Position numbers and translations under genes: made by a program. The notes under the pieces were generated by a model, which saw nothing but the letters and a program-made list of their open reading frames with translations, was not told the DNA's origin and did no database searches. This document shows positions 1 through 64,000 of a stretch of DNA of 64,000 nucleotides, in pieces (position 1 is the stretch's first letter; every line of letters starts with the position of its first letter). This DNA comes from an uncultured Acidobacteriota bacterium (GTDB lineage Bacteria; Acidobacteriota; Thermoanaerobaculia; Multivoradales; UBA5704). The stretch lies in NCBI GenBank assembly GCA_963700145.1, contig OY969474.1:4644916-4708915 (forward strand), written 5' to 3'.

Positions 1-1
1 G

Positions 2-157
2 GCCTGGATCAACGTCGTGCGCCTGGGCGAGATCGGCCCGGCGCTCCGCGCCTGCATCACCAACTACCGCACCCGGGAGAGCGACCTCGAGGCCCTCGTC
101 CGGGCGCTTGCCCGGGCCCGGGAGCTGTCCCACAATGTCGGCGCACGGCACTCTTGA
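2..157 (+). CDS. 3' end of an upstream gene that begins outside the window; product unknown. It directly precedes mbtH, so it may be a nonribosomal-peptide-synthetase-associated protein.
   Basis: Open frame from the window edge to TGA at 155-157. It is followed by an AAGGAG RBS and the mbtH start. Confidence 0.3.
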
Positions 158-180
158 AGTGGAAACTAAGGAGATCCGTC

Positions 181-429
181 ATGGCCTGGGACGACGAGAG
201 GGAGGACACCACGATCTACAAGGTCGTGATGAACCACGAGGAGCAGTACTCGATCTGGCCCGCCCACCGCGAGAACCCGCTGGGCTGGAACGACGTCGGG
301 AAGTCCGGCACCAAGCAGGAGTGCCTCGACTACATCAAGGAAGTCTGGACCGACATGCGGCCGCTGTCGCTGCGCAAGAAGATGGAGGAGATGGAGCGGC
401 AGCGCCAGACGGAGCAGCCGAGCAACTGA
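181..429 (+). CDS. mbtH: MbtH-like protein (nonribosomal-peptide-synthetase accessory)
   Basis: Translation [49 protein letters not shown] matches the MbtH family signature (SxWP, NPLGW, CLxYI, WTDMRP). RBS AAGGAG at about 170-175; ATG at 181. Confidence 0.9.
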
Positions 430-1196
430 GCCGCGCCACCCCCTGGCTCGCCTACCGGGAGATCGACCCGCGGGCGCGCCTCCGCCTCTTCTGCTTCCCC
501 TATGCCGGCGGCGGGGCCTCGGCCTACCGCGCCTGGGGCGCGGCGCTCCCCGCCGGCATCGAGGTCTGCCCCGTCCAGCTCCCCGGCCGCGAGGGCCGGC
601 TGCGAGAGGCGCCGTTCACGCGGATGGAGCCGCTGGTCGAGGCGCTCGCCGGCGCGCTGCCGCTCGCCGACCTCCCCTTCGCCTTCTTCGGCCACAGCCT
701 CGGGGCGCTCATCGCCTACGAGCTGGCGCGCGCCCTCCGCCGCCGCGGCGGCCCCGAGCCGCTCGCCCTCCTCCTCTCCGGTCGCCGCGGCCCGCGCGTG
801 CCGCCGCGCGAGGAGCCGATCCACGCGCTGCCGGAGGCGGAGTTCATGGCCCGCCTGCGCGAGCTCAACGGCACGCCGGAGGAGGTGCTCGAGCACGGCG
901 AGCTGATGGCGCTGCTCCTGCCTCTCCTGCGCGCCGACTTCGCCCTGCACGAGACCTGGGAGCTCCGGCCGGAGGAGCCGCTCGGGATCGGCATCTCCGC
1001 CTTCGGCGGCCTCGCCGACCCCGAGGTCACCCGCGAGGACCTGGAGGACTGGCGCGGCGAGACGCGCGGCCGCTTCCGCCTCCGCATGCTGCCCGGCGAC
1101 CACTTCTTCCTCCACTCGGAGCGGGCGCTGCTCATCGAGGCGGTGGCGCGCGACCTCTTCGAGCTGGCGCCGCTGCCCGCCGCGGCGCCCCCTTGA
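426..1196 (+). CDS. Type II thioesterase (nonribosomal-peptide/polyketide editing thioesterase, alpha/beta hydrolase)
   Basis: Carries the [17 protein letters not shown] and GHSLGA(LIAYELA) nucleophile-elbow motifs typical of GrsT/SrfAD-type TEII, and the C-terminal PGDHFF motif. The start is uncertain: there is no ATG or GTG between the mbtH stop and the conserved N-terminus (CTG at 426 or non-canonical). Confidence 0.8.
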
Positions 1197-1942
1197 CCGC
1201 CTTCGCGCCGCGCGCCGCCGGCGCGCCGCTCGAGCTGCCGCCGGGCGAGGTCCACGTCTGGGCGGCGCGCCTCGACCCGCCGCCCGAGCGGGTGGCGGCG
1301 CTGCGCTCGACCCTCGCCGCCGACGAGCGGGCGCGCGCCGACCGCTTCCGCTTCGAGGTCCACCGCCGCCGCTTCGCCGTCGGCCGCGGCCTGCTGCGCG
1401 AGCTGCTCGGCGCCTACCTGGGCGCCTCCCCCGAGCGGCTCGCCTTCGTCTACGGCGAGCGCGGCAAGCCCGACCTCGCCCCCGCCACCGCGCGCCCCGG
1501 CGCGCCGCTCCACTTCAACCTCTCCCACTCGCACGAGCTGGCGGTCCTGGCGGTGACCCGCGAGCGCGAGATCGGTGCCGACGTCGAGCAGCTCAAGCCG
1601 ATGGACGACCTCGAGCGGATCGCCGAGCGCTTCTTCTCGGCGCCGGAGAACGCGGCGCTGCGCGGGCTGCCGGCGGCGGAGCGGCAGCGCGCCTTCTTCC
1701 GCTGCTGGACGCGGAAGGAGGCGTATCTCAAGGCCGTGGGGGTCGGGCTGGCGGCGCCGCTCGACTCGTTCGTGGTGACGCTGGGGCCGGAGGAGCCGCC
1801 GCGGATGCTGTCGCTCGAAGAGGACGCGGCGCGCGGCGAGCGCTGGAACCTCTGGCACCTCGAGCCGGAGGAGGGCTACTTCGGGGCGGTGGCGGTCGAG
1901 GCGGCGGGGCTCGTGCTCCGCGCCTGGAAGATGGTGACCTGA
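1193..1942 (+). CDS. Sfp-type 4'-phosphopantetheinyl transferase
   Basis: Motifs FNLSHSHELAVLA, GADVE and KEAYLKAVGVG are characteristic of Sfp/EntD-family PPTases. The TTG start overlaps the TEII stop. Confidence 0.85.
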   Translation: MTAFAPRAAGAPLELPPGEVHVWAARLDPPPERVAALRSTLAADERARADRFRFEVHRRRFAVGRGLLRELLGAYLGASPERLAFVYGERGKPDLAPATARPGAPLHFNLSHSHELAVLAVTREREIGADVEQLKPMDDLERIAERFFSAPENAALRGLPAAERQRAFFRCWTRKEAYLKAVGVGLAAPLDSFVVTLGPEEPPRMLSLEEDAARGERWNLWHLEPEEGYFGAVAVEAAGLVLRAWKMVT

Positions 1943-3771
1943 GGCCGGCCCAGCCAGGCGTCGAGGCGCGCGGTCTGCTCGAGCGTGGCGTTGGGGTCGA
2001 CCTCCAGCCGCCAGCGCTCGGGCGGCTTCTCGCCGAGCACCACGGCGAGCGGGATCAGCCGCTCGCGGCGGGCGACCAGGAGCTCGGTCTTGTCCCCCGG
2101 CCGGAACGCCTTGAGCCGCTCCTCGAGCTTCTCCGGCGGCACGCGGTAGCCGCCCAGGGCGAGGATCTCGTCCTCGACGTTGACGCCGGCGGCGTGCCCC
2201 GGGGTGCCGCGCTTGACCTCGGTGACCAGGAGGCGCCCGTCCCGCACCTCGACCTCCACCCCCAGCCACCCCGCCGGCTCCTCGGGCTCGGCCTCCTCCT
2301 TCTTCCACTTCGAGTCCTTGAACCGCAGGCCGTACCAGGCGAGGGCCTCGCGGTAGTCGAGCTCGGCGGGGCTGGACACCGCCTGTCCCAGCCACGCCTC
2401 CTGCGGCCCGCCCGCCACCTCTGAGATCAGCGCCAGGAACTCCTCGTGGCGGTAGCCGTGGGGCGCCCCCGCCCAGCGGGCCCAGGCGCGCCGCATGACG
2501 TCGTCGAGGCTGGCCTTCCCGGCCGAGACCATGCGGATGCGGGCGTCGAGCAGGAACCCGACGAGCGACCCCTTGAGGTAGTAGCTGACCGTGGCGTTAG
2601 GGGAGTTCTCGTCGCGGCGGTAGTGCTTGATCCAGGCGTCGAACGAGGCCTCGTCGAGCGGCTGCACCAGCCGGCCCGGCTGCGTCTGCAGCCGCTCGAT
2701 GTCGCGCGACAGGCGCTTGAGGTACTCGTCGCGCGTCGAGAGCCCGGCGCGGTGCACCAGGAGGTCGTCGTAGTAGGCGGTCAGCCCCTCGGCGATCCAC
2801 AGGCTCGGGGTGTAGACCTCGGTCTCGTAGTCGAACGGCGGCTCCAGCTCGCGCGGCCGCAGCCGCTTGACGTTCCAGGCATGGAAGAGCTCGTGGCTGG
2901 CGAGGGCCAGCCAGTCGAGCCACCCCTCGCGGGTGCGCGCCTTCCAGCGGCTGGTCATGACGGTGAACGACTCGGCGTGCTCGAGCCCGCCCGTGCCCTC
3001 GACGATCAGGTTGAGGAAGACGAAGCGGTCGTACGGGAGGTTGCCCCAGAAGGCCATCTGCTCGCGCACCAGCCGCTCCAGCTCGGAGGCCGAGCGGGGG
3101 CCGTCCCAGACCCCGCCCTCCCCCTCGTTGGCCAGCAGGTGGCTGCGCCCGCCGACCTCGAAGCGGTGGAGGGCGGGGTTGCCGAGGAGGATGGGGGCGT
3201 CGACGAGGGCGTCGTAGTCGTCCGCGCGGTAGCGGTTGGGGCCGCCGACCGGCTCGAGAGCGGTCACCACCGACGCCCACTGCGGCGCCGGCTCGATCTC
3301 GACGAAGTGGGTGCGCTGGCGGTCGGCGGCGACGGTCAAGAAGGTCGCGGCGCCGTTCAAGAAGGCGAAGTCGCGCTCGATGAAGTTGCCGCGCACCGTC
3401 AGCTCCCGCCCGTAGAGACGGTAGCGGACGGCGATCAGCGGCCGCCCGCCGGCGATCACCCGCCAGCGGCTCTTGGACGTCTTCTCGATCTCCAGCGGGA
3501 ACCCTTCGGGCGTCGCGGCGGCGATCTGCTCGACGTTGCGCTCGTACTCGCGGACCAGGTAGGAGCCCGGGGTCCACACCGGCATCATCAGCTCGAGGTG
3601 ATTGACGCGGCCGGTGGGGATCAGCGCCTCGACCTCGACGGTGTGCGACTCCGGGCTCGGGAAGCGGAGGGTGTAGGTGATCGGCTCGGGCAGGGCGAGC
3701 GCGTGCCCGGCGGCCGTCGAGGCGCCGGCGAGCAGGAGGAAGGCGGCGAGGGGGAGGAGGCTGCGGCGCAT
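1876..3771 (-). CDS. M61 family glycyl aminopeptidase with a C-terminal PDZ domain; secreted (signal peptide)
   Basis: Signal-peptide-like N-terminus MRRSLLPLAAFLLLAGASTAAG. HELFHAWN (HExxH) zinc motif with downstream Glu, as in M61 peptidases. The C-terminal region is PDZ-like. The ORF-track ORF extends upstream, but the first Met followed by a signal peptide is at 3771. Confidence 0.8.
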   Translation of the reverse strand: MRRSLLPLAAFLLLAGASTAAGHALALPEPITYTLRFPSPESHTVEVEALIPTGRVNHLELMMPVWTPGSYLVREYERNVEQIAAATPEGFPLEIEKTSKSRWRVIAGGRPLIAVRYRLYGRELTVRGNFIERDFAFLNGAATFLTVAADRQRTHFVEIEPAPQWASVVTALEPVGGPNRYRADDYDALVDAPILLGNPALHRFEVGGRSHLLANEGEGGVWDGPRSASELERLVREQMAFWGNLPYDRFVFLNLIVEGTGGLEHAESFTVMTSRWKARTREGWLDWLALASHELFHAWNVKRLRPRELEPPFDYETEVYTPSLWIAEGLTAYYDDLLVHRAGLSTRDEYLKRLSRDIERLQTQPGRLVQPLDEASFDAWIKHYRRDENSPNATVSYYLKGSLVGFLLDARIRMVSAGKASLDDVMRRAWARWAGAPHGYRHEEFLALISEVAGGPQEAWLGQAVSSPAELDYREALAWYGLRFKDSKWKKEEAEPEEPAGWLGVEVEVRDGRLLVTEVKRGTPGHAAGVNVEDEILALGGYRVPPEKLEERLKAFRPGDKTELLVARRERLIPLAVVLGEKPPERWRLEVDPNATLEQTARLDAWLGRPQVTIFQARSTSPAASTATAPK

Positions 3772-3955
3772 CCATCCGGGAGCGCGTGCCACCGCACGCG
3801 CGAGAGCGACGGAGTCAGCGGCAGACCATAGCAGATCGCCCGCAGACGCCCGGCACGTAGGCCGGGCGCTACGTAGCGGCGGGCCTACGTGCCCGCCGTG
3901 TTCGCGGCGGGCGCCTGCTGGCGCTCCGCCGCGGCTTTGGGGGAGACTCCGCGCC

Positions 3956-5125
3956 GTGATCGCCCTTGGCAGCGAGCGGGAGCTGGAGCGCGAGGCGCCC
4001 TCGCTGTGGGCGGCGCTCTCGCCGCTCGGGCGGCGGCTGGCGGGCGGTGAGGCCGAGGCGGGGGCGGAGGGCGGAGCGTCCACGGGCGCGCCGGCGCTCG
4101 GCCTGCCGGAGCTGCGCCGGCGCTGGCGCGGCTGGCAGCGGCGGGAGGGGCCGGCGGCGTCGTCCACGCTGCCAGCCACGACGGTCGGGCTCTCGCACGC
4201 CCTGTCGCTGGTCGCGGACCTCTTCGCCGGGCCGGGGCGCGCGGTGGCGGTGCCGCAGCCCTTCTGGGGCAACTACCGGCAGTGCTTCGAGATGCGCAAC
4301 GGCGCGCGCCTTCTGACCGCGCCGGCCTACCGCGGCGGCCGCTTCAACCCGCACGCCTGGAGCGAGGCCCTCGCCGAGGTGCCGGCGGGGGAGCCGGCGG
4401 TGGCGATCGTCAACCTCCCCTCGAACCCCGGCGGCTACTCGCCGGCGCCGGCGGAGCGCCAGGTCATGCTCGACGCGCTGGTCGCGGAGGCCGGCCGGCG
4501 GCCGCTCCTCGTGCTCTGCGACGACGCCTACGCCGGCCTGGTCTTCGAGCCGGGCATCCCGGCGGCGTCCCCGTTCTGGGACTTGGCGGGCGCCCATCCC
4601 AACCTCGTGGCGGTCAAGGTGGACGGCGCGACCAAGGAGTTCTCCTTCTTCGGCGGCCGGGTGGGGTTCCTCACCTTCGCGCTGGAGCCGGACGGGGAGG
4701 CGGCGCGGGCGCTGGAGGCGATGGGCGGGCGGCTGGCCGCAGCGACGATGGGCGCGCCGGCCGCGGCGCCGCAGGAGGTCCTGCTCGCCGCCCTGCGCCA
4801 AGAGGGGATCGAGCGCGAGATCGAGACGGTCCGCGCCCTCCTCGCCGGCCGCTACCGCGCCCTCCGCGACGCCCTCGCCGCCGCCGACCCGGCCCTGCTC
4901 CATGCCCTGCCCTTCAACTCCGGCTGCTTCGCCCTCGTCGAGCTACCCGGGGGTCTGAAGACCGACGTCCACGCCGTCCGCCGCCACCTCCTCGACCACT
5001 GGGACACCGGCGTCATCTCCCTGGAACCCCGCTACCTCCGGATCGCCCACTGCTCGGTGGACGAAGCGGCACTGCCGGAGCTGGTACGGCGGCTGGAAGG
5101 GGGAGTAGGGGAGCTCGTCGGGTAA
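3956..5125 (+). CDS. PLP-dependent aminotransferase (class I/II fold)
   Basis: SNPGGYSP (NPxGxx) motif, LVLCDDAYAGLVFE and KEFSFFGGRVGF (Lys-containing) regions typical of fold-type I aminotransferases. GTG start at 3956 is chosen because upstream sequence overlaps the convergent peptidase gene. Confidence 0.6.
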   Translation: MIALGSERELEREAPSLWAALSPLGRRLAGGEAEAGAEGGASTGAPALGLPELRRRWRGWQRREGPAASSTLPATTVGLSHALSLVADLFAGPGRAVAVPQPFWGNYRQCFEMRNGARLLTAPAYRGGRFNPHAWSEALAEVPAGEPAVAIVNLPSNPGGYSPAPAERQVMLDALVAEAGRRPLLVLCDDAYAGLVFEPGIPAASPFWDLAGAHPNLVAVKVDGATKEFSFFGGRVGFLTFALEPDGEAARALEAMGGRLAAATMGAPAAAPQEVLLAALRQEGIEREIETVRALLAGRYRALRDALAAADPALLHALPFNSGCFALVELPGGLKTDVHAVRRHLLDHWDTGVISLEPRYLRIAHCSVDEAALPELVRRLEGGVGELVG

Positions 5126-5129
5126 AGGC

Positions 5130-5566
5130 GGAGCCGGCCGGGGAGCCTTCCCCCGCGGCGCGGGCGACTTCCCGGAGCGTCCGGGAGCTTCCCCCGAGGC
5201 CGCGGAACAATGCCCGGACGCTCCGCGCAGAGTTCCCAACGGCTCGGAACAGTGCCCGGACGGCCCGGGAACTGTTCCCCACGACTTGGAACAACGCCCG
5301 GACGGCCCGGGCAGAGTTCCCAACGCCTCGGAACAATGCCCGGACGGTTCGGGAGCTGTTCCGGACGCTTCGGGAACAGTCCCCAAGGGCTTGGAACAAT
5401 GCCCGGACGCTCCGGGCATTGTTTCCAACGGTTTGGAACTCTTCCCGGTCCGTCCGGGCATTGTTCCCGGGGGCGGGGAACTCTTCCCGAACCGTCCGGG
5501 CATTGTTCCCGAGAGCTGGGAACTCTTCCCGGTCCGTCCGGGCATTGTTCCCGAGGGCTGGGAACT
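5130..5566. repeat. Array of about 10 imperfect palindromic units (about 34 bp, core GGAACARTGCCCGGACGGYCCGGGCAKWGTTCC). Orientation switches midway through the array.
   Basis: Recurrence of GGAACAATGCCCGGACG and its reverse complement CGTCCGGGCATTGTTCC every ~40 bp (units separated by ~8-10-bp linkers), seen directly in the sequence. The ORFs in this interval translate to repetitive low-complexity peptides and are not called. Confidence 0.8.
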
Positions 5567-5574
5567 CCTCCCGG

Positions 5575-6939
5575 GGATGTGTCCCGATTCTTGTGGAGAT
5601 TCGGCGTAACCCCCTGACTGTCGGGTTGACGTTAGCTCCTCACGCGGCCTGCGTCCAAATCGTGGCGAGGAAACGTTGCAGGTCTTGGTGGCCATTGACG
5701 CTGCGTAGGCGGATCTGGCCGCAGGCCACCAGTGCCCAGAGCAGGGTCAAGGCCGCCTCTTCGGTGGCGAAGCTGGCCTGGGTCTTGGTGCGGCGTCGAA
5801 ACTCGCGATGGAGGTTTTCCAGCGCGTTGGTCGAGCGTAGGGTCCTCCACAGCGAGCGGGGAAACTCGTAGAAGGTCAACAGCTCCTCTCCGGCCTCCTC
5901 GAGCGAGCGGGCGACAGCCGGACACAGGCGAGACCACTTGGCGAGGAAGGCCGCGTAGGCCTGATGGGCCGCCCCACCGTCGCGGGCCTCGACGATCGGG
6001 CGCCAGTCGCGCCGGAGCTCGCCGCGAGCATGGCGCGGGCAGTGCTCCAGCAGGTTTCGGAGCTTGTGCTGGGTGCAACGCTGCACGCGCACCCCCGGCC
6101 ACGCCGCCAGCGCCTTGCGCAAGCCAGCGTGGCCGTCGACGATGAGCAACTCGGGCGCCGCCAAGCCCCGCCGCTGCAGATCCTCGAGCAGCTCGCCCCA
6201 CAGCCGCGCCGCCTCGCTCGTGGCCAACCGTAACGCCACCAGGACCTTGCCGCCATCGGGGCGCACGCCCAGAGCGGCCAGCACCGGCACCGCCACCACC
6301 CGCCGGGCCAGCCGCACCTTGACGTGGAACCCGTCGAGAAACAGCAGCGCGTAACGCTCGCCCGCACAATCGCGCTCCCGCCAGGCCGCAAACCGCTCTT
6401 TGAGCCGCCCCACCACGCGCGAGGCCGCGCTCTTGGACAGGTGCTCTTCTCCCAGCAGCGGCGCCAGCGCCTTGCCGATCCGTCGGCTATTGGCCCCCGC
6501 CAGATAGCACGACAGGATCGCCGCGTCGATCTCCCGCACCCGCCGCGCGTAGCGCGGCACCAACGCGCTGGCGAACTCTTCCGTCGTGCCCTCCACTGTG
6601 GCCACCCGACCGCGCGGCACCCGCAGCGGCCGGGTCCCCGCCACCGTCGTCACCCGCCGTAGCGTGGCTCCGTTGCGGTAGCCGCGGCGCACCGCCGTCC
6701 GCTCGTAGGGCTGCGCACCCAGCGCCTCCTGAAGCTCCTGCTCTAGCACCAGCTCCACGGCCTCCAGAAGCCTCTGCTCGAGCAGCCGCCGGATGTCCTG
6801 GCGCAGCGGCACCACCTCCTGCTCTGACGTGCTAGCCTCCCACATGGCGTAACCCTCCTCCGCCGCCCACGCGACGGGATGTGCTTGACAGCTAGGAGGT
6901 TACGCCACTTTCTTTTTCCACAAGAATCGGGACGGATCC
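5575..6939 (-). mobile_element. IS256-family insertion sequence (about 1365 bp) with imperfect terminal inverted repeats and an 8-bp target-site duplication
   Basis: Terminal inverted repeats GGATGTGTCCCGATTCTTGTGG (left) and GGATCCGTCCCGATTCTTGTGG (right, reverse complement) match 20 of 22. Direct repeat CCTCCCGG at 5567-5574 and 6940-6947. IS256 characteristically makes 8-bp target duplications. Confidence 0.85.
5640..6845 (-). CDS. IS256-family (Mutator-like) transposase
   Basis: LFLDGFHVKVR and TNALENLHREFRRRTK motifs are IS256-family transposase signatures. About 400 aa. Confidence 0.9.
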   Translation of the reverse strand: MWEASTSEQEVVPLRQDIRRLLEQRLLEAVELVLEQELQEALGAQPYERTAVRRGYRNGATLRRVTTVAGTRPLRVPRGRVATVEGTTEEFASALVPRYARRVREIDAAILSCYLAGANSRRIGKALAPLLGEEHLSKSAASRVVGRLKERFAAWRERDCAGERYALLFLDGFHVKVRLARRVVAVPVLAALGVRPDGGKVLVALRLATSEAARLWGELLEDLQRRGLAAPELLIVDGHAGLRKALAAWPGVRVQRCTQHKLRNLLEHCPRHARGELRRDWRPIVEARDGGAAHQAYAAFLAKWSRLCPAVARSLEEAGEELLTFYEFPRSLWRTLRSTNALENLHREFRRRTKTQASFATEEAALTLLWALVACGQIRLRSVNGHQDLQRFLATIWTQAA

Positions 6940-6947
6940 CCTCCCGG

Positions 6948-7130
6948 TCCGTCCGGGCACTGTTGCTGAGGGCTGAGAACTCTGTCCGAACCGTCCGGGC
7001 AGAGTTTCCGGGCGCTTGGAGCTCCGACCCGACGCCGCGGGAGGAGTTTCTTGCGCCTCCCGACCCGACCCGGACGCTCCGGGAAGAACTCCCGGCGCCC
7101 CGAGCTGCCTCACTGGCTGCTCGAATGTGC
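6948..7130. repeat. Continuation of the palindromic repeat array on the far side of the IS insertion
   Basis: CCGTCCGGGCACTGTTGC and CCGTCCGGGCAGAGTTTCC units of the same family as 5130..5566. Confidence 0.7.
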
Positions 7131-7147
7131 CCGTTAGCCTTTGGCGC

Positions 7148-7390
7148 ATGGCACGGCCAGCGATTCCCCCGCCCGGATTCGACGAGCTCACGGCCGACGA
7201 GAAGCTCGACTACATCCAGGCGCTCTGGGACAGTGTCGCCGCTCACCCGGACGAAGTCCCGCTGCCGGAGTGGCACCGGGAGGTGATCAGGGAGCGGTTG
7301 GCAGCCCATCGCCGCGGAGAAGGGGCGTCGCGGCCCTGGATCGAGGTTCGCGAGGAGCTGCTGTCGCGCCTTCGCTCCGCCGCGCGGTGA
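7148..7390 (+). CDS. Putative addiction-module antitoxin component (TIGR02574-like); no cognate toxin evident
   Basis: ADEKLDYIQALWDSVAAHPDEVPLPEWHREVIRERLAAHRRGE resembles the 'putative addiction module component' family (EEKLELVEALWDSL...LPEWQKEEL...). Confidence 0.55.
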   Translation: MARPAIPPPGFDELTADEKLDYIQALWDSVAAHPDEVPLPEWHREVIRERLAAHRRGEGASRPWIEVREELLSRLRSAAR

Positions 7391-7424
7391 AGCGCCTAAA
7401 CCTCTCTGGCGACGATCGGCGACT

Positions 7425-7619
7425 TCAATCCTCGAGGCCCTTGTAGAGCTCCGATTCGTCTCCCAGCTTGTTGTTTGTCGACTCGAAGAGCCGCGTGGTC
7501 GGCGGGCGGCGATCGCCGTAGAACCGCGAAGCCACCAGGCGAAGGCCCTGGCGAATCAGCTCGGAAGCGGAGTGGTAGGCCGCTCGGGCACGCTTCAAGG
7601 CCTTCACGTTCCTCTTCAC
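7425..7619 (-). CDS. Small hypothetical protein translationally coupled to the upstream nuclease-like gene
   Basis: Its GTG start overlaps the stop of the 7616..8719 gene (GTGA). No recognisable domain. Confidence 0.3.
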   Translation of the reverse strand: MKRNVKALKRARAAYHSASELIRQGLRLVASRFYGDRRPPTTRLFESTNNKLGDESELYKGLED

Positions 7620-8719
7620 TCCGCCTCTTCGGTGTACTCGTCAAGGACGGTGTCAGATAAGTGCGCGAGGTGCTTCTGCCCAGCAAGCTCGCGGAGGCTG
7701 TCGTAAGAGAGATACGTGCAGCTCTCGGCGAGCGGCCCTTTCTCCAGCAAGGAGAACACGGGGCGGCGAATCTCTTGGAAGACCTTTTCGCGCTTAACCG
7801 CGGGAGCGACGAGATGTAACTTGATGTCCATGTTTGGCTGAAGGGCCAGGAGGTCAGCCATGCGCAGGATGCCCGAATACACCGAGGTTGTGTGCTCCAC
7901 TTCAAAAGCCCGGACGATCGACCTCCCCCGCAGCCAGAGCACGTCAATCTGCTCGATCGTTCGGAGAGTGGTATCGTCATAGTTGAGCGGAAGGCGCTGA
8001 AGGAGGTCCTGACCATCGGTCTTCCACTCTTTGAGCACAGCCGCTCGGTCGGCGCGAGGAATCCAGATCGACAACCCCATGCTTGCACCGATCTGAGCAA
8101 TGAGCGCTTGGACTTTGGTCGACTCCCTCGTCTCGATTTCTGGTGCCTGTTGCGCGGCATCAATAACCCCGGAATCTTCGGGCACCGAGACTGTAACTAC
8201 CTTGTCAGGGCGGTTAACGGTATGGGTGGCTAGTTTCTTGATGTCCTGTTCATCGATTGGATAGGGCTTGAGCTCGGTGGATTGGAGCGTCAGCGTTTCG
8301 GCGAGGAACTTACCATCGCGGTCGTCGAGGCGCACCAAGCTGCTGCGGACCTTGCCGGTCCAGCCCGTAGAACCCTTCTCTAGATTTCGGGTGAAGGAGA
8401 GGCCGTTCCAAATTGCATCATCGTGGATTGGGATGGATTTGTCGATCTCCAGCCACACTCGTTCTCGAACGCGGAAGCGCAGGACGAACGGATCATCCTC
8501 GGGCAGGAAGAGCGATTTGTTATCAACGAAGGGCCCCTCAACAACCGCCAAGAGTCCAACCCACCGTGACAAGCGCGTGAGGTAGCACACGAACATATCA
8601 CCGGGTTTGACGCGCTCGGCCATTCCCTTATGGCGCAGGCGAAAGCCCGAAATGTCACGTGCTGAGCGCGTGAATGCGTCGTACGTCTCAGGAGAGCAAA
8701 TGTCGATGAAGTACGCCAT
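7616..8719 (-). CDS. Candidate modification-dependent restriction endonuclease: a PUA-like (EVE/ASCH-type) N-terminal domain fused to a C-terminal PD-(D/E)xK-like nuclease-like region
   Basis: N-terminus MAYFIDICSPETYDAFTR...KPGDMFVCYLT...WVGLLAVVEGPFVD fits the EVE/PUA pattern (YW/F..K..P..F....GD.V.FY......vG...V). C-terminus ...IDVLWLRGRSIVRAFEVEHTTS... is a possible D...ExE nuclease core. G+C is visibly lower than the flanks (by eye). Domain calls are inferred from motifs only. Confidence 0.45.
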   Translation of the reverse strand: MAYFIDICSPETYDAFTRSARDISGFRLRHKGMAERVKPGDMFVCYLTRLSRWVGLLAVVEGPFVDNKSLFLPEDDPFVLRFRVRERVWLEIDKSIPIHDDAIWNGLSFTRNLEKGSTGWTGKVRSSLVRLDDRDGKFLAETLTLQSTELKPYPIDEQDIKKLATHTVNRPDKVVTVSVPEDSGVIDAAQQAPEIETRESTKVQALIAQIGASMGLSIWIPRADRAAVLKEWKTDGQDLLQRLPLNYDDTTLRTIEQIDVLWLRGRSIVRAFEVEHTTSVYSGILRMADLLALQPNMDIKLHLVAPAVKREKVFQEIRRPVFSLLEKGPLAESCTYLSYDSLRELAGQKHLAHLSDTVLDEYTEEAE

Positions 8720-8787
8720 GTACGTTTACGCTCCCGCCTAGGTCAACCGCTCCTTGCGAGCATCTTATCCCCTGCCGGACTTCTGGC

Positions 8788-9954
8788 CTACGCTGGCTTG
8801 AGAAACCGAGCCCCCAAGCCACCGAAAACCACTCCGAAGCCGAGGAGCACCGCGGCCGGCAGGACAACCGCTTCGATCCCCCGCCCGAAGCTGATCAGGG
8901 CGTGGAAGGCGTCCATGGCCCAGGCGGTGGGGAAGACGTGGGCGGCGCGCCAGAGCCAGCGGGGCATGAGCTCGCTCGGCCACCAGCAGCCGCCGAGGGC
9001 GGCCATCACCATGCTGGCGATCCAGCCGACGGCGGAGGCCTGCTCCGGGGTGCGGAAGACGGCGCCGCAGAAGGTGGCGAGGCCGGCGACGCAGAAGGCG
9101 TAGGCGGCGAGGAGGAGGGCGAGGCCGCCGGGCGACCGCCCGAAGTCCAGGCCGAAGAGGAAGCGGCCGGCGGCGAGGAGCACGGCGACCTGGAGCGCCG
9201 CCAGGATCAGCCTCCCGGCGAGCTTCCCGAGGACGAGCGCCGGGCGCGAGAGCGGCAGGCTCACCTGCCGCCGCAGCATCCCCTCGCGCCGCTCGATCGT
9301 CAGGAAGACGCCGCCGTAGATGACGGTCATCATGAGGACCATCATCGTCAGGATGCCGGGGACGCTCTGCGCCATGCCGGCGGGGACCGGCCGGCCGTGC
9401 CCCGCCGTCGAGACGGCGACCGAGACCAACCGCGGCCGCGCCGCCAGGCGGGCCAGCTCCGCCTTGGCGGCGGCGGGGGTCGCCTGCGGCGGGAGCTTGC
9501 CCGCCGCGTTCATCTCGACCAGCAGGCCCAAGGTGCGGGTAACGGCGCGCATCAGGTTGACGTCGGCGGCACGCGAGAAGTCGCGATCGGCCTTCTCGTC
9601 GCGCTCGATGCGCAGCGTCTGCGGCTCGCCGGCGAGGACCTTGGCGGTGAAACCCGCGGGGATCGTGAGGGTGCGGACCTTCTCCTCGGCCGCCGCCGGC
9701 GCGGCGGGGGCGACCTCGCGCAGCGCGACGCTCTCGTCGGCGAGCTGCGCAACGAGAGCGCGGGCCAGGAAGCCGCCGTCGCGGTCCACGACGGTCAGGG
9801 TGACCTTCGGCGGCCCTGCATCGCCGCCGCCGCCGCCGACCTGGCCGAAGAACCACATCAGCGCCACCGGAAAGACGAGCATCCAGAGGAACGACGCCCG
9901 CTCCCGCATCGTCAGCCGGAGGTCGTTGAGCGCTAGGCGGAGAACGTTCCTCAC
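8788..9954 (-). CDS. ABC-2 type transporter permease
   Basis: Polytopic membrane protein with ABC-2 family architecture. A 4-bp overlap with the upstream permease gene suggests an operon. Confidence 0.75.
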   Translation of the reverse strand: MRNVLRLALNDLRLTMRERASFLWMLVFPVALMWFFGQVGGGGGDAGPPKVTLTVVDRDGGFLARALVAQLADESVALREVAPAAPAAAEEKVRTLTIPAGFTAKVLAGEPQTLRIERDEKADRDFSRAADVNLMRAVTRTLGLLVEMNAAGKLPPQATPAAAKAELARLAARPRLVSVAVSTAGHGRPVPAGMAQSVPGILTMMVLMMTVIYGGVFLTIERREGMLRRQVSLPLSRPALVLGKLAGRLILAALQVAVLLAAGRFLFGLDFGRSPGGLALLLAAYAFCVAGLATFCGAVFRTPEQASAVGWIASMVMAALGGCWWPSELMPRWLWRAAHVFPTAWAMDAFHALISFGRGIEAVVLPAAVLLGFGVVFGGLGARFLKPA

Positions 9955-11213
9955 GCCAACGCCCCGCGCCGCGCCGCGCGGTGGAGCAGGAAGCCGCCGA
10001 GCGCCAGGAGGGCGGCGCCGAGGCCGGCGAGGACCGCGATGTTGGGGAGGACGTCGCGCAGGGTGCCCGCCGACTCGATGAGCGTCCGGTACCCGGTCGT
10101 CCCCCAGTAGAAGGGCGACACCGGCGACACGGCGCGCACCGCCCGCGGCAGCCCCTCGAGGTTGACGAAGCTGCCGCCCGCCATCGCCAGGACGAGGTAG
10201 AGGATCGAGCCGATGGTGGCGCCGCGGCGCTCGTTGAGCGCCAGCCCGTAGATCGTCGCCGAGGTGCCGGTCACCGCCAGGACGAGCGCCAGGGAGAGCA
10301 GGAGGAAGCCCGCCGGGTCCACCCCCCGCCGCAGCACCACCGCCCCGACGGCCGCGAGCACGCCGAGCGCGATGAGCGCGAGGACCGCCGTGTAGAGCGC
10401 CTTGCCGAGCACCAGCGTGCCGCCGCCGATCGGCCCCGCGAGCTGCCGCCGCAGCGTGCCCGCCGTCGACTCGGCGATGATGTCGCGCATCGCCAGGTCG
10501 CCGACCAGGAAGAGCGCGTAGACCGAGATCCCGGGCAGGATGACGAGGAAGATCAGCGAGACCTCGGAGCCGGAGTCCTCGCCCGCCGGCTGCGGCTGGA
10601 GCGACGCGGTGTCGAAGGCGATGACCGGCGGCGAGAGGACGGCCGCGGCGCCCTCGAAGGCGCGGCGCACGGCGAGCGCGACGGCGACCGTCGTCTCCTC
10701 CGTGGGCGGCTCCGCGCCGGGCCGCGCCGAGGAGGCGATCCGCTCGAGCGGCCCGCGCAGGACGCGCGAGCCGGCGTCGAGGACGTCGGCCAGCACGCGC
10801 GCGAGCTGCTCGGCGATCTCCGGTAGGATCCCCTGTGCCGGGTTGCGGACCACGGCGAGTTGCACCGGTTTGCCGTCGAGGAGGTTTTGGGTGAAACCCT
10901 TCGGGATGCGGAGGAGGGCCGAGGCCTCGCCCTTCTCCATCCGCGCGGCGCCCTCGGTCCCCACGACCTCGACCTCGACCAGCTCGGCCAGCCGCTCCGA
11001 CTGCAGGGCGGAGAGCAGGGCGTCCGCCGCGATGCCGCCGTCGCGGTCCTCGACCAGCAGATGGGCTTGCGGCGTGCGGTCGCCCCGCGCGCCGAAGGAG
11101 AGGGCGATCAGGAACGCGAAGACCACCGGGAAGCTGAGCACGATGAGCAGCCCGAGCGGCGACCGGGCCTTGCGCCGCAGGTCCTTCCCGACCAGCAGCA
11201 GGAGGGTGCGCAT
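9951..11213 (-). CDS. ABC-2 type transporter permease (second subunit)
   Basis: Real start MRTLLLLVGKDLRRK overlaps the ATPase stop (TGATG). The track ORF 9951..14207 is an overextended frame. Hydrophobic C-terminal six-helix region. Confidence 0.75.
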   Translation of the reverse strand: MRTLLLLVGKDLRRKARSPLGLLIVLSFPVVFAFLIALSFGARGDRTPQAHLLVEDRDGGIAADALLSALQSERLAELVEVEVVGTEGAARMEKGEASALLRIPKGFTQNLLDGKPVQLAVVRNPAQGILPEIAEQLARVLADVLDAGSRVLRGPLERIASSARPGAEPPTEETTVAVALAVRRAFEGAAAVLSPPVIAFDTASLQPQPAGEDSGSEVSLIFLVILPGISVYALFLVGDLAMRDIIAESTAGTLRRQLAGPIGGGTLVLGKALYTAVLALIALGVLAAVGAVVLRRGVDPAGFLLLSLALVLAVTGTSATIYGLALNERRGATIGSILYLVLAMAGGSFVNLEGLPRAVRAVSPVSPFYWGTTGYRTLIESAGTLRDVLPNIAVLAGLGAALLALGGFLLHRAARRGALA

Positions 11214-12151
11214 CAGTCGCGCAGCTCCCTCCCGGTGAGGTCGAGGAAGACGCTGTTGAGGCTCGGCGGCTGGATCTCGACGCCGTCGAGGTCGAGCCCC
11301 GAGGCGAGCACGCCGGCGAGGGCGTCGAGGGCGGCCTTGCCGGCGCCGGCGACGGAGAGGACGATCTTGCCCGGCGTCGCGGCGACGACCTGGACGCCGG
11401 GCAGCGCCGCCAGCTTGGCGCGCGCCTCCTCGACCTCGAAGCCGCCGGAGACGGTCAAGATCTCCTTCTCGCCGACGCGGCGCTTCAGCTCGTCCACCGT
11501 CCCCTCGGCCAGGATGCGGCCGTGGTCGATGATCGCCACGCGGTCGCACAGCGTCTCGGCCTCCTCGAGGTAGTGGGTGGTGTAGACGACGGTCGTGCCG
11601 GCAGCCGCGACGGCGCGCACGGCCTCGAGGATGTTGGCTCGGGCCTGCGGGTCGATCCCCACGGTCGGCTCGTCCATGAGCACGGCGCGCGGCCCGTGGA
11701 CGAGGCCGAGCGCCAAGTTGAGCCGGCGCTTCATGCCGCCGGAGTAGGTGCGGACCTGGTCCTTGGCGCGGCCGGTGAGGCCGACCTGCTCGAGGACGCG
11801 CTCGACGGCGCGGTCGCGGTCGGCGCCGGCGAGGCCGTAGAGCCCGGCCCAGAAGCTGAGGTTCTCGCGCGCCGAGAGGGTGTCGTAGAGCGCCGTCTCC
11901 TGGGGGACGACGCCGAGCTGCGCCTTGACGCGGATCGGGTCGGAGGCGAGCTCGACGCCGTCGAAGAAGACGCGCCCCTCGTCCGGCTCGAGCAGGCCCG
12001 AGAGGATCGACATGGTCGTCGTCTTGCCAGCGCCGTTGGGCCCCAGGAGCCCGTACAGCTCCCCCTTGCGCACCTCGAAGGAGACCCCGTCCACCGCCCG
12101 CAGGTCGCCGTAGCGCTTGACCAGCCCTTCGACCCTGAACACGCGGGCCAT
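11213..12151 (-). CDS. ABC transporter ATP-binding protein (ABC-2 / DrrA-like)
   Basis: Walker A GPNGAGKTT, Q-loop, signature YSGGMKRRL, Walker B LMDEPTVGID and H-loop. Start MARVFRVEG at 12151. Confidence 0.9.
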   Translation of the reverse strand: MARVFRVEGLVKRYGDLRAVDGVSFEVRKGELYGLLGPNGAGKTTTMSILSGLLEPDEGRVFFDGVELASDPIRVKAQLGVVPQETALYDTLSARENLSFWAGLYGLAGADRDRAVERVLEQVGLTGRAKDQVRTYSGGMKRRLNLALGLVHGPRAVLMDEPTVGIDPQARANILEAVRAVAAAGTTVVYTTHYLEEAETLCDRVAIIDHGRILAEGTVDELKRRVGEKEILTVSGGFEVEEARAKLAALPGVQVVAATPGKIVLSVAGAGKAALDALAGVLASGLDLDGVEIQPPSLNSVFLDLTGRELRD

Positions 12152-12194
12152 TATGGCGCGACTCCCTGCTCGCTCGTTCGCGCACTCTTCTTTT

Positions 12195-14519
12195 ATGATG
12201 CGATCCCTCCCTCTCGCCCTCATGACCATGCTGCCGCTCGCGGCAGTCCCCGTTCCCGCCGCCGCCCAGCCGCAGCCCGAGGTCGGCATCCAGGTGCGCT
12301 TCGACGTCTCGCCGCCGCTCGCCGAGATCCCGCCCGTCGTCCCCAAGCCGGGGCCGAACCGGGAGGTCCCGAACCTGCGCTACGACCGCCCCTCCCGCCC
12401 GGCGGCCCCGGGAGGCGATCCGCTGCTCGCCTCGTCCCAGGCCTTCGGTCCCTCCACGCCGAGCACGCCCGCGCCCATCCACAACCTCGAAGGCATGTCC
12501 GCCGACGACAACTTCGCGCTCCTCGCCATGCGCTTCGCGCCCGCGGACCCGGTGGGGGACGTCGGGCCGACGCACTACGTCCAGGCGGTGAACCTGCTGC
12601 TCTCGGTGCACCTGAAGAGCACCGGCGCGCGGATCTTCGGGCCGGTGGCGCTCAAGACCCTGTGGTCCGGCTTCGGCGGCCTCTGCGAGAGCCAGAACGA
12701 CGGCGACCCGATCGTGCTCTACGACGACGCCGCCGACCGCTGGGTGATCAGCCAGTTCGCGATCGATTCGAGCTTCTCCGGCCACCAGTGCATCGCCGTC
12801 TCGACCACCGGCAACCCCACCGGCTCCTACCACCGCTACGACTTCGCGATGACCCCCGGCTTCCTCAACGACTACCCCAAGATCGCCGTCTGGCCGGACG
12901 GCTACTACATGAGCGTCAACGAGTTCGACGACCTGGGCTACTTCTACGGCGTGACGGTGGTCGCGTTCGAGCGCGCGCCGATGTTGGCCGGCGCCTCGGC
13001 CCAGATGGTCCTGTTCCATCCCTACCCCTGCGGCATGTTCAACCCCCCCGTGCCCGAGTGCCCGTTCAGCCTGCAGCCGGCGCACTGGGAGGGCGGGACG
13101 CCGCCCCCCGGCGGGACGCCCAACCCCTTCCTCATGGCCTGGGACGACGAGGTCAACGGCACCGGCGCCAACCCGGACGGCTACCGCCTCTACGACTTCG
13201 CGGTCAACTGGGCGACTCCGGCAAGCTCCACCTTCACCGCCCGGCCGCACGTCACGTCCCCGGAGCTCGACCGCCAGATCGTCGACGTGCCGCAGCCCGG
13301 GTCCGGCGAGGACCTCGACGCGCTGGCCGACTACACGATGTACCGCCTGCAGTACCGCAGCTTCGGCGGCTACGAGGCCCTGGTGACCAACCACACGGTC
13401 GACGTCAACGGCGCGGACCTCGCCGGCATCCGCTGGGCGGAGCTGCGCCGCAGCGGCGGCGGCGGCTGGACCCTGCACCAGACCGGCACCCACGCGCCGG
13501 CCGACGGCCTCCACCGCTGGAACGGCAGCATCGCGATGGACGGCTTCGGGCACATCGCCCTCGGCTACAACGTGGTCTCGTCGTCGAAGCACGCCTCGAT
13601 CCGCTACGTCAGCCGGGCGGCGGCCGATCCGCTCGGCACCCTGCCCGGCGGCGAGATCGAGCTGGTCGCCGGCTCGGGCGTGCAGCGGGACTCGGGCAAC
13701 CGCTGGGGGGACTACGCGGCGCTGAGCGTCGACCCGGCCGACGACTGCACCTTCTGGCTCACCCAGGAGTACCTGACCGACACCGGCCAGTACGACTGGA
13801 AGACCCGCATCGGCGCCTTCGACCTGTGCGGCGCCGGCTGCACGCCGACGGAGAGCCCGGAGGTGAGCTGCGCCGACGGCCTCGACAACGACTGCGACGG
13901 CCTGACCGACGCGGCCGACCCCGACTGCGGCGGCCCGCCGCCGCCCACCACCACCACCTTCACCTCGGTGGCGGCCGACGACGGCTACGTCCTCGAGTCG
14001 GGCGAGAACACCAACGTCGGCGGCTCGAACAAGAGCAACGACAGCGGCACCAGCGCCCTCCGCGCCGGCGACAACCAGCAGGACCGGCAGTACCGCAGCG
14101 TCCTCTCGTTCGACACCGCGCCGATCCCGGACGGCGCCACGGTCCAGACCGTGACCCTGCGCGTGCGGCGCGGGTCGCTGACCGGCACCAGTCCCTTCAC
14201 CACCCACGGCAGCCTGACCGCGGACGTCCGCACCGGCGGCTTCAACGGCAACGCCGCCCTGGAGAACGCCGACTTCCAGGCCGCGGCGACCGCGACGGCC
14301 GTCTGCACGCTGTCCAACGCCCCGGCCAACGGCGACTGGTCGGAGTGCACACTCGACGCCGCCGGCCTCGCGGCCGTCAACAAGACCGGCAAGACCCAGG
14401 TCCGCATCCGCTTCACGACTGACGACAACGACGACACCGGCAACGACTACCTGGGCTATTACTCGGGCGACAACGGGACCGCGGCGAACCGGCCGCAGCT
14501 GGTGGTGACGTACCAGTAG
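12195..14519 (+). CDS. Secreted hypothetical protein (signal peptide) with a cysteine-rich DNDCDG-type putative metal-binding motif
   Basis: Signal peptide MMRSLPLALMTMLPLAAVPVPAAAQ. CADGLDNDCDGLTDAADPDC motif. About 774 aa with no enzymatic motif recognised. Confidence 0.6.
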   Translation: MMRSLPLALMTMLPLAAVPVPAAAQPQPEVGIQVRFDVSPPLAEIPPVVPKPGPNREVPNLRYDRPSRPAAPGGDPLLASSQAFGPSTPSTPAPIHNLEGMSADDNFALLAMRFAPADPVGDVGPTHYVQAVNLLLSVHLKSTGARIFGPVALKTLWSGFGGLCESQNDGDPIVLYDDAADRWVISQFAIDSSFSGHQCIAVSTTGNPTGSYHRYDFAMTPGFLNDYPKIAVWPDGYYMSVNEFDDLGYFYGVTVVAFERAPMLAGASAQMVLFHPYPCGMFNPPVPECPFSLQPAHWEGGTPPPGGTPNPFLMAWDDEVNGTGANPDGYRLYDFAVNWATPASSTFTARPHVTSPELDRQIVDVPQPGSGEDLDALADYTMYRLQYRSFGGYEALVTNHTVDVNGADLAGIRWAELRRSGGGGWTLHQTGTHAPADGLHRWNGSIAMDGFGHIALGYNVVSSSKHASIRYVSRAAADPLGTLPGGEIELVAGSGVQRDSGNRWGDYAALSVDPADDCTFWLTQEYLTDTGQYDWKTRIGAFDLCGAGCTPTESPEVSCADGLDNDCDGLTDAADPDCGGPPPPTTTTFTSVAADDGYVLESGENTNVGGSNKSNDSGTSALRAGDNQQDRQYRSVLSFDTAPIPDGATVQTVTLRVRRGSLTGTSPFTTHGSLTADVRTGGFNGNAALENADFQAAATATAVCTLSNAPANGDWSECTLDAAGLAAVNKTGKTQVRIRFTTDDNDDTGNDYLGYYSGDNGTAANRPQLVVTYQ

Positions 14520-14590
14520 CCGCCGGGCCGGGGCGCGGTTTGACCGCTCCGCCCGCGGCGGAGTAGTTTCTGCGGCCGACTCTCCCGGTC

Positions 14591-16621
14591 ATGCCGAGCA
14601 GCGCCTCTCTCGCGGTCAGCCTCGCCCTGCTCGCGGCCCCGCTGGCCGCGGCGCCGCGCCCGGTCACCGTCGCCGACCTGATGGCGCTGCGCTCCATCCT
14701 CGAGGTGCGGATCTCGCCCGACGGCCGGCAGGTGGCCTACGTCGTCTCTACGCCCTCCTTCGAGAAGGCCGAGCACGAGGCGGCGCTCTGGCTGGTGCCG
14801 GCGGCCGGCGGCGCGCCGGTGCGGCTGACCTGGGGCACCCGCATCTTCAACAAGCCGCGCCCCGTGCCGCGCCTGCGCTGGTCGCCGGACGGCACCCGCC
14901 TCTCCTTCCTCGCCTTCGCCGGCGAGCAGCCGCAGGTCTTCGCCCTCGACGTGCGCGGCGGCGAGGCCCGGGCCTTGACCGCCAGCCCGCAGGGGGTCGG
15001 CGACTACGCCTGGTCGCCCGACGGCGCGCACCTCGCCTACCTGGCCCAGGACCCGCCCTCGGCCGAGGAGGAGAAGCGGCGCAAGGAGAGGTCGTTCGTC
15101 GTCGAGGTGGACCGCCAGGACCGCCCGCCGCGGCTCTGGGTGCAGGACCTCGCCGGCGGCGCCGCGCGGGCGCTGAGCCCGCAGGAGCACTTCGTGGCCG
15201 GCCTCGACTGGTCGCCCGACGGCGCCAGCGTCGCCTACGCCGCTTCGCTGCAGCCCGGCTTCGTGGGGCAGTTCCACACCCGGATCTACGCCGTCCCCGC
15301 CGCCGGCGGCGCGCCGCGCGTCGTCGTCGACCGCGACGGCATGAACACCTCGCCGCAGTGGTCGCCCGACGGCCGCTGGCTCGCCTTCGTCTCCACCGAC
15401 GGCCGGCCGGAGATGGTCTCGGCCTGGGGGCTGCACCTGGCGCCGGCCGCGGGCGGCGACCCGCGGCGCATCCGCAACCTGACGCCCGACGGCTGGGTGG
15501 CCGAATTCGCCTGGGCGCCGGACAGCGGCTCGCTCCTCGCCGTGACCGCCATGAGCCCGTCGCAGCGCGGGGCGCGCATGTTCGAGCAGCCGCTCCTGCG
15601 CCTCTGGCTCGACGGGCGCCGCGAGGAGCTGGACCCCGGGCCCTACGTCCACTTCGCGCCGTCGCTCAGCCGCGACGGGCGGCGGCTCGCCTTCCGGTCG
15701 GTCGAGGCGCTCACCATGGGCGACGTCTTCGTCCTCGACCTCGACGCCCGGGGCGGCGGCGGCCGGCCGCGGCGCCTGACCGAGGTCAACCCGGAGCTCG
15801 CGGAGCTGGCGCTGGGGAAGCTCGAGCCGATCCGCTGGACCTCATCCGCCGGCGGCATGGAGATCTGGGGGCTGCTGCTCATGCCGCCCGGCGCGGCGCC
15901 CGGGCGCCGCCTGCCGCTGGTGGTCTACGTCCACGGCGGGCCGATGGGCGGCTTCACCTACGGCGTCTTCCCGCAGTTCATCCACGCGGTGGGACAGGTC
16001 GAGCCCTACGCGGTGCAGGCGATGGCCAGCGCCGGCATGGCGGTCCTGATGCCGATGCCGCGCGGCGGCGCGGGGTACGGCGAGGCCGGCTTCCACATGA
16101 TCAAGAACGCCTGGGGCGAGGACGACTACCGGGACATCCTGAGCGGCGTCGATCACCTGGTGAAGCAGGGGATCGCCGATCCCGACCGCCTGGGCGTCAT
16201 GGGCGCCTCCTACGGCGGCTACATGACCAACTGGATCGTCACCCAGACCGACCGCTTCAAGGCGGCCTCGGCGATGTGCGGCATCAGCGACATCACCGAC
16301 CTCTACTACCTCTCGGACGCCGGCGAGGTCACGCGCGAGTACTTCGGCCTGCCCTGGGAGGCGCCGGCGGCCTACGCCGAGCACTCGGCCCTGACCTACG
16401 TCTCCCGGGTGACGACGCCGCTCCTCATCCAGCACGGCGAGAACGACCGCCGCGTGCCGATCGCCGGCAGCACCAAGCTTTACCGGGCGCTCCGCGACCA
16501 GGGGAAGGTCGTCGAGATGGAGATCTACCCGCGCGGCGGGCACGTCATCTACGAGCCCGCGCTCGAGCAGGAGATCATGCGCCGCAACCTCGAATGGTTT
16601 CGGAGGTGGCTGAAGCCCTGA
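14591..16621 (+). CDS. S9 family serine peptidase (prolyl oligopeptidase/acylaminoacyl-peptidase type) with N-terminal beta-propeller; secreted
   Basis: Signal peptide. Repeated WSPDG propeller blades. C-terminal alpha/beta hydrolase with the GASYGGYMT nucleophile motif. Confidence 0.85.
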   Translation: MPSSASLAVSLALLAAPLAAAPRPVTVADLMALRSILEVRISPDGRQVAYVVSTPSFEKAEHEAALWLVPAAGGAPVRLTWGTRIFNKPRPVPRLRWSPDGTRLSFLAFAGEQPQVFALDVRGGEARALTASPQGVGDYAWSPDGAHLAYLAQDPPSAEEEKRRKERSFVVEVDRQDRPPRLWVQDLAGGAARALSPQEHFVAGLDWSPDGASVAYAASLQPGFVGQFHTRIYAVPAAGGAPRVVVDRDGMNTSPQWSPDGRWLAFVSTDGRPEMVSAWGLHLAPAAGGDPRRIRNLTPDGWVAEFAWAPDSGSLLAVTAMSPSQRGARMFEQPLLRLWLDGRREELDPGPYVHFAPSLSRDGRRLAFRSVEALTMGDVFVLDLDARGGGGRPRRLTEVNPELAELALGKLEPIRWTSSAGGMEIWGLLLMPPGAAPGRRLPLVVYVHGGPMGGFTYGVFPQFIHAVGQVEPYAVQAMASAGMAVLMPMPRGGAGYGEAGFHMIKNAWGEDDYRDILSGVDHLVKQGIADPDRLGVMGASYGGYMTNWIVTQTDRFKAASAMCGISDITDLYYLSDAGEVTREYFGLPWEAPAAYAEHSALTYVSRVTTPLLIQHGENDRRVPIAGSTKLYRALRDQGKVVEMEIYPRGGHVIYEPALEQEIMRRNLEWFRRWLKP

Positions 16622-16624
16622 GGC

Positions 16625-17410
16625 TCAGGGCAGGCCGCGGACGTAGCCGCCGTCGACCGGGATCGCCTGGCCGGTGACGAAGGAAGCCGCCGGGGAGCAG
16701 AGGAAGGCGACCACTTCGCCGATCTCCTCCGGCTCGCCGAGGCGGCCGATCGGGGCGCTGGCCGCCCAGGCGGCGATGAGCTCCTCGGCGGGGCGGCCGG
16801 TGCGTTGCGAGGTGGCCGCCGCCAGCTCCTGCTGGCGCTCGGTGCGGGTGTGGCCGGGGAGGACGGCGTTGACCGTCACCCCCTCCGCCGCCACTTCCTG
16901 CGACAACGTCTTGAGGTAGCCGAGGACCGCCGGGCGGAGGGCGTTCGAGAGGGCGAGGTTGGGGATCGGCTGGCGCGCCGAGACCGAGTTGATCGCCACG
17001 ATGCGGCCCCAGCGCCGGGCGCGCATGCCGGGCAAGACGAGGTTGCAGAGGCGCGGCACGAAAAGGAGGGTGAGCGGGATGGCCGCCTGCCAGTCCTCGT
17101 CGGTCAGCTCGAGCGCCGGCTTCGCCGTCGGCCCGCCGCCGTTGGCGACCAGGACGTCCACCCCGCCGGCGGCGCGCTCGGCCTCGGCGACGAGGCGCGC
17201 CAGCGCCTCGGGGTCGCGAACGTCGGCGGGGACGGCGAAGACCTCGCCACCCTCGCCGGCCAGCTCCTCCCGCGCCCGCTCCAGGTGCTCCCCGCCGCGG
17301 CTGGCGACCACCAGCCGCGCCCCCCGCCGCGCCAGCGCCCGCGCGCAAGCGAACCCCAGCCCGCGCGAGGCCCCGGTCACCAGCGCCGTCTTGCCGGTGA
17401 GGTCGGTCAG
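16625..17410 (-). CDS. SDR family oxidoreductase (3-oxoacyl-ACP reductase-like)
   Basis: TGASRGLG Rossmann motif, NNAG-equivalent, and YxxxK catalytic region. The start is anomalous: the conserved [12 protein letters not shown] strand lies upstream of the first ATG or GTG, and only a CTG at 17410 is in frame. Confidence 0.7.
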
Positions 17411-17529
17411 GGCAGGAGCTTCCGCCGCAGGTCCTCCCTTTTGGCGCGCCGGTCATGCCATGTGACGAAGACCGTGAACAGGAGGGCAGACAGCGCGACC
17501 CCGCCGAGCATGAAGTAAAGGGGTTCCAT
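17407..17529 (-). CDS. Possible small membrane ORF (40 aa, [24 protein letters not shown]...); may instead be a frameshifted N-terminal anchor of the SDR gene
   Basis: ATG start with one predicted transmembrane helix. Its stop overlaps the SDR CTG (CTGA). Low confidence. Confidence 0.25.
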
Positions 17530-17745
17530 CAGCTTGCTCCTTCCGCAGAGTACAGCAACCAGGCTGCCATACCGAAAAGGGCCAACCAGATTGCGAAGCC
17601 CACTAGGGCGAGCCGCCAGTCGAAGCCGCCGGCGCCGAAGAACTGCGCCACCACCAGGCCGCCCAGGACCAGGTTGCCCGTGTCCATGAGCTTCTCGGCC
17701 AGCGGCGGGCGCAGCGTGTTGAACGAGCCGCGGCGGCCCCCATTT

Positions 17746-18624
17746 TCACCCGATCCTCTCTCCATGCTCGTTATAGACGTAAACGCCGCGTCCAACTTTG
17801 CGCCCCAGCCGCCCGGCGCGGACGTGCTGGACGAGGAGGTTGCTCGGGCGGTAGGCCTCGCCGAGGGTCTTGTGCAGGAACTCCAGGATCGAAAGGCGCA
17901 CGTCGAGGCCGACGAGGTCCACCATCTCGAACGGGCCCATCGGGTGGTTCAAGCCGAGCTTGAGCGCCTTGTCGATGTCCTCGGCGCTCGCCACCCCCTC
18001 CTGCAGCATGCGGAAGGCTTCGTTGCCGATCAGGGCGTTGATGCGCGAGGTCACGAACCCCGGCGCCTCGTTGACCAGCACGACCTCCTTGCCCATCCGC
18101 TCGCCGACGGCGCGCATGGCCGCGAGCGTCTCCTCCGAGGTCTGGAGCCCGCGCACCAGCTCGATCAGCCGCATCAAGTGCACCGGGTTGAAGAAGTGCA
18201 TGCCGGCGAAGCGCTCGGGGCGGCCGGAGGCGGCGGCCATCTCCGTCACCGACAGGGCTGAGGTGTTGGTGGCGAAGAGCGCCTCCGCCGGCGCGTGCCG
18301 CGCCACCTCGCGGAAGGTCTCGACCTTGAGCGCGATGTCCTCGGGCACGGCCTCGATGACCAGGTCCGCGCCGGTCACCGCCTCGCCGAGGTCGGTGTGG
18401 GTCGAGATCGCCCCCCTCGCCCGCTCGGCGACGTCGGCGTCGAGCTTCTTCAGCTCCACCCCCTTCGCCAGGTTCTTCTCGATCGACGCCCGCGCCTTCT
18501 CCAGCACGGCCTCGGCGACGTCGAAGAGCCGCGTCCCGTACCCCGCCACCGCCGCCACGTGCGCGATCCCGCGCCCCATGGTGCCCGCCCCCAGCGCCGC
18601 GACGGTGCGGATCTCCGGGTTCAT
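17746..18624 (-). CDS. 3-hydroxyacyl-CoA / 3-hydroxybutyryl-CoA dehydrogenase
   Basis: N-terminal GAGTMGRGIA Rossmann motif. FNPVHLMRLIELV and GFVTSRINALI match the HBD family. RBS GAGGAAGAA before ATG 18624. The track ORF 17746..19878 is overextended. Confidence 0.85.
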   Translation of the reverse strand: MNPEIRTVAALGAGTMGRGIAHVAAVAGYGTRLFDVAEAVLEKARASIEKNLAKGVELKKLDADVAERARGAISTHTDLGEAVTGADLVIEAVPEDIALKVETFREVARHAPAEALFATNTSALSVTEMAAASGRPERFAGMHFFNPVHLMRLIELVRGLQTSEETLAAMRAVGERMGKEVVLVNEAPGFVTSRINALIGNEAFRMLQEGVASAEDIDKALKLGLNHPMGPFEMVDLVGLDVRLSILEFLHKTLGEAYRPSNLLVQHVRAGRLGRKVGRGVYVYNEHGERIG

Positions 18625-18632
18625 TTCTTCCT

Positions 18633-19292
18633 CTAGGAAACGGGCAGGTTGTGCAGGCCGGTGGCCTTGGCCGAGAGGTTGCGCAGCTCGTCGGCGATCG
18701 CCAGGGTGTTGCGCACCGCCGCGGCCGCCAGCTCCTGCAGCTCGGGGGTGGTGGCGTACTTCTCGACGATCTCGCGGCCGAGCAGGTGGTGGTGGTACTC
18801 CTCGGGCTGGATCACCTCGTCGTAGAGGCGCGCCGTCTCGCGGTCGCCGACCGACTCGCAGAAGCGGACGAACTGCTGGTTGCGGACGTGGGCGATCGCC
18901 TCGCTGGCGAAGGGCCCGGCGGCGATCCGCTCGACGGTGGTCCGCAGGCCGCGCTGGTACTGGTAGAGCGGGCTGTGGCCGTCGGCCAGCGGGTCGAAGC
19001 CGGCGAGGTGCTCGCCCAGCTCGGCCAGGCGCTGGCTGATCAGGCCGTAGTGGCGCATCTCGTCGCCGCACTGCTGCGCCAAGACCACCTTGGCGTCCAG
19101 CTCGGCGGTCGAGGGGAGCCAGAAGGCGGCCAGCTCGCTCGCCTCGAGCTCGCTCTTGAGCGCCAGCTTGAGGAGCGTCACGACGTCGATCGGGCCGCCC
19201 GACTCCGACTCCAGCGCCTCGGTCTCGCCGAGACGGGCGAAGAGCGTCTGCATCTCCTCGACCAGGCTGGTGACGAACTCCTTGCCGTCCAC
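18633..19292 (-). CDS. Ferritin-like di-iron-carboxylate domain protein
   Basis: ExxH-type motifs (CGDEMRHY, EPEEYHHH). 9 bp upstream of the dehydrogenase gene, which suggests an operon. Confidence 0.5.
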   Translation of the reverse strand: MDGKEFVTSLVEEMQTLFARLGETEALESESGGPIDVVTLLKLALKSELEASELAAFWLPSTAELDAKVVLAQQCGDEMRHYGLISQRLAELGEHLAGFDPLADGHSPLYQYQRGLRTTVERIAAGPFASEAIAHVRNQQFVRFCESVGDRETARLYDEVIQPEEYHHHLLGREIVEKYATTPELQELAAAAVRNTLAIADELRNLSAKATGLHNLPVS

Positions 19293-19301
19293 GGGGCGAG
19301 C

Positions 19302-19922
19302 CTACTCCAAACTCCGCAGCACCGCCCGCACCGGCGAGGCGTCCATGCCGGCGAGCTTGAGCGGCAGGGCGATCAGCTCGTAGACCCCCTCGGGCACGCC
19401 GTCGAGCACCAGCCCCTCGAGGATGGCGACGCCGCCGCGCACCAGGGCGTGGTGCGCCGGCAGCTCCGTGCTGCCGAAGGGATCGACCGACGGCGTGTCG
19501 AGGCCGACCAGGAGCACGCCGTGCGCAGCGAGGAGCGCCGCCAGCTCGGGCGACAGCGCGGTGAAGCGCTCGGGGAAGGCGCGGCGGTCGCGCACGCTCT
19601 CTGTGCGTAAAAGCAGGCGGCCGGGGACGGCGAGGTCGATCCCGGCGAGGTGCCGCGGCTCGACCAGCGGCGGCGCCGGCACCTTGACCACCCGGCAGGC
19701 GCCGAGGAAGGGCTCGAGCGGCAGCGCGTCGATCGCGGCGCCGCCCGCTGCGACGTGGCAGGGCGCGTCGACGTGCGCGCCGAGGTGCAGCGTTGTCGTC
19801 ACCGTCGCCACGCTCGCCGGATCGCCGGCCGCGAGCGAGGCGGCCGGCCGCGCCGAAAAGTGCTCGTCGCCCGGCCACACCGGCGTCTCCGGGCGGACGG
19901 TGGGGGAGATGTCGTAGAGCAC
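19302..19922 (-). CDS. Cyclase family protein / kynurenine formamidase-like (KynB)
   Basis: HLGAHVDAPCH matches the HxGTHxDxPxH metal-binding motif of the cyclase/arylformamidase family. Confidence 0.7.
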   Translation of the reverse strand: MLYDISPTVRPETPVWPGDEHFSARPAASLAAGDPASVATVTTTLHLGAHVDAPCHVAAGGAAIDALPLEPFLGACRVVKVPAPPLVEPRHLAGIDLAVPGRLLLRTESVRDRRAFPERFTALSPELAALLAAHGVLLVGLDTPSVDPFGSTELPAHHALVRGGVAILEGLVLDGVPEGVYELIALPLKLAGMDASPVRAVLRSLE

Positions 19923-19959
19923 GAGGGGGGCCTCCTGGCGTGGATCATAGGCGCGGGGG

Positions 19960-21834
19960 TTGCACTTGCCCGCCGCCGTGGCCTCCTACCCGCCGATCGG
20001 CGACTACGCCCTGCTGGGCGACTGCCGGAGCGCCGCGCTGGTCTCGCGCGGCGGGTCGCTCGACTGGCTCTGCCTGCCGCGCTTCGACGGGCCGTCGGTC
20101 TTCGGCGCCCTCCTCGACGCCGAGCGCGGCGGGCGCTTCGCGGTCGGCCCGGCGGTGCCGGCGCAAGCCCGCCGCCGCTACCTCCCGAACAGCAACGTCC
20201 TCGAGACCACCTTCGAGGGGGCCGGCGGCGTCCTCCGCCTGACCGACGCGATGACCGTCGCCGCCGAGGCGGACAAGCGGCGCGAGCTGCTGCCCGAGCA
20301 CGAGGTGCTGCGCGCCGTCGAGTGCCTGGAGGGGGAGGTGGAGGTCGCGGTGGTCTTCGACCCGCGCCCCGACTACGGCCGACGCGTGCCGGAGATCCGC
20401 GCCGGCCGGCCGGGCGAGTTCTACGTCGGCGACGCGCGCGACGTCCTCGTGCTGCGCAGCGAGATCGACCTCGCCGCCGCCCCCGGGCGCCCCGGCTTGT
20501 CCGGCCGCGCGCGCCTCCGCGCCGGCGAGCGGCGGCTCCTCTCGCTCGCCGCCGACCGCGGCGACCCGGCGGTGCTGCCGCCGCTCGGCGACGCCGCCCT
20601 GGCCCGCCTCGACCGCACTCGCCGCTGGTGGGAGGCGTGGGCCGGGCGCTGCCGCTACGAGGGGCCGCAGGCGGCGGCGGTGGTGCGCAGCGCCCTCGCC
20701 CTGCGGCTGCTGCTCTACGCCCCCTCGGGGGCCTTCGTCGCCGCGCCGACCACCTCGCTCCCCGAGTCGCCGGGCGGCATCCGCAACTGGGACTACCGCT
20801 ACTGCTGGCTGCGCGACGCCTCCTGGACGCTCGAAGCGCTCCTCGACCTCGGGTACGAGGAGGAGGCCACGGCCTTCTTCTCCTGGCTCCTCCACGCCAC
20901 CCACTGCCACCGCCGCGGGCTGCGCGTCGTCTACGACCTGCACGGCGAGGAGGCGCCGGACGAGCGCGAGCTGGCGCACCTCGCGGGCTACGGCGGGGCG
21001 CGGCCGGTGCGGGTAGGCAACGGCGCCAAGCAGCAGCTGCAGCTCGATATCTTCGGCGAGGTGGTGGACACGGCCTACCAGTTCGTCGCCCGCGGCGGCA
21101 CGCTCGACGGCGCCCAGGGGCGGCTCCTCGCCGCGATGGGGGAGGCGGTCTGCCGCCTCTGGCGCGAGCCCGACCAGGGCCTCTGGGAGCAGCGCGCCGG
21201 CGCCCGCCACCACACCTTCTCGAAAGCGATGTGCTGGGTGGCGCTCGACCGGCTGGTCAAGCTCGCCGAGCGCGGGCTGGTGCGCCTGCCGGCCGCAGGC
21301 TTCCGGCGCCAGCGCGACGCGATCCGCGCCGTGGTCGAGAGCCGCGGCTGGAGCGAGCGGCTCGGCAGCTACGTCGACGAGCTGGACGGCGAGGAGCTGG
21401 ACGCGACGCTGCTCCTCCTTGGCGTCTACGGCTTCGAGGCGGCCGGCTCGCCGCGCATGCGCGCGACGCTGGCGCGGGTGCAGGAGCGGCTCGGGGCAGG
21501 TGACAGCGGGCTCCTCTACCGCTACCCGATGGGGCGCGACGGCCTGCCGCCGCACGAGGGGGCCTTCGGCGTCTGCGGCTTCTGGGCGGTCGAGCTGCTG
21601 GCGCGGGCCGGCGACACGGCGGCGGCGGCGGAGCGGCTCGCGCGGCTGGTCGGCTACGCCAACGACGTCGGGCTCTTCGCCGAGGAGATCGACCCCGCGA
21701 CCGGCGCCGCGCTCGGCAACTTCCCGCAGGCCTTCACCCACCTGGGGCTGATCAACGCCGCGCTGGTCCTGGCCGAGTGCCTGGGGCAGGCGGCGGCGCC
21801 GGCGCGGCCGCGCAAGGCGGCGGCGCGGCTGTGA
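19960..21834 (+). CDS. Glycoside hydrolase family 15 protein (glucoamylase/trehalase-like)
   Basis: N-terminus PIGDYALLGDCRSAALVSRGGSLDWLCLPRFDGPSVF is characteristic of bacterial GH15 proteins. (alpha/alpha)6 catalytic region. Confidence 0.8.
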   Translation: MHLPAAVASYPPIGDYALLGDCRSAALVSRGGSLDWLCLPRFDGPSVFGALLDAERGGRFAVGPAVPAQARRRYLPNSNVLETTFEGAGGVLRLTDAMTVAAEADKRRELLPEHEVLRAVECLEGEVEVAVVFDPRPDYGRRVPEIRAGRPGEFYVGDARDVLVLRSEIDLAAAPGRPGLSGRARLRAGERRLLSLAADRGDPAVLPPLGDAALARLDRTRRWWEAWAGRCRYEGPQAAAVVRSALALRLLLYAPSGAFVAAPTTSLPESPGGIRNWDYRYCWLRDASWTLEALLDLGYEEEATAFFSWLLHATHCHRRGLRVVYDLHGEEAPDERELAHLAGYGGARPVRVGNGAKQQLQLDIFGEVVDTAYQFVARGGTLDGAQGRLLAAMGEAVCRLWREPDQGLWEQRAGARHHTFSKAMCWVALDRLVKLAERGLVRLPAAGFRRQRDAIRAVVESRGWSERLGSYVDELDGEELDATLLLLGVYGFEAAGSPRMRATLARVQERLGAGDSGLLYRYPMGRDGLPPHEGAFGVCGFWAVELLARAGDTAAAAERLARLVGYANDVGLFAEEIDPATGAALGNFPQAFTHLGLINAALVLAECLGQAAAPARPRKAAARL

Positions 21835-22328
21835 GCGGCGGCTGGGCGATCGACTGGCCGAGCATCCTCCTCTGGGGGTTTTTCTCGACCGTCGTGCTGA
21901 CGACGACGATGGCGGCGAGCCAGGGGCTGGGGCTGTCGCGGATGGGGATCCCGTTCCTGCTCGGCACGATGCTGACGCCCGACCGCAAGCGGGCCAACCT
22001 CGTCGGCTTTGCCCTCCACTTCGCCAACGGCTGGCTCTTCGCGGTCCTCTACGCCCTCGCCTTCGAGGCCTGGGGGCGGGCGACCTGGTGGCTGGGGGCG
22101 GCGCTGGGCCTGGTGCACGGCTTCGCGGTCCTGGCGGCGCTGATGCCGTTGCTGCCGAGCCTCCACCCGCGGATGGCCTCGGAGGACCACGGCCCCGCCC
22201 CCACGCCCCAGCTCGAGCCCCCGGGCTTCCTCGCCCTCCACTACGGCCGCGGCACGCCGGCGACGACGCTTCTGGCCCACCTCCTCTACGGGGCGATCCT
22301 GGGCGGCTTCTACACGCTCTCGCGGTAA
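21831..22328 (+). CDS. Hypothetical membrane protein
   Basis: GTG start overlapping the GH15 stop (GTGA). Four hydrophobic helices. Confidence 0.45.
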   Translation: MSGGWAIDWPSILLWGFFSTVVLTTTMAASQGLGLSRMGIPFLLGTMLTPDRKRANLVGFALHFANGWLFAVLYALAFEAWGRATWWLGAALGLVHGFAVLAALMPLLPSLHPRMASEDHGPAPTPQLEPPGFLALHYGRGTPATTLLAHLLYGAILGGFYTLSR

Positions 22329-22349
22329 GATCGCCGGCCGAGGCCAACC

Positions 22350-22979
22350 ATGCCCAGCAACCACGAGCTCCTCCTCCACGACCCTCCAGTCGACCTCGCC
22401 GACCTCGGCGAGCGGGACCAGGAGAAGATCGCCCGCATCGGCCACCACGTGCGGGGGATCCTGACGGCGCTCGGCCTCGACCTCGCCGACCCGAACCTGG
22501 CCGAGACCGACCGGCGGGTCGCCAAGATGTACCTCGAGATGTTCCACGGCCTCGAGGAGGGGGCCGAGCCCAAGGTCACCTGCTTCCCCAACGACGAGTC
22601 CTACAGCCACATGGTGATGGAGAAGCAGATCCCCTTCTACTCCATGTGCGCCCACCACCTGGTGCCCTTCTACGGCCACGCCCACATCGCCTACATCCCG
22701 CGCGACCGCATCCTCGGCCTCTCGAAGTTCGCGCGCATCCTCGAGTTCTACGCCAAGCGGCCGCAGCTCCAGGAGCGGCTCACCGAGCAGGTGGTGACCT
22801 ACTTCGAGGAGAAGCTGCAGCCGCAGGGGGCGATGGTGGTCATCGAGGCGCGCCACCTCTGCGTCGAGATGCGCGGCGTCAAGAAGCCCGGCGCGCTGAC
22901 CGTCACCTCCGCCATCCGCGGCATCTTCCACGAGAGGTCGGCGCGTGAAGAGTTCCTCGATCTGCTGCGCCGGCCGTAG
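22350..22979 (+). CDS. folE: GTP cyclohydrolase I
   Basis: CAHHLVPFYG and HLCVEMRGV active-site motifs. Confidence 0.9.
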   Translation: MPSNHELLLHDPPVDLADLGERDQEKIARIGHHVRGILTALGLDLADPNLAETDRRVAKMYLEMFHGLEEGAEPKVTCFPNDESYSHMVMEKQIPFYSMCAHHLVPFYGHAHIAYIPRDRILGLSKFARILEFYAKRPQLQERLTEQVVTYFEEKLQPQGAMVVIEARHLCVEMRGVKKPGALTVTSAIRGIFHERSAREEFLDLLRRP

Positions 22980-23571
22980 CCTCGCCCGCGCCGCGCTGCT
23001 GGCCGCCCTCGTCGCCGCGGGCGCCTGCGCCGGCGGCACGACGCCGCGCACGATCGAAGACCTCACCAACCCCTACCTCGGGCCCGAGCACTCGCAGTGG
23101 CTGATCGGCGCCGTGTCGCGCCTCGCCAGCCCCGAGGAGGTCCAGGGGTACCTGGCGCTGCGCGACGGCGCCGCGGCGGAGGCCTTCATCCGCGACTTCT
23201 GGACGCGGCGCGACGCGACCCCCGCCGCCCCGGGCAACCCGCTGCGCGAGACCTTCGAGGCCCGCTCCGCCGACGCCGACCGCCTCTACAGCGAGGCCGG
23301 CGTGGTCGGGCGGCGGACGGCGCGCGGCACCGTCCACATCCTCTACGGGCGGCCGTCCAACATCGACTTCGAGGTGTCGCCGAGCCCCGGCGAGGGGCCG
23401 ATCGAGCTCTGGCTCTACGCCGAGGGGAGCCCGGCCGGGCTCGACGCGCGCACCCCGGCGCGCTTCTACCGCTTCATCCGCCGCGGCGACCTGACCGTCC
23501 CCTACACGCCGCGCGAGCGGGACCCGCGCTTCCCGCGTGACGCGACGCGGCCGCCGTCGCCGCCGCGCTGA
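22945..23571 (+). CDS. GWxTD-domain-like lipoprotein
   Basis: Lipobox LVAAGAC. Region EARSADADRLY...GRRTARGTVHILYGRPSNIDFE resembles the GWxTD domain (GWxTDRG, YILYGxPD). Confidence 0.5.
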   Translation: MKSSSICCAGRSLARAALLAALVAAGACAGGTTPRTIEDLTNPYLGPEHSQWLIGAVSRLASPEEVQGYLALRDGAAAEAFIRDFWTRRDATPAAPGNPLRETFEARSADADRLYSEAGVVGRRTARGTVHILYGRPSNIDFEVSPSPGEGPIELWLYAEGSPAGLDARTPARFYRFIRRGDLTVPYTPRERDPRFPRDATRPPSPPR

Positions 23572-23599
23572 GCCCGGCGCGAGGAGCCACCGGCCGATC

Positions 23600-24670
23600 A
23601 TGAGCGAGCTGCGCGCGCTGCTGGCCGGGACCGGCGTCGCCGTGCCGCCGCGGCAGGTGGACAACCACATGCTGGCGCGGATCCTCGACACCAACGACGC
23701 GTGGATCCGCGAGCGCAGCGGCGTCGTCACCCGCCACTACGTCGAGCCCGGCATCGCCTCCTCGGACCTGGGGACGGAGGCGGCGCGCGCCGCCCTCGCC
23801 GACGCCGGGGTCGCGCCGGAGGAGCTCGACTACATCGTCTGCGCCACCGCGACCCCCGACCACTACCTGCCGGGGATCGGCACGATGGTGCAGCAGAAGC
23901 TCGGGATCGGCGCCGTGCCGTCGCTCGACATCCGCCAGCAGTGCGCCGGTTTCGCCTACGGCCTGCAGGTGGTGGACGCCCTGGTGCGCAGCGGCATCGC
24001 GAAGACCGTGCTCCTCGTCGGGGTGGACATCCACACCTCGCTCATGCCCTTCTCCAAGCGCACCTGGGAGGTGCTCTACGACCCCGCCGCCGGGCCGCTC
24101 GAGGAGGCGGAGCGCGAGTGGAACACCCGCTACCGCTACATCGTGGTGCTCTTCGGCGACGCCGCCGGCGCGATGGTCTTCCGCGCCGGGCGCGAGGACG
24201 GGCGCGGCATCCTGCGCTCCGCCCTCTGGGGCGACGGCAACCACAAGGAGATCCTCTACACCCCCGGCGGCGGCTCGGTCTTCCGCCCCTGGGTGGACCA
24301 CGAGCAGATCGCGCGCGGCGACCTGGTGCCGGTGATGGACGGCCGGCAGGTCTTCCGCCTGGCGGTGACGCGCATGCCCGAGGCGGTGCGCCAGCTCCTG
24401 GCGCAGGAGGGGGCGGCGGTCGAGGACCTCGACCTGGTGGTGATGCACCAGGCCAACCTGCGGATCAACGAAGCGGCGCAGAAGGCGCTCGGTCTGCCCG
24501 ACGAGAAGGTCTGGAACAACATCCAGCGCTACGGCAACACCACCTCCGCCACCATCCCCCTCGCCTTCCACGAGGCGCGCCAGGCCGGCAAGGCCCCGGA
24601 AGGCGCCCTCGTCGCCTTCGCCGCCCTGGGCGCCGGCCTCCACTGGGGGGCGGTGCTGATGCGGGCGTAG
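23600..24670 (+). CDS. fabH: 3-oxoacyl-ACP synthase III (FabH-like KAS III)
   Basis: Active-site Cys region DIRQQCAGFAYGL, HQANLRI, and YGNTTSATIPLA motifs. Confidence 0.85.
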   Translation: MSELRALLAGTGVAVPPRQVDNHMLARILDTNDAWIRERSGVVTRHYVEPGIASSDLGTEAARAALADAGVAPEELDYIVCATATPDHYLPGIGTMVQQKLGIGAVPSLDIRQQCAGFAYGLQVVDALVRSGIAKTVLLVGVDIHTSLMPFSKRTWEVLYDPAAGPLEEAEREWNTRYRYIVVLFGDAAGAMVFRAGREDGRGILRSALWGDGNHKEILYTPGGGSVFRPWVDHEQIARGDLVPVMDGRQVFRLAVTRMPEAVRQLLAQEGAAVEDLDLVVMHQANLRINEAAQKALGLPDEKVWNNIQRYGNTTSATIPLAFHEARQAGKAPEGALVAFAALGAGLHWGAVLMRA

Positions 24671-24744
24671 CTCAGCGCCCGGCTACTCGACGATGCCGGC
24701 CCGCAGGGTGCCGCCGTCCAGGTGGCCGGCTCGACGTCCTCGGC

Positions 24745-24990
24745 GGAGTACGAAAAGCCGGTATCAGAGCTTGATACCTCGGTATCGAGCCCTGATACCT
24801 CCGTATCAGCCGCCGCTACCCAGGTATCAGGCGCCGCTACCTAGGTATCAGGCGCTGCGACCTAGGTATCGGGCGCCGATACCTCCGTATCAGGCGCCGC
24901 TCCCCCTGTGTCGAGCGCTGATACTCAGGTATCACGGGCCGATACCCCCGTATGGAGCGCTCATACCTCCGTATCGACGCTCCCGACCTC
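24745..24990. repeat. Tandem array of about 11 units with a period of about 21 bp (consensus GGTATCAGGCGCCGCTACCTA)
   Basis: Direct visual periodicity. Each unit carries GTATC/GATAC half-sites. The overlapping ORF gives a heptad-like PRYQAPL repeat and is not called as coding. Confidence 0.8.
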
Positions 24991-25275
24991 TTCCTCCACC
25001 TACGTCCCCCGACTCGCGGAACACCAGCCGCTGGGGTTGCCGGGGCTGCCACCATCCCCCTCGCCTTCCACGAGGCGCGCCAGGCCGGCAAGGCGCCGGA
25101 AGGCGCCCTCGTCGCCTTCGCCGCCTTGGGCGCCAGGCGGATCTTCTTGAGCGACTCGGTGCTGTGCCCGGCGAAGAACGGCCCGAGCTGCGGGTCGGCC
25201 GCCATCCGCCCGATGAAGTCGTCGGTCACGGCGGCGAACGCGTACAATCGGGAAACGGGATCGTGAGGTGACGCC

Positions 25276-25476
25276 GTGATGAAGGGGATCGAAGAAGCAG
25301 TCGCCGCGCTCAGGCGCGACCCCGATCAGCCGGTGACGGCCGAGATCGACGGCCTGGTCATCGAGCTGCGGCACAAAGCCGACTCGACGCGGAGAGCTCG
25401 GCGGACGGCCGATGATGTCTTCAGGGAAGTGGGGAGCTGGGAAGGGGAGACACCAACACGGTCATCGCCCGCCTGA
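25276..25476 (+). CDS. Type II antitoxin (VapB-like) upstream of a PIN-domain toxin
   Basis: Small ORF immediately 5' of vapC. C-terminal ...FREVGSWEGE resembles VapB C-termini. No strong family call. Confidence 0.4.
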   Translation: MMKGIEEAVAALRRDPDQPVTAEIDGLVIELRHKADSTRRARRTADDVFREVGSWEGETPTRSSPA

Positions 25477-25844
25477 ACGGCAATCTCGCCGTCTCGGAGC
25501 GGCTTGCAGCGCTCAAACCGGAGGAAGTCGTCCTCTGCGCGCCGGTACTGGCCGAGCTCCACTTCGGCGCGAGCCTCTCGGCGCGCAGAGAGCAGAACCT
25601 CGGACGGCTGGAGCGATTGGCGGAGAGCATGCGCTTCCAGTCGTTCGATGCCGGGGCGGCTCGCCGCTTTGGAGACTTGAAAGCCTCGCTCCGTCGCCGC
25701 GGGGTCACCAAATCCGACTTCGATCTGGCCATCGCCGCCATCGCGCTCGAACTCGGCGCGATCCTCGTTTCTGAAGACGGCGCGTTCCACGGCGGCTCAA
25801 TAGCGGGGCTCCAGGCGGAGAACTGGCTGCTGAACGCCAGATAA
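25437..25844 (+). CDS. vapC: PIN-domain toxin VapC (start uncertain)
   Basis: The in-frame upstream extension gives GDTNTVIARL (the DTN motif of the PIN N-terminus) and FDLAIAAIALELGAILVSEDGAF (the conserved D of the PIN C-terminus). There is no ATG or GTG before the DTN motif; the first listed Met (TTG 25617) would truncate the PIN domain. It overlaps the vapB frame. Confidence 0.55.
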   Translation: MGRGDTNTVIARLNGNLAVSERLAALKPEEVVLCAPVLAELHFGASLSARREQNLGRLERLAESMRFQSFDAGAARRFGDLKASLRRRGVTKSDFDLAIAAIALELGAILVSEDGAFHGGSIAGLQAENWLLNAR

Positions 25845-25891
25845 GACGCTCCGCCGTCTAAGGGACCGGCGCTTCAGCGGCGTGCCCGCGC

Positions 25892-26335
25892 CTACTGCTC
25901 GACGATGTCGGCGCGCAGGGTGCCGACGGCGGCGAAGAGCTCCTCGCGCTCCTTCTGCCCGACCTTGAACTTGTCGAGCGTCGCCGTCAGGTGCTTGACC
26001 GCGGTGTCCCAGTGGGCCGCCGAGATCTTCATCCCCGCGTGCGACGCCTTCATGCTCCGCCCCGTGTAGTAGCAGGGGCCGCCGCTCATCTCGCAGAGCT
26101 GCTCGACGACGAGCTGCCGGATCTTCTTGAGCGACTCGGTGCTGTGCCCAGCGAAGAACGGCCCGAGCTGCGGGTCCGCCGCCATCCGTCCGATGAAGTC
26201 GTCGGTCACGGCGGCGATGGCGTCGTAGCCGCCCAGGCGCTTGTAGAGCGACGCGTCGTCAGCCGCGGCGAGCGGCGCCGCGAGGGCGGCCGAGAGCAGC
26301 AATGCGGCGGCGATGAGAGCCTTGGTTCGGATCAT
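25892..26335 (-). CDS. Truncated (2/2) hemoglobin, group I, with signal peptide
   Basis: YKRLGGYDAIAAVTDDFIGRMAADPQLGPFF and the HAGMKIS heme-pocket region match trHbN. N-terminal signal peptide. Confidence 0.8.
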   Translation of the reverse strand: MIRTKALIAAALLLSAALAAPLAAADDASLYKRLGGYDAIAAVTDDFIGRMAADPQLGPFFAGHSTESLKKIRQLVVEQLCEMSGGPCYYTGRSMKASHAGMKISAAHWDTAVKHLTATLDKFKVGQKEREELFAAVGTLRADIVEQ

Positions 26336-26431
26336 GGTTCCCTCCCGAGAGAGCTCGACTGCAGTCCATTGGCTTCTACGCGCGGGCCGAGCGCCCGGAT
26401 GAGTCCGAGTAGCGGCCGAACCGACTCCGAA

Positions 26432-26705
26432 TCAGTCGACGTTGAACACCGGACGTTCGCAGGTTGGACCGGCCTGTAGCTCGCTCTGCGTGTATCGGCT
26501 GTCTTGGTACAGCCGAATGGGATAGCAGCCTGTACCGAGACCGAACTCGACGACGTAGTCGCCTGGAAGCAGGCTGGTCCGAAGAACGCCGCGTTCCTTC
26601 TGGACGAGGCTCCCTCCATCGTCACCAAGCCAGATGTCCACCGATTTGGAGTTGCCGGTGATCTCGAGCTCGAGGTACGTGCGGCTCTCGTAGACGTGGC
26701 TCATT
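26432..26705 (-). CDS. Small hypothetical protein (island gene 4)
   Basis: ORF beginning MSHVYESRTYLELEITG. Low-G+C island. No domain recognised. Confidence 0.35.
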
Positions 26706-26875
26706 GTGCCGACCGTAGGAGAGAGTGAACTATCTAAGCGTGGGCATGGTAGCACCGTGACCGCGACCCTCTGCCTCCGACGCGATGCTGGCCTGTCACT
26801 GCCGGCTCCGTGCCGCCCTAACGTTCACGCTTCACCGGCGGATGGCAACGCCAGCCGTCCGGCGGAAGCTGGGGG

Positions 26876-27778
26876 TTAAACGGCACCGCTTCTGGCCTCG
26901 AGTTCACGTCTCACCTCGCTACGGAACACCGGCAACCATTCAGTAATGAGCTGTTGGAAAGCCTCGTCTAGCTGGGGCTCTCGCTCAGGAACTATCGAGT
27001 TCATCCGAATCGCCAGTGCCAAACCTGCTATGTTGGCTGCCGCCTTGGCGACTGGTTCTGATGCGAAGAGGTGAATCTCCTGGTTGAGCTCACTCACGCG
27101 CCGACCCTGCAGCTGGAGATCTTCTTCTACGCGAGGGAGCATGAGCTGAGCAGCCGGTCCACCCTGCTTCATAACGATGACGCGATTCTTCGCTGCTTGG
27201 TGGGCTCTTAGAGCGGCATTGACAAAGTCGGCATAGACCTTCTGGTGGGTCACTCCGGCCATATCGATCGAAGGACTGACTGGAGCTAACGGCGTAGTGC
27301 CTAAAGGCGGTGCTTGAGCGAGAACTCCGCGAAGTGCGCTAAGAAGTTGCCGATAGTTCTCCTCCGAGTATGGATCACCGCGCAGGTCAAAGTAGACCTT
27401 TCCTCGAAGAAATGAGGGAGCCGCCTCTCTCCAGTCACCTGACCGAAGTAGAGGAACGAACTTCCTGTCGTTGCGGTCAGTCATCACTTCGGCCGTAATG
27501 ATATGCCCTTCGTAACCGACGCCACCGATGCGTCGATCTGACTTCTCTTGGTACTTAGGGGTGCAGATCATGAGGACGAAGTCGCTGTCTCGGATGGCAG
27601 TTTCAATAAACTGAGGCAGTTGATCACCGGGAGCAACCTTCCACTCGTCCAAGATCAGGTCGATGCCGTCACTGCGGAGACGGGCACCAAGTCTCTTGAC
27701 CCAATCCTTGTGCTCCTCGCTATCCCACGAGTACGAGATGAACGCCGTGGGTATCTGTTTAAGAAGTTCGCTTGTCAC
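26876..27778 (-). CDS. TIR-domain protein (N-terminal TIR plus a C-terminal domain of about 160 aa with unknown function)
   Basis: AFISYSWDSEEHKDWVKRLGARLRSDGIDLILDEWKVAPGDQLPQFIETAIRDSDFVLMICTPKYQEKS matches the bacterial TIR pattern (FISYS, D, L, G, D, PG, I, AI, S, S, Y). G+C visibly low. Confidence 0.65.
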   Translation of the reverse strand: MTSELLKQIPTAFISYSWDSEEHKDWVKRLGARLRSDGIDLILDEWKVAPGDQLPQFIETAIRDSDFVLMICTPKYQEKSDRRIGGVGYEGHIITAEVMTDRNDRKFVPLLRSGDWREAAPSFLRGKVYFDLRGDPYSEENYRQLLSALRGVLAQAPPLGTTPLAPVSPSIDMAGVTHQKVYADFVNAALRAHQAAKNRVIVMKQGGPAAQLMLPRVEEDLQLQGRRVSELNQEIHLFASEPVAKAAANIAGLALAIRMNSIVPEREPQLDEAFQQLITEWLPVFRSEVRRELEARSGAV

Positions 27779-27861
27779 GGTCGATTCTTGTGCCGTTTAA
27801 CGGCGTATGAGTTCCGCTGCAACGAGGTTAGGTGACCCGCCGCGACTGTCGAGCAAAGGGT

Positions 27862-28347
27862 TCAGGTCGTTCGCTGGTAGTCGTCCAGCAGCTGAGTGAT
27901 GTCTCGCTGTGTGACGGTGAGATGATGAAGCAGGGAGTCGACTGGCGAAGGGCTGACGTGACTGCTTGAGCCAGTGGCGATGTGTGTGTGCAGGTAGTCG
28001 AGTTTAGCGTTGATGTGGTCAAGCTGGTAGCGCTGCCAGTCGAACCTGTCGAACAGACCCTCGTCGGCGAACAGTTCGCGACCGCTAAGCAGGACTTGTG
28101 CTGGGGTTGTCGTATCTAGGCGGAAGTTTGGAATCACAACCGGGGAACGCTGCAGGTAGTCGAGGCATTGCGCAATGCGATCGAGATTGAAGCGAAACGC
28201 CTTGAGGAGATTGGCGCGGAGCTGATGAGCTCGCGCTACGCGCTCCCGTTTCCATTGCTGCCGTGCCCAGAGCACGCCGAACACTGTTCCAGCGAAGGCG
28301 CTTAGGAAGGCGAAGAGGAGATTCCAGAGCAGCTGTTCCGTTGTCAT
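27862..28347 (-). CDS. Single-pass membrane protein (island gene 2)
   Basis: MTTEQLLWNLLFAFLSAFAGTVFGVLWARQQW is an N-terminal transmembrane helix, followed by a helical soluble region. An alternative start at 28407 is possible. Confidence 0.45.
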   Translation of the reverse strand: MTTEQLLWNLLFAFLSAFAGTVFGVLWARQQWKRERVARAHQLRANLLKAFRFNLDRIAQCLDYLQRSPVVIPNFRLDTTTPAQVLLSGRELFADEGLFDRFDWQRYQLDHINAKLDYLHTHIATGSSSHVSPSPVDSLLHHLTVTQRDITQLLDDYQRTT

Positions 28348-28431
28348 GAATGCTATCCGGGTCCTAACGCTACTGGGCTTCAGCGACGGCGGAGCCGCTC
28401 GCTGCAAGCCCTTGGTTAGGCTGCTGATTGA

Positions 28432-28935
28432 TCACCGAGCCTTTCCAAGCGTGCTTAACGCAACGATGGCTTCCCTAATGTTGGCGGCGACAATATTAGA
28501 TTGATCGAGGCGCCACCTGTTGTAGTGTGCACGAAGGACATCGACGAGCCTGGCTGCCTGCTGAATATCGCGCTGTGCTGGACCGAGATCGACCTCGTCA
28601 GGGATGCCTAGGCTCCTCATGAAGCCGATGACTCGCTCAAGATGAGCGACCAGTTGGCGGTGAGGACGTGTGAGTCGACCTTCTCGGAATTGCTTTGCCT
28701 TGTCCGTGTCCTCGAACCATGTTGGGTCCCACATCAAGGAGTCATTCGCAATCTTGGTCACATGAGCCACCACGGGCTCACCAATGAGCGAGTCGAATTC
28801 ACGATCATTGCGCTCCATGACCTCGCGATATGTCCGGACAATCTCCTGAAGGCCGGAGAGCGAAGTGAGGGACTGCATGTCCTGTGTGAGTACCAACGGG
28901 GATAGGAAGGCAGGTCGCGATGCATTATCTGTCAT
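28432..28935 (-). CDS. Hypothetical protein (island gene 1)
   Basis: 167-aa ORF in the low-G+C island. AT-rich putative promoter upstream (28940-29100). Confidence 0.4.
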   Translation of the reverse strand: MTDNASRPAFLSPLVLTQDMQSLTSLSGLQEIVRTYREVMERNDREFDSLIGEPVVAHVTKIANDSLMWDPTWFEDTDKAKQFREGRLTRPHRQLVAHLERVIGFMRSLGIPDEVDLGPAQRDIQQAARLVDVLRAHYNRWRLDQSNIVAANIREAIVALSTLGKAR

Positions 28936-29147
28936 GGCATTTCATCCTTGTTCTAGAATACTGAATCCTGCTCGCATGGTCAGCAGCCTAACCTCTGCTT
29001 ATACGGATTGGCCGGCTGTGGGTGGCGAGACGGGAGCCTCAGCCGCATCTCACGCCTGGTTATGAGTTAGGAGAGTGTAGCAGAGACTGCGTGCGAACAG
29101 GTGCGACGGACGTGTCGTCTATGCGGCGCTGGACGGGGTCAGAGTTT

Positions 29148-29190
29148 CGAGACCCCCGCCCAGATCCTTCGCTACGCTCAGGATGACGGC
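29148..29190. repeat. REP-like palindromic repeat family, half copy (CCCCGCCCAGATCCTTCGCTACGCTCAGGATGAC)
   Basis: The same family recurs at 30903, 49385, 56211 and 59672. Confidence 0.7.
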
Positions 29191-29221
29191 GCTGCGAGCT
29201 TCGGTCGGCTGGGCGCTACGT

Positions 29222-30889
29222 CTACGTCCCCGACTCGCGGAACACCAACCGCTGGTTCCCGGCGACGTTGGCGCGTTGCTGGACCTTCCCTGACGGCCAG
29301 CGCACGACCACCCGATCGGCCTTCGCGGCCCGCCCCAACCCGAAGACAGGCTCGACCTGCGACTGCGAGAGGTAGCTGCTGCCGGTGCGCACCAGCCAGC
29401 GCTGGGTGGCGCCGCCGGTGGTGACCTCGACGACCGTCCCCAGGCCGTCGCGGTTGCTCTTCGAGCCCTCGAGCCCGATCTTGAGCCAGCGGCCCTGCCC
29501 GCCGCCGGCGTTGGCGAAGACCTGGGCCGGGCCGCCGTTGTTGGTCAGCACCAGGTCGAGGTCGCCGTCGTTGTCGAGGTCGCCGTAGGCGGCGCCGCGG
29601 GCGACGCGCGGCTTGGCGAGGTCGCCGCCGGCGGTCGCCGTCACCTCTTCGTAGCGGCCGGCGCCGGCGTTGCGGAAGAGCTGCGTCGGCTGGCGGAACT
29701 TGACCTTGGTCTGCACGTTCTCGACCTCGGGGTCGAGGTGGCCGTTGCCGAGCAGGATGTCGAGCCAGCCGTCGAGGTCGTAGTCGAAGAAGAAGGCGGC
29801 GAAGGCGAGGGTCAGGAGGGTGCGGCGGCCGATCTGCGAGGCCGGCGCCACGTCGACGAAGAGCTGATTGCCCTCGTTGCGGTAGAGCGCCACCATCTCG
29901 TTGGCGAAGTTGCCGATCACCAGGCTGTGGCGGCCGCTGCGGTCGTAGTCGGCGGCGTCGATGCCCATGCCGCCGCGCGCCACGCCGGTCTCGGAGAAGG
30001 CCATGCCGGAGGCCACGCCCACCTCCTCGAACGTGCCGTTGCCGCGGTTGCGGTAGAGGAGGTTGGGCTGGGTGTCGTTGGCGACCGCGAGGTCGGGCCA
30101 GCCGTCCCCATCGAGGTCGAGCACCGCCACGCCGAGCGACTTGGCGGAGGGCTTGGAGATCCCCGCCTTCTTGGTCGCGTCCTCGAGCTTCAAGCCCCCC
30201 TTGTTGCGGTAGAAGCGCGGCGAGGCGCCGGGGTAGGACTCCGGCGTGCAGTAGGACTTGCTCTTGCCGTCGAGGGTGCAGAAGAGGTCGGTCTCCGGCG
30301 TCCAGGTGACGTAGCGGGTGGCGAGGACGTCGAGCCGCCCGTCCTTGTCGGCGTCGAGGAGAGCAACCGAGGCGCCGAACTCGTAGTCGCGCGACAGGCC
30401 GGCCGCCGCGGAGACGTCCGCGAACTTCCCGCCGTCGTTGCGCAGCAGGTAGTCCTGCCCGACGCAGGAGAGGTAGAGGTCGGCGTCGCCGTCGTTGTCG
30501 AGGTCGCCGGCGGCGCCGCCCAGGCAGTAGGCGGCGATGCCGAGACCGCTCTTCGCCGTCGCGTTGGCGAACTTGAGGCCCCCTTGGTTGGTGTAGAGCT
30601 CCTGCGTCGTCGCCTTCCCGGGCTTGCCCGGGAAGTTGCGGCCGTTGAGAAACAGCACGTCGAGCCGGTCGTCGCCGTTGGCGTCGAAGAGGACGACGCC
30701 CGGCCCCATCGTCTCCGGCAGCCACTTCTTGCCGAAGGCGCCGGTGTTGTGGGTGAACTTGATGCCGCTCGCGGCGGTGACGTCGGCGAATCGCGGGCCG
30801 GCGGGCCTCGCCGGCTGCCCCTGCCGAGCGAAGAGAGGCACGGCGAGCAAGAGACAGGTAACGAGGTACAACAAGGGTCGTCTGGTCAT
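29222..30889 (-). CDS. CRTAC1-family protein (FG-GAP/VCBS repeats plus ASPIC/UnbV C-terminal domain); secreted
   Basis: Signal peptide. Repeated DxDGDGxxDL motifs. C-terminal RWLKIGLEG...GLGTVVEV...SGSSYLSQSQVEPVFGLG matches ASPIC/UnbV. Confidence 0.8.
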   Translation of the reverse strand: MTRRPLLYLVTCLLLAVPLFARQGQPARPAGPRFADVTAASGIKFTHNTGAFGKKWLPETMGPGVVLFDANGDDRLDVLFLNGRNFPGKPGKATTQELYTNQGGLKFANATAKSGLGIAAYCLGGAAGDLDNDGDADLYLSCVGQDYLLRNDGGKFADVSAAAGLSRDYEFGASVALLDADKDGRLDVLATRYVTWTPETDLFCTLDGKSKSYCTPESYPGASPRFYRNKGGLKLEDATKKAGISKPSAKSLGVAVLDLDGDGWPDLAVANDTQPNLLYRNRGNGTFEEVGVASGMAFSETGVARGGMGIDAADYDRSGRHSLVIGNFANEMVALYRNEGNQLFVDVAPASQIGRRTLLTLAFAAFFFDYDLDGWLDILLGNGHLDPEVENVQTKVKFRQPTQLFRNAGAGRYEEVTATAGGDLAKPRVARGAAYGDLDNDGDLDLVLTNNGGPAQVFANAGGGQGRWLKIGLEGSKSNRDGLGTVVEVTTGGATQRWLVRTGSSYLSQSQVEPVFGLGRAAKADRVVVRWPSGKVQQRANVAGNQRLVFRESGT

Positions 30890-30902
30890 ACGTCTCCCGA
30901 GG

Positions 30903-30992
30903 TCCTTCTTGTCATCCCGAGCCTAGCGAGGGATCTGGGCGGGGGCTCCGCTGCGCAACCTTCCCGCCCCCAGATTCCTCGCTTCGCTCGGA
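30903..30992. repeat. REP-like palindromic repeat, full dyad copy
   Basis: GTCATCCCGAGCCTAGCGAGGGATCTGGGCGGGGG ... CCCGCCCCCAGATTCCTCGCTTCGCTCGGAATGACAG. Confidence 0.75.
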
Positions 30993-31008
30993 ATGACAGG
31001 TCGTAGCT

Positions 31009-33885
31009 CTACCCGCCGGCGCTGACCACCGTCTCCGCCCCCGCCGGCGCGCGGCGGCGGCGCGGGTCGAGGAAGGCGCGGATCTCCTCCGGCGGCACCG
31101 TGCGGTGCTCGTGGATGGACTGCCGCTCGTTGTTGTCGTGCGGGTGCTTCTCGCGGTACTCGCCGGTCAGCTCCTGCGCCGACTCGTCCACCTTGAAGCG
31201 CTCGTAGAGCTTCTGGTGGTAAGCGGCCTTCTGCGTGTCGCCGAGGCCGCGCCGGGCGAGCATCAGCGTGTAGTGGGCCATCAGGTCCTCGGGGTCGATG
31301 GCGAGCACCTTGTCGAGCTCGCGCACGGCGCCCTTGTAGTCGCGCTTCAAGAACAGCACGCGGCCGATCTGGTTGAGCACCACGCGGTCGCGCGGGTACT
31401 TCGCCACGGCGGCGCGGAAGTGGGCGAGCGACTTGTCGTAGGCGCCGAGCGCCTTTTCGAGCACCCCCAGGAAGTGGTGCGTGCGCGCCAGCTCGGGGTC
31501 CATCTTGAGGGCGCGCCCGAGCACCCGGCGCGCCTCCTCGAGGTCGCCCTCGCCGAGCGCCACCCGCCCGAGGTTCACCCAGCCGTCCACGTACTTGGGC
31601 TCGATCTCGGTCACCTTGGCGAAGGCGACGCGGGCGCCGCGCAGGTCGCCCTGCAGGAACAGCCCGATGCCGTAGTCGTTCCAGCGCTCCCGGTCGCCCT
31701 CCTGGAGGGCCGGCCGGCCCATCGCCGGCAGCGGCGCGCCGCCGTCCACGACCTTGAGCTCCTGGGTGTCCTCGGCCACGAGCACGATCGGCAGCCGCGG
31801 CACGCCCTTGACCTTCCCCGAGACGCGCGAGGTGTCGCCGGTGAAGACCATCGGGCGGTCGTCGAAGTGCTTGCTCACCTCGCCCGGCAGCGATTCGCCG
31901 GCAAAGGAGAAGTGGGTGTTGAACCAGGAGAACTTCCGGTAGTTGAGCTTGGCGTGCAGGCGGATCTTGTCGCCGGCGTCGGGCGGCACCTGGAGCCGGA
32001 AGTGGACGGTGTCGGCGGCGCCGGGCGGGATCAGGCGGACGTAGACCGTCGCGCGAGCGGCCCAGGCGTTCCGCTTGTTGATCGGGTTGCCGCTCTGGTC
32101 GATGAGCAGCGAGCGGTAGAAGTGAGCTCCCGGCTCGACCGGCGAGTCCTCGTCCGCCATGCCGCTCCAGTAGACGACCCTACCGCGGTCGTCCACCGCC
32201 TTGAGCTCCAGCCAGCAGTCGTAGGCGTCCACCGTGCCGCCGGGGAAGAAGTGGCCGACGCCGCGCGTCCGCACCACGACGTCGACGCGCGTCGACTCGC
32301 CGCGCCGCACGGTCGCGGGGATGCGGTCGAGCGGCGCGTAGATCGTCTCGGCGGGGCCGGCGGCGGCGCCGCCGCTGCCGACCGCCATGTCGCTCTCCTC
32401 GCCGATCGCGAAGGAGGTGGCGAGCTGCGGGCCTTCGCTCGCGGGGCCGCGCTCGTCCTCGCCGGCCGCGGCGGCGCGCGCCTCGGTCATGGCGAAGATG
32501 TCCACGGTGAGCTGGCGCGCCTGCAGGAAGTCGACGACCGCCTTGAGCTGCTCGGGATCGCGGTTGGCGATCGGCAGCGCGGTGTTGGCGGCGGCGAAGC
32601 GGTGGGAGCGGATCATCCCCTGCTTGGCGCCGGCGTCCTCGGAGGCGACCTTCGGCATGTGGCAGTCGATGCAGTTCTTCGCCTCGGGCGGGTAGTAGAA
32701 GGAGCGCGCCCCCTCGCCCGAGACGCCGCTCGCCTGCCAGTTGTCGTACTCGTTGAAGCCGCGGATCCAGCGGTAGCTGTTGACCGGCACGTCGAGGTGC
32801 ACCTTGTGGCAGGAGGAGCAGAACTCCGGCGAGTAGGTGCCGCGGAAGAAGGGCTTCAGGAAGGTGCGGCGGTGCGGCTCGGGGTCCATGCGCACGAGCA
32901 GGTCGTGGACGGCGTTGAGCGCGCGGTTGTCGCTCGTCGCCATGCCGTGGAGGGCCGGGACCTCGATCTCGTAGTCCCCCTGCCCCATCGAGCTGCGGAC
33001 GTTGGAGATCATGTGGCAGGCGGTGCAGGTCAGGCCGGCCTGCGCCTCCGGGCGGTCGACGATCTCCTTGATCGGCGTGTTCATCAGGCCGGACTGCAGG
33101 ATCGCCGGGTCGTGGCAGCCGCCGCACCACTTCGAGGAGGTGACGCCCGCCACCTCCTGCATGTACTCGATCGACTTGCGGTACCACTGGTTGTTGAAGC
33201 TCGAGAAGTGGTGCGCCGAGCTGTCCCACTGCTTGACCAGGTCCGGATGGCAGCCGGAACGGCCGCAGCTCTGCGGGTCCATGTAGATGCGCGACGGCAC
33301 GACGTCCTTGTTCGAGGTGTGGACCGACGACGGGAAGAAGGGGCCCTCCTTGCCGCCCATCGACTCCTGCTGCATGACGAGCGAGGCGGGCGGGTTCTCG
33401 AAGACCACCTGGTTCTTCGCGCGGTAGCTCTGGAAGCCGGTGGCGAGGGCCGGGATCAGGAGCGCGGCGGCGACGCCGGCGGCGGCGAGCCGCCAGGTGC
33501 GCGGCGCGAGCTGGCCGCGGAGCGCCCAGAGGAGGGCGAGGAGCCCGACGACCGAGAGCGCGATGTGGGTCCAGAGGAGCGGGCGCATCGGGCGGGTGTT
33601 GCCCACCCAGACGAGGGCGATGCCGGAGAGCGCGGCGGCGAAGAGGAGGAGCCCGGCCGGGAGCATGCCCGGCCGCGTGCGGCGCCGCCACCACCAGATC
33701 GCGAACGGCACCGCCACCCCCACCCCGAGGAAGAAGTGGAGGGCGACGCTGGCGAAATAGATCATGTGCGGGTCGCCCTCGGACGCCAGGTAGGCGCTGT
33801 TGGCGACCAGGAGCGCACCCAGGATGGCTAACCAGCGGGTGCCGCGGCGGGTCTCTTCAGGCATGTTCGACGGCCTCGTGCTCAT
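31009..33885 (-). CDS. Membrane-anchored multiheme cytochrome c fused to C-terminal TPR repeats
   Basis: N-terminal transmembrane helices. CxxCH motifs (CGGCHDP, CTACHM, CSSCHKV, CIDCHMP). C-terminal TPR-like helical repeats. Confidence 0.75.
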   Translation of the reverse strand: MSTRPSNMPEETRRGTRWLAILGALLVANSAYLASEGDPHMIYFASVALHFFLGVGVAVPFAIWWWRRRTRPGMLPAGLLLFAAALSGIALVWVGNTRPMRPLLWTHIALSVVGLLALLWALRGQLAPRTWRLAAAGVAAALLIPALATGFQSYRAKNQVVFENPPASLVMQQESMGGKEGPFFPSSVHTSNKDVVPSRIYMDPQSCGRSGCHPDLVKQWDSSAHHFSSFNNQWYRKSIEYMQEVAGVTSSKWCGGCHDPAILQSGLMNTPIKEIVDRPEAQAGLTCTACHMISNVRSSMGQGDYEIEVPALHGMATSDNRALNAVHDLLVRMDPEPHRRTFLKPFFRGTYSPEFCSSCHKVHLDVPVNSYRWIRGFNEYDNWQASGVSGEGARSFYYPPEAKNCIDCHMPKVASEDAGAKQGMIRSHRFAAANTALPIANRDPEQLKAVVDFLQARQLTVDIFAMTEARAAAAGEDERGPASEGPQLATSFAIGEESDMAVGSGGAAAGPAETIYAPLDRIPATVRRGESTRVDVVVRTRGVGHFFPGGTVDAYDCWLELKAVDDRGRVVYWSGMADEDSPVEPGAHFYRSLLIDQSGNPINKRNAWAARATVYVRLIPPGAADTVHFRLQVPPDAGDKIRLHAKLNYRKFSWFNTHFSFAGESLPGEVSKHFDDRPMVFTGDTSRVSGKVKGVPRLPIVLVAEDTQELKVVDGGAPLPAMGRPALQEGDRERWNDYGIGLFLQGDLRGARVAFAKVTEIEPKYVDGWVNLGRVALGEGDLEEARRVLGRALKMDPELARTHHFLGVLEKALGAYDKSLAHFRAAVAKYPRDRVVLNQIGRVLFLKRDYKGAVRELDKVLAIDPEDLMAHYTLMLARRGLGDTQKAAYHQKLYERFKVDESAQELTGEYREKHPHDNNERQSIHEHRTVPPEEIRAFLDPRRRRAPAGAETVVSAGG

Positions 33886-34028
33886 AGTAAGTCAGTCGTC
33901 CTCATAGAGCTTACGCTGAGCGGCCGGCCGGCCGCTGGTGCCTGCCCAGGAGGACTCGCGAACCCTACCAGGGTCGCACAAACCGGGTGCCAGCGGCGTG
34001 CCAGAAGGGGACGCGTAGAATCCGCCGC

Positions 34029-35102
34029 ATGCCCCCCGCCACGCCCGGACCGGTGGAGATCGCCGGCGCGCTCTCGCGGCGCGTCATCGGCCAGGAGACC
34101 GCCGTGCGCGAGCTGGCGGTGGCGCTGGCCAAGAAGCTCGCCGGGCTGCGCGTCGGCAACATCCTGCTCATCGGCTCGTCCGGCACCGGCAAGACGACGC
34201 TGATGCGCGCCGTCGAGGCCTACCTCGCCGCCGACCCGGCGCTCGCCGGGCGCTCGACGGTAGTGCGCATCCACGCCAACGTGCTGGGCGAGGAGGCGGG
34301 GCGCGGCCGGCCCGGCCAGGCGGTCCTGGCGCGTCTCCTCGAGCGGGCGCGCGAGCAGCTCGGCGCGGGCGCCGCGCCGGAGGCGATCCTCACTCGCGCC
34401 GCCTCGGGGATCGTCTTCGTCGACGAGGTGGACAAGATCCGCTCCCACGTCGGCGGCCAGGCCAACGTGCCCGGCATCCGCGCCCAGGAGGCGCTGCTGA
34501 CGCTGATCGAGAACGAAGCGGTGCAGCTCGACCTGCCGGCCTGGGCGGGGGGCGGCACCACGACGGTCGACTCGAGCGGCCTGGTCTTCGTCTGCGGCGG
34601 CGCCTTCGAGGGGCTCTACGACGCGGTCTACGACCGGGTGACCATCGGCCGCGACCGCGGCGCGCTGCAGCCGGTGACGGTGGTCGACGACGGCCGGGTG
34701 CGCGAGGAGACGACCTTCGACCTCCGCCACTGGCTGCGCAACGAGGACCTCTTCGAGTACGGCATGAGCCCGCAGTTCCTGTCGCGCTTCGACGCCGTGG
34801 TGCTGCTCGAGAACCTCACCCGCGACGAGCTGGTGCGGATCTTCCTCGAGGCCCCCGACTCCGCCTTCCACCAGACCCGCGCCTACTTCGAGAGCCGCGG
34901 CGTGCACCTGGCGCTCTCGCCCGCCGCCGTGCGCCGCATCGCCGCCGAGGCCGCCCGCCAGCCACGCCTCGGCGCCCGCGCCCTCAAGGAGGTCTTCCGC
35001 CGCGTGATCCGCGACTACGAGTACGACCCCGCCGGGACCGCCAACGGCGGCGTCCTGCCGATCGACCTGGCCGAGGTCGAGGCGGCGCTCGGCGCGGCCT
35101 AG
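34029..35102 (+). CDS. AAA+ ATPase of the ClpX/HslU-like family (standalone)
   Basis: VIGQETAVRELAVAL, Walker A GSSGTGKTT, Walker B IVFVDEVDKI, and the sensor region. Confidence 0.7.
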   Translation: MPPATPGPVEIAGALSRRVIGQETAVRELAVALAKKLAGLRVGNILLIGSSGTGKTTLMRAVEAYLAADPALAGRSTVVRIHANVLGEEAGRGRPGQAVLARLLERAREQLGAGAAPEAILTRAASGIVFVDEVDKIRSHVGGQANVPGIRAQEALLTLIENEAVQLDLPAWAGGGTTTVDSSGLVFVCGGAFEGLYDAVYDRVTIGRDRGALQPVTVVDDGRVREETTFDLRHWLRNEDLFEYGMSPQFLSRFDAVVLLENLTRDELVRIFLEAPDSAFHQTRAYFESRGVHLALSPAAVRRIAAEAARQPRLGARALKEVFRRVIRDYEYDPAGTANGGVLPIDLAEVEAALGAA

Positions 35103-36133
35103 TTGCCGGCGGCCTCGCGCCGCCGCCGCCAGGCGGCGGGGGAGGCGCCCACCAGCTTCTTGAAGGCGCGGCTGAACGCCGCCTCGGACTCGTAGCCGAC
35201 CTCGTGGGCCACGGCCGCGACCTTGGCGGCGCGGTCGGCGAGCCGCCGCGCGCCGAGCTGCAGGCGCCAGTGCGAGAGGTACTGCATCGGCGGCTGGCCG
35301 ACCAGCGCGGCGAAGCGCTCGGCCAGCGCTGTGCGCGAGACTCCTGCGTCCTTCGCCAGCCCGCCCAGGGTCCAAGGCTCCGCCGGGCGCGCGTGGAGCA
35401 GCGCCAGGGCCCGGCCGACGACCGGATCGCGCAGGCCGGCGAGCCAGCCGCGGCCGCCGGCCGGCAGATCGGCGAGGTACTGCCGCACGACCTCGACGAA
35501 CATCAGCTCGCCCAGGCGCTGGATCACGCACTCGCCGCCGGCGCGCGGCTCGCGCGACTCGCCGATCACCAGCTCGATCAGGGCGCTCAGCCGGTCGGCG
35601 GCGCCCGCACCGCGCCGCACGTGGAGCAGCCGCGGCAGCGCCGCGAGGACCGGGTTGAACGGGCGCGCGTCGCAGCCCAGGAAGCCGCAGACGACGCCGA
35701 TCCGCCCGTCGCCACCGCCCCCTTCCTCGACGACCAGGGGCAGCTCGCCGCAGAGCATGCAGCGGAAGAAGCTCAGGACCGCCTCGGGGCCGCTCTCGTC
35801 GCGCAGCTCCGGCGCGCTCGCCAGCTGGTAGGGGTCGCCGTGCGGGAAGACGACGACGTCGCCCGGCTCCAGCCGGACGGGCGGCTCGCCCGCCACCTCG
35901 CCCCAACAGCCCCCCTCGGTGACGATGTGGTACGAGATCAGGTGGTCGGCGCCCGGGAGCAGGACGGGCAGGACCGCCGCGCCGGCCGGCACCGCCGCCG
36001 TCCACGGCGTCGAGGCGTCGACGATGAAGAACAGCGCGCCGGTCAGGCGGACCGTGCGCAGCACCTCCGAGAGCACGTCCGCGCCGGACGCGGCGGCAAG
36101 CGAACCGGACGCTCGGTCATGGCCAGTCGCCAC
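35099..36133 (-). CDS. AraC family transcriptional regulator (cupin sensor plus HTH)
   Basis: C-terminal AraC-type HTH (LAKDAGVSRTALAERFAALVGQPPMQYLSHWRLQLGARRL...GYESEAAFSRAFKK). Confidence 0.85.
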   Translation of the reverse strand: MATGHDRASGSLAAASGADVLSEVLRTVRLTGALFFIVDASTPWTAAVPAGAAVLPVLLPGADHLISYHIVTEGGCWGEVAGEPPVRLEPGDVVVFPHGDPYQLASAPELRDESGPEAVLSFFRCMLCGELPLVVEEGGGGDGRIGVVCGFLGCDARPFNPVLAALPRLLHVRRGAGAADRLSALIELVIGESREPRAGGECVIQRLGELMFVEVVRQYLADLPAGGRGWLAGLRDPVVGRALALLHARPAEPWTLGGLAKDAGVSRTALAERFAALVGQPPMQYLSHWRLQLGARRLADRAAKVAAVAHEVGYESEAAFSRAFKKLVGASPAAWRRRREAAGN

Positions 36134-36157
36134 GGCACGATCCTACAGTCCGGCTCC

Positions 36158-37408
36158 ATGAAGACCTTCATTGCGCTCCCGCTCACGCTGCTCGCCGTGC
36201 ACGCGCCGGCGGCCGCCGCAGGCCCGCCTGTCGGCCGCGACGCCGCGGTCGTCACGGCCTGGAACGACCTGGCGAACGAGCTCGCCTTCGCCGAGGAGAG
36301 GGCACCGGTGTTCAAGCCGGTGCGCGCCCCCGCGCTGATGCACCTGGCGATGCACGACGCCCTCAACGCCGTGGAGCCGCGCTTTGCGCAGTACGCGCCG
36401 CTCGCCACCGACGCGGCGGCGGACCCGATCGCCGCGGCCGCGCAGGCGGCGCACGACGTCCTCGCCGCGCACTACCCGGCGGCGCGGCAGGACCTGGCGG
36501 CCGCGCTCGCCTCGTGGCTGGCGCGGGTCCCCGACGGCGAGGCCGAAGCGCGCGGCGTCGCGCTCGGAGGGCGCAGCGCCGCCGCCCTCCTCGGCCTGCG
36601 CCGCGACGACGGCTGGGACGTCGAGGGGACGTACGTCTTCGCCCGCGGGGCGGGTGCCTACCAGACGACGCCGTCCTGGAACGGCTTCATGCTCCAGCCC
36701 GGCTTCCGCTTCGCCAAGCCCCTGGCGCTCGCGCGGCCGGACGAGCTGCGGCCGCCGGCGCCGCCGCCGCTCGCGAGCGCCGAGTACGCGGCGGCCTACG
36801 CCGAGGTCAAGGAGCACGGGGCGCGCGCGAGCGCCGCGCGCACCGCCGACCAGTCCGGCTACGCGCGCTGGTGGATGGAGTTCTCCGAGACGGCGGTCAA
36901 CCGGCTGGTGCGGGAGCTCGCCGGGCGCCGCGGGTTGGACGCGTGGCAGGCCGCGCGCCTCTTCGCCCTGCTCAACACGGCGCTGCATGACGCCTACGTC
37001 GCCGTCTGGGACGCGAAGTACGAGTACAACCTCTGGCGGCCGTACACCGCGATCCGCGAAGCGGAGGCCGACGGCAACCCCGCCACGGCGCCCGACCCGG
37101 AGTGGGAGCCGCTGCTCGCCACGCCGCCCCACCCGGAGTACCCGTCGGCCCACGGCGCGGGCTGCGCCGCCACCTTCGCGGTGCTCGAGCACGTCCTCGG
37201 CGACGGCGTCGCCTTCACCATGGCGACGCGCACCGCGCCGCCCGAGATGCCAACCCGCTCCTTCCCCCGCTTCCGCGCCGCCGCCGCCGAGTGCGCCGAC
37301 TCGCGGGTGCGGCTCGGCTGGCACTTCCGCTTCGCCACCGACGCGGGCCTCACCCTCGGCCGCGCCGTCGCCGAGCGGGTCGTCCGCGGCGCCCTCGCGC
37401 CGCGCTAG
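36158..37408 (+). CDS. PAP2-superfamily vanadium-dependent haloperoxidase-like protein; secreted
   Basis: Signal peptide MKTFIALPLTLLAVHA. Motifs PEYPSAHG and SRVRLGWHF (PAP2/vanadium haloperoxidase active-site signatures). Confidence 0.65.
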   Translation: MKTFIALPLTLLAVHAPAAAAGPPVGRDAAVVTAWNDLANELAFAEERAPVFKPVRAPALMHLAMHDALNAVEPRFAQYAPLATDAAADPIAAAAQAAHDVLAAHYPAARQDLAAALASWLARVPDGEAEARGVALGGRSAAALLGLRRDDGWDVEGTYVFARGAGAYQTTPSWNGFMLQPGFRFAKPLALARPDELRPPAPPPLASAEYAAAYAEVKEHGARASAARTADQSGYARWWMEFSETAVNRLVRELAGRRGLDAWQAARLFALLNTALHDAYVAVWDAKYEYNLWRPYTAIREAEADGNPATAPDPEWEPLLATPPHPEYPSAHGAGCAATFAVLEHVLGDGVAFTMATRTAPPEMPTRSFPRFRAAAAECADSRVRLGWHFRFATDAGLTLGRAVAERVVRGALAPR

Positions 37409-37606
37409 CGCGGGCGGGCGCTACTTCCGCGCCTGCGGCCGTCGATGCGAGTAGCGGGTCGGCTGTCGCTAGCAGAGCATCATGCGAACGGGTCGCGCGG
37501 CTCTTGCTGCTTGAGCCGCGGGATCTCGCCGGACCACGCCCCCAGGCAGGCGCGGAACTCGGCGGGCCACTCGTCCAGAGGCTCGTGAATGATCGGGCGC
37601 CTCCTT

Positions 37607-37966
37607 TCACGCCAGCAGCATCGGCAGCGGCTTCAGCTCACGGCGGAAGGGGTCGAGGATCAGGCCGAAGCCTTCCAGGGTCGTCGCTCCCAGCAGCGGG
37701 CTGTCGCCCTCCTCGCCGAAGATCACCAGCGAGTCGCCGCGCTGGCCTTGGTACTCGAAGATGGCGCTGCCGATCTCCCGCTCGATCCTCTCGCCGTTGG
37801 CGAGGATGAAACTGCGGCGGGAGTGGGGCTCGATGCCGATCTTCTCGAGCTCGCTCCGCGGCACCAGGGAATAGACGGCTCCGGAATCGACCAGGAAGGT
37901 CTCTTCGATCGCGCGCGAAGGATCGGCGGGGTTGGCCACTCTCAGCTTGACGAACGTCAGGCCCAT
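37607..37966 (-). CDS. Retropepsin-like (clan AA) aspartic protease
   Basis: FLVDSGAVYSLVP (DSG active-site motif). Size about 119 aa. Confidence 0.7.
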   Translation of the reverse strand: MGLTFVKLRVANPADPSRAIEETFLVDSGAVYSLVPRSELEKIGIEPHSRRSFILANGERIEREIGSAIFEYQGQRGDSLVIFGEEGDSPLLGATTLEGFGLILDPFRRELKPLPMLLA

Positions 37967-38011
37967 CGGTCCCTCGCCTCCTGGGGATTCAGCACTCCGA
38001 CCGGAAGCGTA

Positions 38012-39097
38012 TCAGTGCCCGCGCTTCCGCGCCTTGCGGCCGCCCACGCGGGTGGCGGTCGCGGGGTCGTTGCGGTCGTCGCGCCAGGTGGGGTGGTTGA
38101 AGTGGATCACGAAGTCGCCGTTATACGAGGCGACGGCGCGGTCGAAGGTCAGCTTCCCGAGGCGGCGCCAGTTCTCGAAGGTGCGGCGCTGGAAGAGCGG
38201 CGTGCCGCGGACCGCGCCGTCGTCCGTCACTTCGATGTCGAAGGCGAGGGTGCGGCGCGGCGTCGGGTCGCCGCGGTCGTAGATCTGGGCCAGCACCTCG
38301 TCGCGAAAGTCCAGGCCGTCGCCGGCGATCCGCGGCTGGTCGGGGGCGACGAGGAGGCGCATGAAGGTGGGCGCCCGCGTCGGCTCGCCGGCGGGCTTGC
38401 CGAGCTCGGCGACGGCGTAGAGCTGGCGGTGCGCGGGCTCCCGGTCGGCCTTCATCAGGACCGCCCCCGTCACGAGGAAGACCGGCACCCCGGCGCCGCG
38501 CCGCCAGGCGCGAGTGTCAGGGGCGTTGCGCAGCTCCGCGTCGTTGATGAAGTCGGTGCGCTCGCCGCCGAAGTCCTCCTGGGTGATGAAGTTGGCGGTG
38601 CGCAGCGGCTCGGCGTGCTGCGGGTCGGTGGTGGGGAAGAGCTTGCCGACCAGCGCCAGCGACCGCGTGTGGCCGCGCCGGGTCTCGGTGCAGCAGGTGG
38701 AGTAGCGCCCCACCGCCAGCGCGCGGCTGCCCTGGCGGAAGTAGCCCGAGTAGCCGCTCTCCTCGGTGATCTCCCAGAGCCCGGTGAGGCAGACGCCGTT
38801 CGGGTGCAGCAGCCGGCGAAACCCCTTGCCGTCCGGCCCCGGGCGCAGGTCGGCGTTCGAATCGACGGTGCGCTCGCTGGCCCGCAGGAACGGATAGGGG
38901 CGCCCGGACGGCAGCACGCCGCGCAGGACGCGCGACAGGGTGACGTCGTAGACCGGCAGCGGCGGCTCGCCGGCGCCGCCCCACACTTTCTGATAGGGAT
39001 TGGCGAAGAGGGCCTCGCGCACGTCCGCGAAGCGCGATCCGGCGTAGGCGCGGTCCTCGTCACCGAGCCCTTGCGCCCCGAGGTCGTCCGGTTTCAT
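38012..39097 (-). CDS. Catalase-related heme protein (small catalase-like peroxidase family)
   Basis: FRRLLHPNGVCLTGLWEIT...AVGRYSTCC resembles the catalase core (R..HAKG.GA.G.FEVT...RFST). Confidence 0.45.
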   Translation of the reverse strand: MKPDDLGAQGLGDEDRAYAGSRFADVREALFANPYQKVWGGAGEPPLPVYDVTLSRVLRGVLPSGRPYPFLRASERTVDSNADLRPGPDGKGFRRLLHPNGVCLTGLWEITEESGYSGYFRQGSRALAVGRYSTCCTETRRGHTRSLALVGKLFPTTDPQHAEPLRTANFITQEDFGGERTDFINDAELRNAPDTRAWRRGAGVPVFLVTGAVLMKADREPAHRQLYAVAELGKPAGEPTRAPTFMRLLVAPDQPRIAGDGLDFRDEVLAQIYDRGDPTPRRTLAFDIEVTDDGAVRGTPLFQRRTFENWRRLGKLTFDRAVASYNGDFVIHFNHPTWRDDRNDPATATRVGGRKARKRGH

Positions 39098-39127
39098 CGG
39101 TCCACCCCCCGGCTCGAGTCTACGCCG

Positions 39128-39871
39128 TCAGACCCGTTGTCGGTCGCCGCGCCGCTGCCTGATCTCCCGGTAGCGCTTCCGCCGCTTGAAGGCGTTCCAG
39201 GCGTGGGGGGCCATGGAGAGGGCGATGAGGAGGACGGAGGCGGCGACGAGCTGGATCATGACCGCGGAGCGCTCGGGGCCGGCGGCGGCGGCGAGGGTGG
39301 CGGAGAAGTAGGTGAAGAAGAGGGTGGCGGGGAGGAGCCCCAGCGCGCTCGTCGCCAGGTAGAGACCGAACGGCACCCCGGCGAGCGCGGCGCCGTAGTT
39401 GACCACCGCGAACGGCAGCGGCATGAAGCGCACCCCGACGAGGCTCCAGAAGCCGCGGCGGGCGATCGCCCGCTCGACGCGCTTGAGGCGCCGCCCGAAG
39501 AGGTGCGCCACGAACTCCCGCCCCAGCACGCGCCCGAGCAGGTAGGTGACGGCGGCGGCCAGGACCGTCCCTAGGAAGCTCCACGCCCACCCCCAGAGGG
39601 TGCCGAAGACGACACCCCCGGCGATCATCATCGGCGCCGCCGGCACGCCGAGCGGGCAGAGCAGGACGTAGCTCGCCACCAGCGCCGCCGGCGCCCACCA
39701 GCTCTCTCGCAGCCGCTCGAAGGTGCGAAGGATCGCCTCGGCGGAGAGCTGGTCGGCGAGCGGCGTCCAGCGCAGGGCCGCGAAGCCGCCGCCGACGATG
39801 GCGATGAGGAACAGGAAACGGACCAGGAGGCGGCGCGGGAGGCGCGGCCGCTCGCTCGGCTCCGGCTTCAC
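39128..39871 (-). CDS. DedA/TVP38 family membrane protein
   Basis: Multi-pass membrane protein with the DedA-type G.VFGTLWGW..SFLG region. Confidence 0.7.
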   Translation of the reverse strand: MKPEPSERPRLPRRLLVRFLFLIAIVGGGFAALRWTPLADQLSAEAILRTFERLRESWWAPAALVASYVLLCPLGVPAAPMMIAGGVVFGTLWGWAWSFLGTVLAAAVTYLLGRVLGREFVAHLFGRRLKRVERAIARRGFWSLVGVRFMPLPFAVVNYGAALAGVPFGLYLATSALGLLPATLFFTYFSATLAAAAGPERSAVMIQLVAASVLLIALSMAPHAWNAFKRRKRYREIRQRRGDRQRV

Positions 39872-39881
39872 GGGCTCGGGG

Positions 39882-40158
39882 TCAGGGAGTGACGGGGAGC
39901 CCCGGCGCGCCGCCGGCCGGCCCGTCGAGGAGGAAGAACTGCCGCAGCTGCTGGTCGAGGATGGTCTGCGAGTTGGGGTCCATGAAGTTGAGGCGCAGCT
40001 CGTTGATGACCATCACCTCGACCTTCTGCCACTCCCCCCAGCAGTCGGCGCAGATCCGCTCCAGGAGCTCCCGTCCCAGCGGTCCCGGCAGCGGCGCCCG
40101 TCCGAGCGCCGGCGCGTCCGGCCGACCGCAACGCGCGCACTGCACGGTCGCCGGCGGG

Positions 40159-40169
<11 letters not shown>
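39882..40169 (-). CDS. yggX: Fe(2+)-trafficking protein YggX
   Basis: VQCARCG...[30 protein letters not shown] matches YggX. Confidence 0.8.
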
Positions 40170-41141
<972 letters not shown>

Positions 41142-41145
<4 letters not shown>

Positions 41146-42494
41146 GAGCGCGCCTCGGCGACGCTCTGCACCCCGGCCGGCTTCGGGCGGCCTTCGGCGC
41201 GCCCGATCGAGACGTAGCGGAACCCCTCCTCGGCCATGCGCTCCGGCTCGTAGAGGTTGCGCAGGTCGACGATCAGCGGCTGCCGCATCGCCGTGTGCAG
41301 CCGCTCCGGCACCAGCTTCCGGAACTGGTTCCACTCGGTGAGGATCACCAGCGCGTCCGCCCCCTCGGCCGCCTCGTAGGGGCCGTCGCAGAAGACGACC
41401 GCGGGGAACAGCAGGCGGCAGGCGTCCATCGCCTCGGGGTCGAAGGCGCGCACCGCGGCGCCGGCGTCGAGCAGCCCCTGCACGATCGGCAGCGCCGGCG
41501 ACTCGCGGATGTCGTCGGTGTTGGGCTTGAAGGAGAGGCCGAGGACCCCGATCGTCTTGCCGGCGAGCTCGCCGACCGCGCCGCGGATCTTTCCGAGCAT
41601 CCGCTCCTGCGTCGCCTCGTTGACCTCCAGCACCGCCTCGATGATGCGGAAGCGCAGCCCCTGGTCGCGGGCGATCTGCGCCGCGGCGCGGGTGTCCTTG
41701 GGGAAGCAGGAGCCGCCGAAGCCCGGGCCCGGGGCGAGGAACCTGGGGCCGATCCGGCTGTCGAGCCCCATCCCCCGGGCGACGACGTCGACGTCCGCCC
41801 CCAGCGCCTCGCACAGCTCGGCGACCTCGTTGATGAAGGAGATCTTGGTGGCGAGGAAGCCGTTCGAGGCGTACTTGATCAGCTCGGCGCTCTCGACGTC
41901 GGTGATGACGAAGGGCACGTGCGCGGCGGCGAGCGGCGAGTAGACGTCGAGCATGAGCTGCACCGCCCGCGGGTCACGCGTCCCGATGACCACCCGGTCG
42001 GGCTGCAGGAAGTCCTCGATCGCCGAGCCCTCGCGCAGGAACTCGGGGTTGCTGACGACGGCGAAGCGGTGGCGGTCGCGCGTCCCCTCCCTGACGATCT
42101 CCTCGATCATCTTGCCGGTGCCGATGGGGACCGTGCTCTTGGTGACGATGACCTTGTAGCCGTTGAGGTGCTCGGCGATCGAGGTCGCGACCTCGCGGAT
42201 GAAGGTCAGGTCGGCGGCGCCGCTCGGCAGGGGCGGCGTGCCGACGGCGATGAACACCGCCTGCGCCTCCTCGATCGCCGGGGCGAGCTCGGTCGAGAAG
42301 CGCAGGCGCCCTTCGTCCATGTTCTTGCGCACCAGCGTGCGCAGACCCGGCTCGTAGATCGGCACCTCGCCGCGTTGGAGGTCCGCGACCTTGGCGGCGT
42401 CCTTGTCGACGCCCACGACCTGCATGCCGAAGTCGGCGAGACAGGCGCCGGTGACCAGGCCGACGTAGCCGCTGCCGACGACGCAGATGTTCAT
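41142..42494 (-). CDS. ugd: UDP-glucose 6-dehydrogenase
   Basis: [20 protein letters not shown] and GGSCFPKD catalytic Cys motif. Confidence 0.9.
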
Positions 42495-43444
42495 GGTTGC
42501 TGTTCCTTGTACCAGGAAACGAACCGCCGCAGCCCCTCGCGGATCGGCACCTTGGGAGCGTATCCCAAGAGCCGGCCGGCCTTGCTCACGTCGGCGTAGG
42601 TGATCGGCACGTCGCCGGGCTGCTCGGGGAGGCGCTCGATCCGCGGCTCGACCTCGAGCTCCTCGGCGAGCCAGCGCACCAGGTCGCCGAGCGCGGTGGT
42701 CTCGGCGCCGCCGAGGTTGACGATCTCGAAGCCGGGGGCGAGGTCGAGCGCCGCCACCACGCCGTCGACGATGTCGTCGACGTAGGTGTAGTCGCGGCGG
42801 CTGCCGCCGTCGCCGTACATCGGCACCGGTTGCCCGCGCGCCAGCAGGTCGGTGAACTTGTGGATCGCCATCTCCGGCCGCTGCGCCGGCCCGTAGACGG
42901 TGAAGAAGCGCAGGCAGGCGGTGCGCAGGCCGTAGAGGTGGTGGTAGTTGAAGCAGAGCAGCTCGCCGGCGCGCTTGGTGGTGGCGTAGGGGCTGATCGG
43001 TTTGTCGACCGGGTCGTCCTCGGCGAACGGCACCTTCTCGTTGATGCCGTAGACCGAGGAGGAGGAGCCGAAGAGGAAGATCGCCGGGCCGTGCCGCCGC
43101 GCCGCTTCGAGGAGACGCAGGGTGCCGATGCAGTTGACGTCCTCGTAGAGGATCGGCTCGGCGAGGCTCGGCCGCACGCCGGCGCGCGCCGCCAGGTGGA
43201 CGACGGCGTCGAAGTGGCCGGAGGCGAAGAGACCGTCGACCAGCGCGGCGTCGCGGATGTCCCCCTCGACGATGCGCAGGTCGGGGCGGCCGCGGAAGGG
43301 CTCGACGTTGCGCCGCTTGCGCGCCGGGTCGTAGAAGTCGTTGAAGTCGTCGAGGACGGTGAGGCGGTCGCCGCGCCCGAGCAGGCGCCGGACCAGGTGG
43401 GAGCCGATGAAGCCCGCTCCGCCGGTGACCAGGACGTGGCTCAT
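42491..43444 (-). CDS. NAD-dependent epimerase/dehydratase (UDP-glucuronate 4-epimerase-like)
   Basis: VTGGAGFIGSHL, YATTKRAGE (YxxxK). 4-bp overlaps with its neighbours suggest an operon with ugd and uxs. Confidence 0.8.
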   Translation of the reverse strand: MSHVLVTGGAGFIGSHLVRRLLGRGDRLTVLDDFNDFYDPARKRRNVEPFRGRPDLRIVEGDIRDAALVDGLFASGHFDAVVHLAARAGVRPSLAEPILYEDVNCIGTLRLLEAARRHGPAIFLFGSSSSVYGINEKVPFAEDDPVDKPISPYATTKRAGELLCFNYHHLYGLRTACLRFFTVYGPAQRPEMAIHKFTDLLARGQPVPMYGDGGSRRDYTYVDDIVDGVVAALDLAPGFEIVNLGGAETTALGDLVRWLAEELEVEPRIERLPEQPGDVPITYADVSKAGRLLGYAPKVPIREGLRRFVSWYKEQQP

Positions 43445-44646
43445 CGGCCGGGCGGCGGCTCGGTGGTCGCGGCGGGCGGCGGCTCCGTCGCGCCCGGCGG
43501 CTCGGGGGCGGGCTCCCGTCCCTGCCCCTGCGCGTCCTCGTAGCGCTTCTCGATCCCCTTCTTCTGCCGGCTGCGGATCAGCCAGCGCAGCAGCGGCGAC
43601 TCGTCGACGCCGACCAGGATGTCGTTGACGGCGTCGTAGATCTGCGGGTCGTTGATCAGCTTGGCGGCCGCGCCCTCGCCGCGGTTCACCTTGTCGGCCA
43701 CCTCGTTCAGGCTGCGCACGAAGCCGCGCAGCTCGTCGGTCATCTCGCGGCCGTAGGCCTCGTCGTTGACCAGGCGCGGCAGGAGACCCTCCTGGGACTG
43801 CAGGTTGGTCGAGAACTCCTGGAGGTCCTGCACCACCTGGCGAGCGCTCGCCAGCGTCTGGTCGAACTCGGCCTTCATCTGGGGGTCGTTGATCAGGCCG
43901 GGGAGGAGCCCGGGGCCGCTCTGCGCCTGCGCGATCAGGGCCTCCAGCCGGTCCACCGCGCCGGCGAACTGGTCGGAGAGCGCCGGGTCGTTGAGCAGCC
44001 GCGGCATGAGCCCCTTGCCGGTCTCCAGTTTCTCGGCGATCCGCTCGACGGTCTCGAAGGTGCCGACCATCGACTCGCGGAGCTGGCGCCCGGCCGGGGA
44101 GTCCGAGGTGAGCTCGCCCAGGAGCCCCTCGCCGCGTTCCATCCGCCCGAGGATCGTCGACAGCGACGCGGAGATCTCCACCACGTTCGCCATCACGTCC
44201 TCGCCCGAGGCGAGGAGGGCGTCGACGTTGGTCGCCGCGGCGGGCTCGATCCGCCCGCCCTCGGGCACCGGCGGCAGCCCCTGCGAGCCGGAGGTGAGCT
44301 CGATGTACTTGTCGCCGAGGAGGCCGAGCGTCTTGATGCGCGCCCGCGTGTCGGCCCGCACGCGGTCGGCGTAGCGGCTCTCGACGGTGATCCAGACGCG
44401 GATGAAGCGCTTGGCCGGGTCCTCGGGGAGCACCACGTCCTCGACCGTGCCGGCGTCGACGCCGTTGAGCTGCACCGGGTTGCCGGTGCGCACCCCGGAG
44501 GCGTTCTGGAAGTCGATGTAGTAGCGGTTCTTGCGCGCGAAGAGGTTGTTGCGGTCGCCGATCAGGAAGACGCTCAGGGCGAGCACGGCGACCGCCGCCA
44601 GCACCAGCAACCCCACCTTCAGCTCGCGGCCGACCTTACGCCGCAT
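43441..44646 (-). CDS. mlaD: MlaD/MCE-domain protein
   Basis: N-terminal transmembrane helix plus MCE domain, and a long coiled C-terminal extension. Confidence 0.8.
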   Translation of the reverse strand: MRRKVGRELKVGLLVLAAVAVLALSVFLIGDRNNLFARKNRYYIDFQNASGVRTGNPVQLNGVDAGTVEDVVLPEDPAKRFIRVWITVESRYADRVRADTRARIKTLGLLGDKYIELTSGSQGLPPVPEGGRIEPAAATNVDALLASGEDVMANVVEISASLSTILGRMERGEGLLGELTSDSPAGRQLRESMVGTFETVERIAEKLETGKGLMPRLLNDPALSDQFAGAVDRLEALIAQAQSGPGLLPGLINDPQMKAEFDQTLASARQVVQDLQEFSTNLQSQEGLLPRLVNDEAYGREMTDELRGFVRSLNEVADKVNRGEGAAAKLINDPQIYDAVNDILVGVDESPLLRWLIRSRQKKGIEKRYEDAQGQGREPAPEPPGATEPPPAATTEPPPGR

Positions 44647-45391
44647 CCTCGTCCTCCTCGCGCCCGGCCAGGAAGGCCGCGAACTCGGGATGGCGGGTGC
44701 CGTCCGCCTCCTCCCAGCCGCCCAGGAAGGCGAAGCGGCCGCGGGTGAGGAAGCCGACGCGGTCCCCGACCTCGCGGGCGAGGTGCAGGTCGTGGGTCAC
44801 CACCACCGCCGTCACCCCCAGCTCCTGCTGGATGCCGCGGATCAGCTTGCCGATGGTGGCGGAGGTCATCGGATCGAGCCCGGTCGTCGGCTCGTCGAAG
44901 AGCATCACCTCCGGCTCGAGGGCCAGCGCGCGGGCGAGGGCCACCCGCTTCTTCATCCCCCCCGAGAGGTCGGCGGGCATCTTCCGCTCCGCCCCCTTGA
45001 GCTTCACCACTTCGAGCTTCTGCTTCACCTTCTCGGCGATCTCCTTCTCCTCGAGCCCGCTGTGCTCGCGCAGCGGGAAGGCGACGTTGTCGAAGACGGT
45101 CATCGAGTCGAACAGGGCGCCGCTCTGGAAGAGCATGCCGATCCGCCGCCGCACCGCGAAGAGCTCCCGTTCCTCCAGCGCGGAGATCGTCTGCCCGTCG
45201 AAGTCGATGGTGCCGGCGTCCGGTTTCTCGAGGCCGTTGAGCTGCCGCAGCGTCACGCTCTTGCCGCTCCCCGACCGCCCCAGGATGACCAGCGACTCGC
45301 CGCGCGCGACGTCGAAGTCGACGCGGTCGAGGACCGTCCGCCGGCCGTACCGCTTGACCAAACCGCGGACTTGGTAGAGCGCTTCCTGCAA
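44636..45391 (-). CDS. mlaF: ABC transporter ATP-binding protein MlaF-like
   Basis: GRSGSGKSV Walker A, LSGGMKKRVALARAL signature, and MLFDEPTTGLD. Confidence 0.9.
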   Translation of the reverse strand: MQEALYQVRGLVKRYGRRTVLDRVDFDVARGESLVILGRSGSGKSVTLRQLNGLEKPDAGTIDFDGQTISALEERELFAVRRRIGMLFQSGALFDSMTVFDNVAFPLREHSGLEEKEIAEKVKQKLEVVKLKGAERKMPADLSGGMKKRVALARALALEPEVMLFDEPTTGLDPMTSATIGKLIRGIQQELGVTAVVVTHDLHLAREVGDRVGFLTRGRFAFLGGWEEADGTRHPEFAAFLAGREEDEDAA

Positions 45392-45412
45392 GGACCGGAC
45401 CTCCGCGGCGAT

Positions 45413-46179
45413 TCAGGCGACGAGATAGAAGAGCTTGGTGAGGAAGAAGTCGGCGACGAGGACCAGGATCGCCGCCAGCACCACGGTGTTCGTCGTGGCG
45501 CGGCCGACCCCGTCGGCCCCCCCCTGCGTGGTGAGGCCATTGTAGCAGCCGACGATGGCGATGAAGTAGGCGAAGAAGAGCGCCTTGCCGAGGCCGGAGA
45601 AGATGTCGCCGAAGGTGAGCGAGTCGAGGACGTCGTTGAGGTACAGCCCGGCGGGCAGGCCGAGCTGCACCCGCGCCACGACGAGCCCGCCGAGGATGCC
45701 CAGGAAGTCGCCGATCATGGTCAGCGCCGGCACCATGACCAGGGTGGCGACGAGCTTCGGGACGACCAGCTTCTTGATCGGGTTGGCGGCCATCGAGCGC
45801 AGGGCGTCGATCTGCTCGGTCACCTTCATGGTGCCGATCTCGGCGGTCATGCCGGCGCCGATCCGCCCGCCGACGATGAGCGCGGTCAAGACCGGCCCCA
45901 GCTCGCGCACCAGCGACTTCGACACCACCGAGCCGATGTAGTACTTGATACCGAGCGACGGCAGGCTGTAGGCGGTCTGCAGGGCCAGCACCATGCCGGT
46001 GAAGATCGTGGTGATGCTGGCCACCCCGAGCGAGCGGACGCCGATCTGCTCCATCTGCCGGAACCACTCCCGCCAGTCGTAGGGGGGCGGACCATGGCGG
46101 CGAAGGCGCGCCCGGTCAGGATCGCCAGCTCGCCGGTGCGCTCCGCGAAGAGGCGCGCCGTCACGAGCGGATCGGCCAC
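45413..46179 (-). pseudogene. mlaE: MlaE-family ABC permease interrupted by a frameshift in a homopolymer run (possible sequencing error or genuine pseudogene)
   Basis: N-terminal segment (VTARLFAERTGELAILTGRAFAAMVRPP) and C-terminal segment (MEQIGVRSLGV...LTKLFYLVA) are in different frames. One extra C in the GGGGGG/CCCCCC run at about 46082-46087 would give a continuous ...MVRPPYDWREWFRQMEQIGV..., matching the MlaE consensus. Confidence 0.7.
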
Positions 46180-46568
46180 CAGAAGAGGGCGTGGCCGAGG
46201 GCGAAGGCGCCGTCCACCGCCGACAGCGGCAGCAGCCCGGCGAGGTCCGGGCGGGGCAGGGCCACCGCCAGGAACATGAGGCTGGCGAGCAGGCGGCCGC
46301 CGATCGCCACCGCGATCACCGCGCTGTAGCGGCGCGGGTCGCGCGCCGCCTCCAGGTAGAGCGCGGCGAGCATGGCGAGGAGGACGGCCAGCGTCCAGAG
46401 GTAGAAGCGCTCCCCGGGCAGGGGGAGGTCGAGCCAGGAGGCCGGGAGGTCCGGCCGCACCGCCAGGAGCAGCGCGAACCCGGCGTCGTAGAGCGCCCCG
46501 GCGACCAGCGAGAGCCGGAGCAGTCGGAGGAAGCGGAAGCGGCGCGCGAAGCGCGCGGGAAGGCCCAT
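46161..46568 (-). CDS. Hypothetical small membrane protein
   Basis: Four hydrophobic segments. Immediately upstream of and co-oriented with mlaE. Confidence 0.35.
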   Translation of the reverse strand: MGLPARFARRFRFLRLLRLSLVAGALYDAGFALLLAVRPDLPASWLDLPLPGERFYLWTLAVLLAMLAALYLEAARDPRRYSAVIAVAIGGRLLASLMFLAVALPRPDLAGLLPLSAVDGAFALGHALFWWPIRS

Positions 46569-46650
46569 TGGGCAAGGAGCTTAGCAACCCACGAGCCAAT
46601 CGACCGCCCGCTCCGGCGGGGCAACCCGCAAGCCAATCGACCTCCCGGCG

Positions 46651-47430
46651 GTGAGAGAATGCGCGCCCGTGCCTCCCGACAGCCCGCGCCGGACGCTCGC
46701 CGCGCGCCTCGCCACGGCGGTGGCGACGGTCTCGGGCAACGCCTTCCTGGTGGTCGGCACGGCGGTGCTGTCGACGATCGCCATCGTGGTCGCGTTCATC
46801 CCGCCGCGCGGCACCTGGTCCTTCCTCGTCGCGCGCCTCTGGTCGCGCGGTCTGCTGGCCGCGGCGGCGGTGCGAGTGCGGGCGGAGGTGGACCCGGCGA
46901 TCGACCCCGCGGGCCGCTACGTCTTCCTCGCCAACCACCAGAGCCTCTTCGACATCCCCCTCATCCTCGGAACCTCGCCGGGGCAGCTCCGCATGGTCGC
47001 CAAGCGCAGCCTCTTCAAGGTCCCGATCTTCGGCTGGGCGATCGCCGCCGCCGGCTACATCCCGGTCGACCGCGCGGACCGCTCGAGCGCCCGCCAGACC
47101 TTCAGCGGCGCGGCGGCGCACCTACGCGCCGGCACCTCGATCCTCCTCTTCCCGGAGGGTACCCGCTCGTTCACCGATGAGCTGCTGCCCTTCGAGCGCG
47201 GCGGGTTCCTGCTGGCGCTCAAGAGCGGCCTGCCGATCGTGCCGGTCGGGGTGAGCGGCACGCGGGCGATCCAGCCGCGCCGCAGCGTCGTCATCCGCCC
47301 CGGCGCCGCCGTCGTGCGCTACGGCGCGCCCATCGAGCCGGCCGAGTTCGGCGTGCGGCGGAAGGGGGAGCTGATGGAGGAGGTGCGGAGGCGGGTGGCC
47401 GAGCTGGCGGGTCTGCGCTACCCTTCGTGA
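46651..47430 (+). CDS. plsC: 1-acyl-sn-glycerol-3-phosphate acyltransferase
   Basis: NHQSLFDIP (HxxxxD) and FPEGTRS motifs. Confidence 0.85.
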   Translation: MRECAPVPPDSPRRTLAARLATAVATVSGNAFLVVGTAVLSTIAIVVAFIPPRGTWSFLVARLWSRGLLAAAAVRVRAEVDPAIDPAGRYVFLANHQSLFDIPLILGTSPGQLRMVAKRSLFKVPIFGWAIAAAGYIPVDRADRSSARQTFSGAAAHLRAGTSILLFPEGTRSFTDELLPFERGGFLLALKSGLPIVPVGVSGTRAIQPRRSVVIRPGAAVVRYGAPIEPAEFGVRRKGELMEEVRRRVAELAGLRYPS

Positions 47431-47431
47431 C

Positions 47432-48523
47432 ATGGCGAACGAGCTCGAAGACCGCGTCTGGCAGGCGCTCAAGGGAGTGAAGTACCCGGGCATGACGCGG
47501 GACATCGTCTCCTTCGGCTTCGTGCAGCGGGTGGAGGCGCGGGGCGGCGAGGTCGAGGTGGACCTCCAGCTCGCGACGCAGAAGCCCGAGGCCGCCGAGC
47601 AGGTGCGCGGCGAGGTGGAGCGGGCGGTGCGCGCGCTCCCCGGCGTCAGCGGCGCGCGCGTGGGCTTGAACGTCACGCGCCACCCGCCGCGCGAGGAGGC
47701 GGCGCAGCGGGCGATCGCGCAGGACCCGCAGCTCATCCCTGAGGTGCGCTACGTGGTGGCGGTGGCGAGCGGCAAGGGCGGGGTGGGGAAATCGACCGTC
47801 GCCGCCAACCTGGCGGTGGCGCTCTCCAAGCTCGGCCACCGCGTCGGCCTCCTCGACGCCGACATCCACGGCCCCTCGATGCCGATGATGTTCGGCATCA
47901 ACGAGCGGCCGTTCGTCGAGGGCAACCGCATCCGCCCGTTCGACAAGCACGGCGTGACGGTCATGTCGCTCGGCTTCATCCTCGACGTGGACACGCCGGT
48001 CATCTGGCGCGGCCCGATGGTCATGCGCGCCATCGAGCAGATGCTCGGCGACGTGATGTGGGGCGAGCTCGACTACCTGGTGATCGACCTGCCCCCGGGC
48101 ACCGGCGACGCGCAGCTTACGGTCACCCAGAAGATCCCGCTCTCCGGCGCGGTGATCGTCACCACACCGCAGGACGTGGCGCTGATCGACGCCCGCAAGG
48201 GGCTGGCGATGTTCAAGAAGGTCAACGTGCCGGTGGTGGGGATCGTCGAGAACATGGCGACCTTCGTCTGCCCGCACTGCGGCCAGTCGACCGACATCTT
48301 CAAGTCCGGCGGCGGCCGGCGCACCGCCGAGCTCCTCGGCACCGCTTTCCTCGGCAGCATCCCGCTCGACCCCAAGATCGTGGCGGGCGGCGACGCCGGC
48401 GTGCCGATCGTCGTCGCCGAGCCTGACGGCCCGCACGCCGCCGCCTTCCGCGACGTCGCGAGCGCGGTCGTCGCCGAGGTGGCGCGCCAGGAGGAGCTGC
48501 GGCCGAAGCTGTCCATCGTGTGA
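47432..48523 (+). CDS. apbC: Fe-S cluster carrier ATPase Mrp/ApbC (NBP35 family)
   Basis: SGKGGVGKST deviant Walker A, CPHCG cluster-binding Cys pair, and N-terminal DUF59-like domain. Confidence 0.9.
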   Translation: MANELEDRVWQALKGVKYPGMTRDIVSFGFVQRVEARGGEVEVDLQLATQKPEAAEQVRGEVERAVRALPGVSGARVGLNVTRHPPREEAAQRAIAQDPQLIPEVRYVVAVASGKGGVGKSTVAANLAVALSKLGHRVGLLDADIHGPSMPMMFGINERPFVEGNRIRPFDKHGVTVMSLGFILDVDTPVIWRGPMVMRAIEQMLGDVMWGELDYLVIDLPPGTGDAQLTVTQKIPLSGAVIVTTPQDVALIDARKGLAMFKKVNVPVVGIVENMATFVCPHCGQSTDIFKSGGGRRTAELLGTAFLGSIPLDPKIVAGGDAGVPIVVAEPDGPHAAAFRDVASAVVAEVARQEELRPKLSIV

Positions 48524-48700
48524 CCCGGAAGCCGTTCATGGACGCGGCTACGGGAAACGGCGCGCGAAAGCCGGACGGCCGGAGGAGGTCGCGCGCCTCC
48601 GCTTCGCTTCGCGCCGATTCGGCAACCGCCTGCCGTGGGATTGCCAGCGCTCGCTCAGAGGTTCCCTCCGCCGCGTCCATGAACGGCTTCCTCCGGCGGG
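48524..48700. repeat. Intergenic element with 22-bp perfect terminal inverted repeats (CCGGAAGCCGTTCATGGACGCGGC ... GCCGCGTCCATGAACGGCTTCC) flanking a GC-hairpin-containing core of about 120 nt
   Basis: Seen directly in the sequence. Its core shares a TTGCCAGCGCTYGC block with the element at 49457..49627. Confidence 0.6.
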
Positions 48701-48707
48701 AGTAAAG

Positions 48708-49382
48708 GTGCCCACCGCCCTCATCGCCGACGCCCACCTCGGAGGGCCGGGCGGCCCGCCCGGGCCGCTGGTCGAGCAGCTCGATTCCCTCCAGCCGGAG
48801 CGCTGCGACCGCTTGGTCCTTCTCGGCGACCTCTTCCAGGCCTGGGTCGGCTCGCGCAAGTTCGAGACCGCCGGCATCGCCGAGGTCGTCGCCGCCCTCC
48901 GCCGCGTCCGCGCCCGCGGCATCCCGGTCCACTACATCGAAGGCAACCGCGACTTCTTCCTCGCGAGCAGCCCGTACGCCGACGCCTTCGACACCATCGG
49001 CTCCGAGGTCGCCTTCGAGAGCGCCGGCCGCCGCTACCTAGCCGTCCACGGCGACGGCCTCAACGACCGCGACCTCCAGTACCTAGCCTGGCGCGCCCTC
49101 TCCAAGAGCCGCCTCTCCCGCCTCCTCGTCCTCCGCACCCCCCGCCGCTTCGCCCAACGCGTCGTCGAGAAGACCGAGCGGAAGCTCTCGAAGACCAACT
49201 TCAAGCACAAGGCCGCTCTCCCCGAAGCCGCCATCCGCACCTACGCCGAGCGCCGCCTCTCCGAAGGCCACGACACTCTGCTCCTGGGGCACTTCCACGA
49301 GCCGCAGACTTGGCAGGTGAAAGGTGGTGAGGTTCGCCTTCTGGATGCGTGGTTTCACTCGCACCAAATCGAGTGGGTGTAG
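48708..49382 (+). CDS. Calcineurin-like metallophosphoesterase, LpxH-like (UDP-2,3-diacylglucosamine hydrolase family)
   Basis: ADAHLGG...LVLLGDLFQAWVG...GNRDFF...HGD motifs match the LpxH-type phosphoesterase motifs. Confidence 0.65.
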   Translation: MPTALIADAHLGGPGGPPGPLVEQLDSLQPERCDRLVLLGDLFQAWVGSRKFETAGIAEVVAALRRVRARGIPVHYIEGNRDFFLASSPYADAFDTIGSEVAFESAGRRYLAVHGDGLNDRDLQYLAWRALSKSRLSRLLVLRTPRRFAQRVVEKTERKLSKTNFKHKAALPEAAIRTYAERRLSEGHDTLLLGHFHEPQTWQVKGGEVRLLDAWFHSHQIEWV

Positions 49383-49384
49383 GT

Positions 49385-49425
49385 TCCCCCGCCCAGATCC
49401 TTCGCTTCGCTCAGGATGACAGGGC
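49385..49425. repeat. REP-like palindromic repeat, half copy
   Basis: TCCCCCGCCCAGATCCTTCGCTTCGCTCAGGATGACAGG. Confidence 0.7.
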
Positions 49426-49456
49426 ACCAGCAGCGCCGTAGGCCACGGACGGTGCA

Positions 49457-49627
49457 GGCGGCCGGCGGCGGGGGACCCTGGCGGGGAGCTCTCCGCAAGC
49501 GCTGGCAACTCCCTTCGCAGTCGCCAAGCGATCCGACGCGCAGCGGAGCGCAGGCGCGCGCCTCAGATCAAGAAGTCCACTAACGCGCGCGCCGGTCCCC
49601 GCCAGGGTCCCCCGCCGCCGGCCGCCC
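49457..49627. repeat. Intergenic element with about 30-bp terminal inverted repeats (GCGGCCGGCGGCGGGGGACCCTGGCGGGGAGC ... GGTCCCCGCCAGGGTCCCCCGCCGCCGGCCGC). Its core is related, in inverted orientation, to that of the 48524 element.
   Basis: Seen directly in the sequence. Shared core block GGGAGTTGCCAGCGCTTGC versus GGGATTGCCAGCGCTCGC, and an internal GGCGCGCGC...GCGCGCGCC hairpin. Confidence 0.6.
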
Positions 49628-49654
49628 GGCAACACCCTTCGCTACAATCAGCCG

Positions 49655-50416
49655 ATGCGGGTCACGATGCTGGGAAGCGGCACTTCGACCGGCGTCCCCG
49701 TCATCGGCTGCACCTGCTCCGTCTGCACCTCCGACAACCCCCGCAACAAACGCTGGCGCGCCGGCCTCCGCCTAGAGCTCGAGCACGGCGTCGCCCTCGT
49801 CGACACGCCCACAGACTTCCGCGAGCAGGCCCTCCGCTACGGCGTCAACCGCGTCGACGCCGTCCTCTTCACCCACGCCCACGCCGACCACGTCTTCGGC
49901 CTCGACGACCTCCGAATCTTCAACTTCCGCCAGCGCACCGCCATCCGCTGCTACGCCTCCGCCCCCACCCTCGCCATGCTCCGCCGCTACTTCGCCTACG
50001 CCTTCGAGGACGGCCAGGAGGGGGGCGGCAAGCCCGTCCTCGACCTCGTCGAAGTGCGCGAGCCCTTCGACCTCCTCGGGCGGCGCATCGTGCCCGTCCC
50101 CGTCTGGCACGGCGAGCTCGAGGTCTACGGCTACCGGCTCGGCGACTTCGCCTACGTCACCGACTGCAGCCGCATCCCGGAAGAGAGCTTCCGGCTTCTC
50201 GAAGGCGTGCGCACCCTCGTCCTCGGCGCCCTGCGCTACCGCCCGCACCCCACCCACTTCACCGTCGACGAGGCGGCCGCGGCGGCGGCGCGCATCGGCG
50301 CCGAGCGCACCTTCCTGACCCACCTGGCCCACGACATCGACCACGACGCGCCCGCCGTGCCGCTGCCGGCCGGCGTGCACTTCGGTTATGACGGCCTCAC
50401 CCTCGAGGTCGACTGA
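49655..50416 (+). CDS. MBL-fold metallo-hydrolase (PhnP/GPMB-like)
   Basis: FTHAHADH motif and downstream His/Asp ligands. Confidence 0.75.
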   Translation: MRVTMLGSGTSTGVPVIGCTCSVCTSDNPRNKRWRAGLRLELEHGVALVDTPTDFREQALRYGVNRVDAVLFTHAHADHVFGLDDLRIFNFRQRTAIRCYASAPTLAMLRRYFAYAFEDGQEGGGKPVLDLVEVREPFDLLGRRIVPVPVWHGELEVYGYRLGDFAYVTDCSRIPEESFRLLEGVRTLVLGALRYRPHPTHFTVDEAAAAAARIGAERTFLTHLAHDIDHDAPAVPLPAGVHFGYDGLTLEVD

Positions 50417-51716
50417 GCCTTTCGCAGTCCCCGCCGGCCGGGTCGCCCGCGGCCGGCTGGCCGTCCCGCCGTCCAAGAGCCTCACCAACCGCTACCTGAA
50501 CCTGGCGCTCCTCGCCGGCGCGTCGGCGACGATCGAGCGGCCGTTGGAGGCCGAGGACACGGCCGCCTTCCTCGCGGCGCTGGCGGTTTGCGGATTCCGG
50601 GTAGAGAAAGAGAAGGACGAGTGGCGGCTCACCCCGGGACCGCTGCCTGCCGCCGCGGCGATCGACTGCGGCGCCTCCGGGACGATGCTCCGGTTCCTCA
50701 CCGCGGCGCTGGCCGCACTGCCCGGCAACTGGCGCCTCGACGGCGTGCCGCGCCTGCGCGAGCGGCCGGTCGGGCCGCTGGTCGATTCCCTCCAGCGGCT
50801 GGGTGCCCGCATCCGCTACCTGGGACAGGAAGGGTATGCGCCACTCGGGATCGAGGGAGGGACGCTGGGTGGAGGAGAGACGATCCTCGACGCGAGCGCC
50901 TCCAGCCAGTTCCTCTCCGCGCTGCTCATGGCGGCGCTCCGGGCGCCAGGGCTCGTGAGCGTGGAGGTCGCGGCCCTCACCTCCGAGCCCTACCTGCATC
51001 TGACGCTGGCCGCAATCGCGCAGTTCGGCGGCCGCGTGGAGCGGCCCTCCAGCCACGCTTTGGTCGTCCACCCGTCGACGCTGCGCGCCGGCCGCCTGCG
51101 CGTCGAAGGGGACTTCTCCGCCGCCTGCTACCCGGCGGCGGCGGCGGCGCTCACCGGCGGCGAGGTCGTCCTCGCCGGCCTGCCGCGCGGCTCGGCCCAG
51201 GGGGACCGCGGCTTCTTCGACCTCCTGTCGCGGATGGGCGCGGCGGTCGAGTGGCGCGGCGAGGAGGAGGTGAGCGTGCGCGGCACTCCCGGCGGCGCCC
51301 TCGTCGCCGCCGACGCCGACCTCGCCGCGATGCCCGACCAGGTGCCGACGGTCGCTGCGCTCGCCCCCTTCGCCCGCGGCACGACGCGCATCCGCAACGT
51401 GCCGCACTTGCGCCTCAAGGAGAGCGACCGCCTGCGCGCCATGGCCGGCCAGCTCGCGGCGGCGGGCGTGCCGGTCGAGGAGCGCGCGGACGGCCTGACG
51501 ATCGCGGGGGTCTGGGCCGACCGCTTGCCGGTCGACCTCCCCTCGGCGCCGGTGACGATCGACCCGCACGGCGACCACCGGATCGCCATGAGCATGGCGC
51601 TCGTCGGGTTCCGCCGGCCGGGGATCGCGATCGCCGATCCGCACGTCGTCGCCAAGTCCTATCCCGGCTTCTGGCGCGACCTCACCGCGCTGCTCGTTGC
51701 CGCTCAAGGCAACTGA
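50388..51716 (+). CDS. aroA: 3-phosphoshikimate 1-carboxyvinyltransferase (EPSP synthase)
   Basis: PPSKSLTNRYLNLALLAG, LRLKESDRLRAMA and DHRIAMSMAL motifs. Confidence 0.85.
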   Translation: MTASPSRSTEPFAVPAGRVARGRLAVPPSKSLTNRYLNLALLAGASATIERPLEAEDTAAFLAALAVCGFRVEKEKDEWRLTPGPLPAAAAIDCGASGTMLRFLTAALAALPGNWRLDGVPRLRERPVGPLVDSLQRLGARIRYLGQEGYAPLGIEGGTLGGGETILDASASSQFLSALLMAALRAPGLVSVEVAALTSEPYLHLTLAAIAQFGGRVERPSSHALVVHPSTLRAGRLRVEGDFSAACYPAAAAALTGGEVVLAGLPRGSAQGDRGFFDLLSRMGAAVEWRGEEEVSVRGTPGGALVAADADLAAMPDQVPTVAALAPFARGTTRIRNVPHLRLKESDRLRAMAGQLAAAGVPVEERADGLTIAGVWADRLPVDLPSAPVTIDPHGDHRIAMSMALVGFRRPGIAIADPHVVAKSYPGFWRDLTALLVAAQGN

Positions 51717-51824
51717 ATGCCCGAACCCGCTCGCCGCGCGGCGCAACCCGCTGATTCCGGGCGGCGCCCGCGCTTGACGGCGTTTGCGCACTGGCGTAGA
51801 GAAGCGCGCGCAAACCACCGTCCG

Positions 51825-54800
51825 ATGAGCGTCCACGCGCCCGCCGTCGAGCTGCGGCACCCGTCGCTGGTGCCGGCGCCGGGCGCACTGTCGCTCGCCG
51901 ACGCCCGCCTCACCGACCGCGAGCGGCTGGCGCTCCTCCTCCAGGGGGCGGCCCTCCTCGCGCACCTCCGGCACGCCGGCTGGGCGTTGCACGATGGTTG
52001 GCGCAGCGCCGCGGTCGCTCCGGCCGGCCGGCTCGTCGTCGCCGGCGCCGGTCCCGGCAAGTCGCGGCGCCTGCCGCAGGAGCTGCTGCGCGAGCTGCTG
52101 GCGTCGCTCTTTGGAGCGGGCGAGTCGATCGCCGGCCGCGGCGAGGCGCGGCGTGCCGCCCGCGTCCTGCTCGAGCCCTGGCGGCAGGGGCTCGTGCCGC
52201 TCGCGCCCGACGCGGCGGTGGGGCAGGTGCTGGAGGCGGCGCCCTTCCTCTGGGGTGCGCCGTTCGGCGAGGCCCGGCTGGCGCTCGCCGCCGAGCACGC
52301 GCTGAACGGCACGGTTCAGCTTTGGCTCGCCGGGCCGGCGCGCTTCCGCCGCGCCCTCCTCGCCGGCGGGCCCGACCGCGCGGCGCTGGCGGCGCTCCTC
52401 GGGTCGCCGGACGCGCGCGCCGCCTGGGAGGCGGCGGATGGGCGCGAGCCCGCCGCCCTCGCTCGCGCCGGCCGCTCGCGCGCCGCCCTCGCCGCTTGGC
52501 GGGGACGCCCGCCCCGGTCGGCAGAGGAGCGCGGCCTCCGCCTCCGCTGCCAGGCGCGGCTCGGCCGGCTGGGCGCGGCGCGGGCCGCGCTCCGCCGCCT
52601 GGAGGACGCCCCGCTCGGGCCGGACGAGCTCGTGGACCTCGCCGAGATCGCGTCGCGCGTCCTCGCCAACAGCGCCGAGCCGGAGCGCGCGGCGCGCTGG
52701 GTGGAGCGGGCGCTCGCCGCCGGACGGGAGGCCGGGCCGCCGCTCGCGCAGCGCGCCGAGCTGGTGGCCGCCGAGGCGGCCTGGGACCGGCGGGACGCCG
52801 CGGCGATGGACCGCCACCTGGAGGCGGCACGCGCGGCGCTCGACGAGCCGGCCCTCGCCTGGCGCTGGCACCACGTCGCGGCGCTGCGGGCATTCCGGCA
52901 GCCGGCGGGCGGGCCCGCCGCCGTCGCGCACCTGACGCGCGCCTTCGCCGCGCGGCGGCGGCTCTCGCCCCACGAGGCGGCCGGCCTCTGGAACGACCTC
53001 GGGCTGGCGCGCGCGCAGGCCGGCGACCTCGCCGGCACCGAGCGGGCCTTCCGCCACGCAGCGCGCCTCCTGGCCGGCGGCGACGGCCCGCGGCAGACGA
53101 CGCTGGCGCTCTACAACCTGGCGGAGGTCCGGGTGCGGCGCGGGCGGCTCGCCGGTGTGCGCGAGGTGCTGGAGCGCTCGACGGCGGCGAACCGCCTCGC
53201 CGGCAACCTGCGCGGCCTCACCCACGACATTGAGCTCTGGGTGCGCCTCGAGCTGGCGCAGGGGCGGCCGGCTGCGGCGCTCGCCCTGTGCCGCGGGCAG
53301 CTCGCCGAGCTGGACCGCCAGGGCTCGGACTGGCGGCGCGCCGAGCTGCGGGTGCTGGCGGCGCGCGCCCTCGGCTGGCTCGGCCGGGCCGACGAGGCCG
53401 CGGCCGAGTTGGCGGAGACCACCGCCGAGGCCCGCGCCGAGCTCGAGCCGGAGGAGCGGCCGGCGCTCTGGGCGCACGCCGGCCGGCGCGAGGAGGCGCT
53501 GCGCGAGGCGGCGGGGAGCCCGCTCGCGCCGCTCTGGCAGGCGCTGCTCGAAGGGCGGGCCGTGCCGGCGCCGGAATGGGACGCGCTCGGCGCCCTCGAG
53601 CCCTTCCGCGCCGCGCGGCTGGTCTTCGACGCCGAGCTGCTCCTCCCCGGCTGCGCGCCGCCGCACTGGGTGCGGCGCGCCGTGGCGGCGCTGCGCGAGG
53701 TGGGCGCCGGCCTGCCGGCCGAGCGGCTGGAGCGGCGGCACCCCGAGCCCTGGCGCGCGCTCGCCACGTACTTGGAAGCGCGCGACGGCGAGCGTGCCGA
53801 GATCGGCGCGTCCTGGCCGCGCCTCCTCGCCGAGGCCGGGCATCCGGAGGCCGAGCTGTGCTGGACGCGCGACGGCGATGACGACAGCGACGGCGAGAAG
53901 AGCGTGCTGGCGGCCGGCGCCGGTGGAGCGGAGGCGCTCTCGGCCGAGGCCGGCGGCGGCCGGCTCACCTTGCGCGCGCCGGCGGTCGACGAGGTGCTGG
54001 CGGCGCTCTTCGCCCTCGCCCGCCGCGAGCTGGACGGCGACGGCCGCCGCCATGCCGCGGGCCGCACTCCGCCCGCGGCTTCCCACCTCGCCGCCGGCCG
54101 CGGCGGCATCGCCGGCCGCAGCCCCGCGCTGCTCGCCGCGGTGGCGCGCCTGGAGAAGCTGGCCGCCACGCCGCTCGCGGTCCTGGTGCAGGGGGAGAGC
54201 GGCACCGGCAAGGAGCTGGCGGCGCGGCTCGTCCACCGCCTCTCGCCGCGCGCCCGCGCGCCCTTCGTCGCGGTCAACTGCGCCGCCCTCTCCGAGGCCC
54301 TCCTCCTCTCCGACCTCTTCGGCCACGTGCGCGGCTCCTTCACCGGCGCCGACCGCGACCGCGCCGGCGTCTTCGAGACGGCGCAGGGCGGCACCGTCTT
54401 CCTCGACGAGATCGGCGACCTGCCGCCGGCGGCACAGGGGATGCTGTTGCGCGTGCTCCAGGAGGGGGAGGTGCGGCGCGTCGGCGAGAGCTTGGCGCGC
54501 AAGGTGGACGTCCGGGTGGTGGCGGCCACCCATCGCGACCTCGCGGCGCGGGTGCGCGACGGCAGCTTCCGCGAGGACCTCTTCTACCGCCTGAAGGTGG
54601 CGAGCGTCGAGCTGCCGCCGCTGCGCGCGCGCGGCGACGACGTGCTGCTCCTCGCCGAGCACTTCCTCGCCAAGCAGGCGGCGCCGGACCCGGCGCCGGC
54701 CCTCTCGCCGGCGGCGCGGAGCGCGCTCCGGGCGCACCGCTGGCCGGGCAACGTGCGCGAGCTGGGCAACGTCCTGGCGGTGGCCGCGGCGCTGGCCGGC

Positions 54801-55037
54801 GGCGGGCCGATCCTCCCCGAGCACCTGGAGCTGCCGGCGGCGGCGGGGGCGAGCGACGGGAGCGGCGCGACGGCGGATGGACCGTCCGACTACCACCGCC
54901 GGGTGGACGCCTTCCGCCGCAAGCTGGTGGAGGACGCGCTGGCGGAGGAGGGCGGCAACCGCGCCGCGGCGGCGCGGCGGCTGGGGCTCTCGCGGCAGGC
55001 GCTGTCGTATCTGGCCCGGCAGCTCGGGCTTGTCTAG
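51825..55037 (+). CDS. Sigma-54-dependent transcriptional activator with a long N-terminal TPR-like sensory region
   Basis: C-terminal AAA+ sigma-54 interaction domain ([27 protein letters not shown]-variant, [11 protein letters not shown]) and Fis-type HTH. ATG at 51717 is an alternative start. Confidence 0.8.
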
Positions 55038-55046
55038 GAGGGGGCC

Positions 55047-55970
55047 ATGAGCCGCTACCTCCTCCGCCGCCTGGCGCAGATGCTGCCGATCGCGCTGCTG
55101 GTCGCGACGCTGGTCTTCTCGCTGCTCCACCTGATCCCTGGCGACCCGGTGGAGGTGATGCTCGGCGAGGGCGCGCAAGCCGCCGACGTCGCGGCGCTGC
55201 GCGCCGAGCTGGGGCTCGACCGGCCGCTGGGCGAGCAGTACCTGGCCTTCCTCGGCGGGCTCGGCCGCTTCGACCTCGGCACCTCGCTCCACTCCGGCGA
55301 GCCGGTGACGGCGGTGCTCCTGGCGCACCTGCCGGCGACGCTTGAGCTGGCCTGCGCGGCGATGCTGGTGGCGCTGGCGCTGTCGCTGCCGCTCGGCACG
55401 CTCGCTGCCTTCCACCACGGGCGGGCGGCGGACCACGTGTCGCGCGCGGTAGCGGTGCTCGGGGTGGCGCTGCCGAACTTCTGGCTCGGGCCGATGTTGA
55501 TCCTGCTCTTCTCGGTGCAGCTCGGATGGCTGCCGGTGTCGGGGCGGGAGGGGGTCGCGAGCCTGGTGCTGCCGGCGGTAACGCTGGGGGCGGGGCTGTC
55601 GGCGCTGTTGACGCGGCTGGTGCGGGCGTCGGTGGCGGAGGAGCTGGGGCGGCCGTATCTGGCGACGGCGTTGGCGAAGGGGGTGTCGCGGGCGCGCGCG
55701 GTGGTGGTGCACGCGCTGCGCAACGCGCTGGTGCCGGCGCTGACGGTGGCGGCGCTGCAGTTCGGGGCGCTGCTAACCGGGGCGATCGTGACGGAGACGG
55801 TGTTTTCCTGGCCGGGATTGGGGAGATTGCTGATCGAGGGGATCAGGCTGCGCGATTACCCGCTCGTCCAAGGTGGTGTGCTGCTGATCGCTTGGACCTA
55901 CTTGCTGGTGAACTTGGCCACCGACCTCGCCTACGCCTGGCTCGACCCGCGGATGCGGGAGAGCAACTAA
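55047..55970 (+). CDS. ABC transporter permease, DppB/OppB-like
   Basis: N-terminal MSRYLLRRLAQMLPIALLV. EAA-like loop region ...YLATALAKGVSRARAVVVHALRNAL. Confidence 0.85.
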   Translation: MSRYLLRRLAQMLPIALLVATLVFSLLHLIPGDPVEVMLGEGAQAADVAALRAELGLDRPLGEQYLAFLGGLGRFDLGTSLHSGEPVTAVLLAHLPATLELACAAMLVALALSLPLGTLAAFHHGRAADHVSRAVAVLGVALPNFWLGPMLILLFSVQLGWLPVSGREGVASLVLPAVTLGAGLSALLTRLVRASVAEELGRPYLATALAKGVSRARAVVVHALRNALVPALTVAALQFGALLTGAIVTETVFSWPGLGRLLIEGIRLRDYPLVQGGVLLIAWTYLLVNLATDLAYAWLDPRMRESN

Positions 55971-56210
55971 TCACTAATTTCCCCCCGCCCGCCCTTCTTG
56001 CTGCGGCCGTTCCGGTGTGGGGTCCCGCAGGTCTCCTCCGCGCCGGGCGCTCCTTTGTGTCCGCGCTTCGCGTGCTGGTACAGGGGCGGGTTGCCAGCAA
56101 ACACCGCGGTGGCTCCGGCGCCTCGCACGGTGGACTGCCAGGGGGAGCGGACGGAGCGCCCGGCGCTCCAGAGATCCTGCGGGCCCTAGAACCGGTGGTG
56201 GAGCCCCTGC

Positions 56211-56300
56211 CTATGTCATCCCGAGCGTGAGCGAGGGATCTGGGGGCAGGGTGGCGCGAAGGCCCCCGCCCAGATCCTTCGCTTCACTCAGGATGACAAG
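56211..56300. repeat. REP-like palindromic repeat, full dyad copy
   Basis: GTCATCCCGAGCGTGAGCGAGGGATCTGGGGGCAGGG ... CCCCCGCCCAGATCCTTCGCTTCACTCAGGATGACAAGG. Confidence 0.75.
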
Positions 56301-56432
56301 GAGGCGTCGTTGCGTGTGGGCGGGGGCGACGTCACTTCAGAGATTCGAGTCATGGCGCCGCGTGATGTGCCGGGCCGGGTGGCCCGGCATCTCACGCGGC
56401 ACTATCCGCCCCGCGCGGTGCCCTCTTTCTTC

Positions 56433-56894
56433 TTATATGTGTGAGCGAAGGACTTCCGTAATCTGAAGCAACCCGTCGCGATCGATCTCATCGAACGCCG
56501 CAATCTCGTGCGAATCGATATCCAGGACTGCGACGAGCGCGCCGGTGCGATCGAGAATGGGGACGACGATTTCCGAGCGCGCGGATTCGTCGCAGGCGAT
56601 GTGGCCGGGGAAGGCGTGGACGTCGGGAACGAGCTGGACAGTGCGGGTGCGCGCCGCGGCGCCGCAGACGCCGCGGTCGAAAGGGATCTCGAGGCAACCG
56701 AGCGGCCCTTGATACGGCCCGACGCGCAGCAGCCCCGGCGCCACGACGCGATAGAAACCGGTCCAGCTCGCGGCCGGCAGCGCGCGATGGATCAGACAGG
56801 CCGCCGTCGCCATCGAGGTGATCGGATCATCCACGCCTTCGAGCACCGACGCGAGCTCCACCGCCAGCCGCCGGTAGGCCTCGACCCTCTCCAT
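56433..56894 (-). CDS. GAF-domain protein, free methionine-(R)-sulfoxide reductase-like (MsrC/YebR family)
   Basis: GFYRV...GPYQGPLGCLEIPFDRGVCGAAA...VPDVHAFPGHIACDESARSEIVVPI...VLDIDS matches the MsrC GAF pattern. Confidence 0.7.
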   Translation of the reverse strand: MERVEAYRRLAVELASVLEGVDDPITSMATAACLIHRALPAASWTGFYRVVAPGLLRVGPYQGPLGCLEIPFDRGVCGAAARTRTVQLVPDVHAFPGHIACDESARSEIVVPILDRTGALVAVLDIDSHEIAAFDEIDRDGLLQITEVLRSHI

Positions 56895-56943
56895 GACGTC
56901 AGGGATCACGATCTCCACGGCGCGGCATCGTAGCATCGGCCTC

Positions 56944-57768
56944 ATGAGCCGCTGGCGGAACTTGCCGCGCGGCGCCGTCGTCGGCGGCGCCGTGCTTCTC
57001 GTGTTGTGCGCCGCCGCGCTCTTCGCGCCGTGGCTCTCGCCGTACGACCCGCTCGCGCAACAGCTCGAGCTCCGCCTCCAGCCGCCGTCGCTCGCTCATC
57101 CGCTCGGGCTCGACGAGCTCGGGCGCGACGTCCTGTCGCGGCTCCTCTTCGGCGCCCGCACCTCGCTCGCCGTCGGGCTCGCGGTGGTCCTCGTCGCCGG
57201 CTCGATCGGCACCGCCATCGGCGCCGTCGCCGGCTTCGCCGGCGGCCGCGTCGACGCTCTGCTCATGCGCGCCACCGACGTCTTCCTCGCCTTTCCGGGG
57301 ATCCTTCTCGCCATCGCTTTCGTCGCCGTGCTCGGACCGGCGCTGTCGCACGTCGTCCTGGCGTTGGTGCTGATCGGTTGGGTGGGTTACGCACGCCTGG
57401 TGCGCGCCCAGGTGCGGCAGTGGACGGCGCGCGACTTCGTGCTGGCGGCGCGCGCCGCCGGGCTGCCGCGGCGGCGGATCGTGCTGCGCCACCTGCTGCC
57501 CAACGTCCTGCCCGAGCTGACCGTGCAGGCCACGCTCGGGCTGGCCGGCGCCATCCTCGCCGAGGCCGGTCTCTCCTTCCTTGGCCTCGGCATCGAGCCG
57601 CCGGCGCCGTCGTGGGGGAGCATGATCAACGCCGGCCGCAGCCACCTCCTCGACGCGCCGCACCTTTCGCTTTTCCCGGGGCTGGCCATCGTCGTCGCCG
57701 TCGTCGGCCTGCACCTACTGGGCGACGGCGTCCTCGACCTCCTGGACCCCCGCCGCCCGCGCTCCTGA
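56944..57768 (+). CDS. ABC transporter permease, DppC/OppC-like
   Basis: Binding-protein-dependent permease fold. EAA loop AARAAGLPRRRIVLRHLLPN. Confidence 0.85.
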   Translation: MSRWRNLPRGAVVGGAVLLVLCAAALFAPWLSPYDPLAQQLELRLQPPSLAHPLGLDELGRDVLSRLLFGARTSLAVGLAVVLVAGSIGTAIGAVAGFAGGRVDALLMRATDVFLAFPGILLAIAFVAVLGPALSHVVLALVLIGWVGYARLVRAQVRQWTARDFVLAARAAGLPRRRIVLRHLLPNVLPELTVQATLGLAGAILAEAGLSFLGLGIEPPAPSWGSMINAGRSHLLDAPHLSLFPGLAIVVAVVGLHLLGDGVLDLLDPRRPRS

Positions 57769-57821
57769 CGTCTGCGATCATCGAAAGGCAAGCGATTCGC
57801 AACTTGTCTCGCAGGCGCAAC

Positions 57822-57850
57822 TTGACATTGTTCATACAGACTTTGATAAT
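57822..57850 (+). promoter_or_regulatory. Near-consensus sigma-70 promoter (TTGACA-N17-GATAAT) upstream of the HTH/AT-hook gene
   Basis: TTGACA at 57822-57827, a 17-nt spacer, and GATAAT at 57845-57850. About 70 nt upstream of ATG 57919. Confidence 0.5.
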
Positions 57851-57918
57851 GACCCGACCTTGAGCGGCCGGACCGCTCATTTCCGTTCCTTTCCAACGCG
57901 CATGGAGGACCTCTGCTA

Positions 57919-58728
57919 ATGGCAGAACCCGACACGTCGGCGTCGCAGGGCGGGGAGGGCCGCCGCACCTACACCCTCTCGGACGTCGCCAAGAAGACGG
58001 GCATCTCGATGCCCACGTTGCAGCGCTACAAGAAGCTTTATCAAAGCCGTCTCCCCTCCGTAGGACAAGGCCGCAAGCAGCGTTATCCCGAGGAAGCCCT
58101 CGCCGTCTTCGAAGAGATCAAGGTAGAGAGCGCGGGCCGCCGCGGGCGGCCGCGCAAGGATCCGTCGGCGCCGAGACCGGCGCGCACCGCCACGCCGAAG
58201 CGCCGCGCCAGGGCCGCGCGACGCGGTCGTCCTCCCGGTCGTCCGCCGGGACGTCCACGGCGCGGTCGTCCTCCCGGGCGTCCGCCGGGACGTCCCGCAC
58301 GGCGCGGTCGTCCGCCCGGTCGTCCGCCGGGACAGGCGCGGCGCGGTCGTCCCCCCGGTCGTCGCACCGGGACCGGCGGCCTGCTCACGCTGACCTCGGT
58401 CAGCGAGCGGACCGGGATCTCCTACCCGACGTTGGTGCGTTACGTGAAGCTCTACTCCAGCCGCCTGCCGCACGTCGGCAGCGGTCGCGCGCGGCGCTTC
58501 AAGCCCGAGGCGGTCGAGGTCTTCCGCGAGCTGCGGCAGCAGAGCGGCCGCGGCGGCCGCCGCCGCGGTCCCGGCCGCCCGGCCGGTGAGGGCGGGCGTC
58601 GTCGCGGGCGTCCGCCGGGGAGCGCGAGCGGCGTCGCGGGTCGCCTGCGGGCGCTCGAGAAGTCGCAGGCGGCGCTCGAGAAGCGGATGAAGCGCTTCGT
58701 GAGCAGCGTGACGAAGCTGTTCAAGTAG
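57919..58728 (+). CDS. DNA-binding protein with two MerR-like HTH repeats and AT-hook-like RGRPPG repeats
   Basis: The YTLSDVAKKTGISMPTLQRYKKLY...RLP.VG.GR..RYPEEAV.VF module occurs twice, each followed by GRPRK/RGRPPGRPPG tracts. The coding tandem repeat is at about 58225-58375. Confidence 0.6.
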   Translation: MAEPDTSASQGGEGRRTYTLSDVAKKTGISMPTLQRYKKLYQSRLPSVGQGRKQRYPEEALAVFEEIKVESAGRRGRPRKDPSAPRPARTATPKRRARAARRGRPPGRPPGRPRRGRPPGRPPGRPARRGRPPGRPPGQARRGRPPGRRTGTGGLLTLTSVSERTGISYPTLVRYVKLYSSRLPHVGSGRARRFKPEAVEVFRELRQQSGRGGRRRGPGRPAGEGGRRRGRPPGSASGVAGRLRALEKSQAALEKRMKRFVSSVTKLFK

Positions 58729-59674
58729 CCGCGGCGGTCAAGTGGTCCCAGCCGGCGGGGGGCAGCGTCCGCTGCCTCCCGCCGGTCGCCAGCCGCACAC
58801 CGCGCCCCGCGGTGATCGTTCCGATCCTCCGACAGCCAAATGCCGGCGGCGGCCCCGCGCGAGCGGGCAGCGTGAAGAGCAGCACGTAGTCCTCGCCGCC
58901 GCCGAGCGCCAGCTCCAGCGGCTCGCGCCCGAGCCGCGCGCAGAGCGCGGCGAAGCCGCGCGGCAGCGGCAGCCGTTCCGCCTCGACGACCGCTCCCACG
59001 CCGCTCGCCGCGCAGAGGCGGTGGAGGTCGCGCGCCAGGCCGTCCGAGACGTCGATCGCCGCCCCCGCCGCGCCGCGCCGCTCGCCGAGCCAGCGGCCGA
59101 GCGCGAGCTGCGGCGCCGGCGCGAGGTGCCGCCGCACCGCCCGCCGTGCGGCGGCGTCCCTGGCCGCCACGCCCGCGGCGAGGAGCAGCCGCCCGGCGGC
59201 CGACTCGCCGAGCGTCCCCCCGACCCACAGCGCCTGCCCCGGGCGGGCGCCGCCGCGGCGCAGGAACCGCCGCCCTTTCGGCAGCCGTCCGAGGAGCGTC
59301 AGCGTGGCGACCAGCCCGGCCGGCGACGCGGCGAGGTCGCCGCCCGCCAGGCGCACGCCGTGGCGGCGGCAGGCGGCGGCGAGCGCCGCGAGGAAGCGGC
59401 GGTGCGGGAAGCCCGCCGGCGCGTTGAGCGCCAGCACCGCGTAGGCCGGATCGGCACCGCACGCGGCGAGGTCGGAGAGGTTGACGGCGAGGAGGCGGCG
59501 CGCCACCACCGCCGGCTCAGTCCCGGCAAGGAAGTGGACCCCTTCGATCTGGCTGTCGACGGTGGCGACGAAGCGGCCCGGCAGAAGGGCGGCGTCGTCG
59601 CCGATCAGCGGCTCGTCACCGAGGCGGCCGCGGAGCCACCGGAGCAGGCGCTCCTCGCTGCGGTCTTCCCCCAC
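58721..59674 (-). CDS. thiL: Thiamine-monophosphate kinase
   Basis: AIR-synthase-related fold. IGDDAALL and VDSQIEGVHF N-terminal motifs and DVSDGLARDL. Confidence 0.8.
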   Translation of the reverse strand: MGEDRSEERLLRWLRGRLGDEPLIGDDAALLPGRFVATVDSQIEGVHFLAGTEPAVVARRLLAVNLSDLAACGADPAYAVLALNAPAGFPHRRFLAALAAACRRHGVRLAGGDLAASPAGLVATLTLLGRLPKGRRFLRRGGARPGQALWVGGTLGESAAGRLLLAAGVAARDAAARRAVRRHLAPAPQLALGRWLGERRGAAGAAIDVSDGLARDLHRLCAASGVGAVVEAERLPLPRGFAALCARLGREPLELALGGGEDYVLLFTLPARAGPPPAFGCRRIGTITAGRGVRLATGGRQRTLPPAGWDHLTAAAT

Positions 59675-59790
59675 CCAGATCCTTCGCTGCGCTCAGGATG
59701 ACGAGGAAGGGTTCATGCCGGGCACAACCCAACGACGTCATCCTGAGCGCAGCGTAGCGCAGCGAAGGATCTGGGGGCGGGCAGGCTCAT
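59672..59790. repeat. REP-like palindromic repeat, full dyad copy, spanning the thiL-lon intergenic region
   Basis: CAGATCCTTCGCTGCGCTCAGGATGACG ... CGTCATCCTGAGCGCAGCGTAGCGCAGCGAAGGATCTGGGGGCGGGC. Confidence 0.75.
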
Positions 59791-62240
59791 GCAGGGACTT
59801 CCACCGGTTCCTTTTCCGGCGCCGGCGCCTCCGCGGACGGGCCCTCCGCCGCGGGCCTCGTCCCTGGCGCGTCGAGGGTCGGCCGCGGCATCGGCAGCAG
59901 CGCCAGGTCCAGCACCTCGTCCATGTGCTCGACGAAGTGGAAGCTGAGCCCCTGCTTGACCTGCTGCGAGACCTCGTCGAGGTCGCGCCGGTTGAGCTTG
60001 GGGAGGGCCACGCGGGCGACGCCGGCGAGCTTGGCGGCGAGGACCTTCTCCTTGAGCCCGCCGATCGGCAGCACGTCGCCGCGCAGGGTGAGCTCGCCGG
60101 TCATCGCCAGGCGGCGGTCGACCGGGCGCTGCGTCAGCACCGAGAGGATCGCGGCGCCGATGGTGATCCCCGCCGACGGCCCGTCCTTGGGGATCGAGCC
60201 GGCCGGCACGTGGACGTGGATGTCGTGGCGGGCGAAGTAGTCGTCGGCGATGCCGTTGGCGCCGCCCCAGGCGCGGGCGTAGGAGAGCGCCGCCTGCGCC
60301 GACTCCTTCATCACTTCGCCGAGCTGGCCGGTGAGGAGGAGCAGCCCCTTCCCCGGCACCGCCACCACCTCGATGAACAGCAGATCGCCGCCGACGGCGG
60401 TCCAGGCGAGGCCGGTTGCCACGCCCACCCGGTCGCGGTCCAGGAGCTCCTCGGAGTAGTGCTTGCGGGCGCCGAGCAGCTCCTCGACCTTCGCCGCGTC
60501 CACGACGACCTGCTCGGTCTCGCCGCGCGCCACCCGGACCGCCACCTTGCGGCAGATCGCCGCCAGCTCGCGCTCCAGGTTCCGCAGCCCCGCCTCCTTG
60601 GTGTAGTCGGAGATGACCTTGCGGGTGCCCTCCTCGGTGAACAGCACCTGCTCCTCGCTGATGCCGTTCTCGCGCGTCTGCTTGGGGATCAGGTGGCGGC
60701 GGGCGATCTCGAGCTTCTCCTCCTCGGTGTAGCCGGAGAGGCGGAGCACCTCCATGCGGTCGAGGAAGGCGGGCTGGATCGGCTCGAGCAGGTTGGCGGT
60801 GGCGATGAAGAGCACCCGCGAGAGGTCGTAGGGGACGCCGAGGTAGTGGTCGACGAAGGTGTTGTTCTGCTCCGGGTCGAGCACCTCGAGCAGGGCCGAC
60901 GAGGGGTCGCCGCGGAAGTCGGCGCCGATCTTGTCGATCTCGTCGAGGACGAAGACCGGGTTGCTGGTGCCGGCCTGGCGGATGCCCTGGAGGATGCGCC
61001 CGGGCAGGGCGCCGACGTAGGTGCGGCGGTGGCCGCGGACCTCGGCCTCGTCGCGCACCCCGCCCAACGAGATGCGCACGAACTGCCGGCCGAGCGAGCG
61101 GGCGATCGAGCGCCCGAGCGAGGTCTTGCCGACGCCCGGCGGCCCGACGAAGCAGAGGATCGGCCCCTTGGTGTCCTGCTTGAGCTTGCGCACCGCCAAG
61201 TACTCGAGGATGCGCTCCTTGATCTTCTCGAGGTCGTAGTGGTCCTCGTCGAGCACCTGCTGCGCGCGGTCGAGGTCGAGGTCGTCCTGCGAGACGGTGC
61301 CCCAGGGCATCGCGGTCAGCCAGTCGAGGTAGGTGCGGATGATCTGCGTCTCGGCGCTCTCCGGGTGGCTGCGCTCGAGGCGCTTGATCTGTCGCTCCAG
61401 CTCCTCGCGGGCCTCGTCGGTCAGCCCCTTCTCGTCGGCCAGCTTGCGGTAGTTGGCGATCTCTTCCGACAGCTCCTCGCCTTCGCCCAGCTCCTGCTGG
61501 ATCGCCTTGAGCTGCTGGCGCAGGAAGTACTCGCGCTGCGAGCGGTCCATCTCGCCGCGCGCCTGCGAGGAGATCTCCTGCTGCATGGTGAGCACCTGGA
61601 TCTCGCGCACCAGGAGGTCGGACACCTTGCGCAGCCGCTCGACGGGGTCCATCGTCTCGAGGATCGCCTGCGCCTCGGGGAGCTTGAGGTCGAGGTTGCT
61701 GGCCGCGAGGTCGGCGAGGCGGCCGGGGTCCTCGAGGTTGGCGGCGATGACCATGACCTCGGCCGAGATCGCCTTGCCCAGCCCCACCGCGCGCTCCAGG
61801 CTCTCCTTGACGCTGCGCACCAGCGCCTCGGCCTCGAGCCCGCTCTCGGACGGCGCCGGCTCCTCCAGCCGCTCGATCTTGGCCTGCAGGTACGGCTCGA
61901 CCTGGCTGATGTGCTCGATGCGCGCCCGGGCGACCCCCTGGACCAGGATGCGGATGCGGCCGTCCGGGAGCTTCAACATGCGCAGGATGACCGCCGCGGT
62001 GCCGAACGGGTAGAGGTCGGCCTCGCCGGGGTTCTCGACCGCGGAGTCGCGCTGCGCCACCAGCATGATGACCCGGTTCTCGGCGAGCGCGCGGTCCACC
62101 GCCACGACGCTCTTGTCGCGCCCCACCGAGAGCGGCAGGATGATGTAGGGGAAGACGACCGTGTCTTTGAGCGGCAGGACCGGCAGGACGTCGGGGACCT
62201 TGACGCTCTCCTCCTGCGGCTCCCCCGGCGGCTTGCTCAT
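59787..62240 (-). CDS. lon: ATP-dependent Lon protease (LonA)
   Basis: N-terminal LON domain, Walker [10 protein letters not shown], and protease catalytic Ser in DGPSAGIT. Start [11 protein letters not shown] at 62240. The track ORF is overextended. Confidence 0.9.
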
Positions 62241-62728
62241 CGTTCCTCGGTCTCCGGATTGTCGGGCGGATTGTCGGCGGGTACGGGCTCCTCGACATGC
62301 AAGAGGCGAGCCTCTTGGCGCTTCTCCTGCACCTTCGGAAACGTCACGATCAGAAGGCCCGCTTCCAGCCGCGCGCTGCCCTGGTGGCTGTTGACCGGCC
62401 AAAACAGCTGCACCTCGCGCCGAAAGCGACCGTGCCCGCGCTCCATGCACTGGAAGCGGACGCGCTGGCTGGTGGGGAGCGCCGTCGTCTTGGTGCCGGA
62501 GACGACGACGAGCGTGCCCCGCACCTCGACCTTGAGGTCGGCGGCGCCGAGCCCCGGCACGTCGAGGAGGAGCTGGATCTCGTCCGGCGTCTCGACGACG
62601 TCGAGGTCCGGCTGCCACTCGCCGGCGGCGAGCGTCCCGGCGCCTAGCTGGAGGGCCTCGTGGAAGAGGCGGTCGAGCTCGGACTGGAAGCGCGAGATCA
62701 GGTGGAGCGAGGGGTAACGGCCGGCCAC
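62237..62728 (-). CDS. Hsp20/alpha-crystallin family small heat-shock protein
   Basis: Alpha-crystallin domain (PDLDVVETPDEIQLLLDVPG...LKVEVRGTLVVVSG). Its stop overlaps the lon start. Confidence 0.8.
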   Translation of the reverse strand: MAGRYPSLHLISRFQSELDRLFHEALQLGAGTLAAGEWQPDLDVVETPDEIQLLLDVPGLGAADLKVEVRGTLVVVSGTKTTALPTSQRVRFQCMERGHGRFRREVQLFWPVNSHQGSARLEAGLLIVTFPKVQEKRQEARLLHVEEPVPADNPPDNPETEER

Positions 62729-62729
62729 C

Positions 62730-63212
62730 CTAGCCCTCCTCGCGGGTGGGGACCTCTTCGCGCGGCTGCACCAGGCCGCGCAGCACGTCCATGAAGGCGT
62801 CGATGTCCTCGAAGCGGCGGTAGACCGAGGCGAAGCGCACGTAGGCCACCTGGTCGAGCTCGCGCAGCCGCTCCATGACGAAGGAGCCGATGTCGCGGGT
62901 CGAGATCTCCCGGTCCTCGCGCTCGTGGAGCATGTTCTCGGCCTCTTCCACGATCTCCTCCAGCCGCCGCTGCGCCACCGGCCGCTTCTCGCAGGCCTTG
63001 AGCAGCCCCGACATCAGCTTCTTCCTGCTGAACTCCTCGCGGCTGCCGTCGTGCTTGACCACAAGATACGGGATGTCTTCGATCTGCTCGTACGAGGTGA
63101 AGCGGCGGCCGCAGGAGAGGCACTCGCGCCGCCGGCGGATGGTGACCCCGTCGCGGCTCTCCCGGGAGTCCACCACCCGGTCCCGGTTCTCGGAGCAGAA
63201 GGGGCACCGCAT
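62730..63212 (-). CDS. nrdR: Transcriptional repressor NrdR
   Basis: MRCPFCS...C..C zinc ribbon and ATP-cone domain. Confidence 0.9.
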   Translation of the reverse strand: MRCPFCSENRDRVVDSRESRDGVTIRRRRECLSCGRRFTSYEQIEDIPYLVVKHDGSREEFSRKKLMSGLLKACEKRPVAQRRLEEIVEEAENMLHEREDREISTRDIGSFVMERLRELDQVAYVRFASVYRRFEDIDAFMDVLRGLVQPREEVPTREEG

Positions 63213-63239
63213 GGGCGCCGGCCAGCATAGCAGCGTCCG

Positions 63240-63650
63240 CGGGGAAGCCGGCCCGGAGCGTTTTGGTGCATCCGCGCGGCCTCGGATGCACGGGAAGACG
63301 GCTGGACCAAGCGCCCCGGAGACGTTTATGCACCATTTTTCGCCGCCGATGCACCACCGGGAGTGCTTGGACGGCCTCCCCCGCGCCTCGGGAGCCCGTC
63401 CAGGCCCCTCCAGCGCCCTCCCTCAAGGCAAAATGGTGCAAAGAAGGCGAAAAATGGTGCACCCCGGCCGCGGCGGCGACCGCCCCCGCGCCGGGGGTGC
63501 ACCACCACGGCGTTTTCTGGTGCATTTCGGCCGCCCGGACGCTTGCTCACGGCGCCGTACCGCTTGATCCAGCACCGCGGGCGGTCGTTCCGGCCAGCCG
63601 ATGGTGCATCCGACGCGTCGGATGGTGCATCGAAGTCCCCGGGGGCGCTT
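63240..63650. promoter_or_regulatory. Cluster of ten TGGTGCA/TGCACCA heptamers, in five pairs with about 21-bp centre-to-centre spacing, upstream of nrdR
   Basis: Examples: GGTGCATCCG-N10-CGGATGCAC; ATGCACCA-N13-ATGCACCA; ATGGTGCA-N13-ATGGTGCA; GGTGCACCA-N13-TGGTGCA; ATGGTGCATCCGACGCGTCGGATGGTGCAT. A/T tracts lie between the paired sites. Confidence 0.5.
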
Positions 63651-63682
63651 GAGGGCGGGTTCGGGGAGAACGACCGAAGCGA

Positions 63683-63946
63683 TCAGCGGAGAGGCTGGAG
63701 CGCGAGCAGATGCTCGACCTCGACTCCGTCGTCCAGTTCCTCCCAGTAGACGGCGAAGCCCCCCGGCTCGAGCGACCACCCTTCCCGCTGGTCGGGAGAC
63801 GCCCGCAGCAGCCATGCGAGCCAGGAGACCCCGGCGAGCGGCACGCCGATGTCCCGGCCGTCCGTGAGCAGCACGTGGAGCACGTCGCCCTCGAAGCGCA
63901 CGCCGGTCGCCCCAACGGTGATTTCCCTACCGGGTGAAGTGATCAT
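63683..63946 (-). CDS. DUF2442-family small protein
   Basis: VRFEGDVLHVLLTDGRDIGVPLA...W...ASPDQREGWSLEPGGFAVYWEELDDGVEVEHLL resembles DUF2442. Confidence 0.5.
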   Translation of the reverse strand: MITSPGREITVGATGVRFEGDVLHVLLTDGRDIGVPLAGVSWLAWLLRASPDQREGWSLEPGGFAVYWEELDDGVEVEHLLALQPLR

Positions 63947-64000
63947 TCCAAGCCTCCAACAACGCCGACTGATGCCACTGCGTCAACTTCACGACCCGGT

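Follow-up and report, generated by a model that had tools for sequence, protein, structure and literature searches.

The stretch of DNA analyzed here (64 kb; hereafter, the window) comes from a MAG of the Thermoanaerobaculia (Acidobacteriota) with a GC content of ~72%. Toward its right end lies an array of short repeated boxes upstream of nrdR, surrounded by the following features:

59787 to 62240, minus strand: lon, encoding an ATP-dependent protease; overlaps the end of hsp20
62237 to 62728, minus strand: hsp20; abuts nrdR
62730 to 63212, minus strand: nrdR (zinc ribbon and ATP-cone), the first gene downstream of the array
63222 to 63234, minus strand: GCTGCTATGCTGG, positions −22 to −10 of nrdR; native, outside the inserted module
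63250 to 63650, no strand assigned: ten-box module of ~380 bp, 18 units of 21 bp with a box in 10 of the 18
63683 to 63946, minus strand: DUF2442 gene, upstream of the array and part of a variable inserted islet

Since the three genes abut or overlap, nrdR-hsp20-lon is a probable operon. The DUF2442 gene, which the original prediction took to be divergent, in fact lies upstream of nrdR in the same orientation and is followed by the remnant of a DUF4160 gene that reaches the window end. The intergenic region, first estimated at ~410 bp, spans positions 63213 to 63682 (470 bp).

Several other parts of the window stand out. Positions 26400 to 29000 have a low GC content (60 to 63% versus ~72%) and encode a TIR-like protein (26876 to 27778, minus strand, FISYSWDSEEHKDWV) and two unknown proteins; this is probably a small acquired defense islet. 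Positions 24840 to 25270 contain a chimeric scar in which duplicated pieces of a FabH-like gene (23537 to 24670; 3′ end) and of a globin-like gene (25892 to 26335; internal part) lie side by side. Between 52000 and 54000, the GC content rises to 0.82 within a long open reading frame (51717 to 55037, plus strand) that overlaps an even longer antisense one and has an unusual composition.

The heptamer TGGTGCA occurs 19 times on both strands of the 64-kb window, compared to 2.87 ± 1.8 times in dinucleotide shuffles, and none of 100 shuffles reached 19. The motif is therefore not randomly frequent in the window. Nine exact copies are located within positions 63264 to 63629; the tenth site is imperfect. 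Starting from the site nearest to nrdR, the boxes are as follows:

Box 1, 63264 to 63270, plus strand: TGGTGCA; its center is at −55 from the nrdR ATG
Box 2, 63287 to 63293, minus strand: CCGTGCA, imperfect
Box 3, 63329 to 63335, minus strand: TGGTGCA (AAAATGGTGCATAAA)
Box 4, 63350 to 63356, minus strand: TGGTGCA
Box 5, 63434 to 63440, plus strand: TGGTGCA; ATGGTGCAAAG is invariant across all array types
Box 6, 63455 to 63461, plus strand: TGGTGCA (GGTGCACC, palindromic)
Box 7, 63498 to 63504, minus strand: TGGTGCA (GGTGCACC, palindromic)
Box 8, 63518 to 63524, plus strand: TGGTGCA
Box 9, 63602 to 63608, plus strand: ATGGTGCAT
Box 10, 63623 to 63629, plus strand: ATGGTGCAT, the distal box; its center is at −414 from the nrdR ATG

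The claim of ten copies of ATGGTGCA(T) thus holds for the number of sites and overstates their identity: the full 9-mer ATGGTGCAT is present at only three sites and one box is imperfect. The arrangement into five pairs with ~21-bp spacing is, on the other hand, tighter than had been claimed. With heptamer centers at 63267, 63290, 63332, 63353, 63437, 63458, 63501, 63521, 63605, and 63626, consecutive steps are 23, 42, 21, 84, 21, 43, 20, 84, and 21 bp. Nine boxes are at most 1 bp, and one box 2 bp, off a 21-bp lattice that extends over 359 bp, and the five pairs are themselves phased, with pair-to-pair steps of 63, 105, 63, and 105 bp. Pairs of GGTGCA 19 to 23 bp apart were not found outside the array in the 64-kb window, and an additional 88 kb from related loci (~150 kb in total) likewise had none except within such arrays. 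The GC content of the array is 69%, and runs of A/T lie beside several boxes (e.g., AAAATGGTGCA, three times).

Scans for sigma-70 promoters and terminators in the window array and in one array of the vapB type described below returned nothing useful, with no sigma-70–like promoter within either, and an Rfam scan of positions 62600 to 64000 returned only subthreshold chance matches. We also considered that the array could be a coding sequence, with TGG-TGC read as Trp-Cys in frame and 21 bp as seven codons, and rejected this because the window and L002 arrays share no common open reading frame, and conservation is limited to the boxes.

To place the array in an evolutionary context, 80 species-level relatives were retrieved via NrdR. 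A GGTGCA cluster was present in two of them (L001, with a 100% identical NrdR, and L002, with 99% identity) and missing in the other 78. In most of the other relatives, nrdR lies ~15 to 110 bp behind a gene for an Arf/MglA-like GTPase. Strains whose NrdR is identical to that of the window fall into two kinds. At empty sites (L084, L085, and L087), the GTPase stop codon is followed by 64 bp and then nrdR. At filled sites (the window, L081, L082, L083, which is the same as L001, L086, and L088), an insertion extends from the GTPase stop codon to ~23 bp before the nrdR ATG. The insertions carry variable toxin-antitoxin–like pairs, either DUF4160 and DUF2442 or a 66–amino acid protein with ParE-like and DUF2442 proteins, and some of them also a STAND gene (TIR+AAA_16+TPR in L081, another TPR protein in L083). 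Every filled site contains the array, which always abuts nrdR. The gap between the GTPase gene and nrdR is an insertion hot spot (L081, positions 1 to 4000; L083, 1 to 3850; L002, 1 to 1310; empty in L084, L085, and L087), and the window array belongs to a variable toxin-antitoxin/defense islet inserted there. The array is not a feature of nrdR that relatives conserve, as some strains lack it even though their NrdR is identical.

The final 22 bp before nrdR, which include GCTGCTATGCTGG, are native and common to filled and empty sites; the right-hand insertion junction lies just upstream of GCTGCTATGCTGG, and blastn alignments of the window with L002/L116 pick up again at −23. The GCTGCTATGCTGG element is conserved in filled strains, in empty-site strains, and in L003, and contains no Shine-Dalgarno sequence. 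It is a candidate −10 element (TATGCT) of nrdR's own promoter, from which a nearly leaderless nrdR mRNA might be produced. In 60 further Thermoanaerobaculia loci, the sequence before nrdR contained no other repeated motif, apart from a simple 9-bp tandem repeat (ATGGCGCAG, five copies) immediately before nrdR in one MAG (L021, positions 5895 to 5945); this repeat is unrelated to the array.

Comparison of the window with L002/L116 shows that the array is a discrete, exchangeable module of ~380 bp. The flanks are 96% identical over nrdR-hsp20-lon (3.1 kb) and 90% identical over the DUF2442 gene, while the 450 bp between them have no blastn similarity and an ungapped identity of ~42 to 47%. Despite the dissimilar sequence, the ten boxes of the L002 array form five pairs with the same 63/105 steps.

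To locate further copies, metagenomes were scanned with the invariant box 5/6 pattern. Three of the 48 matches are true copies: L116, an L002-like nrdR locus, and L104 and L114, which have no nrdR nearby. The other 45 arose by chance in coding sequences that have nothing to do with the array (GC content, 29 to 73%), including a GTGCA-rich coding group. No arrays were detected in 2.9 million viral contigs, which gave seven chance matches.

The L104 array is flanked on one side by the 3′ end of a Sortilin/BNR-type gene and on the other by vapB, which has a clear PF09957 match and is followed by vapC, encoding a PIN-domain protein. Ten homologues of the L104 VapB were looked up, and nine of them (all but P0004) could be placed on contigs. 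At each of these loci, vapB-vapC is directly preceded by the array, or by the part of it that lies on the contig. The vapBC loci in which the array follows the Sortilin/BNR stop codon are L104/L145, L144, L146, L147, L150, L151, L157, L148, L152/L153, L154/L155, and L156. Full ten-box arrays are present in L144, L146, L147, L150, and L151; those of L157, L152/L153, L154/L155, and L156 are partial owing to contig ends; and L148, whose VapB is 71% identical, has eight boxes. Relative to the vapB ATG, the register of boxes 1 to 4 is constant for VapBs that are 71 to 100% identical, and steps between hexamer centers in vapB-type arrays are exactly 21, 84, 21, 42, 21, 84, 21, 42, and 21 bp. Box 1 of the window type is flipped about the TGCA core relative to box 1 of vapB-type arrays, and its register is kept.

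A third context is seen in L114, a translocated copy that retains traces of where the Sortilin gene ended and where vapB began (ATGCCC, then a stop). Its ten boxes have all stayed intact although the flanking vapB is destroyed, and for this reason box retention in L114 fits any trans-acting factor and not VapB specifically.

While the array immediately precedes an antitoxin-toxin operon at all 11 vapBC loci examined, the gene directly downstream of the window copy is nrdR. Since, in addition, no VapB-encoding gene is present in the 64-kb window, the window copy is an orphan member of the vapBC-type array family. MAG assembly DASWHY01 holds both L002, with its nrdR-linked array, and L144, with a vapBC-linked one, and the metagenome that contains the window-like L081 also holds the vapBC-linked array of L147. 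Therefore, lineages with an nrdR-linked array also carry a vapBC-linked one.

Some further features of these arrays deserve mention. A palindrome with an AT-rich core, GATATATC, separates box 3 from box 2 in arrays of the vapB and L002 types (L144, ~4920 to 4940; L150, ~2920 to 2940; L154, ~140 to 160; L152, ~445 to 465; L002, ~1185 to 1205) and is absent from the window-type array. Its arms show compensatory changes (GAGGAT/ATCCTC, GAAGAT/ATCTTC, GGAGAT/ATCTCC, and GGGGA/TCCCC), and it could be a hairpin or a −10–like element. CGCGG recurs at exact 21-bp intervals in the 84-bp gaps of vapB-type arrays, in phase with the boxes (L150, 2810 to 2890; L152, 270 to 335; L104, 655 to 725), and the vapB-type array looks like 18 tandem 21-bp units, ten of which retain a box. 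Upstream of the His9-type vapB of L152 (positions 80 to 520), the array is apparently longer, with at least 13 boxes and an extra pair-pair unit, although the count is uncertain because of a run of N inside it.

Three sequence types of the array, 47 to 56% identical to each other, can be aligned over 384 columns, only 2 of which contain gaps. Across the three types, 50 of 60 box columns are invariant, compared to 64 of 324 other columns (Fisher p = 3e-21). Within vapB-type arrays, none of the 60 box columns varies versus 128 of 323 others (p = 2e-12); within the window-type nrdR-linked arrays of four strains, the respective values are 2 of 60 and 61 of 326 (p = 0.002). The latter difference demonstrates that the boxes of the orphan nrdR-linked copy are under purifying selection. 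The spacers between boxes have diverged to ~45 to 55% identity almost without indels. The lack of indels despite near-random spacers indicates that the spacing, i.e., the helical phase, is under selection as well. The evidence is comparative throughout, and the array-bearing organisms are uncultured MAGs.

The original prediction named no binding factor; the position of the array upstream of vapBC now makes VapB a concrete candidate. VapB matches PF09957, a ribbon-helix-helix (RHH) antitoxin family, and is named an Arc/MetJ-family regulator by JGI. Its structure model consists of an N-terminal ribbon followed by helices at residues 12 to 22 and 27 to 41, and its closest solved relative is Mycobacterium tuberculosis VapBC11, a hetero-octamer whose two RHH modules are ~60 Å apart, as in the FitAB-DNA complex (PMC6265470). 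In VapBC hetero-octamers, two VapB dimers occupy operator half-sites and are held together by VapC dimers (PMC3378870; PMC3384007), and type II antitoxins typically autoregulate from an operator just upstream of their own operon (PMC3378870). RHH dimers, as exemplified by the omega protein, bind asymmetric 7-bp repeats that are direct or inverted (PMC9499535). Reading of either orientation by RHH dimers would explain why the orientation of the boxes varies while their positions do not. Paired boxes are 21 bp apart center to center, and ~60 Å corresponds to ~18 bp of straight B-DNA, so the pair spacing needs some flexibility or bending. By analogy with the solved complexes, 21-bp pairs would be compatible with the modules of a VapB4C4 octamer given modest bending or linker flexibility.

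The sequence of the boxes also appears to follow that of the VapB ribbon. At five nonredundant loci encoding VapBs with the ribbon RRANIYV, GGTGCA is found at all four proximal boxes; at four loci with the ribbon R(T/S)N(I/V)H(V/L), GGTGTA is found at two to three of them. Covariation of the Tyr9/His9 ribbon residue, which is expected to face the DNA, with GGTGCA/GGTGTA is suggestive, though it may reflect one or two evolutionary events. There is a countercase: the nrdR-linked array of L002 has two GGTGTA boxes, and the known VapB of that MAG is of the Tyr type. The DUF2442 and DUF4160 proteins were considered as box binders and rejected, as vapB-linked arrays have no such neighbor and STAND genes can separate the DUF2442 gene from the array.

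Our preferred interpretation, which we consider somewhat better than even, is that the window region is an orphan copy of the ten-box operator array of one VapBC subfamily of Thermoanaerobaculia, with VapB or VapBC as the putative binder. One VapB RHH dimer would occupy each box (core GGTGCA, extended ATGGTGCAT), and one VapB4C4 hetero-octamer would clamp two boxes 21 bp, or two helical turns, apart, its VapC (PIN) dimers bridging the VapB dimers. Because the pairs are 63 and 105 bp (6 and 10 turns) apart, the five octamers would be placed on one face of the helix. At the home locus, the array directly before vapB would serve autoregulation of vapBC. In the window, the array would have been brought in with the variable toxin-antitoxin/defense islet and now abuts the native nrdR-hsp20-lon promoter region, where it would have to act in trans since no vapBC adjoins it and the 64 kb contain no VapB gene. 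There, it might place the operon under VapBC-dependent control (repression or activation), block read-through from the islet into nrdR, or act as a reservoir of VapBC sites that buffers free VapBC.

Lon is among the kinds of protease by which such antitoxins are destroyed. In Salmonella, VapB is degraded by Lon (PMC3378870), which makes a feedback loop between VapBC and lon attractive as a hypothesis. Box-bound VapBC would repress or roadblock nrdR-hsp20-lon, a drop in VapB would derepress lon, and faster degradation of VapB would follow, yielding bistable positive feedback; the orphan array would thereby link the Lon protease to a toxin-antitoxin circuit. At the same time, the 380-bp array with its five octamers would be a portable cassette copied before other operons. 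We regard this extended scheme as speculative and rather doubtful.

The main competitor to VapB is another sequence-specific protein encoded elsewhere, either a lineage-specific global regulator or a wrapping nucleoid-associated protein, for which vapBC and nrdR-hsp20-lon would be just two targets. Such a protein would account for the retention of all boxes without an intact adjacent vapB (window type, L002/L116, and L114), the 168-bp superperiod and same-face phasing would suit a wrapping oligomer, and the size of the array is atypical for a toxin-antitoxin operator. However, every traced copy outside the nrdR site is, or derives from, a vapBC upstream region (as the L114 remnants attest), the ~150 kb sampled from these genomes contain no box pairs elsewhere, the box sequence covaries with the VapB ribbon, and in type II systems the antitoxin as a rule autoregulates from exactly such a position (PMC3378870). 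We therefore judge a separate regulator to be unlikely, if the most serious of the alternatives. Alternatively, the boxes could pair with one another in a folded RNA leader or intercistronic region or in single-stranded DNA, a-type boxes (TGCACC) joining b-type boxes (GGTGCA) as 1-10, 2-9, 3-6, 4-5, and 7-8. The orientation string aaaabbabbb is indeed a balanced nesting (a ~4% chance), RNAalifold gives exactly this nesting for both strands, the single-stranded DNA fold has a z of −4.8 versus shuffles, and the small palindrome of the other array types carries compensatory arm changes. Yet the covariation term is unfavorable (+10.8 and +8.7 kcal/mol), many nonbox pairs are broken in two of five sequences, and the paired segments are invariant rather than covarying. 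Nor is there an RNA rationale for the strict lack of indels and the 21-bp lattice across loops; box 1 is flipped in the window type with the array still conserved, and no Rfam match was obtained. A functional fold is thus quite improbable.

Mobile or selfish DNA would have explained the presence of the array in at least three genomic contexts, its presence/absence polymorphism, and its toxin-antitoxin neighbors. The array could be MITE-like, with subterminal transposase sites (boxes 1 to 4 on the left and 5 to 10 on the right, in opposite orientation), or it could represent iterons or the centromere of an integrated replicon. A spacing of 21 to 22 bp is typical of iterons and transposon-end sites. 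On the other side, none of the loci contains a transposase, rep, or par gene, defined terminal repeats and target duplications are absent, only 6 to 9 bp are conserved per 21-bp unit, unlike in iterons, and the 2.9 million viral contigs contained no array, with only three true copies in the metagenome scan. The copies carry remnants of genes flanking the vapBC locus, which points to segmental copying and not transposition. We give this origin very little credence. Of the three functions put forward by the original prediction (iterons, a parS-like centromere, and a multisite operator for a cooperative repressor), only the operator is retained, as the same array is found upstream of vapBC with the boxes as its sole conserved columns, while no rep, par, or partition gene lies by any copy. 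Last, the position upstream of nrdR could suggest NrdR boxes serving nrdR autoregulation, or NtrC-type enhancer half-sites (TGCACC-N5-GGTGCA) driving a sigma-54 promoter; the box hexamers are identical to NtrC half-sites, as at E. coli glnAp2. The NrdR box is a 16-bp palindrome that is usually duplicated before nrd genes, with about three helical turns between the copies. The best match of the array to its consensus, acaCwAtATaTwGtgt, is 9/16 and the spacing is 21 bp, so the statement that these are not NrdR boxes stands; strains with an identical NrdR lack the array, too. Only isolated halves of the NtrC dyad are present, with no dyad scoring above a single half-site (9/12), no −24/−12 match (TGGCAC-N5-TTGC) scores at least 9/11, and the same array occurs at vapBC loci unlinked to nrdR. 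Either assignment is hardly credible. Site-specific recombination, in the form of a shufflon, res site, or integron attC, was considered separately and set aside, as there is no recombinase and the motifs do not match.

Returning to a VapBC operator array, its conservation across species, with spacers randomized without indels, would make it a clean natural test bed for toxin-bridged, ratio-dependent cooperativity. The selected orphan copy directly upstream of nrdR-hsp20-lon suggests a direct transcriptional link between a toxin-antitoxin system and its controlling protease, which has long been debated. It would also mean that a regulatory cassette can travel with toxin-antitoxin/defense islets and be grafted onto core operons.

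Known repeat systems resemble the array to different degrees. Like plasmid iterons and the R1 parC centromere with its two five-repeat sets, it has a period of ~21 to 22 bp or phased repeats and ten sites, but the units of those systems are conserved over 11 to 22 bp, are all direct within a set, and lie beside rep or parMR, none of which applies to the array. An iteron-type origin has tandem direct repeats of 17 to 22 bp that are conserved throughout, beside a rep gene, an AT-rich unwinding element, and DnaA boxes; with 6 to 9 bp conserved per unit, mixed orientation, 69% GC, and no rep gene in any context, the array does not behave as one. Centromeres (parS) of type Ib or II partition systems lie next to parA or parM and a gene for a centromere-binding protein; the neighbors of the array are nrdR, DUF2442, STAND genes, a Sortilin-like gene, and vapBC. 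MITE or REP elements have precise termini, target-site duplications, and many dispersed copies; the array is known from three contexts, and its copies have flank remnants rather than clean ends. Operators of the ccdAB type are similar in that many antitoxin sites are bound by chains of alternating toxin and antitoxin; they differ in being ~110 to 120 bp long, with closely packed sites and different protein families. The omega protein (ParB_pSM19035) is an RHH repressor that binds one dimer per asymmetric 7-bp repeat, in mixed orientations (e.g., seven repeats), acts cooperatively on multiple repeats, and uses one array type at several promoters (PMC9499535). Omega heptads are, however, contiguous with a 7-bp period, and at least four contiguous repeats are needed, whereas the boxes described here are paired at 21 bp with 42- and 84-bp gaps and have no ParA partner beside them.

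The closest likeness is to VapB4C4-bound VapBC/FitAB operators (Neisseria gonorrhoeae FitAB-IR36; vapO1/vapO2 of Salmonella enterica and Shigella flexneri; M. tuberculosis VapBC11). These, too, are positioned directly upstream of vapB, are recognized by an RHH antitoxin, and consist of two short boxes with about two helical turns between them, a spacing that would suit two DNA-binding modules set apart by the VapC core (~60 Å in VapBC11); there can be more than one octamer site per promoter, and in Salmonella VapB is a Lon substrate (PMC3378870; PMC3384007; PMC6265470). The differences are of scale and context. Characterized VapBC operators have two sites and are far smaller than ten boxes in ~380 bp (PMC3378870; PMC3384007). 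VapBC/FitAB operators comprise one or two sites that overlap the −10/−35 elements, while the array comprises five paired sites on an exact 21-bp lattice over ~380 bp, with direct plus inverted boxes, no recognized promoter, and orphan copies that are under selection away from vapBC. Compared to the one or two sites of characterized VapBC operators, ten boxes on an exact lattice would represent a new scale of toxin-antitoxin operator.
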